64,000 nt of DNA from Patescibacteria group bacterium (GTDB lineage Bacteria > Patescibacteriota > Patescibacteriia > UBA1558 > GWA2-36-10). Shown here one piece after another: positions 1 to 64,000 of this stretch. The notes under the pieces were generated by a model, which was not told the DNA's origin, did not search any database, and was given only the letters and a program-made list of their open reading frames with translations. The stretch is from positions 69,030 through 133,029 of the forward strand of contig JBAZKN010000002.1 of assembly GCA_041650755.1 (NCBI GenBank). The letters are read 5' to 3'. A program made the translations under genes and the position numbers. Within the stretch, counting starts at the first letter, position 1; each line of letters begins with the position of its first letter.

Positions 1-15
1 TGGAAAATAGGGGAT

Positions 16-285
16 TTGTATGGTATGGAGCTGGGCGGTTATTATTATTTAGCTAATCAGCCCAGTTTATTGGAGAAAACCATTGCTAGCCAGATAAAAT
101 TAGCTAATATTACACAAAATTGTTTATCCAGTCAGAATTTACAGGTTAAAGACATTATTAAGCTGCAAGCTAAATTTTTGACCGATGGTCAGATCAAACA
201 AACTTTACTAGATAGGGGTATAGAAGAGTTGCTGGTGTTTTCTTATGAGAATAACCAAATAAAGGGCTGGCAAGCTTGTTTTTAG
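16..285 (+). CDS. Hypothetical protein; a C-terminal fragment, if the gene begins upstream of the window
   Basis: ORF at the window edge with no recognisable motif. Confidence 0.25.
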   Translation: MYGMELGGYYYLANQPSLLEKTIASQIKLANITQNCLSSQNLQVKDIIKLQAKFLTDGQIKQTLLDRGIEELLVFSYENNQIKGWQACF

Positions 286-964
286 GGTAAAATCAACTTC
301 TACACTAGCGTAGAAGTTTAAAATTTATATAAACTTGCCTGCACTGTTAAACAGGCTGCTTAGCGGCATTTAATGGTGTGGATAACTTGTTGATAATTGT
401 GAACTTTTCTTAAAAAAATTGTCAACTATTGTGGAAAAACATAAAAATTTTGGCTAATATTAGCGTTAATATATAGTTGACGCCTTTTTGATTATATGAT
501 ATAATTAAGATGTTGATAAATAAGATCTTTAAAATAATAAGGAATTGCGCATAAGTATATATTTGTGCCCAGTTCCTTCCGCTATTCTATCCTTCAATTC
601 AGCCAATGCCCTGACCATTGGCACCAAAAAAAACAAAAATAGAAATATAAATAGGTTCACCCTTCTATTGGGACTAAAATCCCGGAGAGGTCGATACCGT
701 AGGACGGTGTAGCGGCTAAATAGACCTTGAGTCAGATAGGTCACATGATGTCTTTACAAAATAATATCCCAGCCAATTTAAACTTACAAAAAGTATCTGA
801 GCAACATATGCTCGGAAATGGGTATTTCTAAAGACACCAAGGGCGCATTACAGCCCACAAAATTTTTTGAAAATGTTTGGGGTGTATGGATGCGCCTTTT
901 GCAATTGATCGAAATCTTGATTTTTTGCGGCTGATTTGCTATCCTATGTGGGTATAAAAACTAT

Positions 965-1327
965 ATGAAAATGGACGCTAAATTTATAGCCGCCCGAAAG
1001 CATGACCTAGAACAGCGCCGGGAAGAGCTTTTAAAAGAGTTAAGTGCCGATGCCGTGCAAGTGTCTGATAATGATTATAATGCCAAATTTGTTGATTATG
1101 GCGATAAAGAGGATGAAAATGCCGCCGAAGTGGCTGATTTTGAGAAAAATTTGTCACTGGAAAAGACCCTAGAGGTATCTTTGTATAATGTCAATAAGGC
1201 CATCAAGAAGATTGAGGAAGGTAACTATGGCTTGTGTGAAAAATGCGGTCAGCCCATAAACCCCAAGCGTTTAGAGGCCTTTCCTTCAGCTACTTCTTGT
1301 ATGGTTTGCAAGCAAAAGTCTCTATGA
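965..1327 (+). CDS. DksA/TraR-family C4-type zinc-finger protein
   Basis: 120 aa with a coiled-coil N-terminus and a C-terminal CxxC-x17-CxxC motif (CEKCGQ...CMVCKQ), typical of DksA/TraR. Confidence 0.7.
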   Translation: MKMDAKFIAARKHDLEQRREELLKELSADAVQVSDNDYNAKFVDYGDKEDENAAEVADFEKNLSLEKTLEVSLYNVNKAIKKIEEGNYGLCEKCGQPINPKRLEAFPSATSCMVCKQKSL

Positions 1328-1749
1328 GGCGTTATTATTATCTTGTTTTGTTTGGGTTATTTTTACTTGATCGCTTTACCAAAATATATTTTATCAAACA
1401 ACCACTTGAGTCCCAAGCTTTAGGTGGTTTTTTGCAATTGCAGTTGAATAAAAACATTGCTTTTTCCTGGCCCTTGCCGGAGCTTGTTTTGTATCCATTA
1501 TTAATTATTATAATTGTAGTGATTTTTTGGTTTTGGCTGGACAGTCTACAAAAGGAGAGTCGTTTGGTATGGTCTTGGGGCTTGCTGATTATTGGCGCGG
1601 TCAGCAATCTACTGGATCGGCTCAATTTTGGATCAGTCATAGATTTTATACATATTCCCTATTTTTCGGTTTTAAATATCAGCGATATTTATATTAGCTT
1701 GGGAGTGGTGTGGTTGTTGTGGTCAGAGCTTGGGCGAAAAAAAACCTAA
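1324..1749 (+). CDS. lspA: Lipoprotein signal peptidase II
   Basis: Starts at ATG 1324, a 4-nt overlap (ATGA) with the DksA stop. Multi-TM protein with LDRxTK, NxGxAF and VIDF(I) signal-peptidase II motifs. Confidence 0.8.
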   Translation: MRRYYYLVLFGLFLLDRFTKIYFIKQPLESQALGGFLQLQLNKNIAFSWPLPELVLYPLLIIIIVVIFWFWLDSLQKESRLVWSWGLLIIGAVSNLLDRLNFGSVIDFIHIPYFSVLNISDIYISLGVVWLLWSELGRKKT

Positions 1750-1937
1750 TATTATTTTTTTATATTCTTGACAAATTCTTTGGCATAATTTAAGATATTG
1801 GCAACAAGAAAAGCGATTGATGAGGCGTCCCATTATATTGGGGACGGGGCATGGGTTAGTTTTTTTTATTATCATTAGTAATAAAAAATAAATTGTCAAT
1901 CGCTTTTCTTGCTTGCAATAAAAAGAGAGGCGGTTTT

Positions 1938-3455
1938 ATGTCAGAAAAAATTTATACTATTGCTACCTTGGGCCTGAAAGGTGTTTTGGTGGAAGTAGAA
2001 GCCAATTTGTCCAGGCATTTGCCAAAGATTATTATTGTTGGTTTGCCTGATGCGGCTGTCCAAGAGGCCAAAGAGCGGGTTTGGGCAGCTATTGATAATA
2101 GCGGCACCAGATTCCCCAGACAAAAGGTAGTGATAAATTTAGCGCCAGCTCAAATTCGCAAAGAAGGTGGCAGCTATGATCTGCCCATGGCGATTGCCGT
2201 ATTACAGGCTAGTGGTGAAATAGATTTAGCAGGCGAGAGAGTTGCTTTTATTGGCGAGCTATCCTTGAGCGGTGAGATAAAATCTGTGCCAGGAGTTTTG
2301 GTCATGGCATCAAGCCTAAAAGAACACGGCTTTTCTAAAGTTTTTGTGCCAGCCGGTAATGTCAGAGAAGCCAGCCTTATTCAGGGCATAGATGTCTATC
2401 CGGTAAAAAATTTGCGGCAGGTGATAGACCACCTGAAGAATTTTTCTTTATTGGAGATTTACCCGCCGGCCGCCTGGGAGGAAAAAAAGATTGTGACTGG
2501 GTTTGATTTGGCTGACATCAGGGGCCAGCTGGTGACCAAGCGCGCTTTAGAGATAGCGGCGGCCGGCGGGCATAATATTTTTTTGGTTGGTCCGCCGGGG
2601 GCTGGTAAAACCATGCTAGCTAAAAGTTTTTTATCTATCTTGCCGCCGCTCAATGCAGCTGAGGCCTTAGAAATCAGCAAGGTCTATAGTCTGGCAGGGC
2701 TTTTGTCAGAAGAAAATTATTTTATTAACCAGCGTATTTTGCGCAGCCCGCATCATTCAGCCTCAGTGTCGGCTATTATCGGTGGTGGCTCTTGGCCAAA
2801 GCCCGGTGAAATATCTTTGGCCCACCGCAATGTCTTGTTTTTGGATGAAATTTTGGAATTTCCTCGGCGGGTGTTGGAAGCTCTGCGCCAGCCTTTGGAG
2901 GATGGGGTGATCACTGTGTCGCGAGTCAAAGGTAGTTTGGATTTTCCAGCCAATTTTATACTTTTGGCTACAGCCAACCCTTGCCCTTGCGGCTATTTGA
3001 CAGATCCGGACAAGGAATGCCATTGCAGCCAGAATGATATCAAACGTTATCAAAAGAGATTATCTGGTCCGGTCTTAGACAGGATAGATTTGCATGTTTT
3101 GGTAGACAAAGTAAAAAGTCAGGATTTGCAAGGCATTGATTTAATCAGTGAAAATTCGGCCATAGTACAACAGCGAGTAATTTTGGCGCGTAGCAGACAA
3201 ATAGAGCGCCCTAGTCAGAGATGTTTAAATTCCGAGATGGCTATAGCAGCCATAAAAAAATATTGTCGTTTGGATGATGTGAGTCAGCAGATTTTAAATC
3301 AGGCTATTGATTCTCTAGGCTTGACAGCCAGAGGATATTTCAAGGTTTTGAAGGTGGCGCGGACAATTGCCGATTTGGCTGACAGCCCGAGCATCAGAAA
3401 AGATCATATTTTAGAGGCCCTGCAGTACAGAAATAAAATTTTGGGGGCACTGTAA
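1938..3455 (+). CDS. comM: YifB/ComM-family Mg-chelatase-like AAA+ ATPase
   Basis: N-terminal Lon-protease-like domain, Walker A GPPGAGKT, and a C-terminal ChlI-like domain. AGAGAGG lies upstream of ATG 1938. Confidence 0.85.
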   Translation: MSEKIYTIATLGLKGVLVEVEANLSRHLPKIIIVGLPDAAVQEAKERVWAAIDNSGTRFPRQKVVINLAPAQIRKEGGSYDLPMAIAVLQASGEIDLAGERVAFIGELSLSGEIKSVPGVLVMASSLKEHGFSKVFVPAGNVREASLIQGIDVYPVKNLRQVIDHLKNFSLLEIYPPAAWEEKKIVTGFDLADIRGQLVTKRALEIAAAGGHNIFLVGPPGAGKTMLAKSFLSILPPLNAAEALEISKVYSLAGLLSEENYFINQRILRSPHHSASVSAIIGGGSWPKPGEISLAHRNVLFLDEILEFPRRVLEALRQPLEDGVITVSRVKGSLDFPANFILLATANPCPCGYLTDPDKECHCSQNDIKRYQKRLSGPVLDRIDLHVLVDKVKSQDLQGIDLISENSAIVQQRVILARSRQIERPSQRCLNSEMAIAAIKKYCRLDDVSQQILNQAIDSLGLTARGYFKVLKVARTIADLADSPSIRKDHILEALQYRNKILGAL

Positions 3456-3904
3456 TAATATTGACAAATTTGACGTCATATTATATATATAAGGGTCAAA
3501 GTTCTTTTATATTTTTGGGCTATTCTCTTCAGGCAAGTGTCTTTAAAGGCATTTTTGAGGGTATTTTACCTGAAGAGAATATGCTTGGACAGTAAAGTGT
3601 CTTAGGATGAGTGTCGACCCATCCTAATATTCTCTAGTCAGGCCTTGCAAGTAACGATAATTATATGTTTCGTGCCTTGTATGCCTTTTTCCAGATGATC
3701 ATTCTGGTTGTGCTGTTCAAGTTATTCGCTCCAGGAGTCTATTCGCTCCTTGTCGAAATGTTGACTCAAGTTTTGACCATCGCCAATGCGGTGCTCAATC
3801 ACTTGGCCAACCAAACGCCCACTCTCTAGCCTCAAGCTCCAAAGAGCTTGATGCCAGAGGAAAACCAGAAAGGAGGATCGGTTCACGCCGGTCCTTTTCT
3901 TTTG

Positions 3905-3932
3905 AATAAAAAAAGACCCACCGAAGTGGGTC
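3905..3932 (-). terminator. Rho-independent terminator for the minus-strand small gene
   Basis: The minus strand reads GACCCAC-TTCG-GTGGGTC followed by a T-run; the hairpin overlaps the stop codon. Confidence 0.5.
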
Positions 3933-4242
3933 AGTCCTGCTGAGGGCAGTGCCGATGGGCGTAGTGTGCGTTGAGGTTGCATACCAGAGAGCTGGCTAAC
4001 ATGCAGCCGATCAATTTCTCGCACAGCCCTAGGCCGAGAGAGGTGTTGGCCATGTTAAAGCCATGAAACGCCAGGGCCCCGCCCATGATGATGAAGAACC
4101 ACGGCACAGGGGCAGCCAAGCCCAGAGCCAGGAAAAAGTAGGGGCAGCTAGCCCAGTTCGTCGGGGATTTGAGAAGCGCATCCCAACTCTTGTAGAAGAC
4201 GTAGAGCGAAGCGATGAAGGGAACCCAGATCAGGTTTTCCAT
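3931..4242 (-). CDS. Small hydrophobic protein (~104 aa) in GC-rich islet 1
   Basis: Local GC is ~55% against ~38% elsewhere. A strong SD (AAGGAGGGAGAGGG) sits 2 nt before the ATG. Two to three predicted TM segments, followed by a terminator. Confidence 0.45.
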   Translation of the reverse strand: MENLIWVPFIASLYVFYKSWDALLKSPTNWASCPYFFLALGLAAPVPWFFIIMGGALAFHGFNMANTSLGLGLCEKLIGCMLASSLVCNLNAHYAHRHCPQQD

Positions 4243-4365
4243 GGCCCTCTCCCTCCTTGAAGTCAGGGATGGCATCCAGCAAGCTCAAAGAGCGAGGTAG
4301 TCAATATAAATCATATCGCTTTATTGTTTTTTGTCAATAAATGATTTTATTGCTATGATAAGAAC

Positions 4366-5163
4366 ATGAAAAAATACCTCGTTTTATTATTAGCATTTAT
4401 TTTGTTGGTTGGCTTTGGTGTTTGGCAATATGCCAAGCGCAATAATCCTGATTTGGTTATAAATTTGCCGCCAGCGCAGAATTTTCAGGAGTTTGTAGAG
4501 CAGACTAGTACCCCAATAATTAGTGACGAAGCAGTTGAGTCAACAACTACTAGCGCTGAGCCCGAGGCTACTCTTCCTGCTACAGTGGATTTACCCAATA
4601 AAATTAATTTAAATATTCCTTTTACTTCGCAGGCGCCGACTGCCAATTGGAATCAGCCCTTTCAGGACGCTTGCGAGGAAGCCAGCGTTTTGATGGCAGT
4701 ATATTATTATGAAAATAGAAAGTTTCCTTCTAGCGCAGATGTAGAAAAGATTATTTTAGATTTGGTTCAGTGGCAAATTGATCACTGGGGAGTCCATAAA
4801 AATATGCCAGTGGCAGAAGTGGCTGATTTTGCGCAAAACTACTATGGTTATCAAACAGAAATAGTGAATGATTTGACAATTGATAAGATAAAGCAATATT
4901 TACAGGCTGGCCGGCCGGTGATTGTGCCGGCTAACGGCAAGAAACTGGCTAACCCTAATTTTCGTAATGGCGGGCCGCTTTATCACATGCTAGTTATTAA
5001 GGGGTTTGCTGATGATAAATTCATCACCAATGATCCTGGCACCAGAAAAGGAGCGGATTTTATTTATACTCAGGCAAATTTGATGGGGGCAATCGCTGAT
5101 TGGGGCGAGGATCAGAATGCTGCTATGGGCCCAAGACGCGCCCTGATATTATTACCAAAATAA
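4366..5163 (+). CDS. Secreted or membrane-anchored C39-like (papain-fold) peptidase-family protein
   Basis: N-terminal signal/TM segment. Q...C(EEAS) followed by H(MLVIKGF) and NDPG, resembling the Peptidase_C39_2 catalytic arrangement. Confidence 0.55.
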   Translation: MKKYLVLLLAFILLVGFGVWQYAKRNNPDLVINLPPAQNFQEFVEQTSTPIISDEAVESTTTSAEPEATLPATVDLPNKINLNIPFTSQAPTANWNQPFQDACEEASVLMAVYYYENRKFPSSADVEKIILDLVQWQIDHWGVHKNMPVAEVADFAQNYYGYQTEIVNDLTIDKIKQYLQAGRPVIVPANGKKLANPNFRNGGPLYHMLVIKGFADDKFITNDPGTRKGADFIYTQANLMGAIADWGEDQNAAMGPRRALILLPK

Positions 5164-5196
5164 AAAACAAGCCCTTACTTTAGGGCTTATTTTTAT
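5163..5196. terminator. Bidirectional rho-independent terminator between convergent genes
   Basis: AAGCCC-ttacttta-GGGCTT hairpin with an A-run on its 5' side and a T-run on its 3' side. Confidence 0.5.
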
Positions 5197-5198
5197 AT

Positions 5199-5477
5199 CT
5201 ATTTTTTAAGAGAATCTTTGAGAGTTTTGCCGGCCTTAAATTTTGGTACCATAACTTCAGGTATGGTAATGGTTTCTTTGGGGTTTTGCGGGTTGACTCC
5301 TCGGCGAGAAGTCCGACGGCGGGCAGAGAAAGTGCCAAAGCCGGTCAGGGTAATTTCTTTGCCAGCTTTTAAATTTTCAATAATCAGATCCTCTAAAGCC
5401 TGGAGGATATTTTCTGCTTCTTTTTTGCTGACGCCAGCTTTGATGGCTAGGCTTTCAATAAGTTGGGCTTTGTGCAT
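5199..5477 (-). CDS. hup: HU-family DNA-binding protein
   Basis: 92 aa with the HU/IHF signature (GFGTF...R..R.GRNP.T.E.I.I). Confidence 0.9.
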   Translation of the reverse strand: MHKAQLIESLAIKAGVSKKEAENILQALEDLIIENLKAGKEITLTGFGTFSARRRTSRRGVNPQNPKETITIPEVMVPKFKAGKTLKDSLKK

Positions 5478-5488
5478 ATATTTATTGG

Positions 5489-6301
5489 TTAGTTTCCACT
5501 GGGGGCGGAAATTATTTCTCTTAGCAGTTTTATATCATTGGCATTTTTTGACTGCCTATCTATTGATAATAATACTGCATTTATTTCAATTTGACCAGCT
5601 TCGGGTAATTCATGGCGGATATGGCTGCCGGTCAAGAATTTTTCGATAATCACTTCTTTCTTTATGCCCAAGACAGAAGAAAAAGATCCAGCCATGCCTA
5701 CATCGGTGATATAAGCTGTGCCGGGCGGTAAAATCTGGGCGTCAGCCGTGGGCACGTGGGTATGGGTGCCAATAACAGCTGCTACTTTGCCGGCCAAAAA
5801 GAAACCCATAGCTCTTTTTTCACTGGTAAGCTCAGCGTGCATATCGACAATAATAATATCTGAAGCTAAGTTTGGCAGTAATTCCTGGATAGCTAGAAAT
5901 GGATTATTGATCGTATCGCTATTCATCAGGCTTTGGCCCAAAAGATTGATTATGGCGATTTTTTGGCCGCCTAAAGAAATTTCTTGATAGCGGTGTACGG
6001 GTAGTGTGCGCACATCATTTAAGGGTGTAGCGATTTTCAAATCGGTAAAATCACTTAAATCTTGTTTGCGCCAAGTATGATTACCACCGGTGAAGACATC
6101 GATGCCAATACCGCTGATGTCAGCTACTGTTTTGCTGGTCAGGCCCTTGCCGTGTGCCAGATTTTCTATGTTGGCGATAATTAGATCTGGCTGATATTTT
6201 TTTTGCCAACGCGGCAAAATCTCTTTGACGCCTTGTCGCCCCAGGGCACCCTCTATGTCGCCGATAAATAAAATTTTTAAATTATTAGCGGGCATATTCA
6301 A
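5489..6301 (-). CDS. ymdB: TIGR00282/YmdB-family metallophosphoesterase
   Basis: GDIxG, GNH and GTHTHV calcineurin-like motifs. Sits in the conserved pairing downstream of rny. Confidence 0.85.
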   Translation of the reverse strand: MNMPANNLKILFIGDIEGALGRQGVKEILPRWQKKYQPDLIIANIENLAHGKGLTSKTVADISGIGIDVFTGGNHTWRKQDLSDFTDLKIATPLNDVRTLPVHRYQEISLGGQKIAIINLLGQSLMNSDTINNPFLAIQELLPNLASDIIIVDMHAELTSEKRAMGFFLAGKVAAVIGTHTHVPTADAQILPPGTAYITDVGMAGSFSSVLGIKKEVIIEKFLTGSHIRHELPEAGQIEINAVLLSIDRQSKNANDIKLLREIISAPSGN

Positions 6302-7799
6302 TGACTCTTTTTTCTCTAATGACGGTGACTTTTATTTCACCGGGATACTTGAGCTCATTTTCAATTTTATTGGCGATATCGCGAGCCAACGTAGTAGCCT
6401 TATAATCGTCAATTTCTTCTGGAGAGACAAAAACACGGATTTCTCGGCCAGCTTGGATAGCATAGGCCTTATCTACGCCAGGGAAGGTTTTGGCTGTGTC
6501 TTCTAGCTCGGTTAATCTCTGAATATAGTCTTCAAAAGAGTCGCGTCTGGCGCCTGGCCGAGAGCCAGAAATGGCATCGGCGATTTTGACTATGACGCCT
6601 TCCAAGGTCTTGGGCTGGTCTTCATGGTGGGCAAGCGACATATAGGCCACTTCTTCGGGCAAACCGAATTTTTTCAGTAAATCATAGCCAATCTCTGGGT
6701 GCGGACCTTGAATTTCGTGATCCAGAGCCTTGCCAATGTCATGTAGTAGTCCACCTTTTTTACAGATGCTAATATCAGCTTTTAGTTCAGCGGCCAAAAG
6801 TCCAGCCAAGTGCGATACTTCTAGGGCATGCTGTAATTGATTCTGGCCGTAGCTGGTACGGTATTTTAAACGACCCAATATCTGAATCAGTTTAGTGTCT
6901 AAACCCACAACTCCGACTTGGTAAGCAGCCTCTTCACCAGCTTTTTTGATATCGAGAGCTAAGTCTTTTTTGGCAGCTTGGATAGCTTCTTCGATGCGGC
7001 CGGGGTGAATCCGACCATCAGCCATTAGTTTTTCTAGAGAGCGCTTGGCTAGCTGGCGGCGGATGGGGTTAAAAGCCGAAATTAATATGGACTGGGGCGT
7101 GTCATCGATAATAATTTCTACGCCGGTCAACTGTTCGATAGTTTTTATGTTACGGCCCTCGCGGCCAATGATGCGGCCTTTCATTTCTTCGTTGGGGAGA
7201 TCAACAGCAGTAGTAGTGGTTTCAACAGTGTGGGGGGCAGCCACTCTTTCTATGACTGAAGTCAAAAGTTTTTTGGCTTTTGACTCTAATTCTTCGCTGG
7301 CTTCGGCCTCCAGTTTACGGATGCGATGTAAGAGTTCATCTTTCATGCGCATTTCTGTGTTGTTAAGCAGAACCTCCTTGGCTTCTTCTTGAGATAGGGC
7401 AGCGATTTTTTCAAGTTTAGCCAGCTGCTCTTCTTTGATTTGTTTGACTTCTTCTTTATTTTTTTCTAATTGTTTTTGCGACTGCTCTAAGCGCTGTTTG
7501 TTGTCCTCGAATTCTAATATTTTACGATCAAACAAGCTCTCACGCTTGCTCAAGCGAGTTTCCAGGTCTTGCAATTGGTGGCGGCGTTCCCGCTCCTCAG
7601 CTTTAGCTTCTTCGATTAAGGCTAGAGATTTGTCCTTGGCTTCCAAAAGCAAATCTTTTTGTTTTTGTTTAGCATCGGCTAGCATGCTTTCAGCCTTGCG
7701 TTCGGCTGATTGGACATTTTGCTGGGTTAAGAATTTCTTGATCAAGAAACCAAAAAATAGGCCGAATATCAAGGCGGCAAATAACCAGATTAATTCCAT
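6285..7799 (-). CDS. rny: Ribonuclease Y
   Basis: N-terminal TM segment, long coiled coil, KH domain (GREGRNI), and an HD domain (HxxDIGK...H). Confidence 0.9.
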   Translation of the reverse strand: MELIWLFAALIFGLFFGFLIKKFLTQQNVQSAERKAESMLADAKQKQKDLLLEAKDKSLALIEEAKAEERERRHQLQDLETRLSKRESLFDRKILEFEDNKQRLEQSQKQLEKNKEEVKQIKEEQLAKLEKIAALSQEEAKEVLLNNTEMRMKDELLHRIRKLEAEASEELESKAKKLLTSVIERVAAPHTVETTTTAVDLPNEEMKGRIIGREGRNIKTIEQLTGVEIIIDDTPQSILISAFNPIRRQLAKRSLEKLMADGRIHPGRIEEAIQAAKKDLALDIKKAGEEAAYQVGVVGLDTKLIQILGRLKYRTSYGQNQLQHALEVSHLAGLLAAELKADISICKKGGLLHDIGKALDHEIQGPHPEIGYDLLKKFGLPEEVAYMSLAHHEDQPKTLEGVIVKIADAISGSRPGARRDSFEDYIQRLTELEDTAKTFPGVDKAYAIQAGREIRVFVSPEEIDDYKATTLARDIANKIENELKYPGEIKVTVIREKRVIEYAR

Positions 7800-8099
7800 C
7801 TTATAGATCTTTCCGGTTTACTGTTTTAGTTTTGTATAGACAAATTTAAAAAACCCAAGCCAGTCAAGTGGAGAAATAATTTTTGGATTGATTAATTGAA
7901 TAGATGAAAATTTCATGAATTAATTTTACCAGTATGGGTATTTGCTATTATTTTTATAATCAGTCAAAGAAGACAAGATTTAGCCAAAACAGTAAATTAA
8001 GCTAATAAAAATAATAAAGGTTGAGAATAAAATAATTCTCAAGCGCATTTTACCTAATTTTAGGGTAAAAGTCAACCCCCAATGGTTGGGCTTTATTTT

Positions 8100-8182
8100 A
8101 TAATAAAAAGACCATCGGCGTGAGCCTAACATCATCCAAAGTCTTTCGGCTATGAGTGGTGTCAGGCACCGATGGTCTTGAG
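8100..8182 (-). terminator. Long hairpin with a T-run; likely clpP terminator or a structured RNA
   Basis: 9-bp perfect stem GACCATCGG/CCGATGGTC with nested pairing, followed on the minus strand by TTTTTATTAT. Confidence 0.35.
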
Positions 8183-8279
8183 GCTGAGATTTTTATCTTG
8201 AGGGTGTTTTGCATCCTCAAAAACTCACCTTGCAAAAATATTAGCACAAATTAAAAAAATATAAAAGGGGGTGCTTGGA

Positions 8280-8852
8280 TTATTTGATAATCTTGTCTAT
8301 TAAGCCGTAGTTTAAGGCTTCTTCGGGAGCCATATAGTAGTCGCGGTCAGTGTCAGCTTCAATTCTTTTTAAGGGCTGGCCAGCATGGTTGTGTAAGATT
8401 TTATTGAGGCGGTCTTTGAGCTTCAAGATCTGTTCGGCTTTTATTTTTATATCGCTAGCTTGTCCGGTAGCGCCGCCCATGATCTGATGGATTAGTATTT
8501 CGGAGTTAGGCAAAGCAAATCTCTGGCCCTTGGTCCCGCTAGCCAGAAGTAAGGCGGCCATAGAGGCAGCCAGACCCACGCAAATAGTAGACACCGGGCT
8601 TTTTACATGTTGCATGGTGTCATAGATGGCTAGTCCGTCAGTGACTGATCCGCCCGGAGAGTTGATATACATCTTGATTGGTTTAGTATTATCTTGAGCA
8701 TCCAGGAATAATAGTTGAGCAATCACCAGATTGGCTACTCGATCATCAATCACATCGCCTAAAAAGATAATTCTATCTTTCAAAAGGCGGGAGTAGATGT
8801 CGTAAGCCCGTTCGCCGCCGGGGGCTTTTTCAATGACAGTAGGTATTAGCAT
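8280..8852 (-). CDS. clpP: ATP-dependent Clp protease proteolytic subunit
   Basis: Ser-His-Asp triad context ([13 protein letters not shown]) with full-length ClpP similarity. Confidence 0.9.
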
Positions 8853-8926
8853 ATGTTTGTGGTTAATTATTGCTGGGGCATTATTATTGTGAGACCCCGG
8901 AACAAGTCCGGGGTGCTCGTCATCTT

Positions 8927-9892
8927 TCAGATGACTCGCAATTTATTATTATCATAGACCAGCTTTCCTGGCAAGGAAAAGCCAGAAGCTTTTTTGTGGC
9001 CGCCACCACCCAAGAGGGTGGCAATCTTTGCCAAATCTATGTCAGTGGTAGTGCGCATAGATCCTTTGATCATATTATCAGCGTCTTCTTTGAGGACCAA
9101 AATTATTTTCCCTTCATTGAGAATGTGTAGAAAATTAGCAATGCCTTCAATATTGCCGTCGCTTATTTCACATTCCAAGAAGTCTTGTTGCGTGACAAAG
9201 GTATAGACCAGTTGATATTGGTCAACGTGCTGTAGTCTTTCCAAGGTCCGACCCCATAATTTTAGATGTTTTAGCTCCCGGTTGTTTAAAGTTTGATTCA
9301 TGATTTGTTGTAGGTTGGCGCCTTGTCTATAGAGATCAGCCGCAGCTGATAAGCTAAGGTGGCCAGTAGCATTGTTTCTAAAGCCGCCAGTATCAGTAAT
9401 AATCCCGGTGCTTAAATGAGTAGCCATTTCTTTGTCCAGGGTGACCTGCCAGTCTTTTAATAATCTATAAATAACCTCGCAAGTAGAGGAGGCATCATGA
9501 ATGACCAGATTGATGTGGCCATAGTGATCATTTGAAGCATGATGGTCAATGTTTATCAGGGTATAATTTATCGGCAAGGCCGTTAGCAAATATCTGACGC
9601 CTGCATAATCCAAACTGCCAGAGTCCAGGGCTATTATCAGGTCGTATTTTTTGGTAAATACTAGGTGGTCTTGAGTAAGACAATGGCTATCGGGTAAAAA
9701 CTGGAGACCAAGAGGCAGTGGGTCTATACAAAAACTGGTGACATTTTTGTTGAGATTTTTCAAAAACCTAGTCAAAGCCAAATTAGCCCCCAAAGTGTCG
9801 CCATCGGGTTTTTGGTGGGAAAAAATCAGGACGTCTTTAGCTCGATTTATGGCTTGCCAGATCGCTTGACTAATGGTTCGGTGACTTTTCAT
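8927..9892 (-). CDS. nrnA: DHH/DHHA1 phosphoesterase (NrnA-like oligoribonuclease / pAp phosphatase)
   Basis: DHH motif (NIDHH) and a DHHA1 GGGGH motif. Confidence 0.8.
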
Positions 9893-9961
9893 AACTTATT
9901 ATTGTAAGTAAAAAACGAGGTTTAGTCAACCCCTTTATTTTGTAAGAGAAATTTAAATTTT

Positions 9962-11653
9962 TTAGTTGTTATCCGGTAGGTAATAAATTTTCATGACCAC
10001 CTGATCAGCATAATTTTTTATTTCATATTTTGGTTTTAGGCCAGTTGATTCTAACTGTTTTTGGTAGTTGGCCATTTTGGCAGCATAGCCCTTGTCAGCT
10101 TGATTGGCTACTGCTCCCTGATCAGTAGAAAAGACAAACCAAATGCCTTGAGCGCCGACGTCTCGTAGGTATTGTACCATGCTAAGATTACTACTGGCCG
10201 TGGCGGTTAGTACATCGTTAAAATAAAAAAGAGGAGAGTGATAATAAAAAATATATTTATTGATGTACCAAAGTCGAGAAAACCAATCAAGCCTTTCATC
10301 CACCAAGACAACATCTTGGCTTTCCAGGTAGAATTCCTGCACATCCTTTAGGTTGCTGATTTTTCTTTTGGCTGGTAATTTGCCCAGCACATCTTGACGC
10401 AAAAATTTATCTAAATCATTGAAGCCATTATTATAAAAACGATCAGGCGAGTAGAATAAATTATTATTGATTAGCGGTTTGGCCAAGATGTTGGTGTTGA
10501 GAGAAAAGAATAATTCAAAAGCAGCCACCAGAGTCAAAATCGCAATAAAGATTTTTTGTTTATTTTTAGTGACGGCAAAACACTCCCACCAGTATAAGAT
10601 AGCCTGGCTAGATAGAATTGCCAAGAAGGGCGTGATAATCAATAAGAATCTGGCCGTGCCGCCGGAAAAGGTGAACATTAACAATATTAAAACAATATTC
10701 ACCCGCAAAAAATTGTTAAGAGGAGTGCTTTGTTTTTTGATTGCCCGCCAAAAAGAATGCACCAGGGCAGACAGATAGAGGATACTCAAGGGCAGCGATA
10801 TGGAGTCCATCAAGGAGCGCAGAACGTCCACTAGGTTGGTAAATAAATTAGCATTTAGGCCACGTCCGGACAGAGTAGAAAAATCCGCTGGCTTCATGCC
10901 CAGCATGGAAGATAGGGCGGCATCAAAATGGCCTCTGGCTTTGAAGACCATGATGTTGTAAATAATCACTGGTGTCAGAATGATGGCTATCAGTAAGCAG
11001 GACAGCCAAAAATGTTTATTTTTGAGAGTTGGTCTTTGCCAAATTAGCAAGTAAAAAAATGTCGTTGGTATAATGAATATAGCCGTGTATTTGGACAATA
11101 AAGCCAAGCCGACAGCTAGGCCCCAAAAATATAAATAGCGCGTTTTTTGGTTTTGTAAAAAAATCAAGAAAGCATAAATACTTAAAGTAATAAACAAGGT
11201 TTCCATGCCTTCTAAGTAGCCGGTCCGAGACATCCAGATAGTATATGAAGAAATAGCGAAAATGCCAGCAGCGATTAGGCCCATTTTTTCTTGGCCTATT
11301 TTTTTTAATAATAAATAAAGCAGATAAATTATGACTAAATTAGCTAAGATATAGGGTAGTAGGGCGGCGATGATATTATTACCAAAGATTAAAAAAGAAA
11401 TATGTTGGATGACAAAAGTCAGCGGTGGGGCGTCATGAAAAGATAATTGCGCCCACCAAGGTAAAGTCTTAAACCAAACCAGAGGCGATGTTTGGCCTAC
11501 GCCAGATAGATAGTCCAGCCAGCCAAAGGATCTAAAAGCATAAGCGGCTGGATCATTTTGCAGGTCAAATTTTGTCAGATTTAAAAAACGCAAACCAATT
11601 GCGCTGACAAGGATGGCCAGAAAAATATAGCCATTTCTTTTTTGTGGAGTCAT
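9962..11653 (-). CDS. GT39/ArnT-like integral-membrane glycosyltransferase (PMT family)
   Basis: 563 aa with ~12 TM segments. The N-terminal loop and overall topology match dolichyl-phosphate-mannose / ArnT-type transferases. Confidence 0.6.
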   Translation of the reverse strand: MTPQKRNGYIFLAILVSAIGLRFLNLTKFDLQNDPAAYAFRSFGWLDYLSGVGQTSPLVWFKTLPWWAQLSFHDAPPLTFVIQHISFLIFGNNIIAALLPYILANLVIIYLLYLLLKKIGQEKMGLIAAGIFAISSYTIWMSRTGYLEGMETLFITLSIYAFLIFLQNQKTRYLYFWGLAVGLALLSKYTAIFIIPTTFFYLLIWQRPTLKNKHFWLSCLLIAIILTPVIIYNIMVFKARGHFDAALSSMLGMKPADFSTLSGRGLNANLFTNLVDVLRSLMDSISLPLSILYLSALVHSFWRAIKKQSTPLNNFLRVNIVLILLMFTFSGGTARFLLIITPFLAILSSQAILYWWECFAVTKNKQKIFIAILTLVAAFELFFSLNTNILAKPLINNNLFYSPDRFYNNGFNDLDKFLRQDVLGKLPAKRKISNLKDVQEFYLESQDVVLVDERLDWFSRLWYINKYIFYYHSPLFYFNDVLTATASSNLSMVQYLRDVGAQGIWFVFSTDQGAVANQADKGYAAKMANYQKQLESTGLKPKYEIKNYADQVVMKIYYLPDNN

Positions 11654-11658
11654 GGGGC

Positions 11659-11988
11659 TTATGATTGCCTTAGGGCATCGTCAATTTTTTTGTATTTAAA
11701 ATCTCGTTCGTCCAATTGCCAATGTAAGCGCGGCAATGAACGCATAATGATTTTATTTTTTAATTCTCGCTGGATGTGAGAAGAAAATTTATTGATGGCG
11801 TTCAGGCCGCTGCCCCAATGGCTATCAGGGATGACGCTAATATAAACAGTAGCATTTTTGAGATCAGGGGCAATGGTCACTTGGGATACGCTTATCAAGG
11901 TGCCGCGCGGAGCCTCAAAATCACGTACAATAATATCATTGATGGCTTGTTGGAGCAGGGAGGCTACTTGTTCGGTGCGCTTACTCAT
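11659..11988 (-). CDS. rbfA: Ribosome-binding factor A
   Basis: 109-aa RbfA-like protein immediately downstream of infB, with an 8-nt overlap. Confidence 0.85.
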   Translation of the reverse strand: MSKRTEQVASLLQQAINDIIVRDFEAPRGTLISVSQVTIAPDLKNATVYISVIPDSHWGSGLNAINKFSSHIQRELKNKIIMRSLPRLHWQLDERDFKYKKIDDALRQS

Positions 11989-13981
11989 CTATTTCTTCAA
12001 AAAATTCTAGCGTGTCGCCTACGGCCACAATTGGCTCGCCCCTGTACTCTATGCCCGCCTCATTGCCGGTCACTACTTCATTGACATTTTCTCGAGCCGA
12101 TTGGAGGTTGGCGATGGTGCCAATGGCTTCCAGCTCGCCCTTTTTAATCACTTTGATTTTGCATTTTTTGGTGACCTTGCCCTCTATCACTTTACCGCCA
12201 AAAATCATGCTATTTTTGTCAGTTTTGAAAATAGCCAAGACCTCAAGCTTACCCAAAATTTTGTGGATTATTTTTTTGGCGCGGATGGTTTCAAGCCTCC
12301 TGGCCACATCTTCTAGCAGCTTATATATGATATCAAAATAGAGAATGTTGACATTTTTTTCGGCCGCCAGACTTTGGACATTTTTATTTTCCTTGATATG
12401 AAAACCAATGAGCAGGGCATTGGTGGCGGCAGCATTCAAAACATCGGTCTCGGTGATTAGCCCCAAACCCTTTTTTAAAACCTTTATTCTGGTGCCGGGC
12501 ACTGATATTTTTTGCAGAGATTCTTCAATGGCTTCAGCCGAGCCCAAGACATCGGATTTTATGATAAGGTTCAATATATTGACATCACTGTCGCTGTTTT
12601 CCTCTTTGGAATTATTGACCTCTAGTCTATGGCTGGGTAAATTATTTAGATTTTTTAGCTTTTCTTTGTAGAGTTTTTTGTCATTGATAACTTCCAAAAT
12701 TTCTCCGATTTGCGGCAGCTGCTTTAAGCCCAGGATTTTTACGGGCATAGCCGGAGTGGCGGCTGTGACGCTGCGTCCCTGCCAATCCTTGAGAGTTTTT
12801 ATTTTTCCCGGTACTTGACCGACGATAAAAGTATCGCCGATTTTCAGAGTACCAGCTTGGACCAAGACGGTGGCTACCGGCCCCTCATTTTTATTGATGT
12901 TGGATTCAATGATAGTGCCCACGGCCGGACCATGCTCGTCGGCTTTCAGGTTTTCCATATCAGCAATCAAGAGGATCATGTCCAAGAGTTCGCTGATGCC
13001 CTCCTTTTTTAGGGCTGAGATCGGCTGGCAGATAGTTTTGCCGCCCCAATCTTCGGGGATGAGGTTGATTTCCGAGAGGCCTTGTTTGACCCGATCAATA
13101 TCCGCGCCAGCCTTGTCGATTTTATTGATGGCGACAATGAAAGGCAAGCTTTCTTTTTGTATGACCGAAATACTCTCCAGTGTTTGCGGCTGCAGCCCAT
13201 CGTCAGCCGCTACGACCAATATGGCCACGTCAGCAATTTGTCCACCGCGAGAGCGCATGGCTTTGAAAGCTTCGTGCCCGGGGGTATCCAGAAAAGTGAT
13301 AGTGCGGTTGTGAGTTTTTACTTGGTAGGCGCCGATATGTTGGGTGATACCGCCTGCCTCCTGATCCACAACATTAGCTTGACGTATGGCATCAAGTAAT
13401 TTTGTCTTGCCGTGATCGACGTGGCCCATGACTACTACGACGGGTGGCTTGGCGTGTTTAGCAGACCGAGCAGACAATAGTTCTGTCAGTCTTTCTTTGC
13501 TGCTGACTTCAGCCTGCTGTTCGTCGCTTATTTTTTTGGTCACTTTGAAGCCCAAGTCTTCGGCGATTATGGTGGCGGTATCAAAATCTATTTTTTCATT
13601 GAGCGAAACCATGATGCCATTTTTCATCAGCTCAGCCATAAGTTTAGCTACCGGCAAGTTCATGCTAGCAGCCATGTCTTTGACTATGACAGTATCTCCA
13701 ATGGCAACTTCTTTTGTATCAGCCTTGCTTTCGCTTTTTTCTTTGACGCTAATTTCCGTGACTTTAGCGAATTCTTTTTTCCAAGCCTCTTTACTTTCAG
13801 ATTTTTTCCAAGCCTCAATTATTTTTGGCACCAGCTTGTCATCTACTTTGATAGCCTTGACACCAATATCAAAACCCAAGGAAGGTAATTTTTCCAAAAG
13901 TTCAGCCGTAGTCACTTTTAATTGTCTAGCCAAAACCGATGTGTTCATTAGCAGATAAATTAGGCCCTTATTTTGGGCCAT
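11981..13981 (-). CDS. infB: Translation initiation factor IF-2
   Basis: GTPase G1-G4 motifs (GHVDHGKT, DTPGH, NKID) and the IF-2 C-terminal domains. Confidence 0.95.
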   Translation of the reverse strand: MAQNKGLIYLLMNTSVLARQLKVTTAELLEKLPSLGFDIGVKAIKVDDKLVPKIIEAWKKSESKEAWKKEFAKVTEISVKEKSESKADTKEVAIGDTVIVKDMAASMNLPVAKLMAELMKNGIMVSLNEKIDFDTATIIAEDLGFKVTKKISDEQQAEVSSKERLTELLSARSAKHAKPPVVVVMGHVDHGKTKLLDAIRQANVVDQEAGGITQHIGAYQVKTHNRTITFLDTPGHEAFKAMRSRGGQIADVAILVVAADDGLQPQTLESISVIQKESLPFIVAINKIDKAGADIDRVKQGLSEINLIPEDWGGKTICQPISALKKEGISELLDMILLIADMENLKADEHGPAVGTIIESNINKNEGPVATVLVQAGTLKIGDTFIVGQVPGKIKTLKDWQGRSVTAATPAMPVKILGLKQLPQIGEILEVINDKKLYKEKLKNLNNLPSHRLEVNNSKEENSDSDVNILNLIIKSDVLGSAEAIEESLQKISVPGTRIKVLKKGLGLITETDVLNAAATNALLIGFHIKENKNVQSLAAEKNVNILYFDIIYKLLEDVARRLETIRAKKIIHKILGKLEVLAIFKTDKNSMIFGGKVIEGKVTKKCKIKVIKKGELEAIGTIANLQSARENVNEVVTGNEAGIEYRGEPIVAVGDTLEFFEEIDE

Positions 13982-14070
13982 TTTTTATAAATTTTGCCCT
14001 AACTTTACTAAATTTTGTCGAAAAAGTCAACGCCTTGCTTGTTTTTGTCTGGATAGACAATTTGTAAATA

Positions 14071-15234
14071 TTGACAAAGGAGGCGTGTTATTATAAATTT
14101 AAGGGTCAATTTGCTTTAGTAAGTATGGAATTACCATTAAAAGAATTAACCAATCTACTGAAATCAAGCCAGCGCATCTTGCTCACCGGGCCACAAGATC
14201 CGAGCATTGATGTTATTTGCAGTGCGGCTGCTTGGCAAATTTTTTTATGGTCACAAAATAAGCAAGCTGATATAGTCCTGGCTGGCAGCCTGACTCCGCT
14301 GAAGTTTTTGCCCGGCCGGGTGCAAATCTCTTCCGGCATTAGTGACTTGAATAAGTTTAAAATTTCGGTTGATATTTCTAAAACCAAAGTCAAACAACTA
14401 AGTTATGATGTACTTGATGATTTTTTGGTGATTGATATTCTGCCATTGGGCGGCAACTTTAGAGAAAGCGATATTAAGTTTAGCCAGGGAGATTATAAAT
14501 ACGATCTGGTGATTGTTTTGGGAGCAATCAACCATGATGCCTTGGGTCAAATCAACAGCGGACATCGTCATTTTTTCCAAAATGTGCCAGTCATCAATAT
14601 TGATCGCCAGGTGCTCAATGAAAATTATGGCCAATTGAATATCGTGGAGTCGACCGCTACCTCACTATCCGAGATTTCTTATTATGCTTTGCAAACTGGT
14701 ATTGATAAAGAGATGGCCACTTGTCTATTGGCGGGTCTGATGGCAGCCACCAATAGTTTTCAGTCGGCTCAAGTGACGCCGCAGGTCTTGGAACTGGCTA
14801 GCCAGTTGATAGTCAAAGGGGCTGATCAGCCACAAATTGTAGAAACTTTGTATCGAACCAAAGATTTAAAGACGTTAAAAAATTGGGGTAGGATACTTTC
14901 CCGTTTGCAGAAAAAAGAAAACATCCTTAGCTCATATTTGCAGCACGATGAAGTAGAAAAATTGCCCTTGGATTTCTCGGAGCTGGTCAGAGACCTGATA
15001 TTATCCACCCCTCAGGCCCAGGTGGCGATGATATTTTATCAGATGGATTTTGATACTACTGAAGTGTGGCTTTATGCTATTAGTAATATCAATGCCTTGG
15101 ATCTAACCAGGGGTTTAGGTGGCCTGGGCCAGCGACATTTTGCTAAGTTTGCTGTCCACAAACCGCTAGATGAATCTCGTCAGTTGGTCATAGAGCGCAT
15201 CCAGGAAAAGCTAAAAATAATAAATAGTTTTTAG
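14071..15234 (+). CDS. Degenerate DHH/DHHA1-family paralogue, probably catalytically inactive
   Basis: NrnA-like architecture, but the DHH motif reads DRQ and the GGGH motif reads GGLGQRH. An alternative start lies at M 14126. Confidence 0.45.
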   Translation: MTKEACYYKFKGQFALVSMELPLKELTNLLKSSQRILLTGPQDPSIDVICSAAAWQIFLWSQNKQADIVLAGSLTPLKFLPGRVQISSGISDLNKFKISVDISKTKVKQLSYDVLDDFLVIDILPLGGNFRESDIKFSQGDYKYDLVIVLGAINHDALGQINSGHRHFFQNVPVINIDRQVLNENYGQLNIVESTATSLSEISYYALQTGIDKEMATCLLAGLMAATNSFQSAQVTPQVLELASQLIVKGADQPQIVETLYRTKDLKTLKNWGRILSRLQKKENILSSYLQHDEVEKLPLDFSELVRDLILSTPQAQVAMIFYQMDFDTTEVWLYAISNINALDLTRGLGGLGQRHFAKFAVHKPLDESRQLVIERIQEKLKIINSF

Positions 15235-15464
15235 TTGGCTTCACAAAAAGTGATAGTTTATCTATAATTAGTTTAATAGATTTTTGTTCGTTGTTGGTGG
15301 GTACACCCTTTTTCGTTGCACTATGGAGGGTAGGTAGCTTTGGTCAAAGATGGACAGGCAGTTGGTTCCTCGCCTTTAGTGGAATCGCCCTCTGGGCGAA
15401 GAGCATCACTCTTACTCACCTGCCTAAGCCGAACCACCGAAATTTAATTTTATATTTTTGTATG

Positions 15465-15541
15465 GGTATATAGCTCAGTTGGTTAGAGCACGACTCTTAT
15501 AAAGTCGGGGTCCCTGGTTCAAGTCCAGGTATACCCACCAT
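15465..15541 (+). tRNA. tRNA-Ile, anticodon UAU, with encoded CCA
   Basis: Manual cloverleaf fold: acceptor GGGTATA/TATACCC, D-arm GCTC-AGTTGGTTA-GAGC, anticodon stem CGACT/AGTCG, loop CTTATAA, T-arm CCTGG-TTCAAGT-CCAGG, discriminator A. Confidence 0.75.
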
Positions 15542-15720
15542 ACTTTTTTAGATTATATAATCCGCGGTATTTAGTCCGGCGGGCAGGTAAAGTGGGGGTC
15601 GATGGTTTCCCGCTCGCCCCGCGAAGCGGGACAGACGGGACCCTGCCAAAGGCGGTGGCAAGTATCAATTATTTGTATCTACTAGCGGCGCATAATAAAA
15701 TATTTAGCACGACTCTTACC

Positions 15721-17355
15721 ATGTCTGTTCTAAAATTTATTTACCAAAATTTAGACAATTTTAAAACCAGATTTAATTTAGTTTTGTTATCGGGGCTGGC
15801 CAATGGCTTTGCTTCTTTTTTTATACCCGTAACTTTGGCCGAGTTTACTAAAAGTCAATTTACTACGGCCGGTTTTTATAGATTGATCTGGCTCATTGTT
15901 TTGCTTTATGCGGCAACTCTTTTTCTGCAATGGATTATCAGAAAATACGGCGAGTCGTTGGGTTTTCAATTTGCCAATCATATCAGATTAAAATATTTTG
16001 CCGATCTAGCTAAATTATCAGTCAGAGATTTGACCAATCATCATTCCGGCTATGTTTTGTCTCTGATAAATAGGGTGGCCGATGGTTTGACGCCGATCTT
16101 TTTTGACATGTTTTGGGCTTTGTCGGGTAGTTTGGCCAGTCTGATATTATTTTTTTATTTCACGGCCAAAGAATCTGGTTTGATGGCCCTCATCAATCTG
16201 GTTATTTTATCTATTTTTGTCGTAGTGAGCACTTGGTTATCTAGAAAGACCGTATACATAGCCGATGAACTGAATATTAAACGAGCTTCTATGCTGGGCG
16301 CATATGCTGATTTTATGGCCAATATTTTGACAGTCAAAAGACTGGGGGTTTATTCTTTTGCTGCGAAAAATCTCAGCGAAAAAACAGATGATAATTACGA
16401 GAAGATTCACCAGCTGCAAAGATTTCATGCTGGCCGTTGGTTTTGGCTGCACTTTTTGTATGGCTCGACTTATTTATCGACGATTGGCTTTATTTTGTGG
16501 CAAGTAGCTTTGGGACGCATTTCCGTGGCTGTATTGATTTTGTTCGTGGCTGCTTATACTAGTATTAGACATGGCATTGAGCGTTTATCAGAGAATCTAA
16601 AGACCTTTATGCAGATGAAAGCCTATATTGACAGCTTGGCGGATATCATCTCTCCTGCTAAGCATCAACGATCTGGTCGTCAGATAAAGAATTGGCAGAG
16701 TATCAATTTTAAAAGCGTATTTTTTCGCTATCCGGGCACAGAAAAACAAGTTAATATCCCAGAATTTCATTTCAGCAAAGGAGAAAAGGTTTGCATTATC
16801 GGTAAATCCGGCGAAGGCAAAACAACTTTTTTGAATCTGCTAGCTAATTTTTGGCAGCCAAACAAAGGGCATTGTTTTTTGGATGAAGTGGATTATAAGA
16901 AGGTTAGTCCGGATTTTTGGCAAGACAATGTCGCCATGATTTCCCAAGAGATTGAGTTGTTTAATATTTCTCTGCATGATAATATTTGTCTGGGCAAGAA
17001 TATCCCCATCTCTGAAATTTGGTCAATCTTGGAAAAGTTTGATTTATCTCATTGGGCCAAAACTTTGCCCGATGGCTTGGATACGATTGTTGGTGAAAAG
17101 GGGATTAAGTTGTCAGCCGGGCAAAAGCAGCGTATCAACCTCATCCGAGGAGTTTTGCTTGGCAGGGAGATATTACTATTGGATGAGCCGGGTTCGCATT
17201 TGGATGCGGCCACCGAAGCTAAAGTGATCAATTTTTTTGATCAACATCTGACAGATAAAACAGCTGTGATCGTTTCTCATAATCCAGCTTGGAAATCTAT
17301 TTGTGATCGGTGTTATACTATTAAAGATAATACTTTAGTTGACTCGCAGGTGTAG
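15721..17355 (+). CDS. ABC exporter with fused permease and ATPase
   Basis: Six N-terminal TM helices; Walker A GKSGEGKT, signature LSAGQKQR, Walker B LLLDEPGSHLD. The start is taken at M 15721, because the upstream part of the listed ORF is GC-rich non-coding sequence. Confidence 0.8.
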   Translation: MSVLKFIYQNLDNFKTRFNLVLLSGLANGFASFFIPVTLAEFTKSQFTTAGFYRLIWLIVLLYAATLFLQWIIRKYGESLGFQFANHIRLKYFADLAKLSVRDLTNHHSGYVLSLINRVADGLTPIFFDMFWALSGSLASLILFFYFTAKESGLMALINLVILSIFVVVSTWLSRKTVYIADELNIKRASMLGAYADFMANILTVKRLGVYSFAAKNLSEKTDDNYEKIHQLQRFHAGRWFWLHFLYGSTYLSTIGFILWQVALGRISVAVLILFVAAYTSIRHGIERLSENLKTFMQMKAYIDSLADIISPAKHQRSGRQIKNWQSINFKSVFFRYPGTEKQVNIPEFHFSKGEKVCIIGKSGEGKTTFLNLLANFWQPNKGHCFLDEVDYKKVSPDFWQDNVAMISQEIELFNISLHDNICLGKNIPISEIWSILEKFDLSHWAKTLPDGLDTIVGEKGIKLSAGQKQRINLIRGVLLGREILLLDEPGSHLDAATEAKVINFFDQHLTDKTAVIVSHNPAWKSICDRCYTIKDNTLVDSQV

Positions 17356-17421
17356 TTTAGTTGGTAGAACATTTCCTTCCCAAGGAAAAGGCCGCGGGTT
17401 CGAGTCCCGTCACCTGCTCCA
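17346..17421 (+). tRNA. tRNA-Gly, anticodon CCC, with encoded CCA
   Basis: Acceptor GCAGGTG/CACCTGC, anticodon loop TTCCCAA, T-arm CGGGTTCGAGTCCCG. Overlaps the ABC exporter stop codon by ~10 nt. Confidence 0.85.
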
Positions 17422-17446
17422 GCCCTCACCAATTATTTTTAATAAT

Positions 17447-18496
17447 ATGCCAGAAATTAATTTAGAAAAAATTTCATTACTAATTTCTCAAAAACTGAAA
17501 GAAAAAATTGAAATTGTTGATATAGAGAAAATTGGCAGCGGTTATCATTCAGATGGTTTCAAGCTAACCAGCAAAGAAAATAGAAACTTCTTTTTGAAAA
17601 GAGTGAAATCGCATGATTATGGATTTGAAATACCGGAACGCAAGTTGAATTCTTTATTAGTCAGTAATGGCATGTATCGCCGTTCTGGCATGTCGCCACG
17701 GGCTATTGGTGTGGTTATTAATAACCAAAATGAGGCGGTAATCATGCCCGAGCTTGATGAAAATAGTGAAATTTATCATATCCAGGAATATAAAACCAAT
17801 GGTGCCAGCTATTGGTCACAACTTGAAAGCAGAAAAGCGAAAAACAGATTGGATCAGCAAGACTTGGAGGACTTGGAAAAAATTACTGACTATATTTGTC
17901 GTTTGCACAAGGTTAAATATCCTTCACAGGACATAGAACAATTAAAAATTGTATATAACGATGGTCTGAGAAGCGTTATTACTAATCCAGAACTGACCAT
18001 AATGCTCTTACATGATTTTGATGATAGACATCCAATTTTGCCAGCCCGTGAGCATGGTAAATATGTTGGTTTGATGCTTAATCTAATGCATCTTTGGAAA
18101 GACAGATATGATCGTTTATCTGCTTTGCATGGTGATTTTTGGGGGGCAAATTTGTTTTTTGATCAAGATGGATCAATTTGGGTGATTGATTATTCGCGTA
18201 TTCCTTGGGGCGACCCCGGTTTGGACGTTGGTTGGTGGTTGGCCCAGTATTTATGGCTCTATCATGAAACCAATAATGAATATTTCAAAGAATCGGGAGA
18301 AAAATTTTTGGAGATTTATATAAGAAAAACCGGAGATAAAGAAATTCGTCAAGCGGTTAGCCTAGTTATGGGTTTGTGTGGCATTATTTATATTGCTCCC
18401 AAATTTTACCCTCAACTCAACCTCAAGCCAGCCAAAACGTATTATAAAAATATTTTGGCGATTTTAAAAAATAATCAGTTTATATGGAAAAAATAA
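17447..18496 (+). CDS. APH/choline-kinase-family phosphotransferase
   Basis: HGDFWGAN catalytic loop and IDYS metal-binding motif (PF01636-like). The start is taken at M 17447, downstream of the tRNA. Confidence 0.7.
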   Translation: MPEINLEKISLLISQKLKEKIEIVDIEKIGSGYHSDGFKLTSKENRNFFLKRVKSHDYGFEIPERKLNSLLVSNGMYRRSGMSPRAIGVVINNQNEAVIMPELDENSEIYHIQEYKTNGASYWSQLESRKAKNRLDQQDLEDLEKITDYICRLHKVKYPSQDIEQLKIVYNDGLRSVITNPELTIMLLHDFDDRHPILPAREHGKYVGLMLNLMHLWKDRYDRLSALHGDFWGANLFFDQDGSIWVIDYSRIPWGDPGLDVGWWLAQYLWLYHETNNEYFKESGEKFLEIYIRKTGDKEIRQAVSLVMGLCGIIYIAPKFYPQLNLKPAKTYYKNILAILKNNQFIWKK

Positions 18497-19293
18497 ATCA
18501 TCCAAAAATTGATATAGTGCGTCATGGGCAAGCCAAATATGGTCAAGAAAAAGTTTCCCTCGCTGAAGCTCAGGATCTGACTCCAGAAGGGGAGGAGCAG
18601 GTCAGGGCTAGTGCAGAAGCTCTAACGGAGCTTATTGGTCCTGATGAAGAGGTGGTGATTTGGTCATCGCCCATAGGACGAACTTTGCAGACAGCTAAAA
18701 TTATTGCCGAAACATTGGAGCAGAAAGGTATTCATTTGCGCGACAAGGCCAAATCAGACAGACCCGGTATTCAGACACATGAACAGCTGATAGAAGTAAA
18801 AGATTTTTCTTGGCAACTTTTTAAACCATTGATTGAAGGCGGTGATCTTACTTTTGCTGGACATAAATTTTTTATTGACAAAAAACTTAGCAACCCAAAC
18901 AATTTAGCTTACCCTGAATATTTTACTGAAGATTGTATTAGCAAGATTAGCCCAGAAGCCAAGACCCAATGGCCGGTTGAATACGTGCAAATAATTGACG
19001 GTATGGAAAAATTTATCGAAGTTACGAGGCGTATGATGGGTACATTAGATAGGCTAAAAAAGCTGCAAGATAAGCCTTACCGTATTATTATAGTGACTCA
19101 CGATGCTTTGATGGGTTTTATTGCTAATATTTTTTCCGCCGGAGAAAAAAGTGGTGTTGATAGTGGTGAGTTTATCAATCTGGAGATAAAAGATGATAAA
19201 TTGGTGGCCACCAGGGTTGGCACTATCACCGAAGGAGATTATAATACAGACATTATTGAAGAATTTAATCAGCGCCACGGCCAAAAAAATTAA
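18484..19293 (+). CDS. Histidine phosphatase (phosphoglycerate-mutase-like) family protein
   Basis: N-terminal RHG motif (VRHGQ), a later H in IIVTHDA, and a 13-nt overlap with the upstream kinase gene. Confidence 0.65.
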   Translation: MEKINHPKIDIVRHGQAKYGQEKVSLAEAQDLTPEGEEQVRASAEALTELIGPDEEVVIWSSPIGRTLQTAKIIAETLEQKGIHLRDKAKSDRPGIQTHEQLIEVKDFSWQLFKPLIEGGDLTFAGHKFFIDKKLSNPNNLAYPEYFTEDCISKISPEAKTQWPVEYVQIIDGMEKFIEVTRRMMGTLDRLKKLQDKPYRIIIVTHDALMGFIANIFSAGEKSGVDSGEFINLEIKDDKLVATRVGTITEGDYNTDIIEEFNQRHGQKN

Positions 19294-19329
19294 TTTTTAT
19301 TTTTTCCAAAAATTTGCTATAATGTATAT

Positions 19330-19752
19330 ATGCCAATTTGGATTTTGTATGCATTGTTATCAGCCGTCTTTGCGGCCCTAGTGGCGATTTTTGGCAAGAT
19401 CGGCATAAAAGATTTAGACACTACTCTGGCTACGACCGTGCGGTCATTTATTATGGCTGCTTTTTTATTCTTAGTTTCTTTATCTTTGGGCAAATTGCCA
19501 CTACTGCGCACTATTCAGCACAAAGCATTGCTATTTATTATTCTGGCTGGTATAGCCGGCGCCCTATCATGGTTGTTCTATTTTTATGCACTGAAGTACG
19601 GTAAAGCTTCTGGTGTAGCGGCCGTTGATCGCTTGAGCGTGGTGTTTGTCTTGATCTTGTCAATTTTGTTTTTGAGTGAAAAATTGACTTGGCAAACAGG
19701 AGTAGGAGCATTACTAGTCACTGCTGGGGCAATTTTGTTTGCTGTCAAATAA
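19330..19752 (+). CDS. EamA-like half-size DMT transporter (four TM)
   Basis: 140 aa with four TM helices and an EamA-domain pattern. Confidence 0.65.
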   Translation: MPIWILYALLSAVFAALVAIFGKIGIKDLDTTLATTVRSFIMAAFLFLVSLSLGKLPLLRTIQHKALLFIILAGIAGALSWLFYFYALKYGKASGVAAVDRLSVVFVLILSILFLSEKLTWQTGVGALLVTAGAILFAVK

Positions 19753-19799
19753 ATTAATTTTATATATTTAAGTAATTTAATTATTAAAGAGAAACAACT

Positions 19800-20006
19800 A
19801 TGAAAAATTTAAATGGGTTGGATTGGCTACTATTAATCCTTTTGATTATCGGCGGTTTGAATTGGGGTTTGGTTGGCCTATTTGACTTTAATTTGGTTGA
19901 AGCTCTTTTTGGCAGCGTCATGATTATTGCCAAAATCATCTATATTGTGGTGGGCGTTTCAGCTGTCTATATTTTGGCGATTTCCGGTAAATTAGCCAAG
20001 AAATAG
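19800..20006 (+). CDS. DUF378-family small membrane protein
   Basis: 68 aa with two TM segments and a GLNWGLVG motif. Confidence 0.55.
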   Translation: MKNLNGLDWLLLILLIIGGLNWGLVGLFDFNLVEALFGSVMIIAKIIYIVVGVSAVYILAISGKLAKK

Positions 20007-20174
20007 GGCTTCGGGGTAGTTTTTCTTGTCCAGTAGTCTTTAGAATTGACTTTTTAAACAGCTAGCTATAAACTTGTCTGTTAGCTGATTTTTTTGTTAG
20101 AATTAACCCCGTGAAACCTCGCGGGGCAAGACTGCCGTTAAATCTTAGGTGTTTCACGGTGGTAAGTTAGTTTA

Positions 20175-20252
20175 TCGGGGTGTAGCGCAGTTGGCTAGCG
20201 CGCAGCGTTCGGGACGCTGAGGTCGTGGGTTCGAGCCCCACCACTCCGACCA
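20175..20252 (+). tRNA. tRNA-Pro, anticodon CGG, with encoded CCA
   Basis: Acceptor CGGGGTG/CACTCCG with one G-U pair, anticodon loop TTCGGGA, T-arm GTGGGTTCGAGCCCCAC. Confidence 0.85.
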
Positions 20253-20254
20253 CT

Positions 20255-20395
20255 CGATTCGCCTCTCGACTTCGCTCGAGGCTCACTCGTGGTCTACGGC
20301 GCCCATAGCGCCTTCGACCAGTAATGTTTAATATGCGAATCGAGTGTCCTGAGCGACTCTGAGTGTAGCGAAGAGGAGTCGAAGGGCGATCAAAG
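20255..20395 (+). ncRNA. GC-rich ~140-nt imperfect long hairpin of unknown function, immediately 3' of tRNA-Pro
   Basis: ~58% GC in an AT-rich background. Nested inverted repeats: TCGATTCGCCTCTCGACTTCGCTCGAGG pairs with GCGAAGAGGAGTCGAAGGGCGATC, and GGCGC-CCATA-GCGCC sits centrally. No ORF is present. Confidence 0.3.
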
Positions 20396-20424
20396 TTAAA
20401 TAATAATGAACGAAGAAAAGCAAC

Positions 20425-20685
20425 ATGACAAAATATTATTTTTATTTAGCCCGTTGTAATGACAATACTTTATACTCCGGCTATACTAATAATATAAAGA
20501 GGCGTGAGCATCGGCATAATCTTGGTGAAGGCGCAAAATATACCAGACGCAGATTGCCCATTAAAATAATTTATTGGGAAAAATATGATACGAGAATTGA
20601 AGCAATGCGCAGAGAGACTCAAGTCAAACGATGGAGCAAAATAAAAAAAGAAAATTTAATTAAATATAAAAAACCATTAAAATAA
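20425..20685 (+). CDS. GIY-YIG nuclease-family protein (UPF0213/YhbQ-like)
   Basis: 86 aa with YYFYLARCNDNTLYSGYTNN...R..EH and a GIY-YIG core. Confidence 0.7.
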   Translation: MTKYYFYLARCNDNTLYSGYTNNIKRREHRHNLGEGAKYTRRRLPIKIIYWEKYDTRIEAMRRETQVKRWSKIKKENLIKYKKPLK

Positions 20686-20692
20686 ATTTTCC

Positions 20693-22348
20693 ATGACAAA
20701 CAAGAAAATACTTATTGCTGCTGCTTGGCCATATGCCAATGGATCATTGCATCTGGGGCATGTAGCCGGACTTTTGGGGTCAGATATACTGGCTCGGTAT
20801 TTTCGTTTGTCCGGGAATCAAGTTTTGTTTGTCTCGGGCAGTGATTGTCACGGCACGCCAATTTCTGTAGAGGCTGATCGTCAAGGCATTGCTCCGGAAA
20901 AAATTGCCGCTAAGTATCATCAAGAATTTGTCGAAAACCTGATTGGGGGCTTGGGTTTTTCTTATGATTTATATTCAAAAACCACTTCGCCATTCCACCA
21001 AAAGATTGTGCAGGATATTTTTTTGCAGCTTTATAAAAGAGGTGACATATATACCAAGACCGAGGATTTACCATATTGTATAAATTGCAAAAGATTTTTA
21101 CCGGATAGATATATAGAGGGTGAGTGTCCGGTTTGCCATTTTAATCCAGCTCGCGGTGATCAGTGTGATAATTGCGGCACCTTGCTTGACCCCAAAGATC
21201 TGATAGGTCCCAAGTGTAAGATTTGCGGAGGCACGCCCGAGTGGCGCCCATCGGAACATTTTTATTTGAAATTATCTCGCTATCAAGACAAGCTGACATC
21301 CTGGGCAAAAAAATCTACTGGTTGGCGGGCCAATGCTATTAATTTTACTATTAATTTTTTGGAGCAGGGTTTGCACGACCGGGCTATTACCCGCGACACT
21401 GACTGGGGTATCCCGGTGCCCTTAGATGGTTATGAGGGTAAAAGAATTTATGTTTGGTTTGAGGCTATTTGTGGCTATCTGACAACTAGCCAGGAGTGGG
21501 CAGCCAATAATAAAAAATCCTGGCAAGATTGGTGGCAAAAAAAAGATGCCCTGCATTATTATGTGCATGGCAAAGATAACATTCCTTTTCACGCTATTAT
21601 TTGGCCAGCGATTTTACTCGGTTGTGGTGATTTGCACTTGCCGGATAGGATCATTTCTTCAGAATACTTGACCATAGAAAGTAAACAATTTTCCAAAAGC
21701 CGCCACTGGGCAGTTTGGTTGCCGGATTTTTTATCCAGCTTTGACGGCGAAACTATCCGCTATTATCTGGTAGCCAACGGTCCAGAGACTTCGGATGCGG
21801 ATTTTTCCTGGTCAGAATATCAAGCACGCACCAATAAAGAATTGATTGGGAATTTTGGTAATTTGATTTATCGCGTTTTGTCTTTTATAAAAAATAATTT
21901 TCCGGAAGGGGTAGATTTCCCTCAAAAATTATCAGCCGAGCAGGCAGAATTTTTGCAGTTGGCTGAAGCTACCTTTCCGTCCACGGCTAAGGCGCTAGAA
22001 GCCGCTAAATTCAGAGAAGCTTTGCGCGAGGTTTTTAAATTAATAGAGGCCGGCAATCGTTTTTTGGATGCGGCTGCTCCGTGGACAAAGATAAAAAGTG
22101 ATCAAGCTCAGGCAGCTGCTGATTTGGCAGTTGTCGGGCAAGCGATCAAAGCTTTGGCTATTTTAATCAATCCATTTTTGCCGCGCAGCAGTGAAAAAAT
22201 TGCCGCCCAAATTGGTCTGTCTAATAAAGATCTTCAGTGGCAATATCCCAAAACCGGCAAATTGATGCTTGTCGATCCTAAGCCTTTGTATAAGCACATA
22301 GAGGACAGTGAAGTAGAGGCGCAGAGAAATAAATTAGGTAAAGCATAA
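20693..22348 (+). CDS. metG: Methionyl-tRNA synthetase, short form without a C-terminal tRNA-binding domain
   Basis: HLGH (HIGH-type) motif, Zn knuckles CPVC...CDNC and CKIC, and KFSKS (KMSKS-type) motif. Confidence 0.95.
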   Translation: MTNKKILIAAAWPYANGSLHLGHVAGLLGSDILARYFRLSGNQVLFVSGSDCHGTPISVEADRQGIAPEKIAAKYHQEFVENLIGGLGFSYDLYSKTTSPFHQKIVQDIFLQLYKRGDIYTKTEDLPYCINCKRFLPDRYIEGECPVCHFNPARGDQCDNCGTLLDPKDLIGPKCKICGGTPEWRPSEHFYLKLSRYQDKLTSWAKKSTGWRANAINFTINFLEQGLHDRAITRDTDWGIPVPLDGYEGKRIYVWFEAICGYLTTSQEWAANNKKSWQDWWQKKDALHYYVHGKDNIPFHAIIWPAILLGCGDLHLPDRIISSEYLTIESKQFSKSRHWAVWLPDFLSSFDGETIRYYLVANGPETSDADFSWSEYQARTNKELIGNFGNLIYRVLSFIKNNFPEGVDFPQKLSAEQAEFLQLAEATFPSTAKALEAAKFREALREVFKLIEAGNRFLDAAAPWTKIKSDQAQAAADLAVVGQAIKALAILINPFLPRSSEKIAAQIGLSNKDLQWQYPKTGKLMLVDPKPLYKHIEDSEVEAQRNKLGKA

Positions 22349-22355
22349 ATATCTT

Positions 22356-22432
22356 GGGCCAATAGCTCAGCTGGCTAGAGCGCTGCATTCGCATTGCAGA
22401 GGTGGTGGGTTCGAATCCCACTTGGTCCACCA
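22356..22432 (+). tRNA. tRNA-Ala, anticodon CGC, with encoded CCA
   Basis: Acceptor GGGCCAA/TTGGTCC with the G3:U70 Ala identity pair; anticodon loop TTCGCAT. Confidence 0.85.
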
Positions 22433-22441
22433 ATAAAATTT

Positions 22442-23473
22442 ATGTTAGATGAATACGATGTAATTATTGTTGGAGGGGGACCGGCGGGATTAAGTTGTGC
22501 CATTGAATTGCAAAAAGCAGACCTAAGCGTTCTTTTGTTGGAAAAGAATGGAGCGATTGGTCCCAAAGTCTGCGCTGGCGGCATAACCACCAAAATTAAA
22601 GATGTTGATATACCCTTGGATACTGCCGAGGTTTTATTTTCTTCCATTAATGTATCTTTTCTGGATAAAAAAGTATCAATTTCTCAAGAAAACATTCCTT
22701 TTGTTGGCACGATTGATCGGGAGAAATTAGGAGAATTTTTGTTGAAAAGAATATCTGATAAAGTTACTGTCAAAACAAACTGTAATGTGTCTCAAGTGGG
22801 GGATGATTTTATTGTAGCCGATGGCCAAAGAATAAGATATAAGTATCTAGTTGGAGCCGATGGCAGTCATTCTATAGTGAGAAAATTTTTAGGTTTAAAA
22901 AATAATAAATTTATTACCGCTATTCAATATTTAGTATCAAGTAACCATAAAAATTTAGAATTTTTTATCGACATTGATTTATTCGGGTCCGGCTATGCTT
23001 GGATTTTTCCTCACCAGAGCTATACTTCGATTGGCTGCGGCCAAGGAATACGAAATAATCAACCTTCAGATTTATCAAAGAATTTTGTTTCATGGCTAGA
23101 GAAAAAAAAGATATCAGTCGCAGGTCTTAAATTGCAAGGCTGGACAATAAACATTGATTATCGGGGGTTTGAGTTTGGCAATAAATTTTTAGTTGGTGAT
23201 GCTGGCGGCTTTGCATCTGGTTTGACCGGCGAGGGCATTTATTTTGCCTTAGTTTCCGGCAGGGAGGTAGCCAGAAAAATACTTGATCCAAAATATAAAT
23301 GTAGAAAAATAATAGAAATATTGAGAATAAAGCGCCATCACGAAAGAGCCATTTCATTTATTTCTTTTTTAATTAAATTTAATAAAATATTAGCCAGCAG
23401 CTTTATTAAATTTTCTCTTAACTTAGCCAGACACAGGTGGTTTGCAAAGAAGCTAATTAATAATTACGGGTAA
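22442..23473 (+). CDS. FAD-dependent oxidoreductase of the geranylgeranyl-reductase family
   Basis: N-terminal GxGxxG FAD fold (VIIVGGGPAGLSCA), KVCAGGI motif, and GDAGGF near the C-terminus. Confidence 0.65.
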   Translation: MLDEYDVIIVGGGPAGLSCAIELQKADLSVLLLEKNGAIGPKVCAGGITTKIKDVDIPLDTAEVLFSSINVSFLDKKVSISQENIPFVGTIDREKLGEFLLKRISDKVTVKTNCNVSQVGDDFIVADGQRIRYKYLVGADGSHSIVRKFLGLKNNKFITAIQYLVSSNHKNLEFFIDIDLFGSGYAWIFPHQSYTSIGCGQGIRNNQPSDLSKNFVSWLEKKKISVAGLKLQGWTINIDYRGFEFGNKFLVGDAGGFASGLTGEGIYFALVSGREVARKILDPKYKCRKIIEILRIKRHHERAISFISFLIKFNKILASSFIKFSLNLARHRWFAKKLINNYG

Positions 23474-23477
23474 TTTT

Positions 23478-24446
23478 ATGTTAAGCAAGCAATACTTATC
23501 TTCAGATATTTTGGATAATATTTTACAGCCCTTTACGTTGGCAGAAATAACCAAAATTGAACCAGTGGCAACCAGCGGTAATATTGCCTATAAAATAGAG
23601 ACCAAAAATGGCGCTTATTTTTTTCGTCTTTGTCCAACTGGCCCACGCTGGCGAAGTAGTGAGGAGATCGCTGCTGAAATAGAATTATTAGATTATTTAT
23701 ATCAGCACAAATTACCGGTATTGCCAGCTCTGTCTGATAAAAATGGTCAGCGGATTATTTCTTGGCAAGGGCAATATGGCTATTTGCGGAAGTTTGTGGA
23801 TGCGCAAGAAAAATTAGATACCGGTATAGGAGAAATAGAAAAATTTGGGTCAATGATTGGCAGCTTACATGAGCTATTACAAAATTTTAAAACAATAAAC
23901 AAACGAGAACATATTTTTAATCCCGCACACACCAAAGAATATTTTTTTACCAATAAAAATAAGATTCTGCAGAGCGACTTTCCAGACTCAAAAAAATTTG
24001 TGGATAAATTTGAACAAGAAATTTGTTCACTAGAATTTCCCGATGATTTGCCAGCTGGTTTGATCCATGAAGACTTAGGCAGGCGTCATGTGCTTTGGTG
24101 CAATGACGAAATTACGGCAGTGATTGATTTTGACCGTTGTTATTTTGGCAAATTTATTTGGGATTTAGGTCAGGCAGCCAGAGGCTGGTGCTTTAGTCGC
24201 GATTGGCACTCATGGCAAGCAGAAAATTTTATCGCTTTACTCAAAGGTTATCAGACAAAAAGAGTTTTAACTGATTTGGAAAAAGAATATTTACCCATGG
24301 CAATTAGATTTGCTATTTTAGAAAGAGCCCTATCTTTTTGTTTACGTTTTATAGATGTGACTCAAGACGAGGAGGATGCTAGATTTGCCAAACAAAGTTT
24401 ATTTTCTCAACTAGAAATAATTAAACAAATAAAAACAGCCGCCTAG
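23478..24446 (+). CDS. APH/homoserine-kinase-II-family phosphotransferase
   Basis: LIHEDLGRRHVLW (HxDxxxxN-like) and IDFD motifs, in a ~320-aa protein. Confidence 0.6.
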   Translation: MLSKQYLSSDILDNILQPFTLAEITKIEPVATSGNIAYKIETKNGAYFFRLCPTGPRWRSSEEIAAEIELLDYLYQHKLPVLPALSDKNGQRIISWQGQYGYLRKFVDAQEKLDTGIGEIEKFGSMIGSLHELLQNFKTINKREHIFNPAHTKEYFFTNKNKILQSDFPDSKKFVDKFEQEICSLEFPDDLPAGLIHEDLGRRHVLWCNDEITAVIDFDRCYFGKFIWDLGQAARGWCFSRDWHSWQAENFIALLKGYQTKRVLTDLEKEYLPMAIRFAILERALSFCLRFIDVTQDEEDARFAKQSLFSQLEIIKQIKTAA

Positions 24447-24468
24447 TCCTCCCGAACTAGACGGTTGT

Positions 24469-25023
24469 TTAGCCGGACGGCCAGATGAACTTTGGGCCGT
24501 TTTTGCTCCACCGCGATTTCACGATGCAGACACTGACGCCTGACGCACGCAGGGCAATCATGTCCTCACATAGCCATTTTCGGCGCAAACGCATGTTGCG
24601 CCATAGTTGCTTGGCAATGCTCCGGAGGTTCCTCTTGTCGCGAGGCTTGCCCGAGCCCCGCCAACCCAGCTCTGCTTCCCAGCTGTGGTGTCCAGACCGA
24701 TACCAGTGTGGTATACGGTTGAGCCAGAACATGAGCTGAGAGAAGAAGGAGGGGTAGAGGTAGATGATGAAGTCATAGGACTTTAGGGGTAGGACGGCAT
24801 CTTTCAGCGTGGCGTGTACATCTTCAATGATATACGAGGTGTCGGTCCGGAATTCGGCGGGTAGCTCGGTGAGGATGTCGGCGTCGCGTTGGTCGCGCAG
24901 TTCGGGGAAGTGATCGGCGTCAAAATGTAACACCAGACAGCCCCTGCTCTTCAGACCCTGTACGATACTTCGGCGCAATGTGCTTTTGCCCGTGATCCCA
25001 ATGCCAGTGATTAGCATTTTCAT
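24469..25023 (-). CDS. P-loop NTPase, putative small-molecule or nucleoside kinase, in GC-rich islet 2
   Basis: Walker A GITGKST at residue 8. Strong SD GGAGGTGA 6 nt before the ATG. Local GC is ~55%. Confidence 0.5.
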   Translation of the reverse strand: MKMLITGIGITGKSTLRRSIVQGLKSRGCLVLHFDADHFPELRDQRDADILTELPAEFRTDTSYIIEDVHATLKDAVLPLKSYDFIIYLYPSFFSQLMFWLNRIPHWYRSGHHSWEAELGWRGSGKPRDKRNLRSIAKQLWRNMRLRRKWLCEDMIALRASGVSVCIVKSRWSKNGPKFIWPSG

Positions 25024-25203
25024 GATCTCACCTCCTTTATGGGTGATTTCGCGGTGGATTGTGGAATGTTCGGAAAATAATAATATAGCAAAAATAGACA
25101 CTTTTGTCAATAGTAGATAATTTCCAATAAAATGTCCTTGATATTATGGGCTGTTTATATTAAAGTATATAAGCATAAGATTAATTTAAATATTTAATTA
25201 AGC

Positions 25204-27549
25204 ATGTCGGAGCGATATAATTTTACAGATCGAGAAGAGCACTGGCGCAAGTTTTGGGAAAGCGAGGAGATTTTTAAATTTAATCCTCATACCAAAAAAC
25301 CAATTTATTCGGTTGATACACCGCCACCCTATGTTTCGGCTGACCACTTGCACCCCGGGCACATCATGAGCTATTCGCAGGCCGAATTTGTGGTACGTTA
25401 CAAAAGAATGGCTGGTTGTGAGGTTTATTATCCCATGGGATTTGATGATAATGGCCTGCCTACCGAAAGGTATGTGGAAAAAAAATATAATCTTGATAAA
25501 AATAAAATTTCCCGAGCGGATTTTATTGCCAAATGTCTGGCGGAAACTAAGATTGGTGTTCAGACTTACCGTAGCTTGTGGCGACTCCTGGGCATTTCAG
25601 TTGATTGGAGTAAGACCTATAGCACCATTGATGCTCATTGCCAGCGGATTTCCCAATGGTCATTTCTTGATTTGTATAAAAAGGGAAAATTAGAGCGTCG
25701 TGATGAGCCGACTAGTTGGTGTCCGGCTTGTCAGACGGCAGTGTCGCAAGCTGACCTTGAGGATAAAGAAGAAGACAGTAATTTAAATTATATTAATTTC
25801 TCAGGCTCCAGTGGCCAGGATTTATTGATTGCCACTACCAGGCCAGAGCTACTTCCGGCCTGTGTGGCTCTATTTGTCAATCCGCAAGACAAAAGATATC
25901 TTGGTTTAATTAGCCAAAAAGTCACGGTGCCAATTTTTGGCCAAACAGTCCCAATTTTGACCGATGAAAGCGTGGATATAAATTTTGGTACAGGCTTAAT
26001 GATGGTTTGCACCTGGGGAGATACCGAAGATGTGCGTAAATATCGGCTCAACAATTTGCCGTCCAGAGCAGTGATTAATCCAAATGGGACTTTGGGCGAA
26101 TTGGCCGGTGAGTTTTCTGGTCTGTCGATAAATAAAGCCCGAGCCGCTATTTTAGAAAAATTGCAAGCCAGTGGTAAGCTAGTCAAGCAAGAGAAAATAA
26201 AACATGTCCTTAATGTGCACGAGCGCTGCGGCACGCCGGTAGAGCTTATTCAGACTAAACAGTGGTTTATAAAAGTTCTGAATATAAAAGACCAACTGAT
26301 CAAGCAAGCCGATAAGATGAAGTGGTATCCGCAATATATGAAACAGCGTTATTTAGATTGGACTAAATCTTTGCAATGGGACTGGTGCATTTCGCGGCAG
26401 CGATATTATGGTGTGCCATTTCCAGTCTGGTATTGTGCGGATTGCGGCGAAGAGATTTTGCCGGCCGTTGAAGATTTGCCGGTTGACCCGACTGTCCAGG
26501 CACCAAAAATAAAGGCTTGCCCAAAGTGTAAGTCCACAACATTTGTGCCCGAAAAAGACGTGATGGATACTTGGATGACTTCGTCAATGACACCCAATAT
26601 TGGCGCAGAATTGTTTGAAGAAAAAGTTGCCAAAAAATTATATCCAGCCACTTTACGGCCGCAAGCTTATGATATTATCCGTACCTGGTTGTTTTATGCG
26701 GTAGTCAAGTCTTTTTATCATTTCCAGAGTATACCTTTCAGAGACATTATGATTTCCGGGCACGGCCAGGATTCAAAGGGCCAAAAGTTTTCCAAGCGCT
26801 TGGGTAATTTTGTTTCGCCGGATAAAGTGATAAGCCAATTTGGTGCTGATGCTATGCGCTACTGGACCACGGGAGCAAATTTGGGAGAAAATTTGCGCTA
26901 CAATGAAGATGAGATTAAGCGCGGTAGTCGGGCAGTGACCAAAATTTTTAATGTAGCCAAATTTTGTTTAGGGCACTTTGTCTTTAAAGATTATTCCAAA
27001 ATGCCCAGTAAACTGGAGCCGGAAGATGTTTGGATTTTATCTAACTTAAATCATACTATCCTAGCCGTAACCAAACATTTTGAGGAGTATCAATATGCCA
27101 AAGCGGTCAGCCAAATAGACGATTTTTTCTGGAATCAGCTGTGTGATAATTATATTGAATTTGTCAAACCGCGGCTTTATGCTGATACTTCGGACGAGAC
27201 CGCCAAGGCTGTTTTGTATCGGGTGCTTTTAAGCGTGATAAGGCTCTATGCTCCGATTCTACCTTTTATTACCGAGGAAGTCTATCAACAATATTTTGTA
27301 AAATTTGAAAAAGTAAAAAGTATACATTTGAGTAGCTGGCCAAAAAATTTGACTGATATAAAATTTGACAAAGATACATTAGCTTCATTTGGCCTAGCCG
27401 TAGAAGCAGTTGCGGAAATCAGGAAATATAAATCCGAGCAAAAAATTTCTTTAGGGAAAGAGATAGAGGATTATAAATTGCAAACCAAAGTTGATAAAAA
27501 ATATCTAAAGTTTATCGGGCAAGTTATCAAAGTAAAAAATCTGCAATAA
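25204..27549 (+). CDS. valS: Valyl-tRNA synthetase, compact form
   Basis: PPPYVS...HLHPGH (HIGH-type) motif, editing-domain TTRPE motif, and KFSKR (KMSKS-type) motif. At 781 aa it lacks the C-terminal coiled coil. Confidence 0.8.
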   Translation: MSERYNFTDREEHWRKFWESEEIFKFNPHTKKPIYSVDTPPPYVSADHLHPGHIMSYSQAEFVVRYKRMAGCEVYYPMGFDDNGLPTERYVEKKYNLDKNKISRADFIAKCLAETKIGVQTYRSLWRLLGISVDWSKTYSTIDAHCQRISQWSFLDLYKKGKLERRDEPTSWCPACQTAVSQADLEDKEEDSNLNYINFSGSSGQDLLIATTRPELLPACVALFVNPQDKRYLGLISQKVTVPIFGQTVPILTDESVDINFGTGLMMVCTWGDTEDVRKYRLNNLPSRAVINPNGTLGELAGEFSGLSINKARAAILEKLQASGKLVKQEKIKHVLNVHERCGTPVELIQTKQWFIKVLNIKDQLIKQADKMKWYPQYMKQRYLDWTKSLQWDWCISRQRYYGVPFPVWYCADCGEEILPAVEDLPVDPTVQAPKIKACPKCKSTTFVPEKDVMDTWMTSSMTPNIGAELFEEKVAKKLYPATLRPQAYDIIRTWLFYAVVKSFYHFQSIPFRDIMISGHGQDSKGQKFSKRLGNFVSPDKVISQFGADAMRYWTTGANLGENLRYNEDEIKRGSRAVTKIFNVAKFCLGHFVFKDYSKMPSKLEPEDVWILSNLNHTILAVTKHFEEYQYAKAVSQIDDFFWNQLCDNYIEFVKPRLYADTSDETAKAVLYRVLLSVIRLYAPILPFITEEVYQQYFVKFEKVKSIHLSSWPKNLTDIKFDKDTLASFGLAVEAVAEIRKYKSEQKISLGKEIEDYKLQTKVDKKYLKFIGQVIKVKNLQ

Positions 27550-27585
27550 TCTTGAATACCTTTATTTTGGCGGTAATTTACCTAC

Positions 27586-27614
27586 TTGCCTTTTTATTAT
27601 AATAGTATTATATT
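27586..27614 (+). promoter_or_regulatory. Candidate sigma70-type promoter for tRNA-Leu
   Basis: TTGCCT, 17 nt, TATATT, ending ~16 nt before the tRNA 5' end. Confidence 0.3.
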
Positions 27615-27630
27615 TCCAGCGGACTTATTT

Positions 27631-27718
27631 GCCGAAGTGGCGAAACTTGGTAGACGCGCATGGTTCAGGGCCATGTGATCGCAAGGTCGTGAGGGTTCAA
27701 ATCCCTCCTTCGGCACCA
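27631..27718 (+). tRNA. tRNA-Leu, anticodon CAG, with long variable arm and encoded CCA
   Basis: Acceptor GCCGAAG/CTTCGGC, anticodon loop TTCAGGG, long variable arm, T-arm GAGGGTTCAAATCCCTC. Confidence 0.85.
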
Positions 27719-27835
27719 AATATTATATGAGCACTAGTAAACTAGTGTTTTTTGTTGCTTGACTTATCGGATTAATTGGCCTATATTATTAGGCGGTTTA
27801 GATGTTCCTTGGTTTTCTGCCGAAGGGAGTGAGCT

Positions 27836-28213
27836 ATGAAGAAGCTTAGCAAAGTTATGCTGGTTGCTCGTGGTGCCGAGGCTTTGAAGAGCTTACAGGG
27901 CATGTGGGGTCGCGCTCAGGTAGATCAGCTGGCTGAGCTAATCCCAGCTATGAGTTTCCGTTCGGTGCGGGCAACTCAGCGGCTGGTGCGGAAGAATCAG
28001 CCGTCAGTGGTGGTCATTGGTCATGGCTTTGCTGATCAGCCGTTCTTCGGCGACGAGCTTATTCAAGCCATCAGGGCTGCTTGCCCCAGCTGTCTCGTCA
28101 TCTGCATCAACGGCGGTTTATTTTTGACTGCTGTTCACAGCCAGGTCGACTTTCGTATTAAGGGTAGTCCAGAAAATCTGCGGACAACCCTTTTGGCTAT
28201 CCGTGCTCGGTAG
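27836..28213 (+). CDS. Hypothetical protein in GC-rich islet 3, possibly a degenerate receiver-like fold
   Basis: SD AAGGGAG before the ATG, ~58% GC, and a terminator directly downstream. Confidence 0.4.
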   Translation: MKKLSKVMLVARGAEALKSLQGMWGRAQVDQLAELIPAMSFRSVRATQRLVRKNQPSVVVIGHGFADQPFFGDELIQAIRAACPSCLVICINGGLFLTAVHSQVDFRIKGSPENLRTTLLAIRAR

Positions 28214-28229
28214 ATCAAGATCTAGGGTG

Positions 28230-28284
28230 GGTGCTGGCGTCAGCACCTTTTTATATAAAAAAATGCCGTCCAGGATGGACGGCA
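28230..28284. terminator. Pair of back-to-back rho-independent terminators between convergent islet genes
   Basis: On the + strand, GGTGCTG-gcgt-CAGCACC followed by TTTTT. On the minus strand, TGCCGTCC-tcct-GGACGGCA followed by TTTTTTT. Confidence 0.55.
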
Positions 28285-28298
28285 CGCAGAAGGAGTTT

Positions 28299-28811
28299 TC
28301 AAGCCTCCAGGCGCCTGGCAGAGGCGGGGTTTTGCCATCTTCTCCGCGGCACGCGGAGAGGTACGATAGGCGCCAGGCGGGGCGGTTTGCTTCGGGTCGC
28401 CCGCGAAGTAGGCATGAAACGCGCATGTGAGGGGAAAGATGCAATGATGCGACTACGAGCAGCAGATGGCCTGTCGTTAGCAACTGCCGTAACCTTAGCA
28501 ACTACTGCTTCGGGGATTTCCTCAATATCCATGTACATATCAGCCAAGTCGCCAAAAAGGCCGCGACGTAGGCCATAAAACATCAGCGCCTCATAGCCCA
28601 TGCCAACAATAGCTTCTTGGTCGAGGTCGAGCTTGACCAGATCGTCTGGGCTCAAGACTGCCCAATTGCCCCTGTGTCGAGGCATAGGATTCGGGATAGA
28701 CAGAAAGAGATATTCGCCGGGCGGCAAAGTGAAGCTAGCTTCTTGGTAGGGATCAGTGCTCAATACGTGGTATAGCACCCGAGGGAATTCTGTGACCACG
28801 CGTAGTGGCAT
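28299..28811 (-). CDS. Hypothetical protein in GC-rich islet 3
   Basis: Start chosen at MPLRV because of the strong SD GAAGGAGAGGG 2 nt upstream. The C-terminal third is R/P/S/A-rich low-complexity sequence. Confidence 0.35.
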   Translation of the reverse strand: MPLRVVTEFPRVLYHVLSTDPYQEASFTLPPGEYLFLSIPNPMPRHRGNWAVLSPDDLVKLDLDQEAIVGMGYEALMFYGLRRGLFGDLADMYMDIEEIPEAVVAKVTAVANDRPSAARSRIIASFPSHARFMPTSRATRSKPPRLAPIVPLRVPRRRWQNPASARRLEA

Positions 28812-28907
28812 GACCCTCTCCTTCGAGATGTTGAGGTACAGAAATCGGCTGCCACCGTTTTGCGTGAAGATAGTGGCAACCTCCATTTAAATTATAGAAT
28901 ATGCAAG

Positions 28908-28936
28908 TTGACTTTACAAGCTAAATAAAATATTCT
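28908..28936 (+). promoter_or_regulatory. Candidate sigma70-type promoter for tRNA-Ser
   Basis: TTGACT, 17 nt, TATTCT, ending ~20 nt upstream of the tRNA. Confidence 0.3.
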
Positions 28937-28956
28937 AAAGTATGAGGTTGAATTGA

Positions 28957-29047
28957 GGTGGGATGGCCGAGTGGTTGAAGGCGCCGCACTCGAAATGCGG
29001 TATACTCAAAAAGGGTATCGGGGGTTCGAATCCCTCTCCCACCGCCA
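28957..29047 (+). tRNA. tRNA-Ser, anticodon CGA, with long variable arm and encoded CCA
   Basis: Anticodon loop CTCGAAA, long variable arm TATACTCAAAAAGGGTATC, T-arm GGGGGTTCGAATCCCTC. Confidence 0.85.
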
Positions 29048-29151
29048 AGTTATATAAAGGTGAGAATCTTTACCCGCCGAAGCTTTAGCGCAGGTGGGCT
29101 TCCGCCTCCGCCAGATCTTAAATTAGTATTTTTAGATAGACATTATTTTAT

Positions 29152-30084
29152 ATGACTAAGACCAAGAAAATAAAATTTGTTTTTTGGAGAAAGATATCGG
29201 GCGATCCAGTGGATGATTATTTTTCTGATAAGCCCCAATATCATGCATTTTTTATGAAATGCAGTGAAATATTTGATTTTCGTATAGCCAATAATCCAGA
29301 TTCATATGTTGGTGGCGGAATTTTTGGTAATGTTTACAAATATCAAAATTGGAAATTTGTACCGGCTGAAAAAATATTTAAAGCAGATGTGGTTTATCAG
29401 CGCAAAAGACTCACGGATGAATCGTTTGATTATGCGGTACCGATCATTGATACTCCTGAGTTCAAAAAGTGGTGCCCCGACAAATGGAATCAATATCAGC
29501 TGCTCTCTCGGTATATGCCAAAAACCTTCTTGGTGCAAAGCCAGGAAGAATTTATTAAAAAATTGAGGCATATTACAACCAAAAAAGCGGTTGTGAAGCC
29601 ACGACGTGGTGAAAAGGGAGAAAACGTTATTGTGTTTGGGAAAAATAACCCACCCTTCCTAGATAAAGAAATTTTAAATGAGAAAGGGTACCTTTTGCAA
29701 GAATTTGCAGATACAAATATTAAAGTAGGAGGTATGATCAATAGTCTCCACGACATAAAACTTATTACTATTGGAGATAAATTTTTTGCTAATCTGCGCA
29801 TACCAGAGCAAGGAAAAGAGTATTGCACATACAATTCTCCATATTTTGAAATTTCAAAAAATGTTTTGCCTGAAAACGTTGTAAATTTTTACTGGGAAAT
29901 CAGAGAGACCATAAATAAAGCATATCCTAATAATTTTTACACTATTGACATGGGGATAACAAAAAAGGGGCCGGTTCTTTTTGAGCTTAATAGTCATACC
30001 GTTTTTCCTTATATGCATTTTAGCTGTGCTAATGAGTTTTTTGATGCGTTCATAAAAACCATTCAATTGCTCGTAAGAAATTAA
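29152..30084 (+). CDS. ATP-grasp-fold protein, RimK/GshB-like ligase
   Basis: The central KAVVKPRRGEKGENV and E...N motifs are typical of the ATP-grasp nucleotide-binding loop. Confidence 0.55.
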   Translation: MTKTKKIKFVFWRKISGDPVDDYFSDKPQYHAFFMKCSEIFDFRIANNPDSYVGGGIFGNVYKYQNWKFVPAEKIFKADVVYQRKRLTDESFDYAVPIIDTPEFKKWCPDKWNQYQLLSRYMPKTFLVQSQEEFIKKLRHITTKKAVVKPRRGEKGENVIVFGKNNPPFLDKEILNEKGYLLQEFADTNIKVGGMINSLHDIKLITIGDKFFANLRIPEQGKEYCTYNSPYFEISKNVLPENVVNFYWEIRETINKAYPNNFYTIDMGITKKGPVLFELNSHTVFPYMHFSCANEFFDAFIKTIQLLVRN

Positions 30085-30212
30085 CATGGAAAAGACTCCT
30101 TTTTAAGGAGCCTTTTATATTATTCTATACAACAATCAATTGCTTTTTACTAACTCGTCCAATTTACCCACAAAGACTTTTGGTTTTTTATAATAAATTT
30201 GGTATAATATAA

Positions 30213-30806
30213 ATGATGATAATAAAAGATAAGGGTTATTATCTTTCCGAGTTGCAAATAGATGTTTCAGTTTTGTCATTCATGACAGCTGTGACAGTTT
30301 TTTTAGCTGGTTTATTACTGACTAGATTTGATTCTTTTAGTGACTCCATAAAAGTGCCCATCTCTTTTTTGATTATTAGCACGCTTGGATTTTTGTTTTC
30401 CAGTCTTATTATTGCTAATTCATGCGAGAGCGTTGCTAAAAATAAGTTTAAAAAAGTTGAGAAGCATATTCTTTATGGTTATGCGATCTCTGAATATATT
30501 GGAATTTATCTTTTCGTATTATCGATTCCATTGACAGTAAACGTAATTACTAGTGACTTATATTTGCGTATCGTCACTCTTTGCGCAACAATCGGTGGTA
30601 TGGCTCTCTATCAATTTATGGGCTTTTCCATTCTAGAGAGGCATTTTCCCAAAAGTTATCGTCTTTTTTCATTTTTATTCCTGCTTTTCGGTGTCATTTT
30701 GTATTTGTCGCAAGTTTATAGTTGGTACTTTATGATAGTTGCGATTGTTTTTATCCTATTTATTTCAACAGTCACATTTTTAGCACCAAGAAAAGATATC
30801 TTATAA
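30213..30806 (+). CDS. Polytopic membrane protein (~5 TM), possibly the sensor remnant of a decayed histidine kinase
   Basis: Hydrophobic throughout. The stop TAA 30804-30806 is followed in the same frame by a histidine-kinase C-terminal fragment. Confidence 0.45.
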   Translation: MMIIKDKGYYLSELQIDVSVLSFMTAVTVFLAGLLLTRFDSFSDSIKVPISFLIISTLGFLFSSLIIANSCESVAKNKFKKVEKHILYGYAISEYIGIYLFVLSIPLTVNVITSDLYLRIVTLCATIGGMALYQFMGFSILERHFPKSYRLFSFLFLLFGVILYLSQVYSWYFMIVAIVFILFISTVTFLAPRKDIL

Positions 30807-31040
30807 TATCTTGGTCACAAAGATCAGTCGAGGATATTTGAGAAATTATTTAGGGCTGATAATATACGCATTAAAGACGCAGAGGGCACGGGCTTGGGTT
30901 TATATTTAGTTAAATCAATTGTCGAGCATTCCAAAGGCAAGGTTTGGTTTGAGTCAAAAGAGAATAAAGGAACTACTTTTTATGTAAAATTACCTTTGGC
31001 CGGCATGATAAAAAGAATCGGCACTAAGACCATAGATTAA
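30807..31040 (+). pseudogene. Histidine-kinase HATPase_c C-terminal remnant (F-box and G2-box only)
   Basis: In-frame translation gives DQSRIFEKLFRAD...GTGLGLYLVKSIVEHSKGKVWFESKENKGTTFYVKLP. No H-box, N-box or G1-box is present, and no start codon or ORF of 60 aa or more. Confidence 0.6.
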
Positions 31041-31050
31041 ATTTTTTATA

Positions 31051-32358
31051 ATGTCTAATCATAAAAATAAGCAAGTTAATAATAGAAAGATTAGCCGTTG
31101 GCTAAAAATTTTTGGCCCGGGCATTATCACTGGTGCGGCTGATGATGATCCATCGGGGATTGCCACTTATTCTCAAACCGGCGCTCAGTTTGGCCTAGGC
31201 ATGCTTTGGGCGGCTCTTTATCAGCTGCCCTTGGTTATAGCCATCCAAGAGGCTTGTGCGCGCATTGGTGCCGTTACCGGCAAGGGCTTAGCTGGCGTGA
31301 TAAAAGCCAATTACTCCAAAAAGTTATTGGTGGCAGTTGTTTCACTAGTGGTTTTGGCCAATATTATAAATATTGGGGCTGACATTGGCGCAGTAGCTAG
31401 CTCGGCGCAATTAATTTGGGACCTGCCTTTTATTTTTTATGCAATAGCTTTTGCTATTTTGGTGATAGTTTTGGAAGTTTTTGTCAGCTACAAAAAATAT
31501 GTAAAATTTTTGAAATGGCTTACTCTGGCTTTATTGGTTTATATTTTGACAGCCTTGATCGTAGGAGGTGATTGGTGGCAATTCCTTAAAAGAACTTTAG
31601 TGCCGCATATAGAATTTAGTTTTGCTTATTTATTTATAATTACAGGCGTTTTTGGCGCCACCATTACGCCGTATATGTTTTTCTGGCAGGCTTCAGAGGA
31701 GGTGGAAGAAGAAATCGCTCATCATAATTTACCGCAAAAAGGTGGCCAGCCTAGGGGTTTGCCCAAATTTTTGCGCAATATGAGGATTGATACAGTGGTA
31801 GGCATGACTTTTTCTGAATTGGGCCAGTGGTTTATTATTGTGACTACGGCCAGTGTGCTTTTTAATAATGGCATTAACGATATAGCCTCCGCGGCTGATG
31901 CTGCCAGAGCTCTTGAACCATTGGTTCAGGCCTTTCCAAATTCTGGGCAGATAGCCAAAGACCTTTTTGCAGTCGGTATTATTGGTTTGGGGCTTTTAGG
32001 AATCCCAGTTTTGGCTGGTTCGGCAGCTTATGCTCTGTCAGAAGCTTTTGGCTGGCCAGAGGGCCTGTATCGCAAGCTTAGGCAGGCCAAGGGATTTTAT
32101 AGCGTAATTATTATTTCTACTTTGGTTGGTTTATTGATCAATTTTATAGGCATCAATCCATTTAAGGCCTTGATTTTTACAGCCGTGTTCAATGGTATAG
32201 CAGCTGTGCCATTGCTGTTTGTGATTGCTAAAATAAATGCTAATAGTAAAATTTTGGGGGAATACAAGGGCGGTAAATTGTCCAGCGGTTTGATTTGGCT
32301 GACATTTATGGTCATGGCTCTGGCCGCTTTATCCCTATTTTATACTTTATTAATTTAG
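31051..32358 (+). CDS. mntH: Nramp-family divalent metal (Mn2+/Fe2+) transporter
   Basis: GPGIITGAADDDPSGIATYSQ signature and 11-12 TM helices. Confidence 0.9.
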   Translation: MSNHKNKQVNNRKISRWLKIFGPGIITGAADDDPSGIATYSQTGAQFGLGMLWAALYQLPLVIAIQEACARIGAVTGKGLAGVIKANYSKKLLVAVVSLVVLANIINIGADIGAVASSAQLIWDLPFIFYAIAFAILVIVLEVFVSYKKYVKFLKWLTLALLVYILTALIVGGDWWQFLKRTLVPHIEFSFAYLFIITGVFGATITPYMFFWQASEEVEEEIAHHNLPQKGGQPRGLPKFLRNMRIDTVVGMTFSELGQWFIIVTTASVLFNNGINDIASAADAARALEPLVQAFPNSGQIAKDLFAVGIIGLGLLGIPVLAGSAAYALSEAFGWPEGLYRKLRQAKGFYSVIIISTLVGLLINFIGINPFKALIFTAVFNGIAAVPLLFVIAKINANSKILGEYKGGKLSSGLIWLTFMVMALAALSLFYTLLI

Positions 32359-32399
32359 TAATTATCGACTAATTTGTGCTATAATATATTAGCAATTTT

Positions 32400-32879
32400 A
32401 TGAGCAAACAAAACTTTGTTAAATTGATCATCAGTATAGCATTATGTTTATTGGCTGGTGTTTTGGGGTCTATTTTTACTACGCCGCAGATAAACACCTG
32501 GTATGCTACCCTGATAAAACCAATTTGGAGCCCGGCCAATAATTGGTTTGGCCCAGTTTGGACATTATTATTTATTTTGATGGGCGTGGCGGCCTATTAT
32601 ATTTGGGAAGAAATTCCCAATCGAGCCAAGGCAGCCAAGTCAGCTCTGCTGATTTTTTATATTCACTTGCTGGCCAACACGCTTTGGTCGTTTCTATTTT
32701 TTGGCCTCAATAATCCAGGCTTGGGATTCATCTGGATTATTATTTTATGGTTGTTGATTTTGATAACGATGATCAAGTTTTGGCAAGTCAAAAAATTGGC
32801 AGCCTTGATATTATTACCGTATTTATTTTGGGTGAGTTTTGCCGCCTATTTAAATTTTGTTATTTGGAGATTAAATTAA
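32400..32879 (+). CDS. tspO: TspO/MBR tryptophan-rich sensory protein
   Basis: 159 aa with five TM helices; W/Y-rich LIKPxWSP...FGPVW...LY motifs. Confidence 0.85.
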   Translation: MSKQNFVKLIISIALCLLAGVLGSIFTTPQINTWYATLIKPIWSPANNWFGPVWTLLFILMGVAAYYIWEEIPNRAKAAKSALLIFYIHLLANTLWSFLFFGLNNPGLGFIWIIILWLLILITMIKFWQVKKLAALILLPYLFWVSFAAYLNFVIWRLN

Positions 32880-32887
32880 AATTTTAG

Positions 32888-33364
32888 ATGGCTATGTTCG
32901 GTCAGGGATTATTTTTGGACTTAGTGGCAAATTATTCTAGTTATGGATTGTTTATTTTAGGGGCTTTAGTTATTAGCTTAATTTTATATTTTATTGTCGG
33001 GTCATTGTTGGAGTTGATTTATGATAGCCTGGTGAAACACAATGTAGATAATTCCAACATTTATGCGATTTTTTTAAACTCTTTTGTCGGTCTAGGTTTT
33101 TTGTATATTATCAGGACCTGGGGGGACTGGATCATGCAGCGTCAAGAAGTCAAGCCCACTGTCATATTATTTCTATCTTTGGCCTGGTGTTTGTCGATAG
33201 TTACCATCAATGAAAAATTTACTTCTACTGAAAAATTTCAACTAATAGTAATGTTTGCTTGTTTGTTTGGTTTCTTGGTTTGGTGGCTGTGGGGTTGGCT
33301 ACCAGCTTTGTATATGTGGGCTCTGGTTACTTTCTTCTTTTATATACGTGAAAAACATAAATAA
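32888..33364 (+). CDS. Hypothetical membrane protein (four TM)
   Basis: Hydrophobic ORF with no recognisable motif. Confidence 0.35.
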   Translation: MAMFGQGLFLDLVANYSSYGLFILGALVISLILYFIVGSLLELIYDSLVKHNVDNSNIYAIFLNSFVGLGFLYIIRTWGDWIMQRQEVKPTVILFLSLAWCLSIVTINEKFTSTEKFQLIVMFACLFGFLVWWLWGWLPALYMWALVTFFFYIREKHK

Positions 33365-33413
33365 TATTCAAAAAATCCGCTTATTTAGTTACGTTTGAAG
33401 CGGATTTTTTGTT

Positions 33414-34754
33414 TTATTTAATGTAATTGATGGGATTTTTCCGTACTCCGCCAACTCTGACCTCAAGGTGGAGATGAGGGCCAGTAGAACGACCAGTTGA
33501 TCCCACTAGGGCTATCATCTGACCGCGAGAAACACTGTCTCCGGCCGAAACTAATACTTTGCTAGCGTGGCCATAGAGCGTTTGAATGCCATTGCCGTGG
33601 TTGATGATTACATAGTTGCCATAACCGCCACTGTTCCAGCCGGCAGTTTGCACCTTGCCATCTTCGGCTGCATAGATTGGGTTGCCGACCGAATCGCCAA
33701 TATCCAAGCCAGTGTGTCGCCAACTAAAATATTGGGTAATACGATGGCTTAAAACCGGCCATAATAATTTAGTGCCAGTATTAATATTGGCAGCATATGG
33801 TGTGGCTTCACCATTATAGTAATCATCATCAGTGTTGGGCGTCACCACAGCAACCTTTTTGGGCGGCTTATATGAAGATACTACCTGGGTTGGTTTTACT
33901 CCGTCTGGTAAAAATAATAAGTCACCAACTTGTATACTGGTAGCAGAAGCTAATTCATTAGCGGCTATGATTTTATCGACATTACTTTGATATTTATTGG
34001 CGATAGAAGCCAAGGTATCACCTCTTTGGACTTCATAGTCTATGCCAGAACCGGGCGGGATGGTCAGTTTTTGTCCCGGCCTTATAGTGCTGTTCCAGGT
34101 CAAGTTGTTTGCCCAAAGCACAGTATTTACCGTGACGCCAAATTTTTCCGCGATCGATCCCAAAACATCGCCATTTTGTACAACATAGACCACATCACTG
34201 GTTCGGGTTGTTTTTGTTGGTTCATTATCTTGGGGGCCAAGGATCACCAAGCTGCTGTCGTCAGGGGAAATGGCCACATTGTCGGCGCTATCATAATCTA
34301 TGTCTTGATGATTGAAGACCAGCTCTTGTAAATTTCCTGCTTGTTCCAGATAGCTAGTGACTCGAGGAGCGGTGTTGGCTGGTCCAGTATCCTCGATAAT
34401 TTCGCTCCATTGTGATTCATTGGATTTGACCAGACTAGATAATAGCGTGTAGTTGGCGTATTCATCAGCGTTGCCATTTTGGGCAAAAATGTTATTGGTG
34501 CTAGCGACAAAAATAATAATTGCAATCGTGATACCCGGCAGATATTTTTTTATAAAAAGTAAATAATTTAATTTTCTGAAATCCAGTATTTTTAGCTTTA
34601 TTTTAATTAGAACTATATTTTTGTAAATTAAAACAACAATCGGCAGAATGGTGAATTTACCGATAGTTAAGAGTATTTTGACTAGCGGTCTAAAAAATTT
34701 GGGCAAAGCACGATTTTTCGCCCAAATAAAGAAATCGGCAATTTTTAGAGCCAA
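33414..34754 (-). CDS. LysM-domain M23 metalloendopeptidase, membrane-anchored
   Basis: N-terminal TM segment and two LysM repeats (VQNGDVLGSIAEKFGV; VQRGDTLASIANKY). The C-terminal M23 motifs are HTGLDIG and GSTGRSTGPHLHLEV. Confidence 0.85.
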   Translation of the reverse strand: MALKIADFFIWAKNRALPKFFRPLVKILLTIGKFTILPIVVLIYKNIVLIKIKLKILDFRKLNYLLFIKKYLPGITIAIIIFVASTNNIFAQNGNADEYANYTLLSSLVKSNESQWSEIIEDTGPANTAPRVTSYLEQAGNLQELVFNHQDIDYDSADNVAISPDDSSLVILGPQDNEPTKTTRTSDVVYVVQNGDVLGSIAEKFGVTVNTVLWANNLTWNSTIRPGQKLTIPPGSGIDYEVQRGDTLASIANKYQSNVDKIIAANELASATSIQVGDLLFLPDGVKPTQVVSSYKPPKKVAVVTPNTDDDYYNGEATPYAANINTGTKLLWPVLSHRITQYFSWRHTGLDIGDSVGNPIYAAEDGKVQTAGWNSGGYGNYVIINHGNGIQTLYGHASKVLVSAGDSVSRGQMIALVGSTGRSTGPHLHLEVRVGGVRKNPINYIK

Positions 34755-34934
34755 TTTATTGATTATTTTTTTGAGAAATATACTAATATAACCTAAATTA
34801 ATAGTAAACTATCTGAGTAAAGCATTAGTTATCATAACAAAATAGATGCCTCTGGTCAAGGTATTTAAGTGTTGAAAACAGATTGATTTTTAAGTTCCAA
34901 GATGTTAAAATTAGTTTATATTTTTGAAAATTTT

Positions 34935-37796
34935 ATGGTGAAAATAGGCAAATACAATCACGAGAAAATTGAGGCGGTTTGGCAAAAGAGATGGCAAGAT
35001 AGCCGAGCTTTTGTCGTTCCAGATTCTGGCAAGGATAAATTTTATGGCTTAGTGGAGTTTCCTTATCCCTCCGGCGAGGGTTTGCATACTGGGCATTTGC
35101 GTTCTTATACAGCCCTGGATGTGATTTGCCGCTATCAACGTTTGCAAGGTAAGAATGTTTTGTACCCCATGGGCATGGACGCTTTTGGTTTGCCAGCCGA
35201 AAACTATGCAGTCAAAAAAAATATTCCGCCCCAGGAGACCACTAAGAAGAATATAGCTAATTATATTCGCCAGCTGACTAGCACCGGCTGCAGTTTTGAT
35301 TGGTCCAGATTTTTGGCGACCACTGATCCGGATTATTATCATTGGACACAATGGATTTTTATTCAGCTTTGGGAAAATGGGTTGGCTTATAAGGCTAAAA
35401 AAAATATAAATTGGTGCCCGGCTTGCCAGATTGGTCTGGCTAACGAAGAGGTGATTAACGGCCACTGTGAGCGTTGCGGTAGCCAGGTCACTAAAAAAGA
35501 AAAAGAGCAGTGGCTTTTGAAGATTACCAAATACGCTGATCGTCTGATAGAGGGTTTGGATGGGGTTGATTTTTTGGAGCAAATAAAATTACAGCAAAAA
35601 AATTGGATTGGCAGATCAGAGGGTGCAGAAATTGATTTTGTTATATCAGACAGCCAGGAAAAATTAAAAGTTTTTACTACCAGGCCAGATACTTTGTTTG
35701 GTGTGACTTTTATGGTGGTAGCGCCGGAGCACCCTGTTATTTATAAGCTGGAAGATAAAATAAAAAACTTGGGTGAAGTCAAAAAATATATTGTGGCCAG
35801 CCGCAAAAAAAGTGATTTGGAAAGAGCTGACTTGGCTCGTGAAAAAACCGGTATAGAGCTAAAGGGCTGGCGGGCCATAAATCCTATTAATCAGGAAAAA
35901 ATTCCTATTTTTGTGGCTGATTATGTGACTATGGGTTATGGCACGGGGGCCATCATGGCTGTGCCGGCTCATGACCAGCGAGATTGGGAATTTGCCAAGA
36001 AGTATAAATTACCTATCAGGGAAGTGATCGTGCCATTGCGCATAGATAAGAAAAACCCGCCAGTCAAGGGTAAGCGGAGTGTAATTCGCCGCACAGTGCA
36101 TGCCTTGGTATTTAATCCTAAAAACGGCCAAGTTTTGTGCCTGAAATGGAAGCAGCATCCTTGGACGGGTTTCATAGTTGGCGGCGTAGATGATGAAGAA
36201 GATATAGTCGCAGCGGCTCGCCGTGAAGTTTATGAAGAGACTGGCTACAAAGATTTGAAATTTGTCAAAAGCCTGGATGGCCAGGTAAGGGGGGAATATT
36301 TTGCCGCCCATAAGGATGAGAATAGAATAGCCTATACTACGGCTGTAGTTTTTGAGCTAAGCAAAGATAAGCCAGACGATATTTCTCCGGTTGAGCAAGC
36401 CAAGCATGAGCCTATTTGGCTTGACCTAAAAAATATTACTCCAGAAAATTTTACTTGCGCTGAACTTGATTTATGGATGGAGCGCCTGCAACAAACCAAA
36501 AACAGTGTTTATAGCGGTGATGGCGTTTTGATTAATTCTGGAAAATATGATGGCTTGGATACCAAAGCAGGAGCAGATGCAATCAGCCGAGACATCAAGG
36601 CCAAGCAGACTGTCAATTATCGCCTGCATGATTGGATTTTTTCGCGGCAAAGATATTGGGGTGAACCCATACCCATGGTTTTTTGTGAAAAATGCGATTG
36701 GCAGCCGATAGCCGAGAAAGATTTGCCGGTGGTTTTGCCGGATATAAAAGATTTTAAGCCCGGTCCCGATGGCCAGTCGCCTTTATCAAAAGTAGGGGCC
36801 TGGGTAAATACTACCTGTCCCAAGTGCGGTGGTCCAGCCAAGCGCGAGACTGACACCATGCCCAACTGGGCAGGCTCAAATTGGTATTTTATCCGCTATA
36901 CTGATCCTAAAAATAAAAAACAATTATCTGACCCTAAAAAAATAAAATATTGGCTGCCGGTTGATTGGTATAATGGCGGCATGGAACACAATACTTTGCA
37001 TTTATTGTATTCCCGTTTTATTTTCAAATTTTTATATGATATCGGCGTCATCCCCAAAGAGGTCGGCGATGAACCATATAGAAAACGCACTGCCCAAGGA
37101 ATGATTTTGGGCGAGGGCAATGTCAAAATGTCCAAATCCCGCGGTAATGTGGTCAACCCCGATGATTATGTGAAAAAATACGGGGCTGATACCCTGCGGC
37201 TCTATATAATGTTTATGGGCCCGTTTGATCAGGCTATTGCCTGGGATGATAAAGGAGTTTTGGGCGTGCATCGTTTTGTCAATAAAATTTGGAATTTACA
37301 AGCCAAAGTGGTTAAAAATCATGAGTCTGCCCCTGAAGTTTTACAGTTATTTAACCAAAGTATAAAAAAAATCGGTGACGATATTTTGAGCATGCACTTC
37401 AATACAGCTGTTTCCCAGTTGATGATATTGGCCAACTTTTTGGATAAACAGTCGGCTATTGATCAAGGGCTTTGGGCCAAGTTGTTAGTGTTGATGTCGC
37501 CCTTTGCTCCTCATCTGGCCGAAGAATTGTGGTCGTTTTTGGGCAATAAAGAAGGTCTGAGTTTTGCCCATTGGCCAGAGTACGATAAAAATTTAGTGAA
37601 GAAACAAATGGTCACAGTAGCTATTCAGATAAATGGTAAGCTGCGCGATACCATTGAACTACCTTTAGATACAGCTGATAGCCAGGCATTGCAGCAGCAG
37701 ATTTTACAGCGTGAGAAAGTCCTCAAAGCTATACTAAATAGACCAGTCAAAAAATTTATCTACGTAAAGAATAAAATTATAAGCATTGTGGTTTAG
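34935..37796 (+). CDS. leuS: Leucyl-tRNA synthetase carrying an inserted Nudix hydrolase domain
   Basis: PYPSGEGLHTGH (HIGH-type) motif, CP1 editing TTRPDT, VKMSKS (KMSKS-type) motif and C-terminal anticodon-binding domain. A ~160-aa insert after the editing domain has a perfect Nudix box, GGVDDEEDIVAAARREVYEETGY. The start may alternatively be ATG 34902. Confidence 0.9.
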   Translation: MVKIGKYNHEKIEAVWQKRWQDSRAFVVPDSGKDKFYGLVEFPYPSGEGLHTGHLRSYTALDVICRYQRLQGKNVLYPMGMDAFGLPAENYAVKKNIPPQETTKKNIANYIRQLTSTGCSFDWSRFLATTDPDYYHWTQWIFIQLWENGLAYKAKKNINWCPACQIGLANEEVINGHCERCGSQVTKKEKEQWLLKITKYADRLIEGLDGVDFLEQIKLQQKNWIGRSEGAEIDFVISDSQEKLKVFTTRPDTLFGVTFMVVAPEHPVIYKLEDKIKNLGEVKKYIVASRKKSDLERADLAREKTGIELKGWRAINPINQEKIPIFVADYVTMGYGTGAIMAVPAHDQRDWEFAKKYKLPIREVIVPLRIDKKNPPVKGKRSVIRRTVHALVFNPKNGQVLCLKWKQHPWTGFIVGGVDDEEDIVAAARREVYEETGYKDLKFVKSLDGQVRGEYFAAHKDENRIAYTTAVVFELSKDKPDDISPVEQAKHEPIWLDLKNITPENFTCAELDLWMERLQQTKNSVYSGDGVLINSGKYDGLDTKAGADAISRDIKAKQTVNYRLHDWIFSRQRYWGEPIPMVFCEKCDWQPIAEKDLPVVLPDIKDFKPGPDGQSPLSKVGAWVNTTCPKCGGPAKRETDTMPNWAGSNWYFIRYTDPKNKKQLSDPKKIKYWLPVDWYNGGMEHNTLHLLYSRFIFKFLYDIGVIPKEVGDEPYRKRTAQGMILGEGNVKMSKSRGNVVNPDDYVKKYGADTLRLYIMFMGPFDQAIAWDDKGVLGVHRFVNKIWNLQAKVVKNHESAPEVLQLFNQSIKKIGDDILSMHFNTAVSQLMILANFLDKQSAIDQGLWAKLLVLMSPFAPHLAEELWSFLGNKEGLSFAHWPEYDKNLVKKQMVTVAIQINGKLRDTIELPLDTADSQALQQQILQREKVLKAILNRPVKKFIYVKNKIISIVV

Positions 37797-37800
37797 ATAA

Positions 37801-38421
37801 ATGAAGGAAATCATTCTGACCAATAAAAACAGAATAGAAGTTTTGCAGGCCGCTTTGGGCGTTCTGCAAAATGACGGCGTGATTATTTATCCCACGGAAA
37901 CATCTTATGGTCTGGGAGCGGATTTTTTCAGCCCCACGGCAGTTAAAAAAGTATATCAAGTCAAAGGACGGGATAAAGACAAGCCTTTGTCGGTGATTGT
38001 GTCAGATTTTGTTTATGCCAGCTCTCTGGTGGATTTTAATCATATAGCCAGAAGTCTGGCCACACAGTATTGGCCTGGTCCCTTGACCTTGGTTTTACCC
38101 TTCAAACACCATCATTGGCAGGATTATTTTGATAAATTTTTGGCTTTGCGGGTTTCTAGCTTAGCTCTAGCCCAGACCATAGCGGCATTGCTTGCTTGTC
38201 CATTGGTAGCTACCTCTGCCAATATTTCTGGCAACTCTCCTAGCTATCGAGTTGACGATATCAGGCAGCAATTTGCTAAAGCAAAATATCAGCCAGATTT
38301 ATTTATCAACGCGGGTGATCTAGAAGTTAATCAGCCTTCCACCATGATAAAATGCGAGAGGGATAGCGCCACTATTTTGCGGCAAGGCGCGCTGCAGGTC
38401 AATCTTAATTTATTTAAATAA
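37801..38421 (+). CDS. tsaC: L-threonylcarbamoyladenylate synthase (YrdC/Sua5 family)
   Basis: YPTETSYGLGA...KGR..DKPLSV motifs with a 206-aa YrdC fold. Confidence 0.85.
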   Translation: MKEIILTNKNRIEVLQAALGVLQNDGVIIYPTETSYGLGADFFSPTAVKKVYQVKGRDKDKPLSVIVSDFVYASSLVDFNHIARSLATQYWPGPLTLVLPFKHHHWQDYFDKFLALRVSSLALAQTIAALLACPLVATSANISGNSPSYRVDDIRQQFAKAKYQPDLFINAGDLEVNQPSTMIKCERDSATILRQGALQVNLNLFK

Positions 38422-38427
38422 AAACAA

Positions 38428-39609
38428 ATGTTACATCTGGGTTTTTTTCAGACTCTTTTCCCGGAGCGCATGCAGCGCCAAGTGAAAGAGCTTTTTATTT
38501 CATCTGTCTTGGTTAATTTTGCTTTAGCCCTAGTCATGCTTTGGGAGCCGGTTTATTTATATCAGATAAATTATCCCTTACAAAAAATAATTTTGTTTTA
38601 TTTATTGACTTACCTTGGCTACATGCTCACCATGCCTCTGGGAGCCAAATTTGCCAAGCGTTATGGCTATGAACCTAGCATTGCCATAGGCGTCTGCCTG
38701 TTTGCTTTTTATTATTTAGGGTTATATCTGATAAAGGATTATCCTTTCCTGTTTTACGTTGTGCCGTTTATCTTTACCTGGCAAAAGACTTTTTATTGGC
38801 CGGCTTATCATGCCAATTTTGCCCGTTTTTCTGAAGCAAAAGAGGAGGGTAGAGAAGTCGGGGTTATGACAGTCATTACTTCGGTGGTATATATCATTGG
38901 GCCGGCTCTGGCTGGTTTTATCATTGCCCAGTTCGGCTATGCGGCCTTGTTTATTTTTGCTGCTGTGGTATTTTTCGCTTCCAATATACCCATGATGATT
39001 ACCAAAGAATCTTTTACTCCCGAAGGTTTTTCTTTTACCATTGTTTATAAGCAGCTGGTTAGTAAAATTAACCGAAAGTCATTGTTAGCTTATTTGGGTT
39101 TTGGTGAAGAGTTTATCGTCTTGGCAATTTGGCCTATTTTTATTTCTTTGATTATCACTAATGTTTTTGATATGGGCGTGGTGGTGGCTCTGGCTACTTT
39201 GGTCACCACTGTTATTACTTTGTATGTCGGTAAATTATCTGATCGCGGTCAAGATCACCGCATCCTTTCTTTGAGCAGCGCTTTTTATAGCCTGTCTTGG
39301 TTTATCAGGATTTTTGTAAACAGCGCGACTGGAGTTTTTTTCTTAGATACCTTATCGCGCCTAGGGAAAAATACTATTTCTGTGCCATTGACAGCCATCA
39401 CTTATGAGCGGGCCAAAAGCGTCAAGCCGGATCAGCACCGCCATATCATGAGCAATGTTTTATTTTTTGAGATGAGCTTGGTGGTGGGCAAGCTCTTGGC
39501 TATTATCTTGATTTATCTGGCGTTATTTTTTGTCGCTGATAATATTTTGGCTTTTAAAATCACGTTTATCTTAGCTGGAGCCATGTCATTGCTTTATATG
39601 TTGTTATAG
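38428..39609 (+). CDS. MFS-like polytopic transporter (~12 TM)
   Basis: 393 aa with 11-12 TM helices arranged as two six-helix halves. Confidence 0.45.
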   Translation: MLHLGFFQTLFPERMQRQVKELFISSVLVNFALALVMLWEPVYLYQINYPLQKIILFYLLTYLGYMLTMPLGAKFAKRYGYEPSIAIGVCLFAFYYLGLYLIKDYPFLFYVVPFIFTWQKTFYWPAYHANFARFSEAKEEGREVGVMTVITSVVYIIGPALAGFIIAQFGYAALFIFAAVVFFASNIPMMITKESFTPEGFSFTIVYKQLVSKINRKSLLAYLGFGEEFIVLAIWPIFISLIITNVFDMGVVVALATLVTTVITLYVGKLSDRGQDHRILSLSSAFYSLSWFIRIFVNSATGVFFLDTLSRLGKNTISVPLTAITYERAKSVKPDQHRHIMSNVLFFEMSLVVGKLLAIILIYLALFFVADNILAFKITFILAGAMSLLYMLL

Positions 39610-39613
39610 TCTT

Positions 39614-40447
39614 ATGACTTCGGCTGAGCTAAAATTCCTATTAAATCGATACAAATTGAGCCCTAATAAGCTGCGGGGGCAGAATTTTTTGGTTGATGAT
39701 GCTATTCTTGATCAAATTATTTATACAGCTCAAAAAAGAGAAGCGGATCTCATTTTGGAGGTCGGTCCAGGCATGGGCGCCCTTACCCAGCGGCTGATAC
39801 TTTTGGGCAAACCGGTAGTTGCTTTGGAAATAGAAAATAATTTTAAACCGCTCCTAGATAAATTGGCGGTAGCCACAGGTAATCTAGAAATTATTTGGCA
39901 GGACATAATGCGCTTGAGCCCTAGACAATGGCAGGATATTTTGGCCAGATATAAAGTTGGGACTTATCAAGTGGTGGCCAATATACCATACTATCTGACC
40001 GGTAAATTTATTCAAAAGTTTATGACTATGCACCCGGCTCCTAGCAGTCTGACCCTGTTGTTGCAAAAAGAAGTAGCGGAGCGCTTAGTCGGCCAGGATA
40101 AAAAAAACAGCTTATTATCTTTGGCGGTTGGATTTTATGGCCAAGCAGAAATAATTTGTCTGGTGGATAAAAAAAGTTTTTATCCCGCGCCGCAAGTTGA
40201 TTCTGCTTTGGTATATATTTATAATGTCAAAGTATGGTCACATCAAGTGGATGAAAAAAAAGTTTGGCAATTGGTCAAACGCGGCTTTGCTCAAAAAAGA
40301 AAAAAACTTTTTAATAATTTATTGACTGACACGCGCCTTGATAGAGAAAAACTGATTGGTGCTTTTGCTGCGATTGGCTTAGATCAAAATGTGCGGGCAG
40401 AAGATTTATCTGTAGAAAATTGGCTAATATTAGCAAAAAAGTTGTAG
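39614..40447 (+). CDS. rsmA: 16S rRNA (adenine1518/1519-N6)-dimethyltransferase
   Basis: GQNFL, EVGPGMGALT (SAM motif I) and NIPY motifs. Confidence 0.9.
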   Translation: MTSAELKFLLNRYKLSPNKLRGQNFLVDDAILDQIIYTAQKREADLILEVGPGMGALTQRLILLGKPVVALEIENNFKPLLDKLAVATGNLEIIWQDIMRLSPRQWQDILARYKVGTYQVVANIPYYLTGKFIQKFMTMHPAPSSLTLLLQKEVAERLVGQDKKNSLLSLAVGFYGQAEIICLVDKKSFYPAPQVDSALVYIYNVKVWSHQVDEKKVWQLVKRGFAQKRKKLFNNLLTDTRLDREKLIGAFAAIGLDQNVRAEDLSVENWLILAKKL

Positions 40448-40479
40448 TGTTTAATTTTAGGATAACTTTTTTTTGTTTT

Positions 40480-40506
40480 AGCGGGCTGTGGCCCGCTTTA
40501 TGTTTT
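40480..40506 (+). terminator. Rho-independent terminator after rsmA
   Basis: AGCGGGC-tgtg-GCCCGCT followed by TTATGTTTT. Confidence 0.5.
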
Positions 40507-40555
40507 GGAAATTTATTGAATTTATGTTATAATAAAGCTAAATCAAAATGATTTT

Positions 40556-41353
40556 ATGGCTAAAAAATTATACCAGATTGACACTGGCGAAGAAGTTGAT
40601 ATTAAAGATTTGATTAATCAGGATGAGTTGTCCATGCGTGGCGGTGGTCGGCGTAAATTAAGCAAGCAACAGCATCGCGTGCTGTGGCCTTTTTTAATTT
40701 TGAGTTTAGTTTTAGTGATATTTGTCGGTAGCTATTGGTATGGCAATATCAGGCAGTCGGTGCGCTATACTTTGCCGGATTTTATCAAAGAGCAATTGAC
40801 ATCCGACAAGACTGAAGAACAGCAAATCGCCGAATTAAAAAATAAAGACACTGATCACGATAGCCTGACGGATTATGCTGAGCTATATCAATACAATACC
40901 AGCATGTTTTTGGAAGATACCGATAGCGATGGGATATCTGATTACGATGAGGTGACCAAGGGCATGGATCCACTCTGCCCAGAGGGGCAAAGTTGTAGTT
41001 TATTAAAATTGATTACCCCCGAAAGCCACTTGGCTGATGTCTTGCGCGATGTCAGCGTTGATCAAAATCTGACTTTGCAGCAAGCCGCTTTAAATGAGTT
41101 CCGTAAATTTTTGATAGATAATGGCATGAGCAAAGAAGAGGTTGATTCTTTGAGCGATGATGATTTACTATCTATCATTCAGCTGGCCGATGAAGAGAAT
41201 ATATTGCCGGCCGAATCAATGAACGCCTCTACTACTCCCGAGCAAGTGCGAGAATTTTTGCTCAGTCAGCCAGACGCCGATCAAACCAGGATTAAGGAGC
41301 TAAGTAATGAAGAGCTGCTAACCATCAAAGACCAATTATTGAGTGGGCAATAA
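40556..41353 (+). CDS. Membrane-anchored acidic protein with thrombospondin-type-3-like Ca-binding repeats
   Basis: One TM segment near the N-terminus, then DTDHDSLTDYAE and DTDSDGISDYDE (DxDxDG-type) repeats and an acidic C-terminus. Confidence 0.4.
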   Translation: MAKKLYQIDTGEEVDIKDLINQDELSMRGGGRRKLSKQQHRVLWPFLILSLVLVIFVGSYWYGNIRQSVRYTLPDFIKEQLTSDKTEEQQIAELKNKDTDHDSLTDYAELYQYNTSMFLEDTDSDGISDYDEVTKGMDPLCPEGQSCSLLKLITPESHLADVLRDVSVDQNLTLQQAALNEFRKFLIDNGMSKEEVDSLSDDDLLSIIQLADEENILPAESMNASTTPEQVREFLLSQPDADQTRIKELSNEELLTIKDQLLSGQ

Positions 41354-41420
41354 TAAAATAAATCATTATAAAAAACGAAAATTAATCACCAGATATATTA
41401 TTAAGTAAATTTTTAACGGG

Positions 41421-44400
41421 ATGAGAGCTTATCAAAAAATATTATTAGGCGTCTTAGTGGCGGTGGTCGCTGCTACTATGATTTTTAGCATCCCAAAACC
41501 TCAGTCAGCTCAAGCTTTGGGTCCATCTTTGCCAAACTTTGTCGAGATAGCTACTTGGGTTTGGACACGTGCTAAATACGCATATCATAAAGTGGAAAGC
41601 GCTTTGACTAGCCAGCTCTTGGTACGCACTGTTGAAACTTATGTTAATAATCTGGCCTATAATATGGCGACCAGTATTGCCACTAATGGTGCAGGCGGTA
41701 AGCCATTATTTGAGACCAAAAGTGTAAAAAATGCCCTAAAACAGGCCCAAGAGGCAGCCGCCGGAGAGTTTATCGGCCAATTGAGCGCTAGCAGCTTTAG
41801 CCAATTGGGCTTTAACCTTTGCGAACCATCTTTGAACGTCAGATTATCTATTACCTTAGGCTTAATAGATTCTACTGCACCGCCAACGCCAAAGTGTAAT
41901 TGGCAAGATGTAAAATCCAAATGGGAGAGATTCGGTAATTTGACTATTTCTGATATGGTCAAATTTCAACTGGATACTGCTCCTAGTAAATATACTAGTC
42001 TTACTCCACTGGAGGGCAGCAGCAGCCGCATAAATGTATGGCAGAATTATGATGATTTTTTCAAGAGTTTTTCCTTGGAACAAAGTGATTGGGGTGTTTT
42101 TGGTAAATTGAATGAGGCTTATGAAAAAGCTCAACAAGATGCTGTGGCTGCCAAAGACACCTATCTTAAAATCTGCAATGGCTATCTAAATAATGAGACT
42201 ACTGTTAGTGAAGATGTCAAAACCACCTGTAAAGCAATAGTGGATTCACAAGGCGCGGCTTTGGCAACTTTGGCAGTGTCTGATATAGAAAAGATAAAAT
42301 TACCATCTCAGGTCAGCTCGCCCAACCCGAATTTGAGTCAGGTCATGAAGAATGCCGGCAAGTATTTTATCAGTACTCTAGCTTCCAAGTCACAGCCTAT
42401 TTTCTTGAAGCTGGTAAATAAATGGCTAAAAGAAGGCATGGCCTCTTTTGTGTCTTTATTTAAAAGTAATCAATCTTTGCGCGATGATCTTTTGGCTCAA
42501 TTGCGGGGAGGGGCAGATCTCTATCAGCCGCGCGGTGTAGATTTTTATTCTGAATTTAAAAAGATAGAATTTGACACCGTGGAGTCCTATGGTTTACTGG
42601 ATGATTTTGCCGTTTGTCCAGAAGATACGCAGTATCGTAAACCGGACAATTGTGTCATCTCGGCTGATTTTTTACAGGCTGTCAACAGCAAAGTCACCGT
42701 GCAGGAAGCGATCGATAGTGGCTATATCAATGGCGGCTTGCCTTTGGTAGGGCGCGACGATGCTTTGCGTGATAGTAATAGCCAGTGTTATCGGGATGGC
42801 TTGTGTTATAGTAATTTAGTCAAATTACGCAAAGCTAATATTATACCGGTAGGTTGGGAAATGGCCGCTCTCAAGAGCCCCAGTACCAAGCCAGCGACTT
42901 TGCAGCAGGCCATTGATTGTTTTGAAGATGACGCTAGTAAATGTAGCGTGCCGGCTACTGGCCATAATCCATATTATCATTTGATTGACCCTAATTGGAT
43001 TTTGAAAGCGCCAGCTGCTATTTGCAGCGCCTATGTCTACGCCCCAGTTTTGGAAGCACCAGATTCAAGCAATCGGCAGCAATATTGTGCCGACACCAAA
43101 GTATGTTTGCGCGAAGATGATAAAGGTAATTGTCTAGATGGCCAATATGGCTATTGTACCAAGAGTGAAAACATTTGGCGTTTTCAGGGTGATATTTGCC
43201 AAGATGGAGATATCTATAGCGGTTGTTTGACTTTTTCTGGCGCCAGCCGGCCGATACAATCATATTTAGAACAATCCTTAAGTTATTGTACGGCCGATCA
43301 GGTAGGCTGCCAGCGCTATTCCCAAGAGAAGAATGATGATGGCGAGTGGGTATTCCAAAGTATCGGTGCTGATGACAATGATTTATTTTTAAATAAACAG
43401 GCTCAAACTTGTTCAGCAGCTGAAAATGGTTGTTCGGAATTTATTATAATGGCGGCAGACAGTGGAGCAAATTTATTTGCCAACGGTGATTTTGAGATGG
43501 ATAGCGACAGCGACTTGTTGCCAGATGGATATGCAGTTTTTGACGTTGCTTCTGTGCCATTATTTGCGCCATATTTAGTATCTGGTCAAGGGGTGGATAA
43601 TTCCAACGCCGCGTTATCTAGAATCGGAGCGGGTAATGCTTGCCGCCGCATAGATGTTTTCCCCAATACTTTATATAATTTTTCCGCCTCCTTTAAGCAA
43701 TCAAGCATAGTTTCTCAAGCAGAAATATTATTACAATCTTGCACTAGCGCGAATAGTCAGCCTGGTAATATCAGCTCACCCGATGGGTCTTTTACAGTAT
43801 TTAATGATGGGGGCAGTACTTTCCCACCAAATAAAGGTTATGTCAGGTTGGAATCCACTGAGTATAATAATACTGGTTATACCCGTGTTGCCGGTACTAT
43901 CAATTCCGGTGATTCAGTTTCTTGTTGGGTATGCGCCGGCGGCGTAAATGAATATCAGTATGTGGATAATTTAAAAGTAGAAATAGTCAGTCAGCCGAAA
44001 GCAGAAGCGAATTATTCTGCTTATGGTGCCGGTGCCAAGATAGTTTTAAATGGCTCTCGCAGCATGTGCACTGCCCAAGAAGTTGGTTGTCAAGGATATA
44101 CTCCTAGTAATGGTGATCCAATGATTCCGGCTGTCATCAATCAGACAGATCTATGTCCGTCACAATGCGTCGGCTATGCTAGTTTTGCTCAGCAGACAGA
44201 TATTTTTGATGCCGTCGATCCTTTGAGCAGCAATGAAGTAGAATATTATAATTTTATTCCTAAAGATAAAAACACCAAGACTTGCCCAGCCCAAGCAGTT
44301 GGCTGCGAGGAGTTCACTAATCTTGATGAAGTAGCTAAGGGAGGAGAGGGCAAAGAATATTATACTTATCTCCGTCAATGCGTGGCGGAAGATCTGGGGC

Positions 44401-47400
44401 ATACTTATTATACTTGGGAGGGTTCTGATGTAGCCGGCTATCAGATTAAGACTTGGCTGGCTTTGTCTAGCAATAGCGGTGGCCCCTGTACCAATGTCGC
44501 CCCAGCTGGTGATGTCTGTCTGGATGACTCTAGCCCGAGTACAGCAGCAGCGATTTGTACAGCTACTGAAGCGGCTACTGACCCAAATTGTCGGCAGTTC
44601 TTTGATTCGGACGGGACATCCTATTATCGTTATCAAAATAGAATAATTTTTGCTAGCGGCGATTGTCACGATTATCGCCGCACGGCCACAGGCAGCACCT
44701 TTAGAGCCATTCCTTCATTGAGCACGCAGTGTGAGGCCCAGTACAAGGATTGTCGCTCTTATTATGGCAATACAGCCAATAATGTTTACCAGATTCTTAG
44801 CGATAACTTTGAACAGAATGTCTACTCACCTTGGCAAGCATATCTAGCCACGATTGACTTGTCTCCAGAGTCTTTGGAAAATAATGGCCATTCTTTGAAG
44901 ATAGTCAAGAGCGGTAATTGGGCAGACATATATCGCCCCTTAGGCATAGCTCCGGAAAATAATAAACAATATCAGGTCTCTTGGTGGATGAAAAATGATG
45001 CGCCGCTAAATTATGTCAGGGTGCGCCTAGTGCCATCATATAATGGCGGCGGTTATGTCAGATTTAGAGTCAAGGACTCATCTGTTATTACTGATGGATT
45101 TTTGGTGAATATTTTAAATGATAGTACTTTAAGCAATGTCAGTGCGGCTACTTGGCATCGGTTTGAAGCCAGCAATACGCTTGATTTCAATGATATCGTC
45201 TTAGATGCTGGCCGTACCCTAGCTGATATTAATTGGAATAATACGCTTTTGGTCATTGATGCTTCTAACTCTACTAGTAACGATCAATTATTTTTTGATA
45301 ATATAATTTTTAAAGAAGTCAATAGCAGCATTTCTGTTATTAAGAATTCTTGGCAAACACCAATAGCTTGCGACACTCCTTATACTGGTTATTACTTGGG
45401 TTGTCAGACCTACACCGATACCAATAATAATCAATACAATTTACACTCCTTTTCTAGCCTGTGTCGCGTAGAAGCTATTGGTTGTATGCCGGCTATTGAT
45501 ACACATAATTCCAGTAATCCATTTGCCGAGACTTTCAATGCTGGCGATAACTCTGAAATCACAGTACCGGCTGATAATACAACTTATTTGGTGCCGGATA
45601 ATACTAAATATTGCGCTAGCCAATATAAAGGTTGTATGGCCTTGGGTGTGCCAGACCTTACGCAGCCCAGCTATTTGACAACGGTATATAAGATAAATAA
45701 TCCTGATTATTATGGTACGACTTTGTGCCCCAGCACGGCCTTGGGTTGTGATGAATATATTTCCAGTAAGGGCACATATTATTTCCGTGATCCAGGCACA
45801 GAAACTTGTACCTACAAGAAAAATATATCAGTCGATGGCAGTATCGTGTCCGGCTGGTTTAAGACCAGCACCATAAATACCAACTCGCCGATAGCCTGCA
45901 ATGATTACAATAATGACGGATCAATAAATTTGAGCGATTCAGTATTGTATATGCAAGGGGAGCGTCAGGGCGCCCAGGTCTGTTCAATTGATAAAAATTT
46001 ATGCACGGCCTTCGTTGACCCATCGGATCCGCAGAGTTGCACTTTTGGTTATTGTGCCAATCTTTCTGGCACGCCAGAGTCTGGGTATGCCAGCCAGTAT
46101 GCCTGTGAATCCAATCCATCAATGAGATGGGTGCCGGGCACTTGCCAGACTTATTACTATTATAATAATGATAACATTGATAAGGATTCTTGTGCCGGCG
46201 AGGTAGATAAAAATAGTGGCTGCGCTTTGTTTTATGAGGCAAATGATTGGAACGCCGATCACAGTGCCGTCAATGTGACTTATGACTCTACTAAGACTTA
46301 TGATAGCAATGTGTCTACTGGTAAGCCGGTTAGTCCGGTAATTTGCAATAGTAGCCAGGATCCAACCTGCGAATTAGATGCTAATATTCTTCTGAAGGTA
46401 AAGAAAGATCGCCAGTGCGGGGAATGGCTGGCTTGTCGCTCTTCATCAGTGGTTTGGGATAGTGATAATAATAAATATAAAGTAGTTTGCGCTGACTTGA
46501 GTTTATGCAATGAGTTTGATCCGGATAATAATATCACTAAATGCGGCAATTGGGTTGATCCGGGGAACTTGCCGCTGACTGAGGACCTATATCAGAGCCG
46601 CACTACGGGAGCCAATAATCATTTGCAATGGGGCGACATGGACTATACTGGTTTTTCAATACCAGATTTCATGCCGGTTGCTGCTCTGACAGTGGTCAAT
46701 TTTGGCACAGCGGCTAGTCCAAATCCTCGCTTGGTTTACGCTGTCAGCAGCCCGACTTGTCTGCCAAATGGCCGCTCTTGTGATGTGGTTTTGGATGGCA
46801 CGACGTATACCGGCGTTTGTCAGGATCGCCAATGCACCATCAACCCAGATTTATCAAATAATAATTTATTGGTTGATACCCGCGGCTTCACTAGCGCCGA
46901 TGCTCCTTTTCCCATCAGTATTGCTCCTGACCAAAATCAGCTCGATAGGCTGGCAGCTTATGCGGGAGCCAACATGTGCCAATCGATCAATAGTTCTGGC
47001 GTTTCGACGCCAAACGGCTGTGAACTTTCTTATGTAAAATTAACTTATGGCAGTAGCGGTGAAGTGCGCTATTATCCAAAGAATTCACCCACGCCGAATG
47101 GTATCTGCACTTCTGGCGATTTAGATAGCAAGATCGATTGTGTAGATAGCAGTGGTGCGGTCAGAAATAATTTGTGCGACACCTATAATGATGATGGTAC
47201 TTCTCGGGCTGATGGTATGTGCTCCAAAAAAACAAAAGCTGAGACAGTCTATAATTGGCCGGGCATTTGTTTGGAAAAAGATTATAACGCTAAGTTAGTC
47301 AATGATACTGGCGGCAATTTTTATTGCAATCAATGGTATCCAGCCGAACAAATCAACGGCATGAATAGTCTGTATGACAATTATCGTGAGGCCGGGTATT

Positions 47401-49724
47401 ATAATCCGACCGGCCAAGATGCTCTATTTTGTTCAGTGGCCGAGCCCTTCCAATTGCAAACCGAAAGGATATATTGCGGTCGTCGTGGTGGGTCCGATCC
47501 AAATCACTGTAATCTACTTTTGCGCGTGCCGGCAGGCTCAAAAGTTTTAGTAAGTAATATGGCCGGCAATAATAATTTAATAAATTACGGCTATTTGCGT
47601 TCCAGTGCTTTCAATTTTGTAGAAGGCAACATGACCACTGGTCCTTATTATATGTTTGACCGCATAGAGAAAGTCGGTATAGATGTTGGTGTCTCTTACG
47701 AAGAGGCCAAGTTTTCCGTGGATGATTTCGTCATCGCCCCGGGCACCGATAAGGCCAACGTACCAGTGGTTGATAGAGCTGTGTTAGCTAAATTTTTTGA
47801 CACTGGCACAAACAAGATAGAGCTGTATTTTTATGATGAAGATATAAATAGAAACGGCGACGGTAACCCTGACGCTAGAATCTTGGTGCGCGATATTACT
47901 GCGCCAGCTTCACCCTTTGATTGTCAGGGAGTGATGAGCGATAGTGAGCCGAATGACGTCAGCAGTGTTTGTAATTGTGGTGTTGATATTCCGGGCCTGA
48001 CCGACAGAGGCTGTCACGAGGTCTGGCGTGGCCTATATAATCCTTTACCGTATAATTATTACGTTAAAGCAGAAACGCCGCCATTAGAGATAGTTACTGA
48101 GACCGATTGCAGCGATGCTGCTAGCGGTTATGCTTCCCCTCCGGGCAAGGGTATTGCTTGTTTAAATTCTCGCTCAACAACCTTTGCTAATTATTGGACG
48201 CAAATTACAAATGGCACGATTGCCAGCGAAGATGATTGTCGTGGTAACGCTAATTGTGAATTCGCTTGGTGTTTGTCGGGGCAAGTTACAGATAATGACA
48301 GCGCGACTGCGGGGTATCAATTGTATTGTTCAGAATTCGGCGGCATGTCCATTAGTGGTCGGGTATTTAACAGTATCTTTTTATCTAGTTCGTCTGGTAT
48401 TACCAGCTGTATGGACAGATTATTTTCAGTTGGCGCTTTGACGCAATATGGCTATTCAGTGAATGTTATAACATCAGTTGATCAGGGTCTACTAAGAGCT
48501 TTGTTCAATGATTCTAGTGCCACTTTTGAAATGACAGACATTTATGATTCTGATGACGGCTGCATAGAGTCTAATACTTCAGCCGCTACCAGCACCACTC
48601 CCAATGTGTATTTTGTCGATCGGCCATGTGGAATTGCTAGTAGTATTCAAAGCTGCATTACCTTTGGCCAATATTATACCGCTGAAATGTCAGGCAGCCC
48701 TTGTACTGGATTAGCTTGTTATCAGCAGTGTCGTTTGGTAGCTCAGTTGGATCCGGAAGGCGACAAATCTTGGGTGAGGACAGATATTTGGTGGCGCAAT
48801 GAAAACAATAGCCGCAATAATTATCCGGGAAATAATACTTGGTTATCGTACTATTATAAATCCAGCTTTTTGCAGAATAGCAACGTGAATTATAAGACTA
48901 TTACCGGCGAAACCGTGTCCTTTACTCATTTTGGGGCGGCTTTGGGTTATGTTGGCAAGGACGTAGTTAATGTTCGGGCGCCATTTAATGCCACGGCTTT
49001 TTCGCCATTGTCTACGGCTACATTCTTCTATCATTGGCCGGGCGGTCCCGCCAATTTATCCCTTACCCAAGCCTGGGGTACGGCCAGCGGGCAGTTAGAT
49101 TATTTATTCGTCAGGTCTTTTAATTTGCAGTGGAACAACACCAGCCAGACCTATGAGATTTTTGGCAGCCCAGTGGATATTTATGAAGGTAGTGATTTTA
49201 CCAACAAATATAATATTAAAGCTGGTCCAGATTATAATCCGGCGATTTTACAAGTTTGCGGTAACAATACTTGTGATAATGCCAGCGGTGTGACGGTCGA
49301 TGATCGTGGTTCTGGTGAAGTCAAAGCCAAAGAATCTCTGATGGTAGCCTTGAAGTTTTATTATTATGCTCATCCTGATCATATGCCGGTATCCAATATT
49401 ACGGTAAATTGGGGTGATGGTTCCAGTACGGTTTCTGCTCCGGGTAAGTACAAAAACAACATTCCTGATTGTAATCAAGACATACCAATGCCGGGCAAGG
49501 CAGCGGATACTTTGCAGGGCTTTGGCGGCACTGATAGAGCTTGCCGCGAAGGCTACAAGACTTTCTATCATGATTATCAGTTATCTTCCCCAGTCCATAA
49601 TGCCACTTGTAGTGCTACCGCGGCCGTTGGATCCGTCTGTTTTCAGCCGACCGTGACCGTTACTGACCATTGGGGAAATTCGACGACAGCCAACTTTGGC
49701 GGTCAAGTAGTGATAGAGCCTTAA
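41421..49724 (+). CDS. Giant (2767 aa) secreted Cys-rich surface protein with jelly-roll carbohydrate-binding-like domains
   Basis: Uninterrupted 8.3-kb ORF with a signal peptide (cleavage after AQA). About 100 Cys in recurring (V/L)GC(Q/E/M/D)x(Y/F) modules. Two CBM4/9-like regions (ANGDFE...DNLKVEIV; NFEQN...LFFDNIIF). Confidence 0.7.
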   Translation: MRAYQKILLGVLVAVVAATMIFSIPKPQSAQALGPSLPNFVEIATWVWTRAKYAYHKVESALTSQLLVRTVETYVNNLAYNMATSIATNGAGGKPLFETKSVKNALKQAQEAAAGEFIGQLSASSFSQLGFNLCEPSLNVRLSITLGLIDSTAPPTPKCNWQDVKSKWERFGNLTISDMVKFQLDTAPSKYTSLTPLEGSSSRINVWQNYDDFFKSFSLEQSDWGVFGKLNEAYEKAQQDAVAAKDTYLKICNGYLNNETTVSEDVKTTCKAIVDSQGAALATLAVSDIEKIKLPSQVSSPNPNLSQVMKNAGKYFISTLASKSQPIFLKLVNKWLKEGMASFVSLFKSNQSLRDDLLAQLRGGADLYQPRGVDFYSEFKKIEFDTVESYGLLDDFAVCPEDTQYRKPDNCVISADFLQAVNSKVTVQEAIDSGYINGGLPLVGRDDALRDSNSQCYRDGLCYSNLVKLRKANIIPVGWEMAALKSPSTKPATLQQAIDCFEDDASKCSVPATGHNPYYHLIDPNWILKAPAAICSAYVYAPVLEAPDSSNRQQYCADTKVCLREDDKGNCLDGQYGYCTKSENIWRFQGDICQDGDIYSGCLTFSGASRPIQSYLEQSLSYCTADQVGCQRYSQEKNDDGEWVFQSIGADDNDLFLNKQAQTCSAAENGCSEFIIMAADSGANLFANGDFEMDSDSDLLPDGYAVFDVASVPLFAPYLVSGQGVDNSNAALSRIGAGNACRRIDVFPNTLYNFSASFKQSSIVSQAEILLQSCTSANSQPGNISSPDGSFTVFNDGGSTFPPNKGYVRLESTEYNNTGYTRVAGTINSGDSVSCWVCAGGVNEYQYVDNLKVEIVSQPKAEANYSAYGAGAKIVLNGSRSMCTAQEVGCQGYTPSNGDPMIPAVINQTDLCPSQCVGYASFAQQTDIFDAVDPLSSNEVEYYNFIPKDKNTKTCPAQAVGCEEFTNLDEVAKGGEGKEYYTYLRQCVAEDLGHTYYTWEGSDVAGYQIKTWLALSSNSGGPCTNVAPAGDVCLDDSSPSTAAAICTATEAATDPNCRQFFDSDGTSYYRYQNRIIFASGDCHDYRRTATGSTFRAIPSLSTQCEAQYKDCRSYYGNTANNVYQILSDNFEQNVYSPWQAYLATIDLSPESLENNGHSLKIVKSGNWADIYRPLGIAPENNKQYQVSWWMKNDAPLNYVRVRLVPSYNGGGYVRFRVKDSSVITDGFLVNILNDSTLSNVSAATWHRFEASNTLDFNDIVLDAGRTLADINWNNTLLVIDASNSTSNDQLFFDNIIFKEVNSSISVIKNSWQTPIACDTPYTGYYLGCQTYTDTNNNQYNLHSFSSLCRVEAIGCMPAIDTHNSSNPFAETFNAGDNSEITVPADNTTYLVPDNTKYCASQYKGCMALGVPDLTQPSYLTTVYKINNPDYYGTTLCPSTALGCDEYISSKGTYYFRDPGTETCTYKKNISVDGSIVSGWFKTSTINTNSPIACNDYNNDGSINLSDSVLYMQGERQGAQVCSIDKNLCTAFVDPSDPQSCTFGYCANLSGTPESGYASQYACESNPSMRWVPGTCQTYYYYNNDNIDKDSCAGEVDKNSGCALFYEANDWNADHSAVNVTYDSTKTYDSNVSTGKPVSPVICNSSQDPTCELDANILLKVKKDRQCGEWLACRSSSVVWDSDNNKYKVVCADLSLCNEFDPDNNITKCGNWVDPGNLPLTEDLYQSRTTGANNHLQWGDMDYTGFSIPDFMPVAALTVVNFGTAASPNPRLVYAVSSPTCLPNGRSCDVVLDGTTYTGVCQDRQCTINPDLSNNNLLVDTRGFTSADAPFPISIAPDQNQLDRLAAYAGANMCQSINSSGVSTPNGCELSYVKLTYGSSGEVRYYPKNSPTPNGICTSGDLDSKIDCVDSSGAVRNNLCDTYNDDGTSRADGMCSKKTKAETVYNWPGICLEKDYNAKLVNDTGGNFYCNQWYPAEQINGMNSLYDNYREAGYYNPTGQDALFCSVAEPFQLQTERIYCGRRGGSDPNHCNLLLRVPAGSKVLVSNMAGNNNLINYGYLRSSAFNFVEGNMTTGPYYMFDRIEKVGIDVGVSYEEAKFSVDDFVIAPGTDKANVPVVDRAVLAKFFDTGTNKIELYFYDEDINRNGDGNPDARILVRDITAPASPFDCQGVMSDSEPNDVSSVCNCGVDIPGLTDRGCHEVWRGLYNPLPYNYYVKAETPPLEIVTETDCSDAASGYASPPGKGIACLNSRSTTFANYWTQITNGTIASEDDCRGNANCEFAWCLSGQVTDNDSATAGYQLYCSEFGGMSISGRVFNSIFLSSSSGITSCMDRLFSVGALTQYGYSVNVITSVDQGLLRALFNDSSATFEMTDIYDSDDGCIESNTSAATSTTPNVYFVDRPCGIASSIQSCITFGQYYTAEMSGSPCTGLACYQQCRLVAQLDPEGDKSWVRTDIWWRNENNSRNNYPGNNTWLSYYYKSSFLQNSNVNYKTITGETVSFTHFGAALGYVGKDVVNVRAPFNATAFSPLSTATFFYHWPGGPANLSLTQAWGTASGQLDYLFVRSFNLQWNNTSQTYEIFGSPVDIYEGSDFTNKYNIKAGPDYNPAILQVCGNNTCDNASGVTVDDRGSGEVKAKESLMVALKFYYYAHPDHMPVSNITVNWGDGSSTVSAPGKYKNNIPDCNQDIPMPGKAADTLQGFGGTDRACREGYKTFYHDYQLSSPVHNATCSATAAVGSVCFQPTVTVTDHWGNSTTANFGGQVVIEP

Positions 49725-49751
49725 ATTTAGTATAAAAAATTAAAATATTTT

Positions 49752-52385
49752 ATGGTCAAAATTTCATTTTCAGCCTCAAAAAAATGGTTTGTGCTTCTGA
49801 CTATCCCTGCTGTATTTTTATTTTTCCCCAACTTGGCTTTTGCTGAAGTTAGTGCCCTAGCAAAATTTTTAGGCGAGGTCATACACTATCTTTTTATTGA
49901 GCTGCCGGCCTTTTTATTGAAAAAGGAAATGATTTTACTGCCAATTATTGCTCAATACAACAATATTACCAATCAGCCTGGTGTGATCACTGCTTGGAGG
50001 ACTTTGCGAGATTTAGCTAATATGTTTTTTATTGTGATTTTGTTGATCATGTCATTTGCCACCATTCTGCAAGTCAGGAGCTATGGCTATAAAGCGCTGC
50101 TTAGAGATCTGATCCTTTACGCGATTCTTATTAATTTCAGCAGGACGATTGTCTCGGTTTTGGTGGATGCGTCTCAAATTGTGATGCTGACTTTTGTGGC
50201 CCCCATAAAAGACGTGGTGGGCAGTAATGTCATGGCTGCCTTGGGTCTTTATCAGATTATGCAGATGACCAATAATCCGGAAGTTACCAGCAATTCTTTT
50301 CTGATGGCTATGGGCCTGGGTGCTATTATGTGTATAATAGCCGTGGTGGTGATTGCTGTATTTATCGCTATGCTGGTTGCCCGCATTGTGTTTTTGTGGA
50401 TTTTGACAGTGACTGCCCCGATGGCATTTTTAGCCAATGCTTTTCCCAAGACAGCTTATTTATATAAAGATTGGGAAAATGACTTAAGCAAATATTTGAT
50501 TACCGGTCCGGCAATCGCTTTCTTTTTATGGCTGGCTTTTACTGTGGTAGGCAATGCCAATATTTCAGATTCTTTTAACGTGCCGGCTGAATTGAAAGAG
50601 GATCCGCAAGTGACGGAAACTGGTGCGCCCTCAGAGGTGAGCCAAGCTGCTCAAGTCCCAAATCTTATAAATTATGTCATAGCTATTGCTATGCTTTTGG
50701 GCGGCTTGAACTATGCAGCCAAAGCCGGCGTAGCTGGTTCTGGGTTGGCTGGCAAGGCGCGAGGTAAGATAAATGATGTCGTAAGTAAAGCCGGCAGAAA
50801 AGTAGAAAGGGGTGTTACTGGCGCTGTCAGTGGCACTGCTCGAGGAGCTGTCAGGCTGGCTTGGCAGGGCACTAGCGGCGAAGGCGGAGCCAAAGAAGTT
50901 TTGAGTAAAATGCGCGCCAGTATAGGCACAACTCTAGCTGATGATAATACGCAAAGATTATTGCGCAGGACTGGTTTGGCGGGTACTGCCTTGCGGGCCG
51001 GCAGGCGCATGGAGGCTAAAGAGAATTTGCGTCGCGGTCGTAAGACTGCTTATTTTGAAAAACAGATGGAAGGCATTACTGACGATGAACAGAGATTGCA
51101 ATATGCACAATCAGTCGGGAGAGGGTGGGGCAGACGCGAAGCAGCAGCAGTTTTTTATAAGACCAATGTAGATAATAATAATGAACTGCATGATATCGAT
51201 CCTACGCGCATGACTAAGGAGCAATTGCGAGAGATATATGGGGTTGATAGTGTTGACCAAGTGGATCAGAACCTAGTAAGTTCTCGTACAGCTCAAAGAT
51301 ATAAGGATATGAATGCGGCTTTTCAAGCTGCTGGTGATACTGCTTCTGTAGAAAAATTGCGCACCAGAAGCGTGGCTGTCCATACTAATGAAAGTCTAGG
51401 TAGATTAATCCAAGAAAAGGGCGTTGGCGTTTTGAGTAGAATGGATATGAGCGGTTTGGATAACGAAGAGTTGAGGGCCGTTATGCAGCGCATCATGAGT
51501 CAAGATCAAAAAGCCTTAAGCAAGACGGTTGATGATATGGAAAAAAGAAAGCGCGAGATATTTATGCATGCTTTGGGCAATGTAAAAAGCGCAGGCCACC
51601 TGGAAGGCAGCTTAACTAAAGATGATAGTGATTCTGCTTTCTATAAGGCAGCTATGCTGCAAGCCAGATTTGATGGTAAGAACTCCGACACCAATGGTTT
51701 GGCCGACCAATATAAAGATCTCGATGAAGAAGATCAAAAAGGATTTATATCAAACTTGCGCAAGATTATTAGCGGTGATGAGATATTAAAAATTAACAAT
51801 AGTACCAGCTTATTTAAAGATATGTCCGGTCAGGCCAATGCTGGTCAGCGCACGCAAATGAAAGACAAGGCTACTGATGAGCAAATGCAAGCCGTAGTTC
51901 AGAACCAAATCAGGCTTGGTAATATCCAGATGATAATGAAAGATCCGGTTTTTGGCCCGATAGCTCAGAAGAATAATGCGGATGATGTTGATGCGTACTT
52001 CAAGGTTTTGCGTGATGCAGCCGGGACATTGGCGGATAAGATTAAGGCCGCCAATCAGAACATAGAATATGGCCACAAGATTTTTGCAGGCGATAAGGAC
52101 GGCTTATATGCCTGGGCCAGAACTTTGAAACCAGCCGATCTCATCAAAATAGATGATAAACTAACACTTGACGATATTGTTGACAATGGCAAATTGCCGG
52201 AAAATATGGTTGAGGCTATGGCAAAACTCGGCTATGGTAGTATCAAACCCTCTGCTGGTGGATCGAGCGCTGGTGCGGCCAGACCAGCTCAAGCTATTCC
52301 AACAGCTGCCCCCAGTAATCAAGCTCCAGGATCAGGCGGCGGCGTGCAGGCAGTAATCAACAAAAGATTTGGTAAGAATAAATAA
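49752..52385 (+). CDS. Polytopic membrane protein with VirB6/TrbL-like topology and a ~550-aa hydrophilic tail
   Basis: Signal peptide, 6-7 TM helices in the first ~330 aa, then an A/G/K/R/E/Q-rich low-complexity C-terminus. The call rests on architecture only. Confidence 0.35.
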   Translation: MVKISFSASKKWFVLLTIPAVFLFFPNLAFAEVSALAKFLGEVIHYLFIELPAFLLKKEMILLPIIAQYNNITNQPGVITAWRTLRDLANMFFIVILLIMSFATILQVRSYGYKALLRDLILYAILINFSRTIVSVLVDASQIVMLTFVAPIKDVVGSNVMAALGLYQIMQMTNNPEVTSNSFLMAMGLGAIMCIIAVVVIAVFIAMLVARIVFLWILTVTAPMAFLANAFPKTAYLYKDWENDLSKYLITGPAIAFFLWLAFTVVGNANISDSFNVPAELKEDPQVTETGAPSEVSQAAQVPNLINYVIAIAMLLGGLNYAAKAGVAGSGLAGKARGKINDVVSKAGRKVERGVTGAVSGTARGAVRLAWQGTSGEGGAKEVLSKMRASIGTTLADDNTQRLLRRTGLAGTALRAGRRMEAKENLRRGRKTAYFEKQMEGITDDEQRLQYAQSVGRGWGRREAAAVFYKTNVDNNNELHDIDPTRMTKEQLREIYGVDSVDQVDQNLVSSRTAQRYKDMNAAFQAAGDTASVEKLRTRSVAVHTNESLGRLIQEKGVGVLSRMDMSGLDNEELRAVMQRIMSQDQKALSKTVDDMEKRKREIFMHALGNVKSAGHLEGSLTKDDSDSAFYKAAMLQARFDGKNSDTNGLADQYKDLDEEDQKGFISNLRKIISGDEILKINNSTSLFKDMSGQANAGQRTQMKDKATDEQMQAVVQNQIRLGNIQMIMKDPVFGPIAQKNNADDVDAYFKVLRDAAGTLADKIKAANQNIEYGHKIFAGDKDGLYAWARTLKPADLIKIDDKLTLDDIVDNGKLPENMVEAMAKLGYGSIKPSAGGSSAGAARPAQAIPTAAPSNQAPGSGGGVQAVINKRFGKNK

Positions 52386-52394
52386 TAATTTTTA

Positions 52395-53642
52395 ATGACA
52401 ATATTATCCGAATTGCAACAATTACCAACCGAGGTAAAAGATATTATTTTTAGCAATGATTTAGTAGAAAAAAATCAAGCTTTGGCAGATAAATTTTTAT
52501 TAAACCAAAGCCAAATCAATTTAATTTTAGATTTGGAAAATTTATTATTTTTGAAGAAATTATCACCATTAGATTTGCCGACTCGCTTGGAAAGCATGGA
52601 GCGAGCCAGCTACTATGATTTGCGGGCGATTACTTTGGATATTGCCCAAAACATCCTTTGGCCGCTACAAGATTATCTGCAAAATGTCGATCGCCTGATT
52701 TTGCGTTTGGGTGGCAAAGTGCCGAGGGCCCAGCATCTAAAAAGCGTGACTTTGCAAAAAAGGCTGTTTCCCAGTTCAGCCTCTGGCACGGTCAAGCAAT
52801 TTTTGTCTAGCTTTGATGATTTTAAAGAGCTGAGACTAACTGCCAAAAAAATTACGGATAATAATGGCCGGCTGATTACCCCTTCGGTAGATAATTGGCT
52901 TAAAGATTATAATCATTTTTTAGGAGCAGGCTATCATAACTCTTTGCAGCGAGCCCAGTATCTAGCCAAAGGGCCAAATTGCGTGCCTTTGGAGCTTGGG
53001 GAAAAAGAGTCGTTGCGCAATTTTCTTTTGTCTTATGATGATGATCTTGGCATGCAGTGGGAGAATAATGAGGGCATGCTCAAGGTCCAGCTGCCCGTTT
53101 CTGCCCCAAAATCAGATAAGCCAGTCAAAGTAGATTTAGACAAGGCTGTAGCCGAGCTGCAGCAGAACATAAAGAAGATAGAGCAGATAGCTTTACCGGC
53201 CGATTTTATTTTATCAGAGGCGGGAAATGATCTGTTTAAAGTCAGGGATATTTTGTGGCAGGCTGTCGGTACTGAAGATAAAGAAAAAGCCTTGAGTTGC
53301 CTCAAGGTCCTGGTCGAAAAGAAATCTTTAGATAGTTTGATCGCCGAGGATAATCGTTTTCGCAGTATTTTGAAAAGATTTATCGGCATTCGCTATGGTT
53401 CAGGTTTCAATAATTGGCTGGAGGGGAACTCTGATAAATTATTGGCCCGTCGTCTATTTTTAGAAATGATTTTGGCAGATAAATTGCGCTGGCCAGAGGC
53501 AGAGGCTGCCACCATAGCTTTTTATTTGACCAATCTTTGGCCGCAATCTGGTCAGGTGGTTTATCTGGATGCTACTGACGGCAATCTCAAATGGCGTATC
53601 ATGCAAGTGATGAAAGATAATCAGCTGGCTTGGCGAGATTAA
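52395..53642 (+). CDS. Hypothetical soluble protein
   Basis: 415-aa ORF with no recognisable motif; 10-nt gap from the upstream gene. Confidence 0.35.
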   Translation: MTILSELQQLPTEVKDIIFSNDLVEKNQALADKFLLNQSQINLILDLENLLFLKKLSPLDLPTRLESMERASYYDLRAITLDIAQNILWPLQDYLQNVDRLILRLGGKVPRAQHLKSVTLQKRLFPSSASGTVKQFLSSFDDFKELRLTAKKITDNNGRLITPSVDNWLKDYNHFLGAGYHNSLQRAQYLAKGPNCVPLELGEKESLRNFLLSYDDDLGMQWENNEGMLKVQLPVSAPKSDKPVKVDLDKAVAELQQNIKKIEQIALPADFILSEAGNDLFKVRDILWQAVGTEDKEKALSCLKVLVEKKSLDSLIAEDNRFRSILKRFIGIRYGSGFNNWLEGNSDKLLARRLFLEMILADKLRWPEAEAATIAFYLTNLWPQSGQVVYLDATDGNLKWRIMQVMKDNQLAWRD

Positions 53643-53648
53643 GAATTT

Positions 53649-54812
53649 TTATATTTTCCAGGCAGTGATTTGCCGCTGGACTTTTTGATCTGGCCGGCTA
53701 TAGATCAGAAAAGAGTCGGCGCCGAGAATTAATTTGGGTACAAAACCCAATTTTTTTATAGCTGATAAATTTAAAGTAGAGATTGGCTGCTGGCCGAGCT
53801 GAAAAATCGGAAAAATAAAAATAACCTGTCCGCCTGATCGCAATATTTTTTTGAATTCAGTAAAAGCGGATAAGTATAATCTTTGTAGATTTTGGCTAAT
53901 ATTAGACAAAATTTTTGGGTCGTCAGTATTTTTTATTTGTCTTGAATCACCCATGAATGGCTCAGTCACGATCAGGTCAATTGAAGCACGAGGGATAACC
54001 TGGCTCAATTTTTCTACGGTTGTTTGTTTTAGTTGGTATTGAGTTTTGAATTTAAACTGCTTATTAAACCAGCTTAGATTTTTTTGGCAAGACACAATAG
54101 CCTCACGGCTGATATCAGTGCCATAAATTTTTTTAAAGTCCAGTATAGCTGCTTCTTGCAAGACAGTGCCTGACCCGCAAAATGGGTCAAGTAAAGTTTT
54201 ATTTCTGTCTGGCCCAGCCAGATTGATCATTATTTTGGCTAGCTTGGGTGGCAGCAAGCCGGATTTATCATCGCGTTCCGGTCGGCCAATGTCGCGCTGG
54301 CTATAGCGATCAAAATCTTGGATCGCCTGCGTAATGCCAAGTAAATATTTTGTCTGGTGGCGGATGATAATTAGTTCATTGTTCAGGAGTTTATTTTTAG
54401 CGACAATCACCGAAGATAATTGCGCCTGTCGGCCAGTGACTAGGCGGACACTTGCTTTAAAGGATAGATTTTTTTTGACCGACAAGGCTATTTTTTTTAT
54501 TTTGGCAAAATTGGCTGGCGTATCATTATATAAACTGAAAGCAAAATTTATTTTTTTACTGGTATTTTGCGGCATTATATTTTGCCACCAATCGGCGGTC
54601 AGCTGATCAAGCGAGTCAATATTTTTTAGAAATTGGGCGATTTTTATAGTTCCGCCCAGAGAGCTGATTAGTTTTTCAGGAGTTTCAGAACTATTACCCA
54701 AAACAAAATCAGCACCCTGGATTTCGATTTGGTTTTTTTGTCCCAATAAGCTAAAAATTTCAGCCTGGCTAATTTTTGGGATTCTGCCCAAAATAAAAAT
54801 GTATTTTGCCAT
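53649..54812 (-). CDS. Class I SAM-dependent methyltransferase with an N-terminal THUMP-like domain (Trm11/RlmL-like)
   Basis: Motif I DPFCGSGTVLQEAA and a variant motif IV VTEPFMGD, with an N-terminal ~150-aa THUMP-like region. Confidence 0.5.
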   Translation of the reverse strand: MAKYIFILGRIPKISQAEIFSLLGQKNQIEIQGADFVLGNSSETPEKLISSLGGTIKIAQFLKNIDSLDQLTADWWQNIMPQNTSKKINFAFSLYNDTPANFAKIKKIALSVKKNLSFKASVRLVTGRQAQLSSVIVAKNKLLNNELIIIRHQTKYLLGITQAIQDFDRYSQRDIGRPERDDKSGLLPPKLAKIMINLAGPDRNKTLLDPFCGSGTVLQEAAILDFKKIYGTDISREAIVSCQKNLSWFNKQFKFKTQYQLKQTTVEKLSQVIPRASIDLIVTEPFMGDSRQIKNTDDPKILSNISQNLQRLYLSAFTEFKKILRSGGQVIFIFPIFQLGQQPISTLNLSAIKKLGFVPKLILGADSFLIYSRPDQKVQRQITAWKI

Positions 54813-54996
54813 GGCTTTATCATAGTAAAAAATAGTCTTTTAGGCAAACAATATCAGCCTTGACTAATGTCACCAACTATGGTAGAGTGTCGGGGTCAAA
54901 TTATTTGGCGAATTAATTAACCACGGCCCTTAAACAATTCTATTTTTTGGGGTCCCTGGCAGGCAAAAGCCCGTTCCAGGTAATTGAAAAACCAAG

Positions 54997-55515
54997 ATGT
55001 ACTACGAATTACTTTTTATTATTAGTCCGGTGGTGCCCGAGACTGAGCAGGCTCGAGTTACCCAAGCTGTTGGCCAATATCTAAAAACAATTGGTGCTAG
55101 CGTGGCTAATGATTTTTATCCTCTGGGTCGTCGCAAATTAGCTTACCCAATAAAAAAACAAAAGCATGGGTTTTATGTTTTTGTCGATTTTAGCTTGGCA
55201 GAGGACAAGGGTGGTCTAAAGCAACTGGAAACCAGCTTGAAGCATAATAATGATATTTTGCGTCATTTGGTGATTGCTAAATCCAAACCGGCCGCTAGCG
55301 CTGATTTAGCCAGACTGCAGGCCGCCAATAAGCCGGAGGCGGTTGTCCGCAGCCGAACTATTAGAAAGCCTATTTCTAGAGTGAGTCGCCCTAGAGCCAC
55401 TATGAAGCCGGTAGCCGCTCCAGTGAGCGAGATTAGCCACAGGCCGGCTATTAGTTTAGACGATATTGATAAAAAGCTGGATGAGATTTTAACCAACGAT
55501 CCAAAATTAGAATAA
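54997..55515 (+). CDS. rpsF: 30S ribosomal protein S6 with a C-terminal extension
   Basis: MYYELLFII... S6 fold plus ~70 extra residues; sits in the conserved rpsF-ssb-rpsR block. Confidence 0.85.
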
Positions 55516-55525
55516 TTTTAATTAT

Positions 55526-55993
55526 ATGAATCTGAACAAAGCAATGATTATTGGCAATGTAGTTCGCGATCCAGAAATGCGCACTACGCCCAATGGTCAA
55601 AATGTCACTTCTTTTTCGGTGGCCACCAACTTTACTTGGAAAGATGCCAGCGGTAATCGTCAGGAAAAAGCCGAATTTCACAATGTAGTAGCCTGGCGTC
55701 GATTGGCCGAGATTACCAATCAGTATCTCAAGAAAGGCAGCAAGGTCTATATCGAAGGCCGTTTGCAAACCAGATCTTGGGATGATCCCAATGGCATCAA
55801 GCGCTATCGCACAGAAATCATGGCTGAAAACATGATTATGCTCGATAGAGCTGGTAATGCTGGCGAAAGCTACACTAATTCTGCGTCGACTACCAGACGG
55901 CAAAATACTCCAGCTGATGATTTTAATATTGAACAGCCAGAGCCAAAATCGGCAGGCGAAGAAGAAATTAGCATCGAGGATATCCCTTTTTAA
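55526..55993 (+). CDS. ssb: Single-stranded DNA-binding protein
   Basis: OB-fold [12 protein letters not shown]...TPNG signature with an acidic DIPF C-terminal tail. Confidence 0.9.
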
Positions 55994-56012
55994 AAATATA
56001 ATTTAGACTTTT

Positions 56013-56231
56013 ATGCACAATAGAGTTGAAAACAAGCATTGTCATTTTTGCGTCAACAATAAATTGGTGATTGACTATAAAGATTGGCAGCAACTGCAAA
56101 AATTCATTTCTTCTTATGGTAAGATTACCCCCAAGCGAAGAAATGGGGTTTGCTCCAAGCATCAAAGAAAACTAGCTCAAGCCATAAAAAGGGCCAGATT
56201 TATGGCACTATTGCCGTATGTAGCCAAATAA
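56013..56231 (+). CDS. rpsR: 30S ribosomal protein S18
   Basis: 72 aa with a CxFC...ITPKR...C..HQR..A.AIKRAR signature. Confidence 0.9.
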
Positions 56232-56235
56232 TCTT

Positions 56236-56793
56236 ATGGGATCTTTTAGTGATTTGAAGCTTGGCCGTGTTTTGGTATTTAATGCCGAGCCATATCAGGT
56301 AGTGTTTAACCAGCATATCAAGCAAGCTCGAGGCGGAGCAGTTGTAAAGACTAAATTGAAAAATTTGGTCAATGGCAATACTCTGGAAAAGACTTTTTCT
56401 GGGTCTGATAATATTGAACTAGCTGACTTAGCTCACCGGCAAGCAAATTTTCTTTATGTCCAAGATGCGAATTATTTTTTTATGGACACTCAGGATTTTG
56501 AACAATTTCAATTTGATAAAGAATCTTTGGGCGAGGCAGTCAAATATTTGAAAGATGGTCAAGAGGTAGATGTATTATTTTTTAACAACAAGCCAGTGGC
56601 CGTAGATATGCCAGCTAAGATTACTTTGACAGTAGCCTCTGCGCCAGAAGGCGTCAAAGGCAATAGCGCTGGTGCAGTGACAAAGGTAGTCACTTTGGAA
56701 ACCGGCTGTGAGGTGCGCACGCCATTATTTATAAAGACTGGCGATCAGATAATCATTAATACAGAAACCGGCGAATACGTCTCGCGCGCTTAA
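56236..56793 (+). CDS. efp: Elongation factor P
   Basis: 185 aa with three OB/KOW domains and a KPGKG-equivalent loop (VKTKLKNLVNGN). Confidence 0.9.
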   Translation: MGSFSDLKLGRVLVFNAEPYQVVFNQHIKQARGGAVVKTKLKNLVNGNTLEKTFSGSDNIELADLAHRQANFLYVQDANYFFMDTQDFEQFQFDKESLGEAVKYLKDGQEVDVLFFNNKPVAVDMPAKITLTVASAPEGVKGNSAGAVTKVVTLETGCEVRTPLFIKTGDQIIINTETGEYVSRA

Positions 56794-56818
56794 AAATAAG
56801 ATATTTTAAAAAACCAAT

Positions 56819-56852
56819 AAACCCTGCACCGTATGGTGCAGGGTTTATTATT
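56819..56852 (+). terminator. Rho-independent terminator after efp
   Basis: CCCTGCACC-gtat-GGTGCAGGG followed by TTTATTATT. Confidence 0.55.
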
Positions 56853-56904
56853 GGCGAGCGATGGCAAAATATGTTATAATATAGGAAATAACAGACACAA
56901 AATA

Positions 56905-58128
56905 ATGGCTGATTTTAATCAAGCTAATGCTCAGGTAATAGATCGGGATTGGTTGGATGATTTGTTGATCAAAGAACCAAGCGGTCGCTTGCATTCCTTT
57001 CGACAAAGTAGCCCCAGCGACGAATTTAAGGTGGCTTTCCCCAAAGGTTCAGCTGCTGTGAAGCCATTGCAGGATTTTGATGTGCCGATGCCGCCAAGTA
57101 TTTATGTTGCTCCGGCTGACGATAGCTTCAATTGGCAGACGATAGTGGGGCACCCGCAGGCAAAAGCTAGTTTGGTGTTTCATCCTGATGACGAAGAACA
57201 CCTTTCTCAAATAATGCCCAATGTGCCGATTGATGAAAGTAAAAAATATAGCCTTGATAAGATAGTTGCTCGTTTGATAGCCAAACAACAATTGAGCCTG
57301 GACCAGGCAAATAAAGAATTATTGACCAATGTTTTGTTTGACTTTTTTCGTAACCGCAAAAACAGTCAAACTGCCAGAGAATATCTGGCCGGCAAATTAC
57401 TTTTGGCTGGTCAACCTATCAGCGTTGGCGATTTAGACACAATTTTATCTGTAGTCAAAAGCATTAAGGCCAATATTGAAGCGGTGGGTGGCTTAGTGGT
57501 CAAGGACGATTTTTTGACCTCGTCCTCTCAATTTAAGCCAGTGGAGCCGGTAGCTAAGACGGATTTACCTACCGTACCAGAGCCTCCCAAGATAGAACCG
57601 GCAGAGTTATCACCTCAGAAGACTATTGAGCCAGAGCCAAAATTATCACCCAAAGTTGAAGCCCCGACTCTAGCTGTAAAAATAGAAGCAGATTTACCCA
57701 AAGTTAATCGTCCGCCAGTTGATCAAGAGGTAAAACCAAAAATTTCTGATGTAAAGAATAAGCCAATTGCCACTGCTGCTAGGTCAGCGCCTGCTAGCAA
57801 AGTTTTGGTCGGACCGGTGCAGGAACTGGAGAGTATGACCTTGGCTAATTTTAGGCGACTAGGAGCAAGCGCAGTCGATCGGGCAGAAAAAATTCACAGC
57901 AAGATATCAATTTTAGAAAAAGATTCTATTACCAAAAAATCTTTGGGGATTGCTGCTTGGCGCAAAAGCCCGGTTTATAGGCTATATTTGGATTTGGGCG
58001 CGGCTAGCCTAGTGCAAAACAAAGAGATTGCTACCCTGGTTCAAGAGCAGGCCAACCAGGGCGTAGCTACTTTAAGTTGGGAAGAGTTTAATGCCATTGG
58101 TGATTTAAATAAATTATTACGTTTTTAA
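56905..58128 (+). CDS. Hypothetical protein with a central Pro/Glu/Lys-rich linker
   Basis: PEPPKIEPAELSPQKTIEPEPKLSPKVEAP repeats. Start chosen at MADFNQ (56905). Confidence 0.35.
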   Translation: MADFNQANAQVIDRDWLDDLLIKEPSGRLHSFRQSSPSDEFKVAFPKGSAAVKPLQDFDVPMPPSIYVAPADDSFNWQTIVGHPQAKASLVFHPDDEEHLSQIMPNVPIDESKKYSLDKIVARLIAKQQLSLDQANKELLTNVLFDFFRNRKNSQTAREYLAGKLLLAGQPISVGDLDTILSVVKSIKANIEAVGGLVVKDDFLTSSSQFKPVEPVAKTDLPTVPEPPKIEPAELSPQKTIEPEPKLSPKVEAPTLAVKIEADLPKVNRPPVDQEVKPKISDVKNKPIATAARSAPASKVLVGPVQELESMTLANFRRLGASAVDRAEKIHSKISILEKDSITKKSLGIAAWRKSPVYRLYLDLGAASLVQNKEIATLVQEQANQGVATLSWEEFNAIGDLNKLLRF

Positions 58129-58131
58129 TAT

Positions 58132-58596
58132 ATGCAAAATAGGTTTATTGTACCGCAATTTATTGATGCTGAAGACAAGATCTGGGGGCCCTTGACCGTC
58201 AGGCAGTTTGTGATCATGATTTTAGGCGGTTTATTCATATTCTTGAGCTACAAGTTGTCTGATTTTACTTTATTTTTATTCCAAACGGTAGTTATTATTT
58301 TGTTGGTTGTGGTGCTGGCCTTTTTGAAAATAAATGGCGCCCCTTTTCACATGTTTTTATTGAATGTTATTCAAACAATCAAGCGTCCTTGGGTCAGAAT
58401 TTGGCACAAAGAATATATTAAAGTGGAAGACTTTCGGGATAAAGGGGAGCTAATAAAAGAAGAGCCAATCCCCCAAAAAACTTTTTTACCCAATAAAAAA
58501 TTATCAGAATTATCTTTAATTATTGACACTGGCGGCGTATACAAAGGCGAGTCAGAAGCCAATATTATAAATAGCACCACAGCGATTAAAAAATAA
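58132..58596 (+). CDS. PrgI/VirB3-like small membrane protein of a type IV secretion apparatus
   Basis: N-terminal IVPQFIDAEDKIWGPLTVRQFVIMILGG motif followed by two TM helices, matching the PrgI-family pattern. Lies immediately upstream of VirB4. Confidence 0.5.
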   Translation: MQNRFIVPQFIDAEDKIWGPLTVRQFVIMILGGLFIFLSYKLSDFTLFLFQTVVIILLVVVLAFLKINGAPFHMFLLNVIQTIKRPWVRIWHKEYIKVEDFRDKGELIKEEPIPQKTFLPNKKLSELSLIIDTGGVYKGESEANIINSTTAIKK

Positions 58597-58599
58597 TAT

Positions 58600-59286
58600 A
58601 TGAAGAACAAAAAATTAGCTGGCAATCGGCCATCCACTTCGACGCAGAGATTTTTGGATATTGCTGAAATTAGAGACGATATGGTTGTTTTAAATGACGG
58701 CACAGTCCGGGGAGTTTTATTGGTCTCTTCTATCAATTTTGATTTGAAATCAGAGGATGAACAAGCAGCTATTATTAGTGGCTATGTCAGCTTTTTAAAT
58801 ACTTTAGACTACCCTTTACAGATTGTGATCCAATCGCGCCCTTTAAATATTGATGATTATTTTGGCCGTTTGAAAAAAGTGGAAAAGGAGCAAACCAACG
58901 AATTGCTGCGTATGCAAACAGCTGATTATCGACAATTTGTGGAAGAGCTTTTGACCTTGGAAAAGATTATGAGCAAGCGTTTTTATATTGTAGTGCCATA
59001 TAATTCAGCTGGCGATAAGAGTAGAAAGTTTACCAATCGTTTTGCCGCGGTTTTTTCTACTGCTAAAGTAGTGCGTTTGAGCCGCAAGCGTTTTACTGAA
59101 TTTAGCAACCAGCTGACCAAGCGCTGCAATTTTATTCAGGCAGGTTTAAACTCATTGGGTCTGCGCAGCCAACGCTTAAATACCCAGGCCTTGATTGAAT
59201 TATATTACAACAGCTATAACCCGAATATTTTCCAAAAACAACCGCTAGAAGATATAAATAAGCTAAATTTAGAAACCAATGTTTGA
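58600..59286 (+). CDS. N-terminal segment of a VirB4/TrbE-family protein, encoded separately
   Basis: DIAEIRDDMVVLNDGTVRGVLLVSSINFDLKSEDEQAAIISGYVSFLN matches the first conserved block of VirB4 N-domains. An 8-nt overlap (ATGTTTGA) links it to the next ORF in the +1 frame. Confidence 0.5.
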   Translation: MKNKKLAGNRPSTSTQRFLDIAEIRDDMVVLNDGTVRGVLLVSSINFDLKSEDEQAAIISGYVSFLNTLDYPLQIVIQSRPLNIDDYFGRLKKVEKEQTNELLRMQTADYRQFVEELLTLEKIMSKRFYIVVPYNSAGDKSRKFTNRFAAVFSTAKVVRLSRKRFTEFSNQLTKRCNFIQAGLNSLGLRSQRLNTQALIELYYNSYNPNIFQKQPLEDINKLNLETNV

Positions 59287-61186
59287 AGCTAATAAAATCA
59301 AGCAAGCGACAGCTACCCCTAATCAAAATGATCAGATAGAGGCTAGATTGGCGGCTTATAAAAATCAAAGCGCCAAGACTAATGCCGTTGAGGGGGAAAA
59401 GGAGCTTTTGGAGGCGGAGAAAGTTTTTCGCGAGGGCATAGTATCGGTGCGCGACATTATTGCCCCGGCAGCTTTTAAGGTGGACAGCGGCTTTTTGCAG
59501 CTCAATGATTGGTTTGTGCGCAGTATGTTTGTGGTGACTTATCCGCGCTATGTGACTATCGGTTGGTTTGCACCCATTATTAATGAAAGCATGACTCTGG
59601 ATATTGCCATGTTTTTCTACCCCATGGATATTAAGATTGTTTTAAAGCAATTGCGTAATAAAGTGGGTACCATGGAAGCCCAAATAATTTCTGATAATCA
59701 AAAAGGCGCACCGCGCGATCCGATTGCTGAAACCGCTCTTCGAGATATTGAGGCCCTGCGTGATTCCTTGAGTCAGGGCACAGAAAAGTTTTTTCAATTC
59801 GCCCTATATATTACTTTATATGCCAAAGATAAAGCAGAGCTAGATTTGGCTTCGGACAGGATAGAAAATTTATTGGGCACACAGCTGATTTATTCGCGAC
59901 GGGCGTTTTTTCAGGCAGAGCAGGGCTTCAACTCCACCTTGCCGTTAGGCAATGATGAGCTGTCTGTATCCACCAATATGAACAGCTCACCAATTGCTTC
60001 ATCTTTCCCCTTTGTATCTTCAGAGTTGACCTCAGATGAAGGTATTTTGTACGGTATAAATCGACACAACAACAGCTTGATATTATTTGATCGTTTTAGC
60101 TTGCAGAATGCCAATATGGTGGTGTTTGCTACTTCCGGAGCCGGCAAAAGCTATGCTATCAAACTGGAGATTTTACGCTCTTTGATGTTGGGGACAGACG
60201 TCATCGTGGTTGATCCGGAAAATGAATATCAGCATTTGTCGGAAGCTGTTAATGGTGCTTATATCAATGTTTCCCTCAACTCGGAAAGCAAATTGAATCC
60301 ATTTGATTTGCCGCGCGGTGTGGGTGGCGATGCTAAGCCCGAAGATATTTTGCGCAGCGCAGTGATCACTATTAAGGGTTTGGTAAGATTAATGATTGGC
60401 GATATCACTAATGTCGAAGATTCTCTGCTCGATAGGGCCTTGCTTGAGACTTATGCCAAAAAAGATATTACCCCGGCCAGCGATCTGAATAATATTGAGC
60501 CGCCCTTAATGTCCGATCTGGAGACAGTGCTGCTGAGCATGGAAGGTGGCGAAGATATGGCTTTGCGCTTAAAGAAATATACAGAAGGCACTTTTTCCGG
60601 GCTGTTCAATAGTCCGACCAACGTCAAAGTCAATAATCAATTGATAGTTTTTTGTATTCGTGATCTGGAAGATGAGCTGCGGCCGATCGCCATGTATGTC
60701 ATTATGAATTATATTTGGAATATTATCCGCAGTGAGATGAAAAAGAGGATTTTGGTGGTAGATGAGGCGTGGATTATGATGCGTCATGAGGATAGTGCCA
60801 AATTTATGTTTGCTCTGGTTAAACGTTGCCGCAAATATTATCTGGGTGTTACTACTATTACTCAAGATGTTAACGACTTTTTGACTTCGCCTTTTGGCAA
60901 TGCCATAGTAACCAATTCATCTATGCAGCTTTTGCTCAAACAATCGCCGGCCGCTATCAATTTAGTGCAGAAGACATTTATATTGACCGAGGGTGAAAAA
61001 TATCTCCTGTTGGAATCTGGCGTGGGCGAAGGCATATTTTTTGCTGGTGCCAAGCACGCGGCTATCAAGGTGCAGGCTTCTTATGCAGAACATCAGATCA
61101 TTACCTCTGACCCACGGCAATTATTGGAGATTGAGGAGGCTAAAAAAGAATTTGAAGAGGCAATGCTGGCTGAAGCCGAAAGGTAG
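59279..61186 (+). CDS. VirB4/TrbE/CagE-family type IV secretion ATPase (main part)
   Basis: IIAPAAFKVDSGFLQLNDWFVRSMFVVTYPRYVTIGWF second N-domain block; Walker A ATSGAGKSY; Walker B ILVVDEAW. Confidence 0.8.
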   Translation: MFEANKIKQATATPNQNDQIEARLAAYKNQSAKTNAVEGEKELLEAEKVFREGIVSVRDIIAPAAFKVDSGFLQLNDWFVRSMFVVTYPRYVTIGWFAPIINESMTLDIAMFFYPMDIKIVLKQLRNKVGTMEAQIISDNQKGAPRDPIAETALRDIEALRDSLSQGTEKFFQFALYITLYAKDKAELDLASDRIENLLGTQLIYSRRAFFQAEQGFNSTLPLGNDELSVSTNMNSSPIASSFPFVSSELTSDEGILYGINRHNNSLILFDRFSLQNANMVVFATSGAGKSYAIKLEILRSLMLGTDVIVVDPENEYQHLSEAVNGAYINVSLNSESKLNPFDLPRGVGGDAKPEDILRSAVITIKGLVRLMIGDITNVEDSLLDRALLETYAKKDITPASDLNNIEPPLMSDLETVLLSMEGGEDMALRLKKYTEGTFSGLFNSPTNVKVNNQLIVFCIRDLEDELRPIAMYVIMNYIWNIIRSEMKKRILVVDEAWIMMRHEDSAKFMFALVKRCRKYYLGVTTITQDVNDFLTSPFGNAIVTNSSMQLLLKQSPAAINLVQKTFILTEGEKYLLLESGVGEGIFFAGAKHAAIKVQASYAEHQIITSDPRQLLEIEEAKKEFEEAMLAEAER

Positions 61187-61220
61187 TCCATTAATAATTT
61201 TATAAAATAGAGATAAATTT

Positions 61221-61793
61221 ATGACTGCACAAAACAGAAAAAGGATCATTATTATTTCCATAATTATTTTGGTTTTGGTCGGCATCTTTTTAATAATTTG
61301 GAGACTGACAAATTTTGGCAATCCGAGGATAGAGGATAAGACTAATGAAGCGCCAAAATTTGTGGCCCCTAGTGCCAAGCTTGAGTACAAGGATGTGCCA
61401 CCAGCTGTAAATAATACTGAATTTACCGTAATGAATTTAGCTCGTAATTATGCCGAGCGCTTTGGTAGCTGGTCGACCGATCAGCCCGGACATAATTTGG
61501 AGGAGCTTTATCCTTTGAGCACCACTAAGATGATCAAATATTTAAAAACTCTCAACACCGATACGAGCCAGAGCCAATTTTCTGGCGTTAGCACCAAAAC
61601 CATAACGGCAGAAATAGAAAATTTAAACAGTCAGACAGCTGAGGTTTTTGTGAAAACACAACGCCTAGAGACCAAAACCAGCGGTCCGGCATTAGTTGAA
61701 GACACGATTTATCAGGATATAAAAGTTAGCCTAGTAAAATCTGGTGAAGATTGGCTGGTAGACGGGGCGTATTGGCAGGAAATAAATCCATAA
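61221..61793 (+). CDS. Bitopic membrane protein, candidate VirB8-like T4SS component
   Basis: One N-terminal TM segment plus a ~150-aa extracytoplasmic domain, positioned directly after VirB4. Assignment rests on size, topology and position only. Confidence 0.3.
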   Translation: MTAQNRKRIIIISIIILVLVGIFLIIWRLTNFGNPRIEDKTNEAPKFVAPSAKLEYKDVPPAVNNTEFTVMNLARNYAERFGSWSTDQPGHNLEELYPLSTTKMIKYLKTLNTDTSQSQFSGVSTKTITAEIENLNSQTAEVFVKTQRLETKTSGPALVEDTIYQDIKVSLVKSGEDWLVDGAYWQEINP

Positions 61794-61796
61794 ATT

Positions 61797-62345
61797 ATGG
61801 CAGAAGTCTTAGCCAATCAAAGAAGGCAGTTTTTAGCAGATCAGAGAGAACCGGAGAGGTCAGAGCAGGGTCAGGCCGAGGGCGATGCAGTCGAGCAAGA
61901 TTTGGCTGCCGGTGAGGATGCCCGCTCGCAAGCCAGGGTTCTGCAGAGGCAACAGAAAGCTGACAAGCAGAAGTCAGCCGCCAGTCAAGTAGAGGGCCAA
62001 GTTGAGCAAGCGGTTCAGGAGCAGGCCAAGGCTGTTGCTAAGCAAAGTGTTTTGCGCTGGGTAAATGTAGCTCTGGGTTCAACTATATTATTGTTCGTTG
62101 TCACAGTCTTGATTTGGACTTTCCAGTTTATAGTTGGCAATGTATTGGAATCAAAAATCGTGCCACCACTGAAGTTGTGGGAAATCATATTGTGGCTGGC
62201 TTCACTTTTATTATTAATGGGGGTGACTTTATTGATAGTCGCCATGATCAGCTTTATGGTCAAAATCACTCATTTCGATTGGGATGCCATAAAAATTTTA
62301 GGCGAATCTCTGTGGTCTGCCTTTAAAGACGCCTTTCATTTGTAG
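61797..62345 (+). CDS. Hypothetical membrane protein (two to three C-terminal TM) with a Q/A/E-rich N-terminus
   Basis: ORF only; the N-terminal 90 aa are low-complexity. Confidence 0.3.
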   Translation: MAEVLANQRRQFLADQREPERSEQGQAEGDAVEQDLAAGEDARSQARVLQRQQKADKQKSAASQVEGQVEQAVQEQAKAVAKQSVLRWVNVALGSTILLFVVTVLIWTFQFIVGNVLESKIVPPLKLWEIILWLASLLLLMGVTLLIVAMISFMVKITHFDWDAIKILGESLWSAFKDAFHL

Positions 62346-62375
62346 TAGTTTTTCAAAAGGTATTATTTTAAATTT

Positions 62376-63593
62376 ATGGATAGAAAAAAAATGCTTATTG
62401 TGCTGGGTTTTATCTTGCTAGTTTTAGTTTTGGGCTTTGCCTTGTATTGGGTATTTTTTAGGACAGCACCAACTACCGTCACCAATGAAAATTTTCAGCC
62501 AGGCAATTTGACCAATGCCGGCCCAGGCAATGTGAGCACGATTACCAATACCAACCTTAATACGGTATTGCCTTGGCAACAGTATATCAAAGATAAAGTT
62601 TCACCAGTGGCCAACGGTGGCTTGACCGAAGTCAATAAGCTGACCGATAGTACAGCTTTGGGCTTGGGCAGTGCGCCACAGGGTCTGCAGTACTACGATG
62701 CCGATAAACAGCAATTTTTCAGGATTGATGAGAATGGTCAGGTAGTTGTCTTGACTGATAAAAAGTTTTATCAAGTAAAGGATGTCACTTGGAGTAATTT
62801 GGGTGATAAGGCAATTATTGAATATCCAGATGGCGTCAAAATTCTTTATAACTTTAAGACCAATAAACAGGTTACTTTGCCCACAGAGCTGCAAAATTTT
62901 TCTTTTAATACCGCTGGTAGCCAGATTGTCGCCCAGTGGATAGGGGACAACCCAGATAATAATTGGCTGGTGACAGCCAATGAGGATGGATCTGGTATGC
63001 GGCTTCTTGAGGCTTTGGGCGATAAGGCTTATAGTACACAGATGATTTTTTCTCCGGATAGCCAAGTGGCTGCCTTGCATACAAAATATATAGATGGCGA
63101 GAGGCAGGAGGTATATCCCATTGGCTTGAATGGAGAAAATTTTAAGGCCTTTGAGGTAGCTGGCGGAGGCTTTACTGCCAAGTGGTCGCCGCAGGGCAAT
63201 AGCATGCTGTATAGTGTTTATAATAAAAATAGCGATTATATGCCTACTTTATGGATTACCAAGGGTCGGACAAATGAATTGGGCGATATCAAAGTTTCTC
63301 TTAATGTGACGACTTGGCCGGACAAGTGTACTTTCGCTGATGAGACATCTGTTTTGTGCGCTGTGCCTCAAGGCCTGCCTCGTGGAGCCGGCATATATCC
63401 GGAGATAGCCAATCAATATCCTGATGTTTTTTATCGCATAGATCTGAATAATGGCATCAAGACTCTGTTAGCCAGTCCGGTGGGCGAATCTGGCAGCTAC
63501 TCGGCGCATAATCTTTTTACTTCAGCTGATGGCTCGATTCTTTATTTTACTGATATTAATACTGGTCGCCTACAAAGCATCAAACTGAAATAA
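62376..63593 (+). CDS. Membrane-anchored beta-propeller protein (TolB/PD40-like repeats)
   Basis: N-terminal TM segment, then repeated FSPD/WSPQG/FTSADGS blade-like motifs. Confidence 0.45.
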   Translation: MDRKKMLIVLGFILLVLVLGFALYWVFFRTAPTTVTNENFQPGNLTNAGPGNVSTITNTNLNTVLPWQQYIKDKVSPVANGGLTEVNKLTDSTALGLGSAPQGLQYYDADKQQFFRIDENGQVVVLTDKKFYQVKDVTWSNLGDKAIIEYPDGVKILYNFKTNKQVTLPTELQNFSFNTAGSQIVAQWIGDNPDNNWLVTANEDGSGMRLLEALGDKAYSTQMIFSPDSQVAALHTKYIDGERQEVYPIGLNGENFKAFEVAGGGFTAKWSPQGNSMLYSVYNKNSDYMPTLWITKGRTNELGDIKVSLNVTTWPDKCTFADETSVLCAVPQGLPRGAGIYPEIANQYPDVFYRIDLNNGIKTLLASPVGESGSYSAHNLFTSADGSILYFTDINTGRLQSIKLK

Positions 63594-63602
63594 ATATCAT
63601 TC

Positions 63603-64000
63603 ATGGTTTCAAAAAAGGGAAAATTATTGTTTTATTTCTGGGTCAACCTACTTTTTTGGTTGCCGCGTCTAGTTGGAGCGCAAGCTAGTTCAGCACCTTC
63701 TACTGACTCAGCGGCCGGTATTTTATTTAAACCCAGCATAGGCATACCCTTAGAAAATACACCATTTTCCGGAGCCACTACTACCATTACCGCTGACTCA
63801 ATAGGTCAATATATCAATGCTATCTATAGATATGGCGGTATTTTGGCCGGCGCAGTGGCTTTATTTATGCTGGTCTATGCTGGCTGGCAATGGCTGTTTG
63901 CTGCCGGTAATAGCGGCAAGATAAATCAGGCTCAAGAGACTATCCGTATGACTTTGATAGGCTTAGCCTTTTTATTTGGCGGCTATTTGTTGCTTTCTTT
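63603..64000 (+). CDS. Partial ORF (runs off the window): candidate VirB2/TrbC-like pilin
   Basis: Signal peptide, then GGILAGAVALFMLVYAGWQWLFAAG, a short polar loop, and a second hydrophobic helix LIGLAFLFGGYLLL, the typical two-helix T4SS pilin layout. Confidence 0.3.
   Translation, partial: MVSKKGKLLFYFWVNLLFWLPRLVGAQASSAPSTDSAAGILFKPSIGIPLENTPFSGATTTITADSIGQYINAIYRYGGILAGAVALFMLVYAGWQWLFAAGNSGKINQAQETIRMTLIGLAFLFGGYLLLS

Follow-up and report, generated by a model that had tools for sequence, protein, structure and literature searches.

Gene content and organization of the locus

We analyzed a 64-kb stretch of DNA (the window) and parts of one 236-kb contig from a Patescibacteria MAG. The source genome is a relative of Komeilibacteria and Falkowbacteria, a group that we take to be class ABY1 in GTDB. 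The window's final part, from 56.9 to 64.0 kb, holds an operon of tightly packed genes, which either overlap or are separated by gaps of 3 to 34 nt (Table 1). The first half of the operon encodes a 407-aa protein, a PrgI/VirB3 protein, a TrsD-like protein, and VirB4; the second half encodes a bitopic VirB8-fold protein, a small membrane protein, a membrane-anchored seven-bladed beta-propeller, and a VirB2-like pilin-domain protein, of whose gene only the 5' part is present. In addition, a VirB6-like extended protein and a 2767-aa secreted protein are encoded 6 to 17 kb upstream. All open reading frames (ORFs) that an earlier sequence-only reading had reported for this DNA are present on the + strand where it placed them.

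Table 1. [quoted passage not shown]
Feature	Position	Strand	Basis or remark
2767-aa secreted/surface protein	41421..49724	+	N-terminal signal/anchor helix; gene directly before VirB6-like gene
Extended VirB6-like protein, 877 aa (g877)	49752..52385	+	Topology and homologue matches
415-aa soluble protein	52395..53642	+	After VirB6-like gene in closest relatives
Probable terminator hairpin	56815..56850		After efp; 16-bp stem from scan
Promoter-like site	56851..56880	+	TTGGCG, 18-nt spacer with TG at its end, TATAAT
Conserved cytoplasmic 407-aa protein (g431)	56905..58128	+	Directly before PrgI
PrgI/VirB3-like small membrane protein, 154 aa, two TM helices	58132..58596	+	PF12666
TrsD-like protein, 228 aa, detached N-terminal part of VirB4	58600..59286	+	NCBIfam profiles, hhalign
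VirB4 ATPase, 635 aa, monoderm CD1110/MPF-FATA type	59279..61186	+	NCBIfam, Pfam, PDB
Bitopic VirB8-fold protein, 190 aa (g190)	61221..61793	+	AF2 model and Foldseek
182-aa membrane protein	61797..62345	+	Charged N-terminal half, two to three C-terminal TM helices
Membrane-anchored extracytoplasmic seven-bladed beta-propeller, 405 aa	62376..63593	+	Structure model
VirB2-like pilin-domain gene, 5' part, 132 codons	63603..64000	+	Pfam PF18895

The hairpin that follows efp has a predicted RNA folding energy of -28.1 kcal/mol (z = -6.2), and none of 200 shuffled sequences was equally stable; it is probably a terminator that parts the ribosomal-protein and efp genes from the T4SS operon. The promoter-like site agrees with the consensus at 10 of 12 positions and has an extended -10 TG, a match that points to a putative promoter for the T4SS operon.

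The operon begins upstream of the range covered by the sequence-only reading, with the gene for the 407-aa protein immediately before PrgI. The mechanical ORF call for this gene starts at 56833; the probable true start is the ATG at 56905, and an identical database entry is likewise 407 aa long. We found no TM segment in the protein, and Pfam, PDB, and NCBIfam searches returned no relative. Good conservation is limited to the C-terminal ~130 aa. The family comprises 2100 clusters at 50% identity (E ≤ 1e-3), and in almost every related locus its gene is the one just before PrgI. The gene order g431-PrgI-TrsD-VirB4-VirB8-like is kept across 80 related loci, wherever the contig extends far enough.

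Components of the apparatus

The VirB4 ATPase passes the NCBIfam equivalog threshold for conju_CD1110 (349 bits with a cut-off of 325, covering profile positions 177 to 729 of 752), and it matches Pfam P-loop_TraG at 9e-29 and the solved VirB4 C-terminal domain (PDB 4ag5) at 4.9e-45. A Walker A motif (SGAGKSY) is seen directly in the translation, and Walker B (ILVVDE) lies at residue 491, in agreement with the VirB4/TrbE-type ATPase that had been proposed. Homologues at 68 to 89% identity occur in >565 species genomes; every informatively titled record among them is a Patescibacteria/CPR MAG, while many others are titled generically or, wrongly, as "uncultured Gammaproteobacteria." The best plasmid relatives come from Firmicutes and Actinobacteria (27 to 36% identity).

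The TrsD-like ORF overlaps the start of VirB4 by 8 nt. Its matches include NCBIfam VirB4_plasma (positions 92 to 255 of 894, 1.2e-12), CD1110 (positions 25 to 123), VirB4 PRK13853 (positions 11 to 139), and, in precomputed annotation, the TraC-like Pfam family PF26593; TraC_F_IV is weakly matched by 50 of its 58 homologues. The NCBIfam TrsD profile was matched at 1.5e-9 but with 38 bits, below the cut-off of 200, and hhalign comparisons with virB4-overlapping ORFs of Firmicutes plasmids gave 99.6% (E = 7e-25) and 98.3% (E = 1e-14). Judged by these profile comparisons, the ORF is homologous to TrsD, although its score falls short of the NCBIfam cut-off for the curated subfamily. Across the 80 related loci it is separate from VirB4 in every case, in all three relative frames, and the two pieces run colinear with full-length VirB4, one with its N-terminal and the other with its C-terminal part. 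The "two-piece VirB4" of the sequence-only reading is a genuine, conserved two-gene architecture.

VirB4 is not the only component with T4SS-family similarity; PrgI and the pilin domain both score above their Pfam cut-offs. PrgI, correctly recognized earlier as a PrgI-family protein just before VirB4, matches PF12666 with E = 4.5e-10 and 40.4 bits (gathering cut-off, 27), has TM segments at residues 21 to 39 and 47 to 65, and resembles the small ORF found at this position in the T4SS of a Pontibacillus plasmid (BLASTP, 1e-4). The partial pilin ORF matches T4SS_pilin PF18895 with E = 8e-8 and 32.7 bits (gathering cut-off, 26.6) and encodes a signal peptide and a two-helix hairpin, with weak matches to the Mbov_0395 pilin-like family and to a Pontibacillus pilin-like protein. 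The earlier pilin call thus stands through PF18895 but not through TrbC PF04956, which had no match in this ORF and reached only 0.0099, below the cut-off, in one relative. The ORF is cut at the end of the window and of the contig, where both public assemblies stop. Given that the pilin-domain ORFs of related loci are all 242 to 567 aa long (27 of 27), it is probably the beginning of a much longer protein, and long fusions of this kind may not polymerize as VirB2 does. In two related loci (L003 and L004), the gene at the pilin position carries a VanY/Peptidase_M15 domain, and tandem pilin-gene paralogues there have a ~240-nt repeat in common (~90% identity).

The 190-aa protein consists of an N-terminal TM helix, a linker, and an NTF2/VirB8-like domain. 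Its AF2 model (pLDDT 89.3) retrieved TcpC (3ub1, 1.1e-4) and PrgL (7aed, 1.9e-4) as top Foldseek matches in the PDB, with Rickettsia VirB8-like 4o3v, IcmL-like proteins, CagV, and TrwG among the other top matches; the NTF2-like fold is a common one, with comparable scores for plastid ARC6/PARC6 and CaMKII hub domains. A profile search of the PDB aligned PrgL across the whole soluble domain (E = 0.075). Neither the protein nor any of 73 homologues matched VirB8 in Pfam (PF04335) or NCBIfam, and 6 of the 73 matched NTF2_YvbJ. A homologue directly follows virB4 in 74 related loci. We are confident in predicting from the modeled fold, rather than from a sequence family, that this is a VirB8-like protein with an extracytoplasmic NTF2-like domain; the bitopic VirB8-like call of the sequence-only reading held at the level of fold, whereas PF04335 did not back it.

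The adjacent 182-aa membrane protein gene was missing from the inventory of the sequence-only reading. Its product has TM segments at residues 91 to 109, 121 to 139, and 137 to 155, and all of its Pfam and NCBIfam matches are sub-threshold. Because it is detectable in only seven of the closest loci and missing in another (L010), it is fast evolving or dispensable.

The next gene encodes a TM anchor, a disordered linker, and a beta-propeller, modeled with a pLDDT of 88.8. The propeller fold is a confident prediction from this model: the protein in the window has no match to PD40 (PF07676) or any other Pfam family, but PF07676 is recorded in precomputed annotation for several homologues. A membrane-anchored PD40-like propeller had been proposed here, and the anchor and the fold were recovered, though not the PD40 family match.

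The VirB6-like gene lies outside the range of the sequence-only reading. Its 877-aa product has a polytopic N-terminal membrane domain, with approximately six to seven hydrophobic segments in residues 13 to 267, followed by an extended hydrophilic C-terminal part that is coiled-coil-like and whose PDB matches are only of the coiled-coil type. The protein itself has no Pfam or NCBIfam match; 4 of its 38 homologues match TrbL/VirB6 PF04610 (best E, 1.4e-5), and hhalign gave a probability of just 23% with a Pontibacillus candidate. Homologues lie ≤10 kb upstream of virB4 in ~40 related loci. Here, six unrelated genes separate the two, and rpsF-ssb-rpsR-efp displace the VirB6-like gene.

The 2767-aa protein encoded just before it has a single hydrophobic segment, N-terminal at residues 7 to 25, a Ser/Asn/Gly/Asp-rich composition with 3.7% Cys, and a weak CBM_4_9 match (E = 0.003) as its sole Pfam match. 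Its C terminus is kept directly upstream of the VirB6-like homologues in six related loci (L003, L004, L013, L014, L025, and L076), and we consider it a candidate adhesin that may serve the T4SS. The 415-aa protein, for which we found no Pfam or NCBIfam match and no TM segment, is syntenic in 12 related loci and by this synteny may also belong to the T4SS.

Chromosomal setting and comparison with known systems

The cluster is embedded in housekeeping genes with conserved synteny: efp flanks it on one side and recG/radA flank it in relatives, a setting kept in many species, and GC content is even across the window. Precomputed Pfam annotation recorded no relaxase, VirD4/T4CP, VirB11, or integrase for any called gene of the 64-kb window, and we found no tRNA or flanking direct repeats in the 40- to 64-kb stretch around the module; a coupling protein could exist elsewhere in the genome. 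These results agree with the sequence-only reading, which had noted the lack of relaxase, VirD4, and VirB11 and had suggested a chromosomal, nonmobile T4SS-like apparatus, and a recent survey of the phylum concurs (Quinonero-Coronel et al. 2025, PMC12102498).

According to this survey, T4SSs occur phylum-wide in Patescibacteria, are nested in MPF-FATA, and lack a relaxase; TrsD is their most abundant component, and VirB2-like pilins lie nearby (PMC12102498). An essential role is known only from the distant class Saccharimonadia, where Southlakia epibionticum needs its T4SS (SEML1_0006-0019) for growth as an epibiont (Wang et al. 2023, PMC10633639). Possible T4SS pili have also been reported where a cultured relative meets its host (bioRxiv 10.64898/2026.06.21.733656). 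The present cluster shares with the published systems a chromosomal location, an MPF-FATA-related VirB4, adjacent TrsD and PrgI/VirB3 homologues, PF18895 pilin genes near virB4, a VirB6 homologue (here, a candidate), the absence of a nearby relaxase or T4CP, and recG/radA in relatives, as for ABY1. Because it matches the kind of T4SS described in 2023 to 2025, essential in a cultured relative and nonconjugative, the cluster is a well-resolved example of the known ultrasmall-Patescibacteria T4SS and not a new system.

It also departs from the published descriptions. A clear VirB8-fold protein directly follows virB4 here, whereas VirB8 was rarely detected in the survey (PMC12102498) and no structural VirB8 homologue was found in Southlakia. 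The pilin-domain proteins of relatives are long fusions rather than an array of small pilins, and the VirB6-like gene is displaced by the rpsF-ssb-rpsR-efp genes. In the main-text passages covered, which included a word search with propeller terms, neither the conserved membrane-anchored propeller nor the conserved gene preceding PrgI is named.

Among plasmid systems, the VirB3-like, TrsD-like, VirB4 order is shared with the MPF-FATA loci of pGO1/pSK41 (trsC-trsD-trsE), Pontibacillus, and Bacillus cereus plasmids, whose VirB4 proteins are 29 to 36% identical to that of the window. All of these loci are plasmid-borne and of the conjugation type. As in the window, a TrsD-like gene of ~220 to 270 aa overlaps the start of a ~620-aa VirB4 in these Firmicutes loci, and a pilin-like gene is likewise present in the one from Pontibacillus. 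The Pontibacillus and B. cereus loci are followed by large peptidoglycan hydrolases and come from records that MOB-suite classed as nonmobilizable; unlike the Firmicutes plasmid loci, the window cluster sits on the chromosome, carries no DNA-processing genes, and differs in its accessory genes (g431 and the propeller). The pCF10 Prg/Pcf and pCW3 Tcp systems (PrgI, PrgJ, PrgL; TcpC) resemble it in the PrgI family, in the bitopic fold that matches the VirB8-like PrgL and TcpC, and in being monoderm with no outer-membrane core complex, but they lack VirB2-like pilins and encode PrgB as an adhesin, besides a relaxase and a T4CP. In both, VirB4 is a single polypeptide. The minimal diderm systems, Agrobacterium VirB/VirD4 and R388 Trw, share functional equivalents of VirB2, VirB3, VirB4, VirB6, and VirB8, and the VirB8 periplasmic domain fold of the window protein matches TrwG as well as CagV; here, unlike in those systems, VirB5, VirB7, VirB9, VirB10, VirB11, and VirD4 were undetected, VirB4 is split, and the organism is monoderm.

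Proposed function and alternatives

We consider it highly probable (approximately 0.9) that the region encodes a chromosomal Patescibacteria (CPR) T4SS derived from monoderm MPF-FATA conjugation machinery whose DNA-processing module was lost or never present. By analogy with homologous systems, the cluster would be repurposed for a host-interaction role. PrgI would tether the TrsD/VirB4 motor to the membrane, and the VirB6-like and VirB8-like proteins would form a channel through membrane and wall like that of Gram-positive conjugation systems. Pilin-domain proteins, which in close relatives are fused to M15 peptidase or Cys-rich parts, may build or decorate an extracellular tube, and the propeller and the giant 2767-aa protein could act as scaffold or host-binding parts. 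Most likely, such an apparatus would move macromolecules between epibiont and host cell, importing host material or exporting effectors, rather than conjugate a mobile element. Cell-cell contact, the specific role named in the sequence-only reading, is one that we infer.

An integrative and conjugative element (ICE), intact or decaying, whose T4SS genes serve or served self-transfer of DNA, is highly improbable and already largely refuted. In its favor, the conjugation genes of Firmicutes plasmids and ICEs include homologues of VirB4 and its partners, and many Patescibacteria genomes have T4CP homologues at other sites, according to the survey (PMC12102498). A Phage_integrase-family gene does lie on the same contig, ~9 kb before the window start, but it sits among housekeeping genes >65 kb from virB4. 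Against an ICE stand also the absence of relaxase, T4CP, and integrase from the window, the lack of tRNA and direct repeats around the module, the uniform GC content, and the setting from efp to (in relatives) recG/radA, which is syntenic across many species. Moreover, the identity of VirB4 across >565 species genomes, together with the intact ORFs, indicates vertical inheritance under selection.

The remaining alternatives concern function. A machine for DNA or nucleic-acid uptake, like H. pylori ComB or archaeal Ced, that feeds a cell incapable of nucleotide synthesis with host nucleic acids is a tentative possibility and has been explicitly proposed for Saccharibacteria (PMC11665869). The absence of a nearby relaxase and T4CP suits an importer, the cluster adjoins recG and radA in relatives (an association noted, with comF, for ABY1 in PMC12102498), and the cultured relative is reported to feed on host RNA and to have possible T4SS pili (bioRxiv 10.64898/2026.06.21.733656). 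However, a weak P-loop-level match to CedB scores far below the cut-off and tells only of an ATPase fold in common. We found no components specific to ComB or Ced, the sequence does not show which way transport would run, and uptake is a subhypothesis of the chromosomal T4SS reading with the same structure. Delivery of effector proteins, for example wall hydrolases or toxins, to the inside or the surface of a host bacterium is doubtful. A VanY/M15 peptidoglycan peptidase is fused to the propeller-adjacent pilin-domain gene in close relatives, effector secretion has been speculated for Saccharibacteria (PMC10633639 and PMC11665869), and protein exporters without a T4CP are known, e.g., Ptl and Brucella VirB (PMC12102498). 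Yet the M15 domain may merely remodel the cell's own wall in a VirB1-like role, no candidate effector with a recognizable signal was found, and the pilin gene in the window is incomplete, with its C-terminal domain beyond the contig end. A pilus or adhesion organelle for attachment without substrate transfer, as the sequence-only reading suggested, is quite unlikely: the pilin-domain genes, giant surface protein, and exposed propeller are all there, but Patescibacteria already attach by type IV pili and adhesins (PMC10633639), the pilin-domain fusions may not form a classical pilus, and the full inner-membrane translocon set of VirB3, VirB4, VirB6, and VirB8 is conserved under strong selection, a larger set than pilus assembly alone would suggest.

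It is unlikely, though conceivable, that the T4SS in this Komeilibacteria/Falkowbacteria-related group has been rebuilt around parts foreign to all characterized T4SSs. The "pilins" may then be VirB2-type hairpins that anchor or display M15 peptidase or Cys-rich modules rather than pilus subunits, the propeller may be an integral extracellular component, and the 407-aa protein, with its ~2100 clusters, may be a substrate receptor that replaces the missing coupling protein. For the preferred reading of a known chromosomal T4SS, the confident VirB8 fold, the conserved propeller, the widespread gene family upstream of PrgI, and the long pilin-domain fusions of relatives, some with an M15 cell-wall peptidase, are minor new points.

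Organization of the secretion cluster

ORF calling identified eight closely packed ORFs on the forward strand from ~56.9 kb to the window end, with intergenic gaps of 3 to 34 nt and an 8-nt overlap between the ORFs for the TrsD-like protein and VirB4. The cluster is a real type IV secretion system (T4SS) locus and a member of the system already published for Patescibacteria. The sequence-only reading interpreted it correctly, in agreement with the current understanding of Patescibacteria T4SS.

Features of the T4SS gene cluster and of other genes discussed here (window positions)
Feature	Position	Strand	Description
LysM + Peptidase_M23 protein	33414-34754	-	446 aa
Class-I aminoacyl-tRNA synthetase	34902-37796	+	964 aa
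Large upstream protein	41421-49724	+	2767 aa
Polytopic upstream protein	49752-52385	+	877 aa
efp terminator hairpin	56815-56850		Directly after efp; RNA fold -28.1 kcal/mol, z -6.2
Promoter-like site	56851-56880		Follows hairpin; TTGGCG, 18-nt spacer with terminal TG, TATAAT
g431	56833/56905-58128	+	ORF, 431 or 407 aa
PrgI/VirB3-like	58132-58596	+	ORF, 154 aa
TrsD-like	58600-59286	+	ORF, 228 aa
VirB4	59279-61186	+	ORF, 635 aa
Predicted VirB8-fold protein	61221-61793	+	ORF, 190 aa
Small membrane protein	61797-62345	+	ORF, 182 aa
Anchored beta-propeller	62376-63593	+	ORF, 405 aa
Pilin-domain ORF, partial	from 63603, past window end	+	ORF

The first gene of the cluster, which we call g431, has a mechanical ORF start at 56833 that overlaps both the efp terminator hairpin and the promoter-like site. 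Because these two features lie upstream, we place the true start most likely at ATG 56905, and an identical database protein, 407 aa long, agrees with this placement. The T4SS genes look like an operon of their own rather than an extension of the rpsF-ssb-rpsR-efp genes.

The two-piece VirB4

The identification of a VirB4 ATPase with Walker motifs was confirmed by several searches. The 635-aa protein matched P-loop_TraG in Pfam (9e-29), the NCBIfam equivalog "VirB4-like conjugal transfer ATPase, CD1110 family" (349 bits, cut-off 325), and 4ag5, the solved VirB4 C-terminal domain (4.9e-45); its motifs are SGAGKSY (Walker A, read from the translation) and ILVVDE (Walker B). The TrsD-like protein aligned to positions 92 to 255 of the 894 in the NCBIfam Mbov_0397 VirB4 model (1.2e-12), to CD1110 positions 25 to 123, and to positions 11 to 139 of VirB4 PRK13853, while VirB4 itself spans CD1110 positions 177 to 729. 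Since one protein covers N-terminal and the other C-terminal model positions, the two ORFs are colinear with a single VirB4. The TrsD-like protein also matched the TrsD/TraD model (1.5e-9, far under that model's cut-off), and neither its single sequence nor a profile gave a significant match to solved structures.

A frameshift or a sequencing error could in principle leave one gene looking like two. In the 80 related loci that have both parts, the pieces are always separate ORFs and the split falls in one and the same place; the relative frames are 0 in 13 loci, +1 in 24, and +2 in 43. With all three relative frames represented, neither a programmed frameshift nor a sequencing error common to the loci can explain the split, and the two-piece VirB4 proposed from the sequence therefore stands.

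Among plasmids, Pontibacillus (36% identity) and a B. cereus traE locus have the closest VirB4 genes. In both, an ORF of 216 to 274 aa comes first and overlaps the virB4 start, and the window's TrsD-like protein aligned to these two ORFs in hhalign at 99.6% (E 7e-25) and 98.3% (E 1e-14). The small ORF ahead of the plasmid TrsD-like ORF resembles PrgI, giving an order that we take to be the trsC-trsD-trsE arrangement of pGO1-type MPF-FATA systems. The split architecture is not peculiar to CPR; as judged from sequence, these comparisons show TrsD and VirB4 to be an inherited, ancestral split VirB4 that Patescibacteria share with Firmicutes plasmids. The Pontibacillus megaplasmid locus (NZ_CP062975.1, 350316-364058), which holds the closest plasmid-borne relative of the window's VirB4 in PLSDB, was typed as non-mobilizable and carries genes for a pilin-like protein (Mbov_0395 family), a PrgI-like ORF, a TrsD-like ORF, VirB4, and a large DD-metalloendopeptidase.

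Membrane, surface, and upstream components

The protein encoded directly before the VirB4 genes has two transmembrane helices and matched PF12666 above the gathering score (E 4.5e-10), as expected of the PrgI-family protein suggested earlier. The gene after virB4 had been read as encoding a bitopic VirB8-like protein. Its product had no family match in Pfam or NCBIfam searches, and a profile of 73 homologues gave a weak match to PrgL (E 0.075) that spans the entire soluble domain; the VirB8-like profile was negative against one Pontibacillus neighbor. The AlphaFold2 model (pLDDT 89.3) consists of a transmembrane helix, a linker, and an NTF2-like domain, and its best PDB matches were TcpC, PrgL, Rickettsia VirB8-like, IcmL-like, CagV, and TrwG. 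We are confident that this gene encodes a VirB8-fold subunit, an assignment made solely at the level of predicted fold; the fold part of the earlier proposal is upheld, and membership in a VirB8 sequence family is not.

The anchored propeller was also recovered by modeling (pLDDT 88.8), which predicted a 7-bladed beta-propeller joined to a transmembrane anchor by a disordered linker. Its family has two invariant cysteines, and some homologues carry PD40. A match to the contractile-injection protein CIS12 (NCBIfam E 3e-4, 19.6 bits against a cut-off of 860) was rejected as generic beta-sheet similarity. The small membrane protein is poorly conserved, with a charged N-terminal half and two to three transmembrane helices.

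The partial ORF at the window end has a signal peptide and the two-helix hairpin that had suggested a pilin, and it matched T4SS_pilin PF18895 above threshold. The ENA contig stops ~380 nt past the propeller gene and a second assembly stops within the same pilin-domain gene; searching metagenome contigs for an exact match to the last 46 bases revealed no continuation beyond 64 kb. We inferred the downstream content from the closest relatives, L003 and L004, in which the propeller gene is followed by two tandem pilin-domain genes (L003 14322-16588, L004 14356-16337) sharing a ~240-nt repeat of ~90% identity. The assemblies end in the pilin gene, and a repeat of this kind probably breaks short-read assembly. 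All 27 pilin-domain ORFs in 18 related loci are 242 to 567 aa long with the hairpin N-terminal, and by comparison with these relatives the pilin-domain proteins of the present lineage, whose window copy is partial, are long fusions. The L003 and L004 gene that corresponds in position to the window's pilin has a VanY/Peptidase_M15 domain after the hairpin, and the second has a Cys-rich tail. VirB2 topology would put the C-terminal domains of such fusions outside the membrane. VirB1-type hydrolases of Gram-positive systems are also membrane anchored, with extracellular enzymatic domains (PMC12857230), so the M15 fusion could be the wall-remodeling enzyme of the T4SS.

At the other end of the cluster, g431 encodes a soluble protein in which conservation is confined to the C-terminal ~130 residues. 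The 407-aa protein has no relative in Pfam, PDB, or NCBIfam, and no counterpart was found in the one Pontibacillus neighbor tested, but its family comprises ~2100 50%-identity clusters (E<=1e-3). In nearly all related loci the gene lies immediately before PrgI. Further upstream, the 877-aa protein is polytopic in its N-terminal domain and ends in a long hydrophilic tail, and homologues lie a few kb upstream of the core in ~40 related loci. TrbL/VirB6 was matched by 4 of 38 homologues, and the window copy itself had no family match; the VirB6-like profile gave 23% probability against a Pontibacillus 779-aa protein and coiled-coil noise against the PDB. Our preferred reading of the protein is an "extended VirB6", one of the classes in PMC12857230. 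The gene immediately before it encodes a giant secreted protein of 2767 aa that has a signal/anchor helix, and its C terminus is kept beside the VirB6-like gene in several relatives; it is plausibly an adhesin. In the present lineage, this pair is parted from the virB4 core by a methyltransferase gene and rpsF-ssb-rpsR-efp.

Chromosomal context and relation to the published system

MAGs of Candidatus Komeilibacteria, Falkowbacteria, and Parcubacteria are among the best related genomes, and Komeilibacteria/Falkowbacteria-related lineages belong to GTDB class ABY1. Many synteny-matched GTDB-species genomes (within L003 to L082) are titled 'uncultured Gammaproteobacteria bacterium', though clearly Patescibacteria, which looks like a labeling default in MAG submissions.

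An integrated conjugative element would be an alternative to a chromosomal, non-mobile apparatus. A single integrase-family gene was recorded, ~9 kb ahead of the window start and amid housekeeping genes. Precomputed families recorded no relaxase, T4CP (VirD4), VirB11, or integrase in the 64-kb window, as had been noted for the first three, and a search for signatures of integration found no tRNA and no convincing flanking repeat in the 40-64 kb stretch around the cluster, and no GC shift. The order g431-PrgI-TrsD-VirB4-VirB8-like is kept wherever related contigs reach far enough, and the upstream rpsF-ssb-rpsR-efp block is common to a dozen of the closest species. One complete chromosome, from Falkowbacteria, has the five-gene core flanked by pyruvate-phosphate-dikinase genes on one side and radA/recG on the other, and recG follows the pilin genes in the closest relative; the same recG/radA association is reported for ABY1 (PMC12102498). 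We conclude that the cluster belongs to the chromosome and is inherited vertically rather than carried by a mobile element, as the sequence-only reading had favored.

Patescibacteria account for a large part of bacterial diversity, and no T4SS before theirs had been shown to be essential to growth of its own carrier bacterium: the unusual Southlakia system, which has pilins but neither coupling protein nor relaxase, is reported as essential (Wang et al. 2023, PMC10633639). For the phylum as a whole, Quinonero-Coronel et al. (2025, PMC12102498) report a monophyletic VirB4 clade that falls within MPF-FATA and systems with TrsD (the most abundant component), PrgI, VirB6, and PF18895 pilins but no relaxase, and a 2025 nomenclature review counts them among novel Gram-positive systems (PMC12857230). 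The present locus shares TrsD, PrgI, a PF18895 pilin, and, within the window, the lack of a relaxase. VirB8 is described as rare and almost restricted to ABY1 (PMC12102498); here a VirB8-fold subunit is confidently modeled. Neither the anchored propeller, for which a word search with propeller terms was made, nor the g431 family is named in the main-text passages of the published accounts that were covered. Our additions are modest (the fold-level VirB8, the inherited split VirB4, the propeller and g431 family, and the long pilin fusions) and leave the existing picture unchanged, with the locus as a clean example from the Komeilibacteria/Falkowbacteria-related group.

By homology, a translocon in the membrane would be powered by the two-part VirB4 and accompanied by an extracellular pilin-domain structure, and the system most likely serves host interaction rather than conjugation. 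For a cultured relative, a 2026 preprint describes feeding on host RNA and, where it meets its host, possible T4SS pili (bioRxiv 10.64898/2026.06.21.733656). The three under-described conserved partners (g431, the anchored propeller, and the pilin fusions) could steer structural and genetic work on host contact.

The remaining window genes are all housekeeping (IF-2, RbfA, RNase Y, ClpP, tRNA synthetases, KsgA, and rpsF-ssb-rpsR-efp). The 964-aa synthetase has leucyl-type domains with a NUDIX (PF00293) match between tRNA-synt_1 segments, which suggests an inserted NUDIX domain. The LysM + Peptidase_M23 protein is encoded ~24 kb from virB4; VirB1-type candidates with such domains are noted in Patescibacteria (PMC12102498). 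In the 19330-20690 region, an 86-aa GIY-YIG ORF (L084 9733-9993) closely precedes the methionyl-tRNA synthetase gene.
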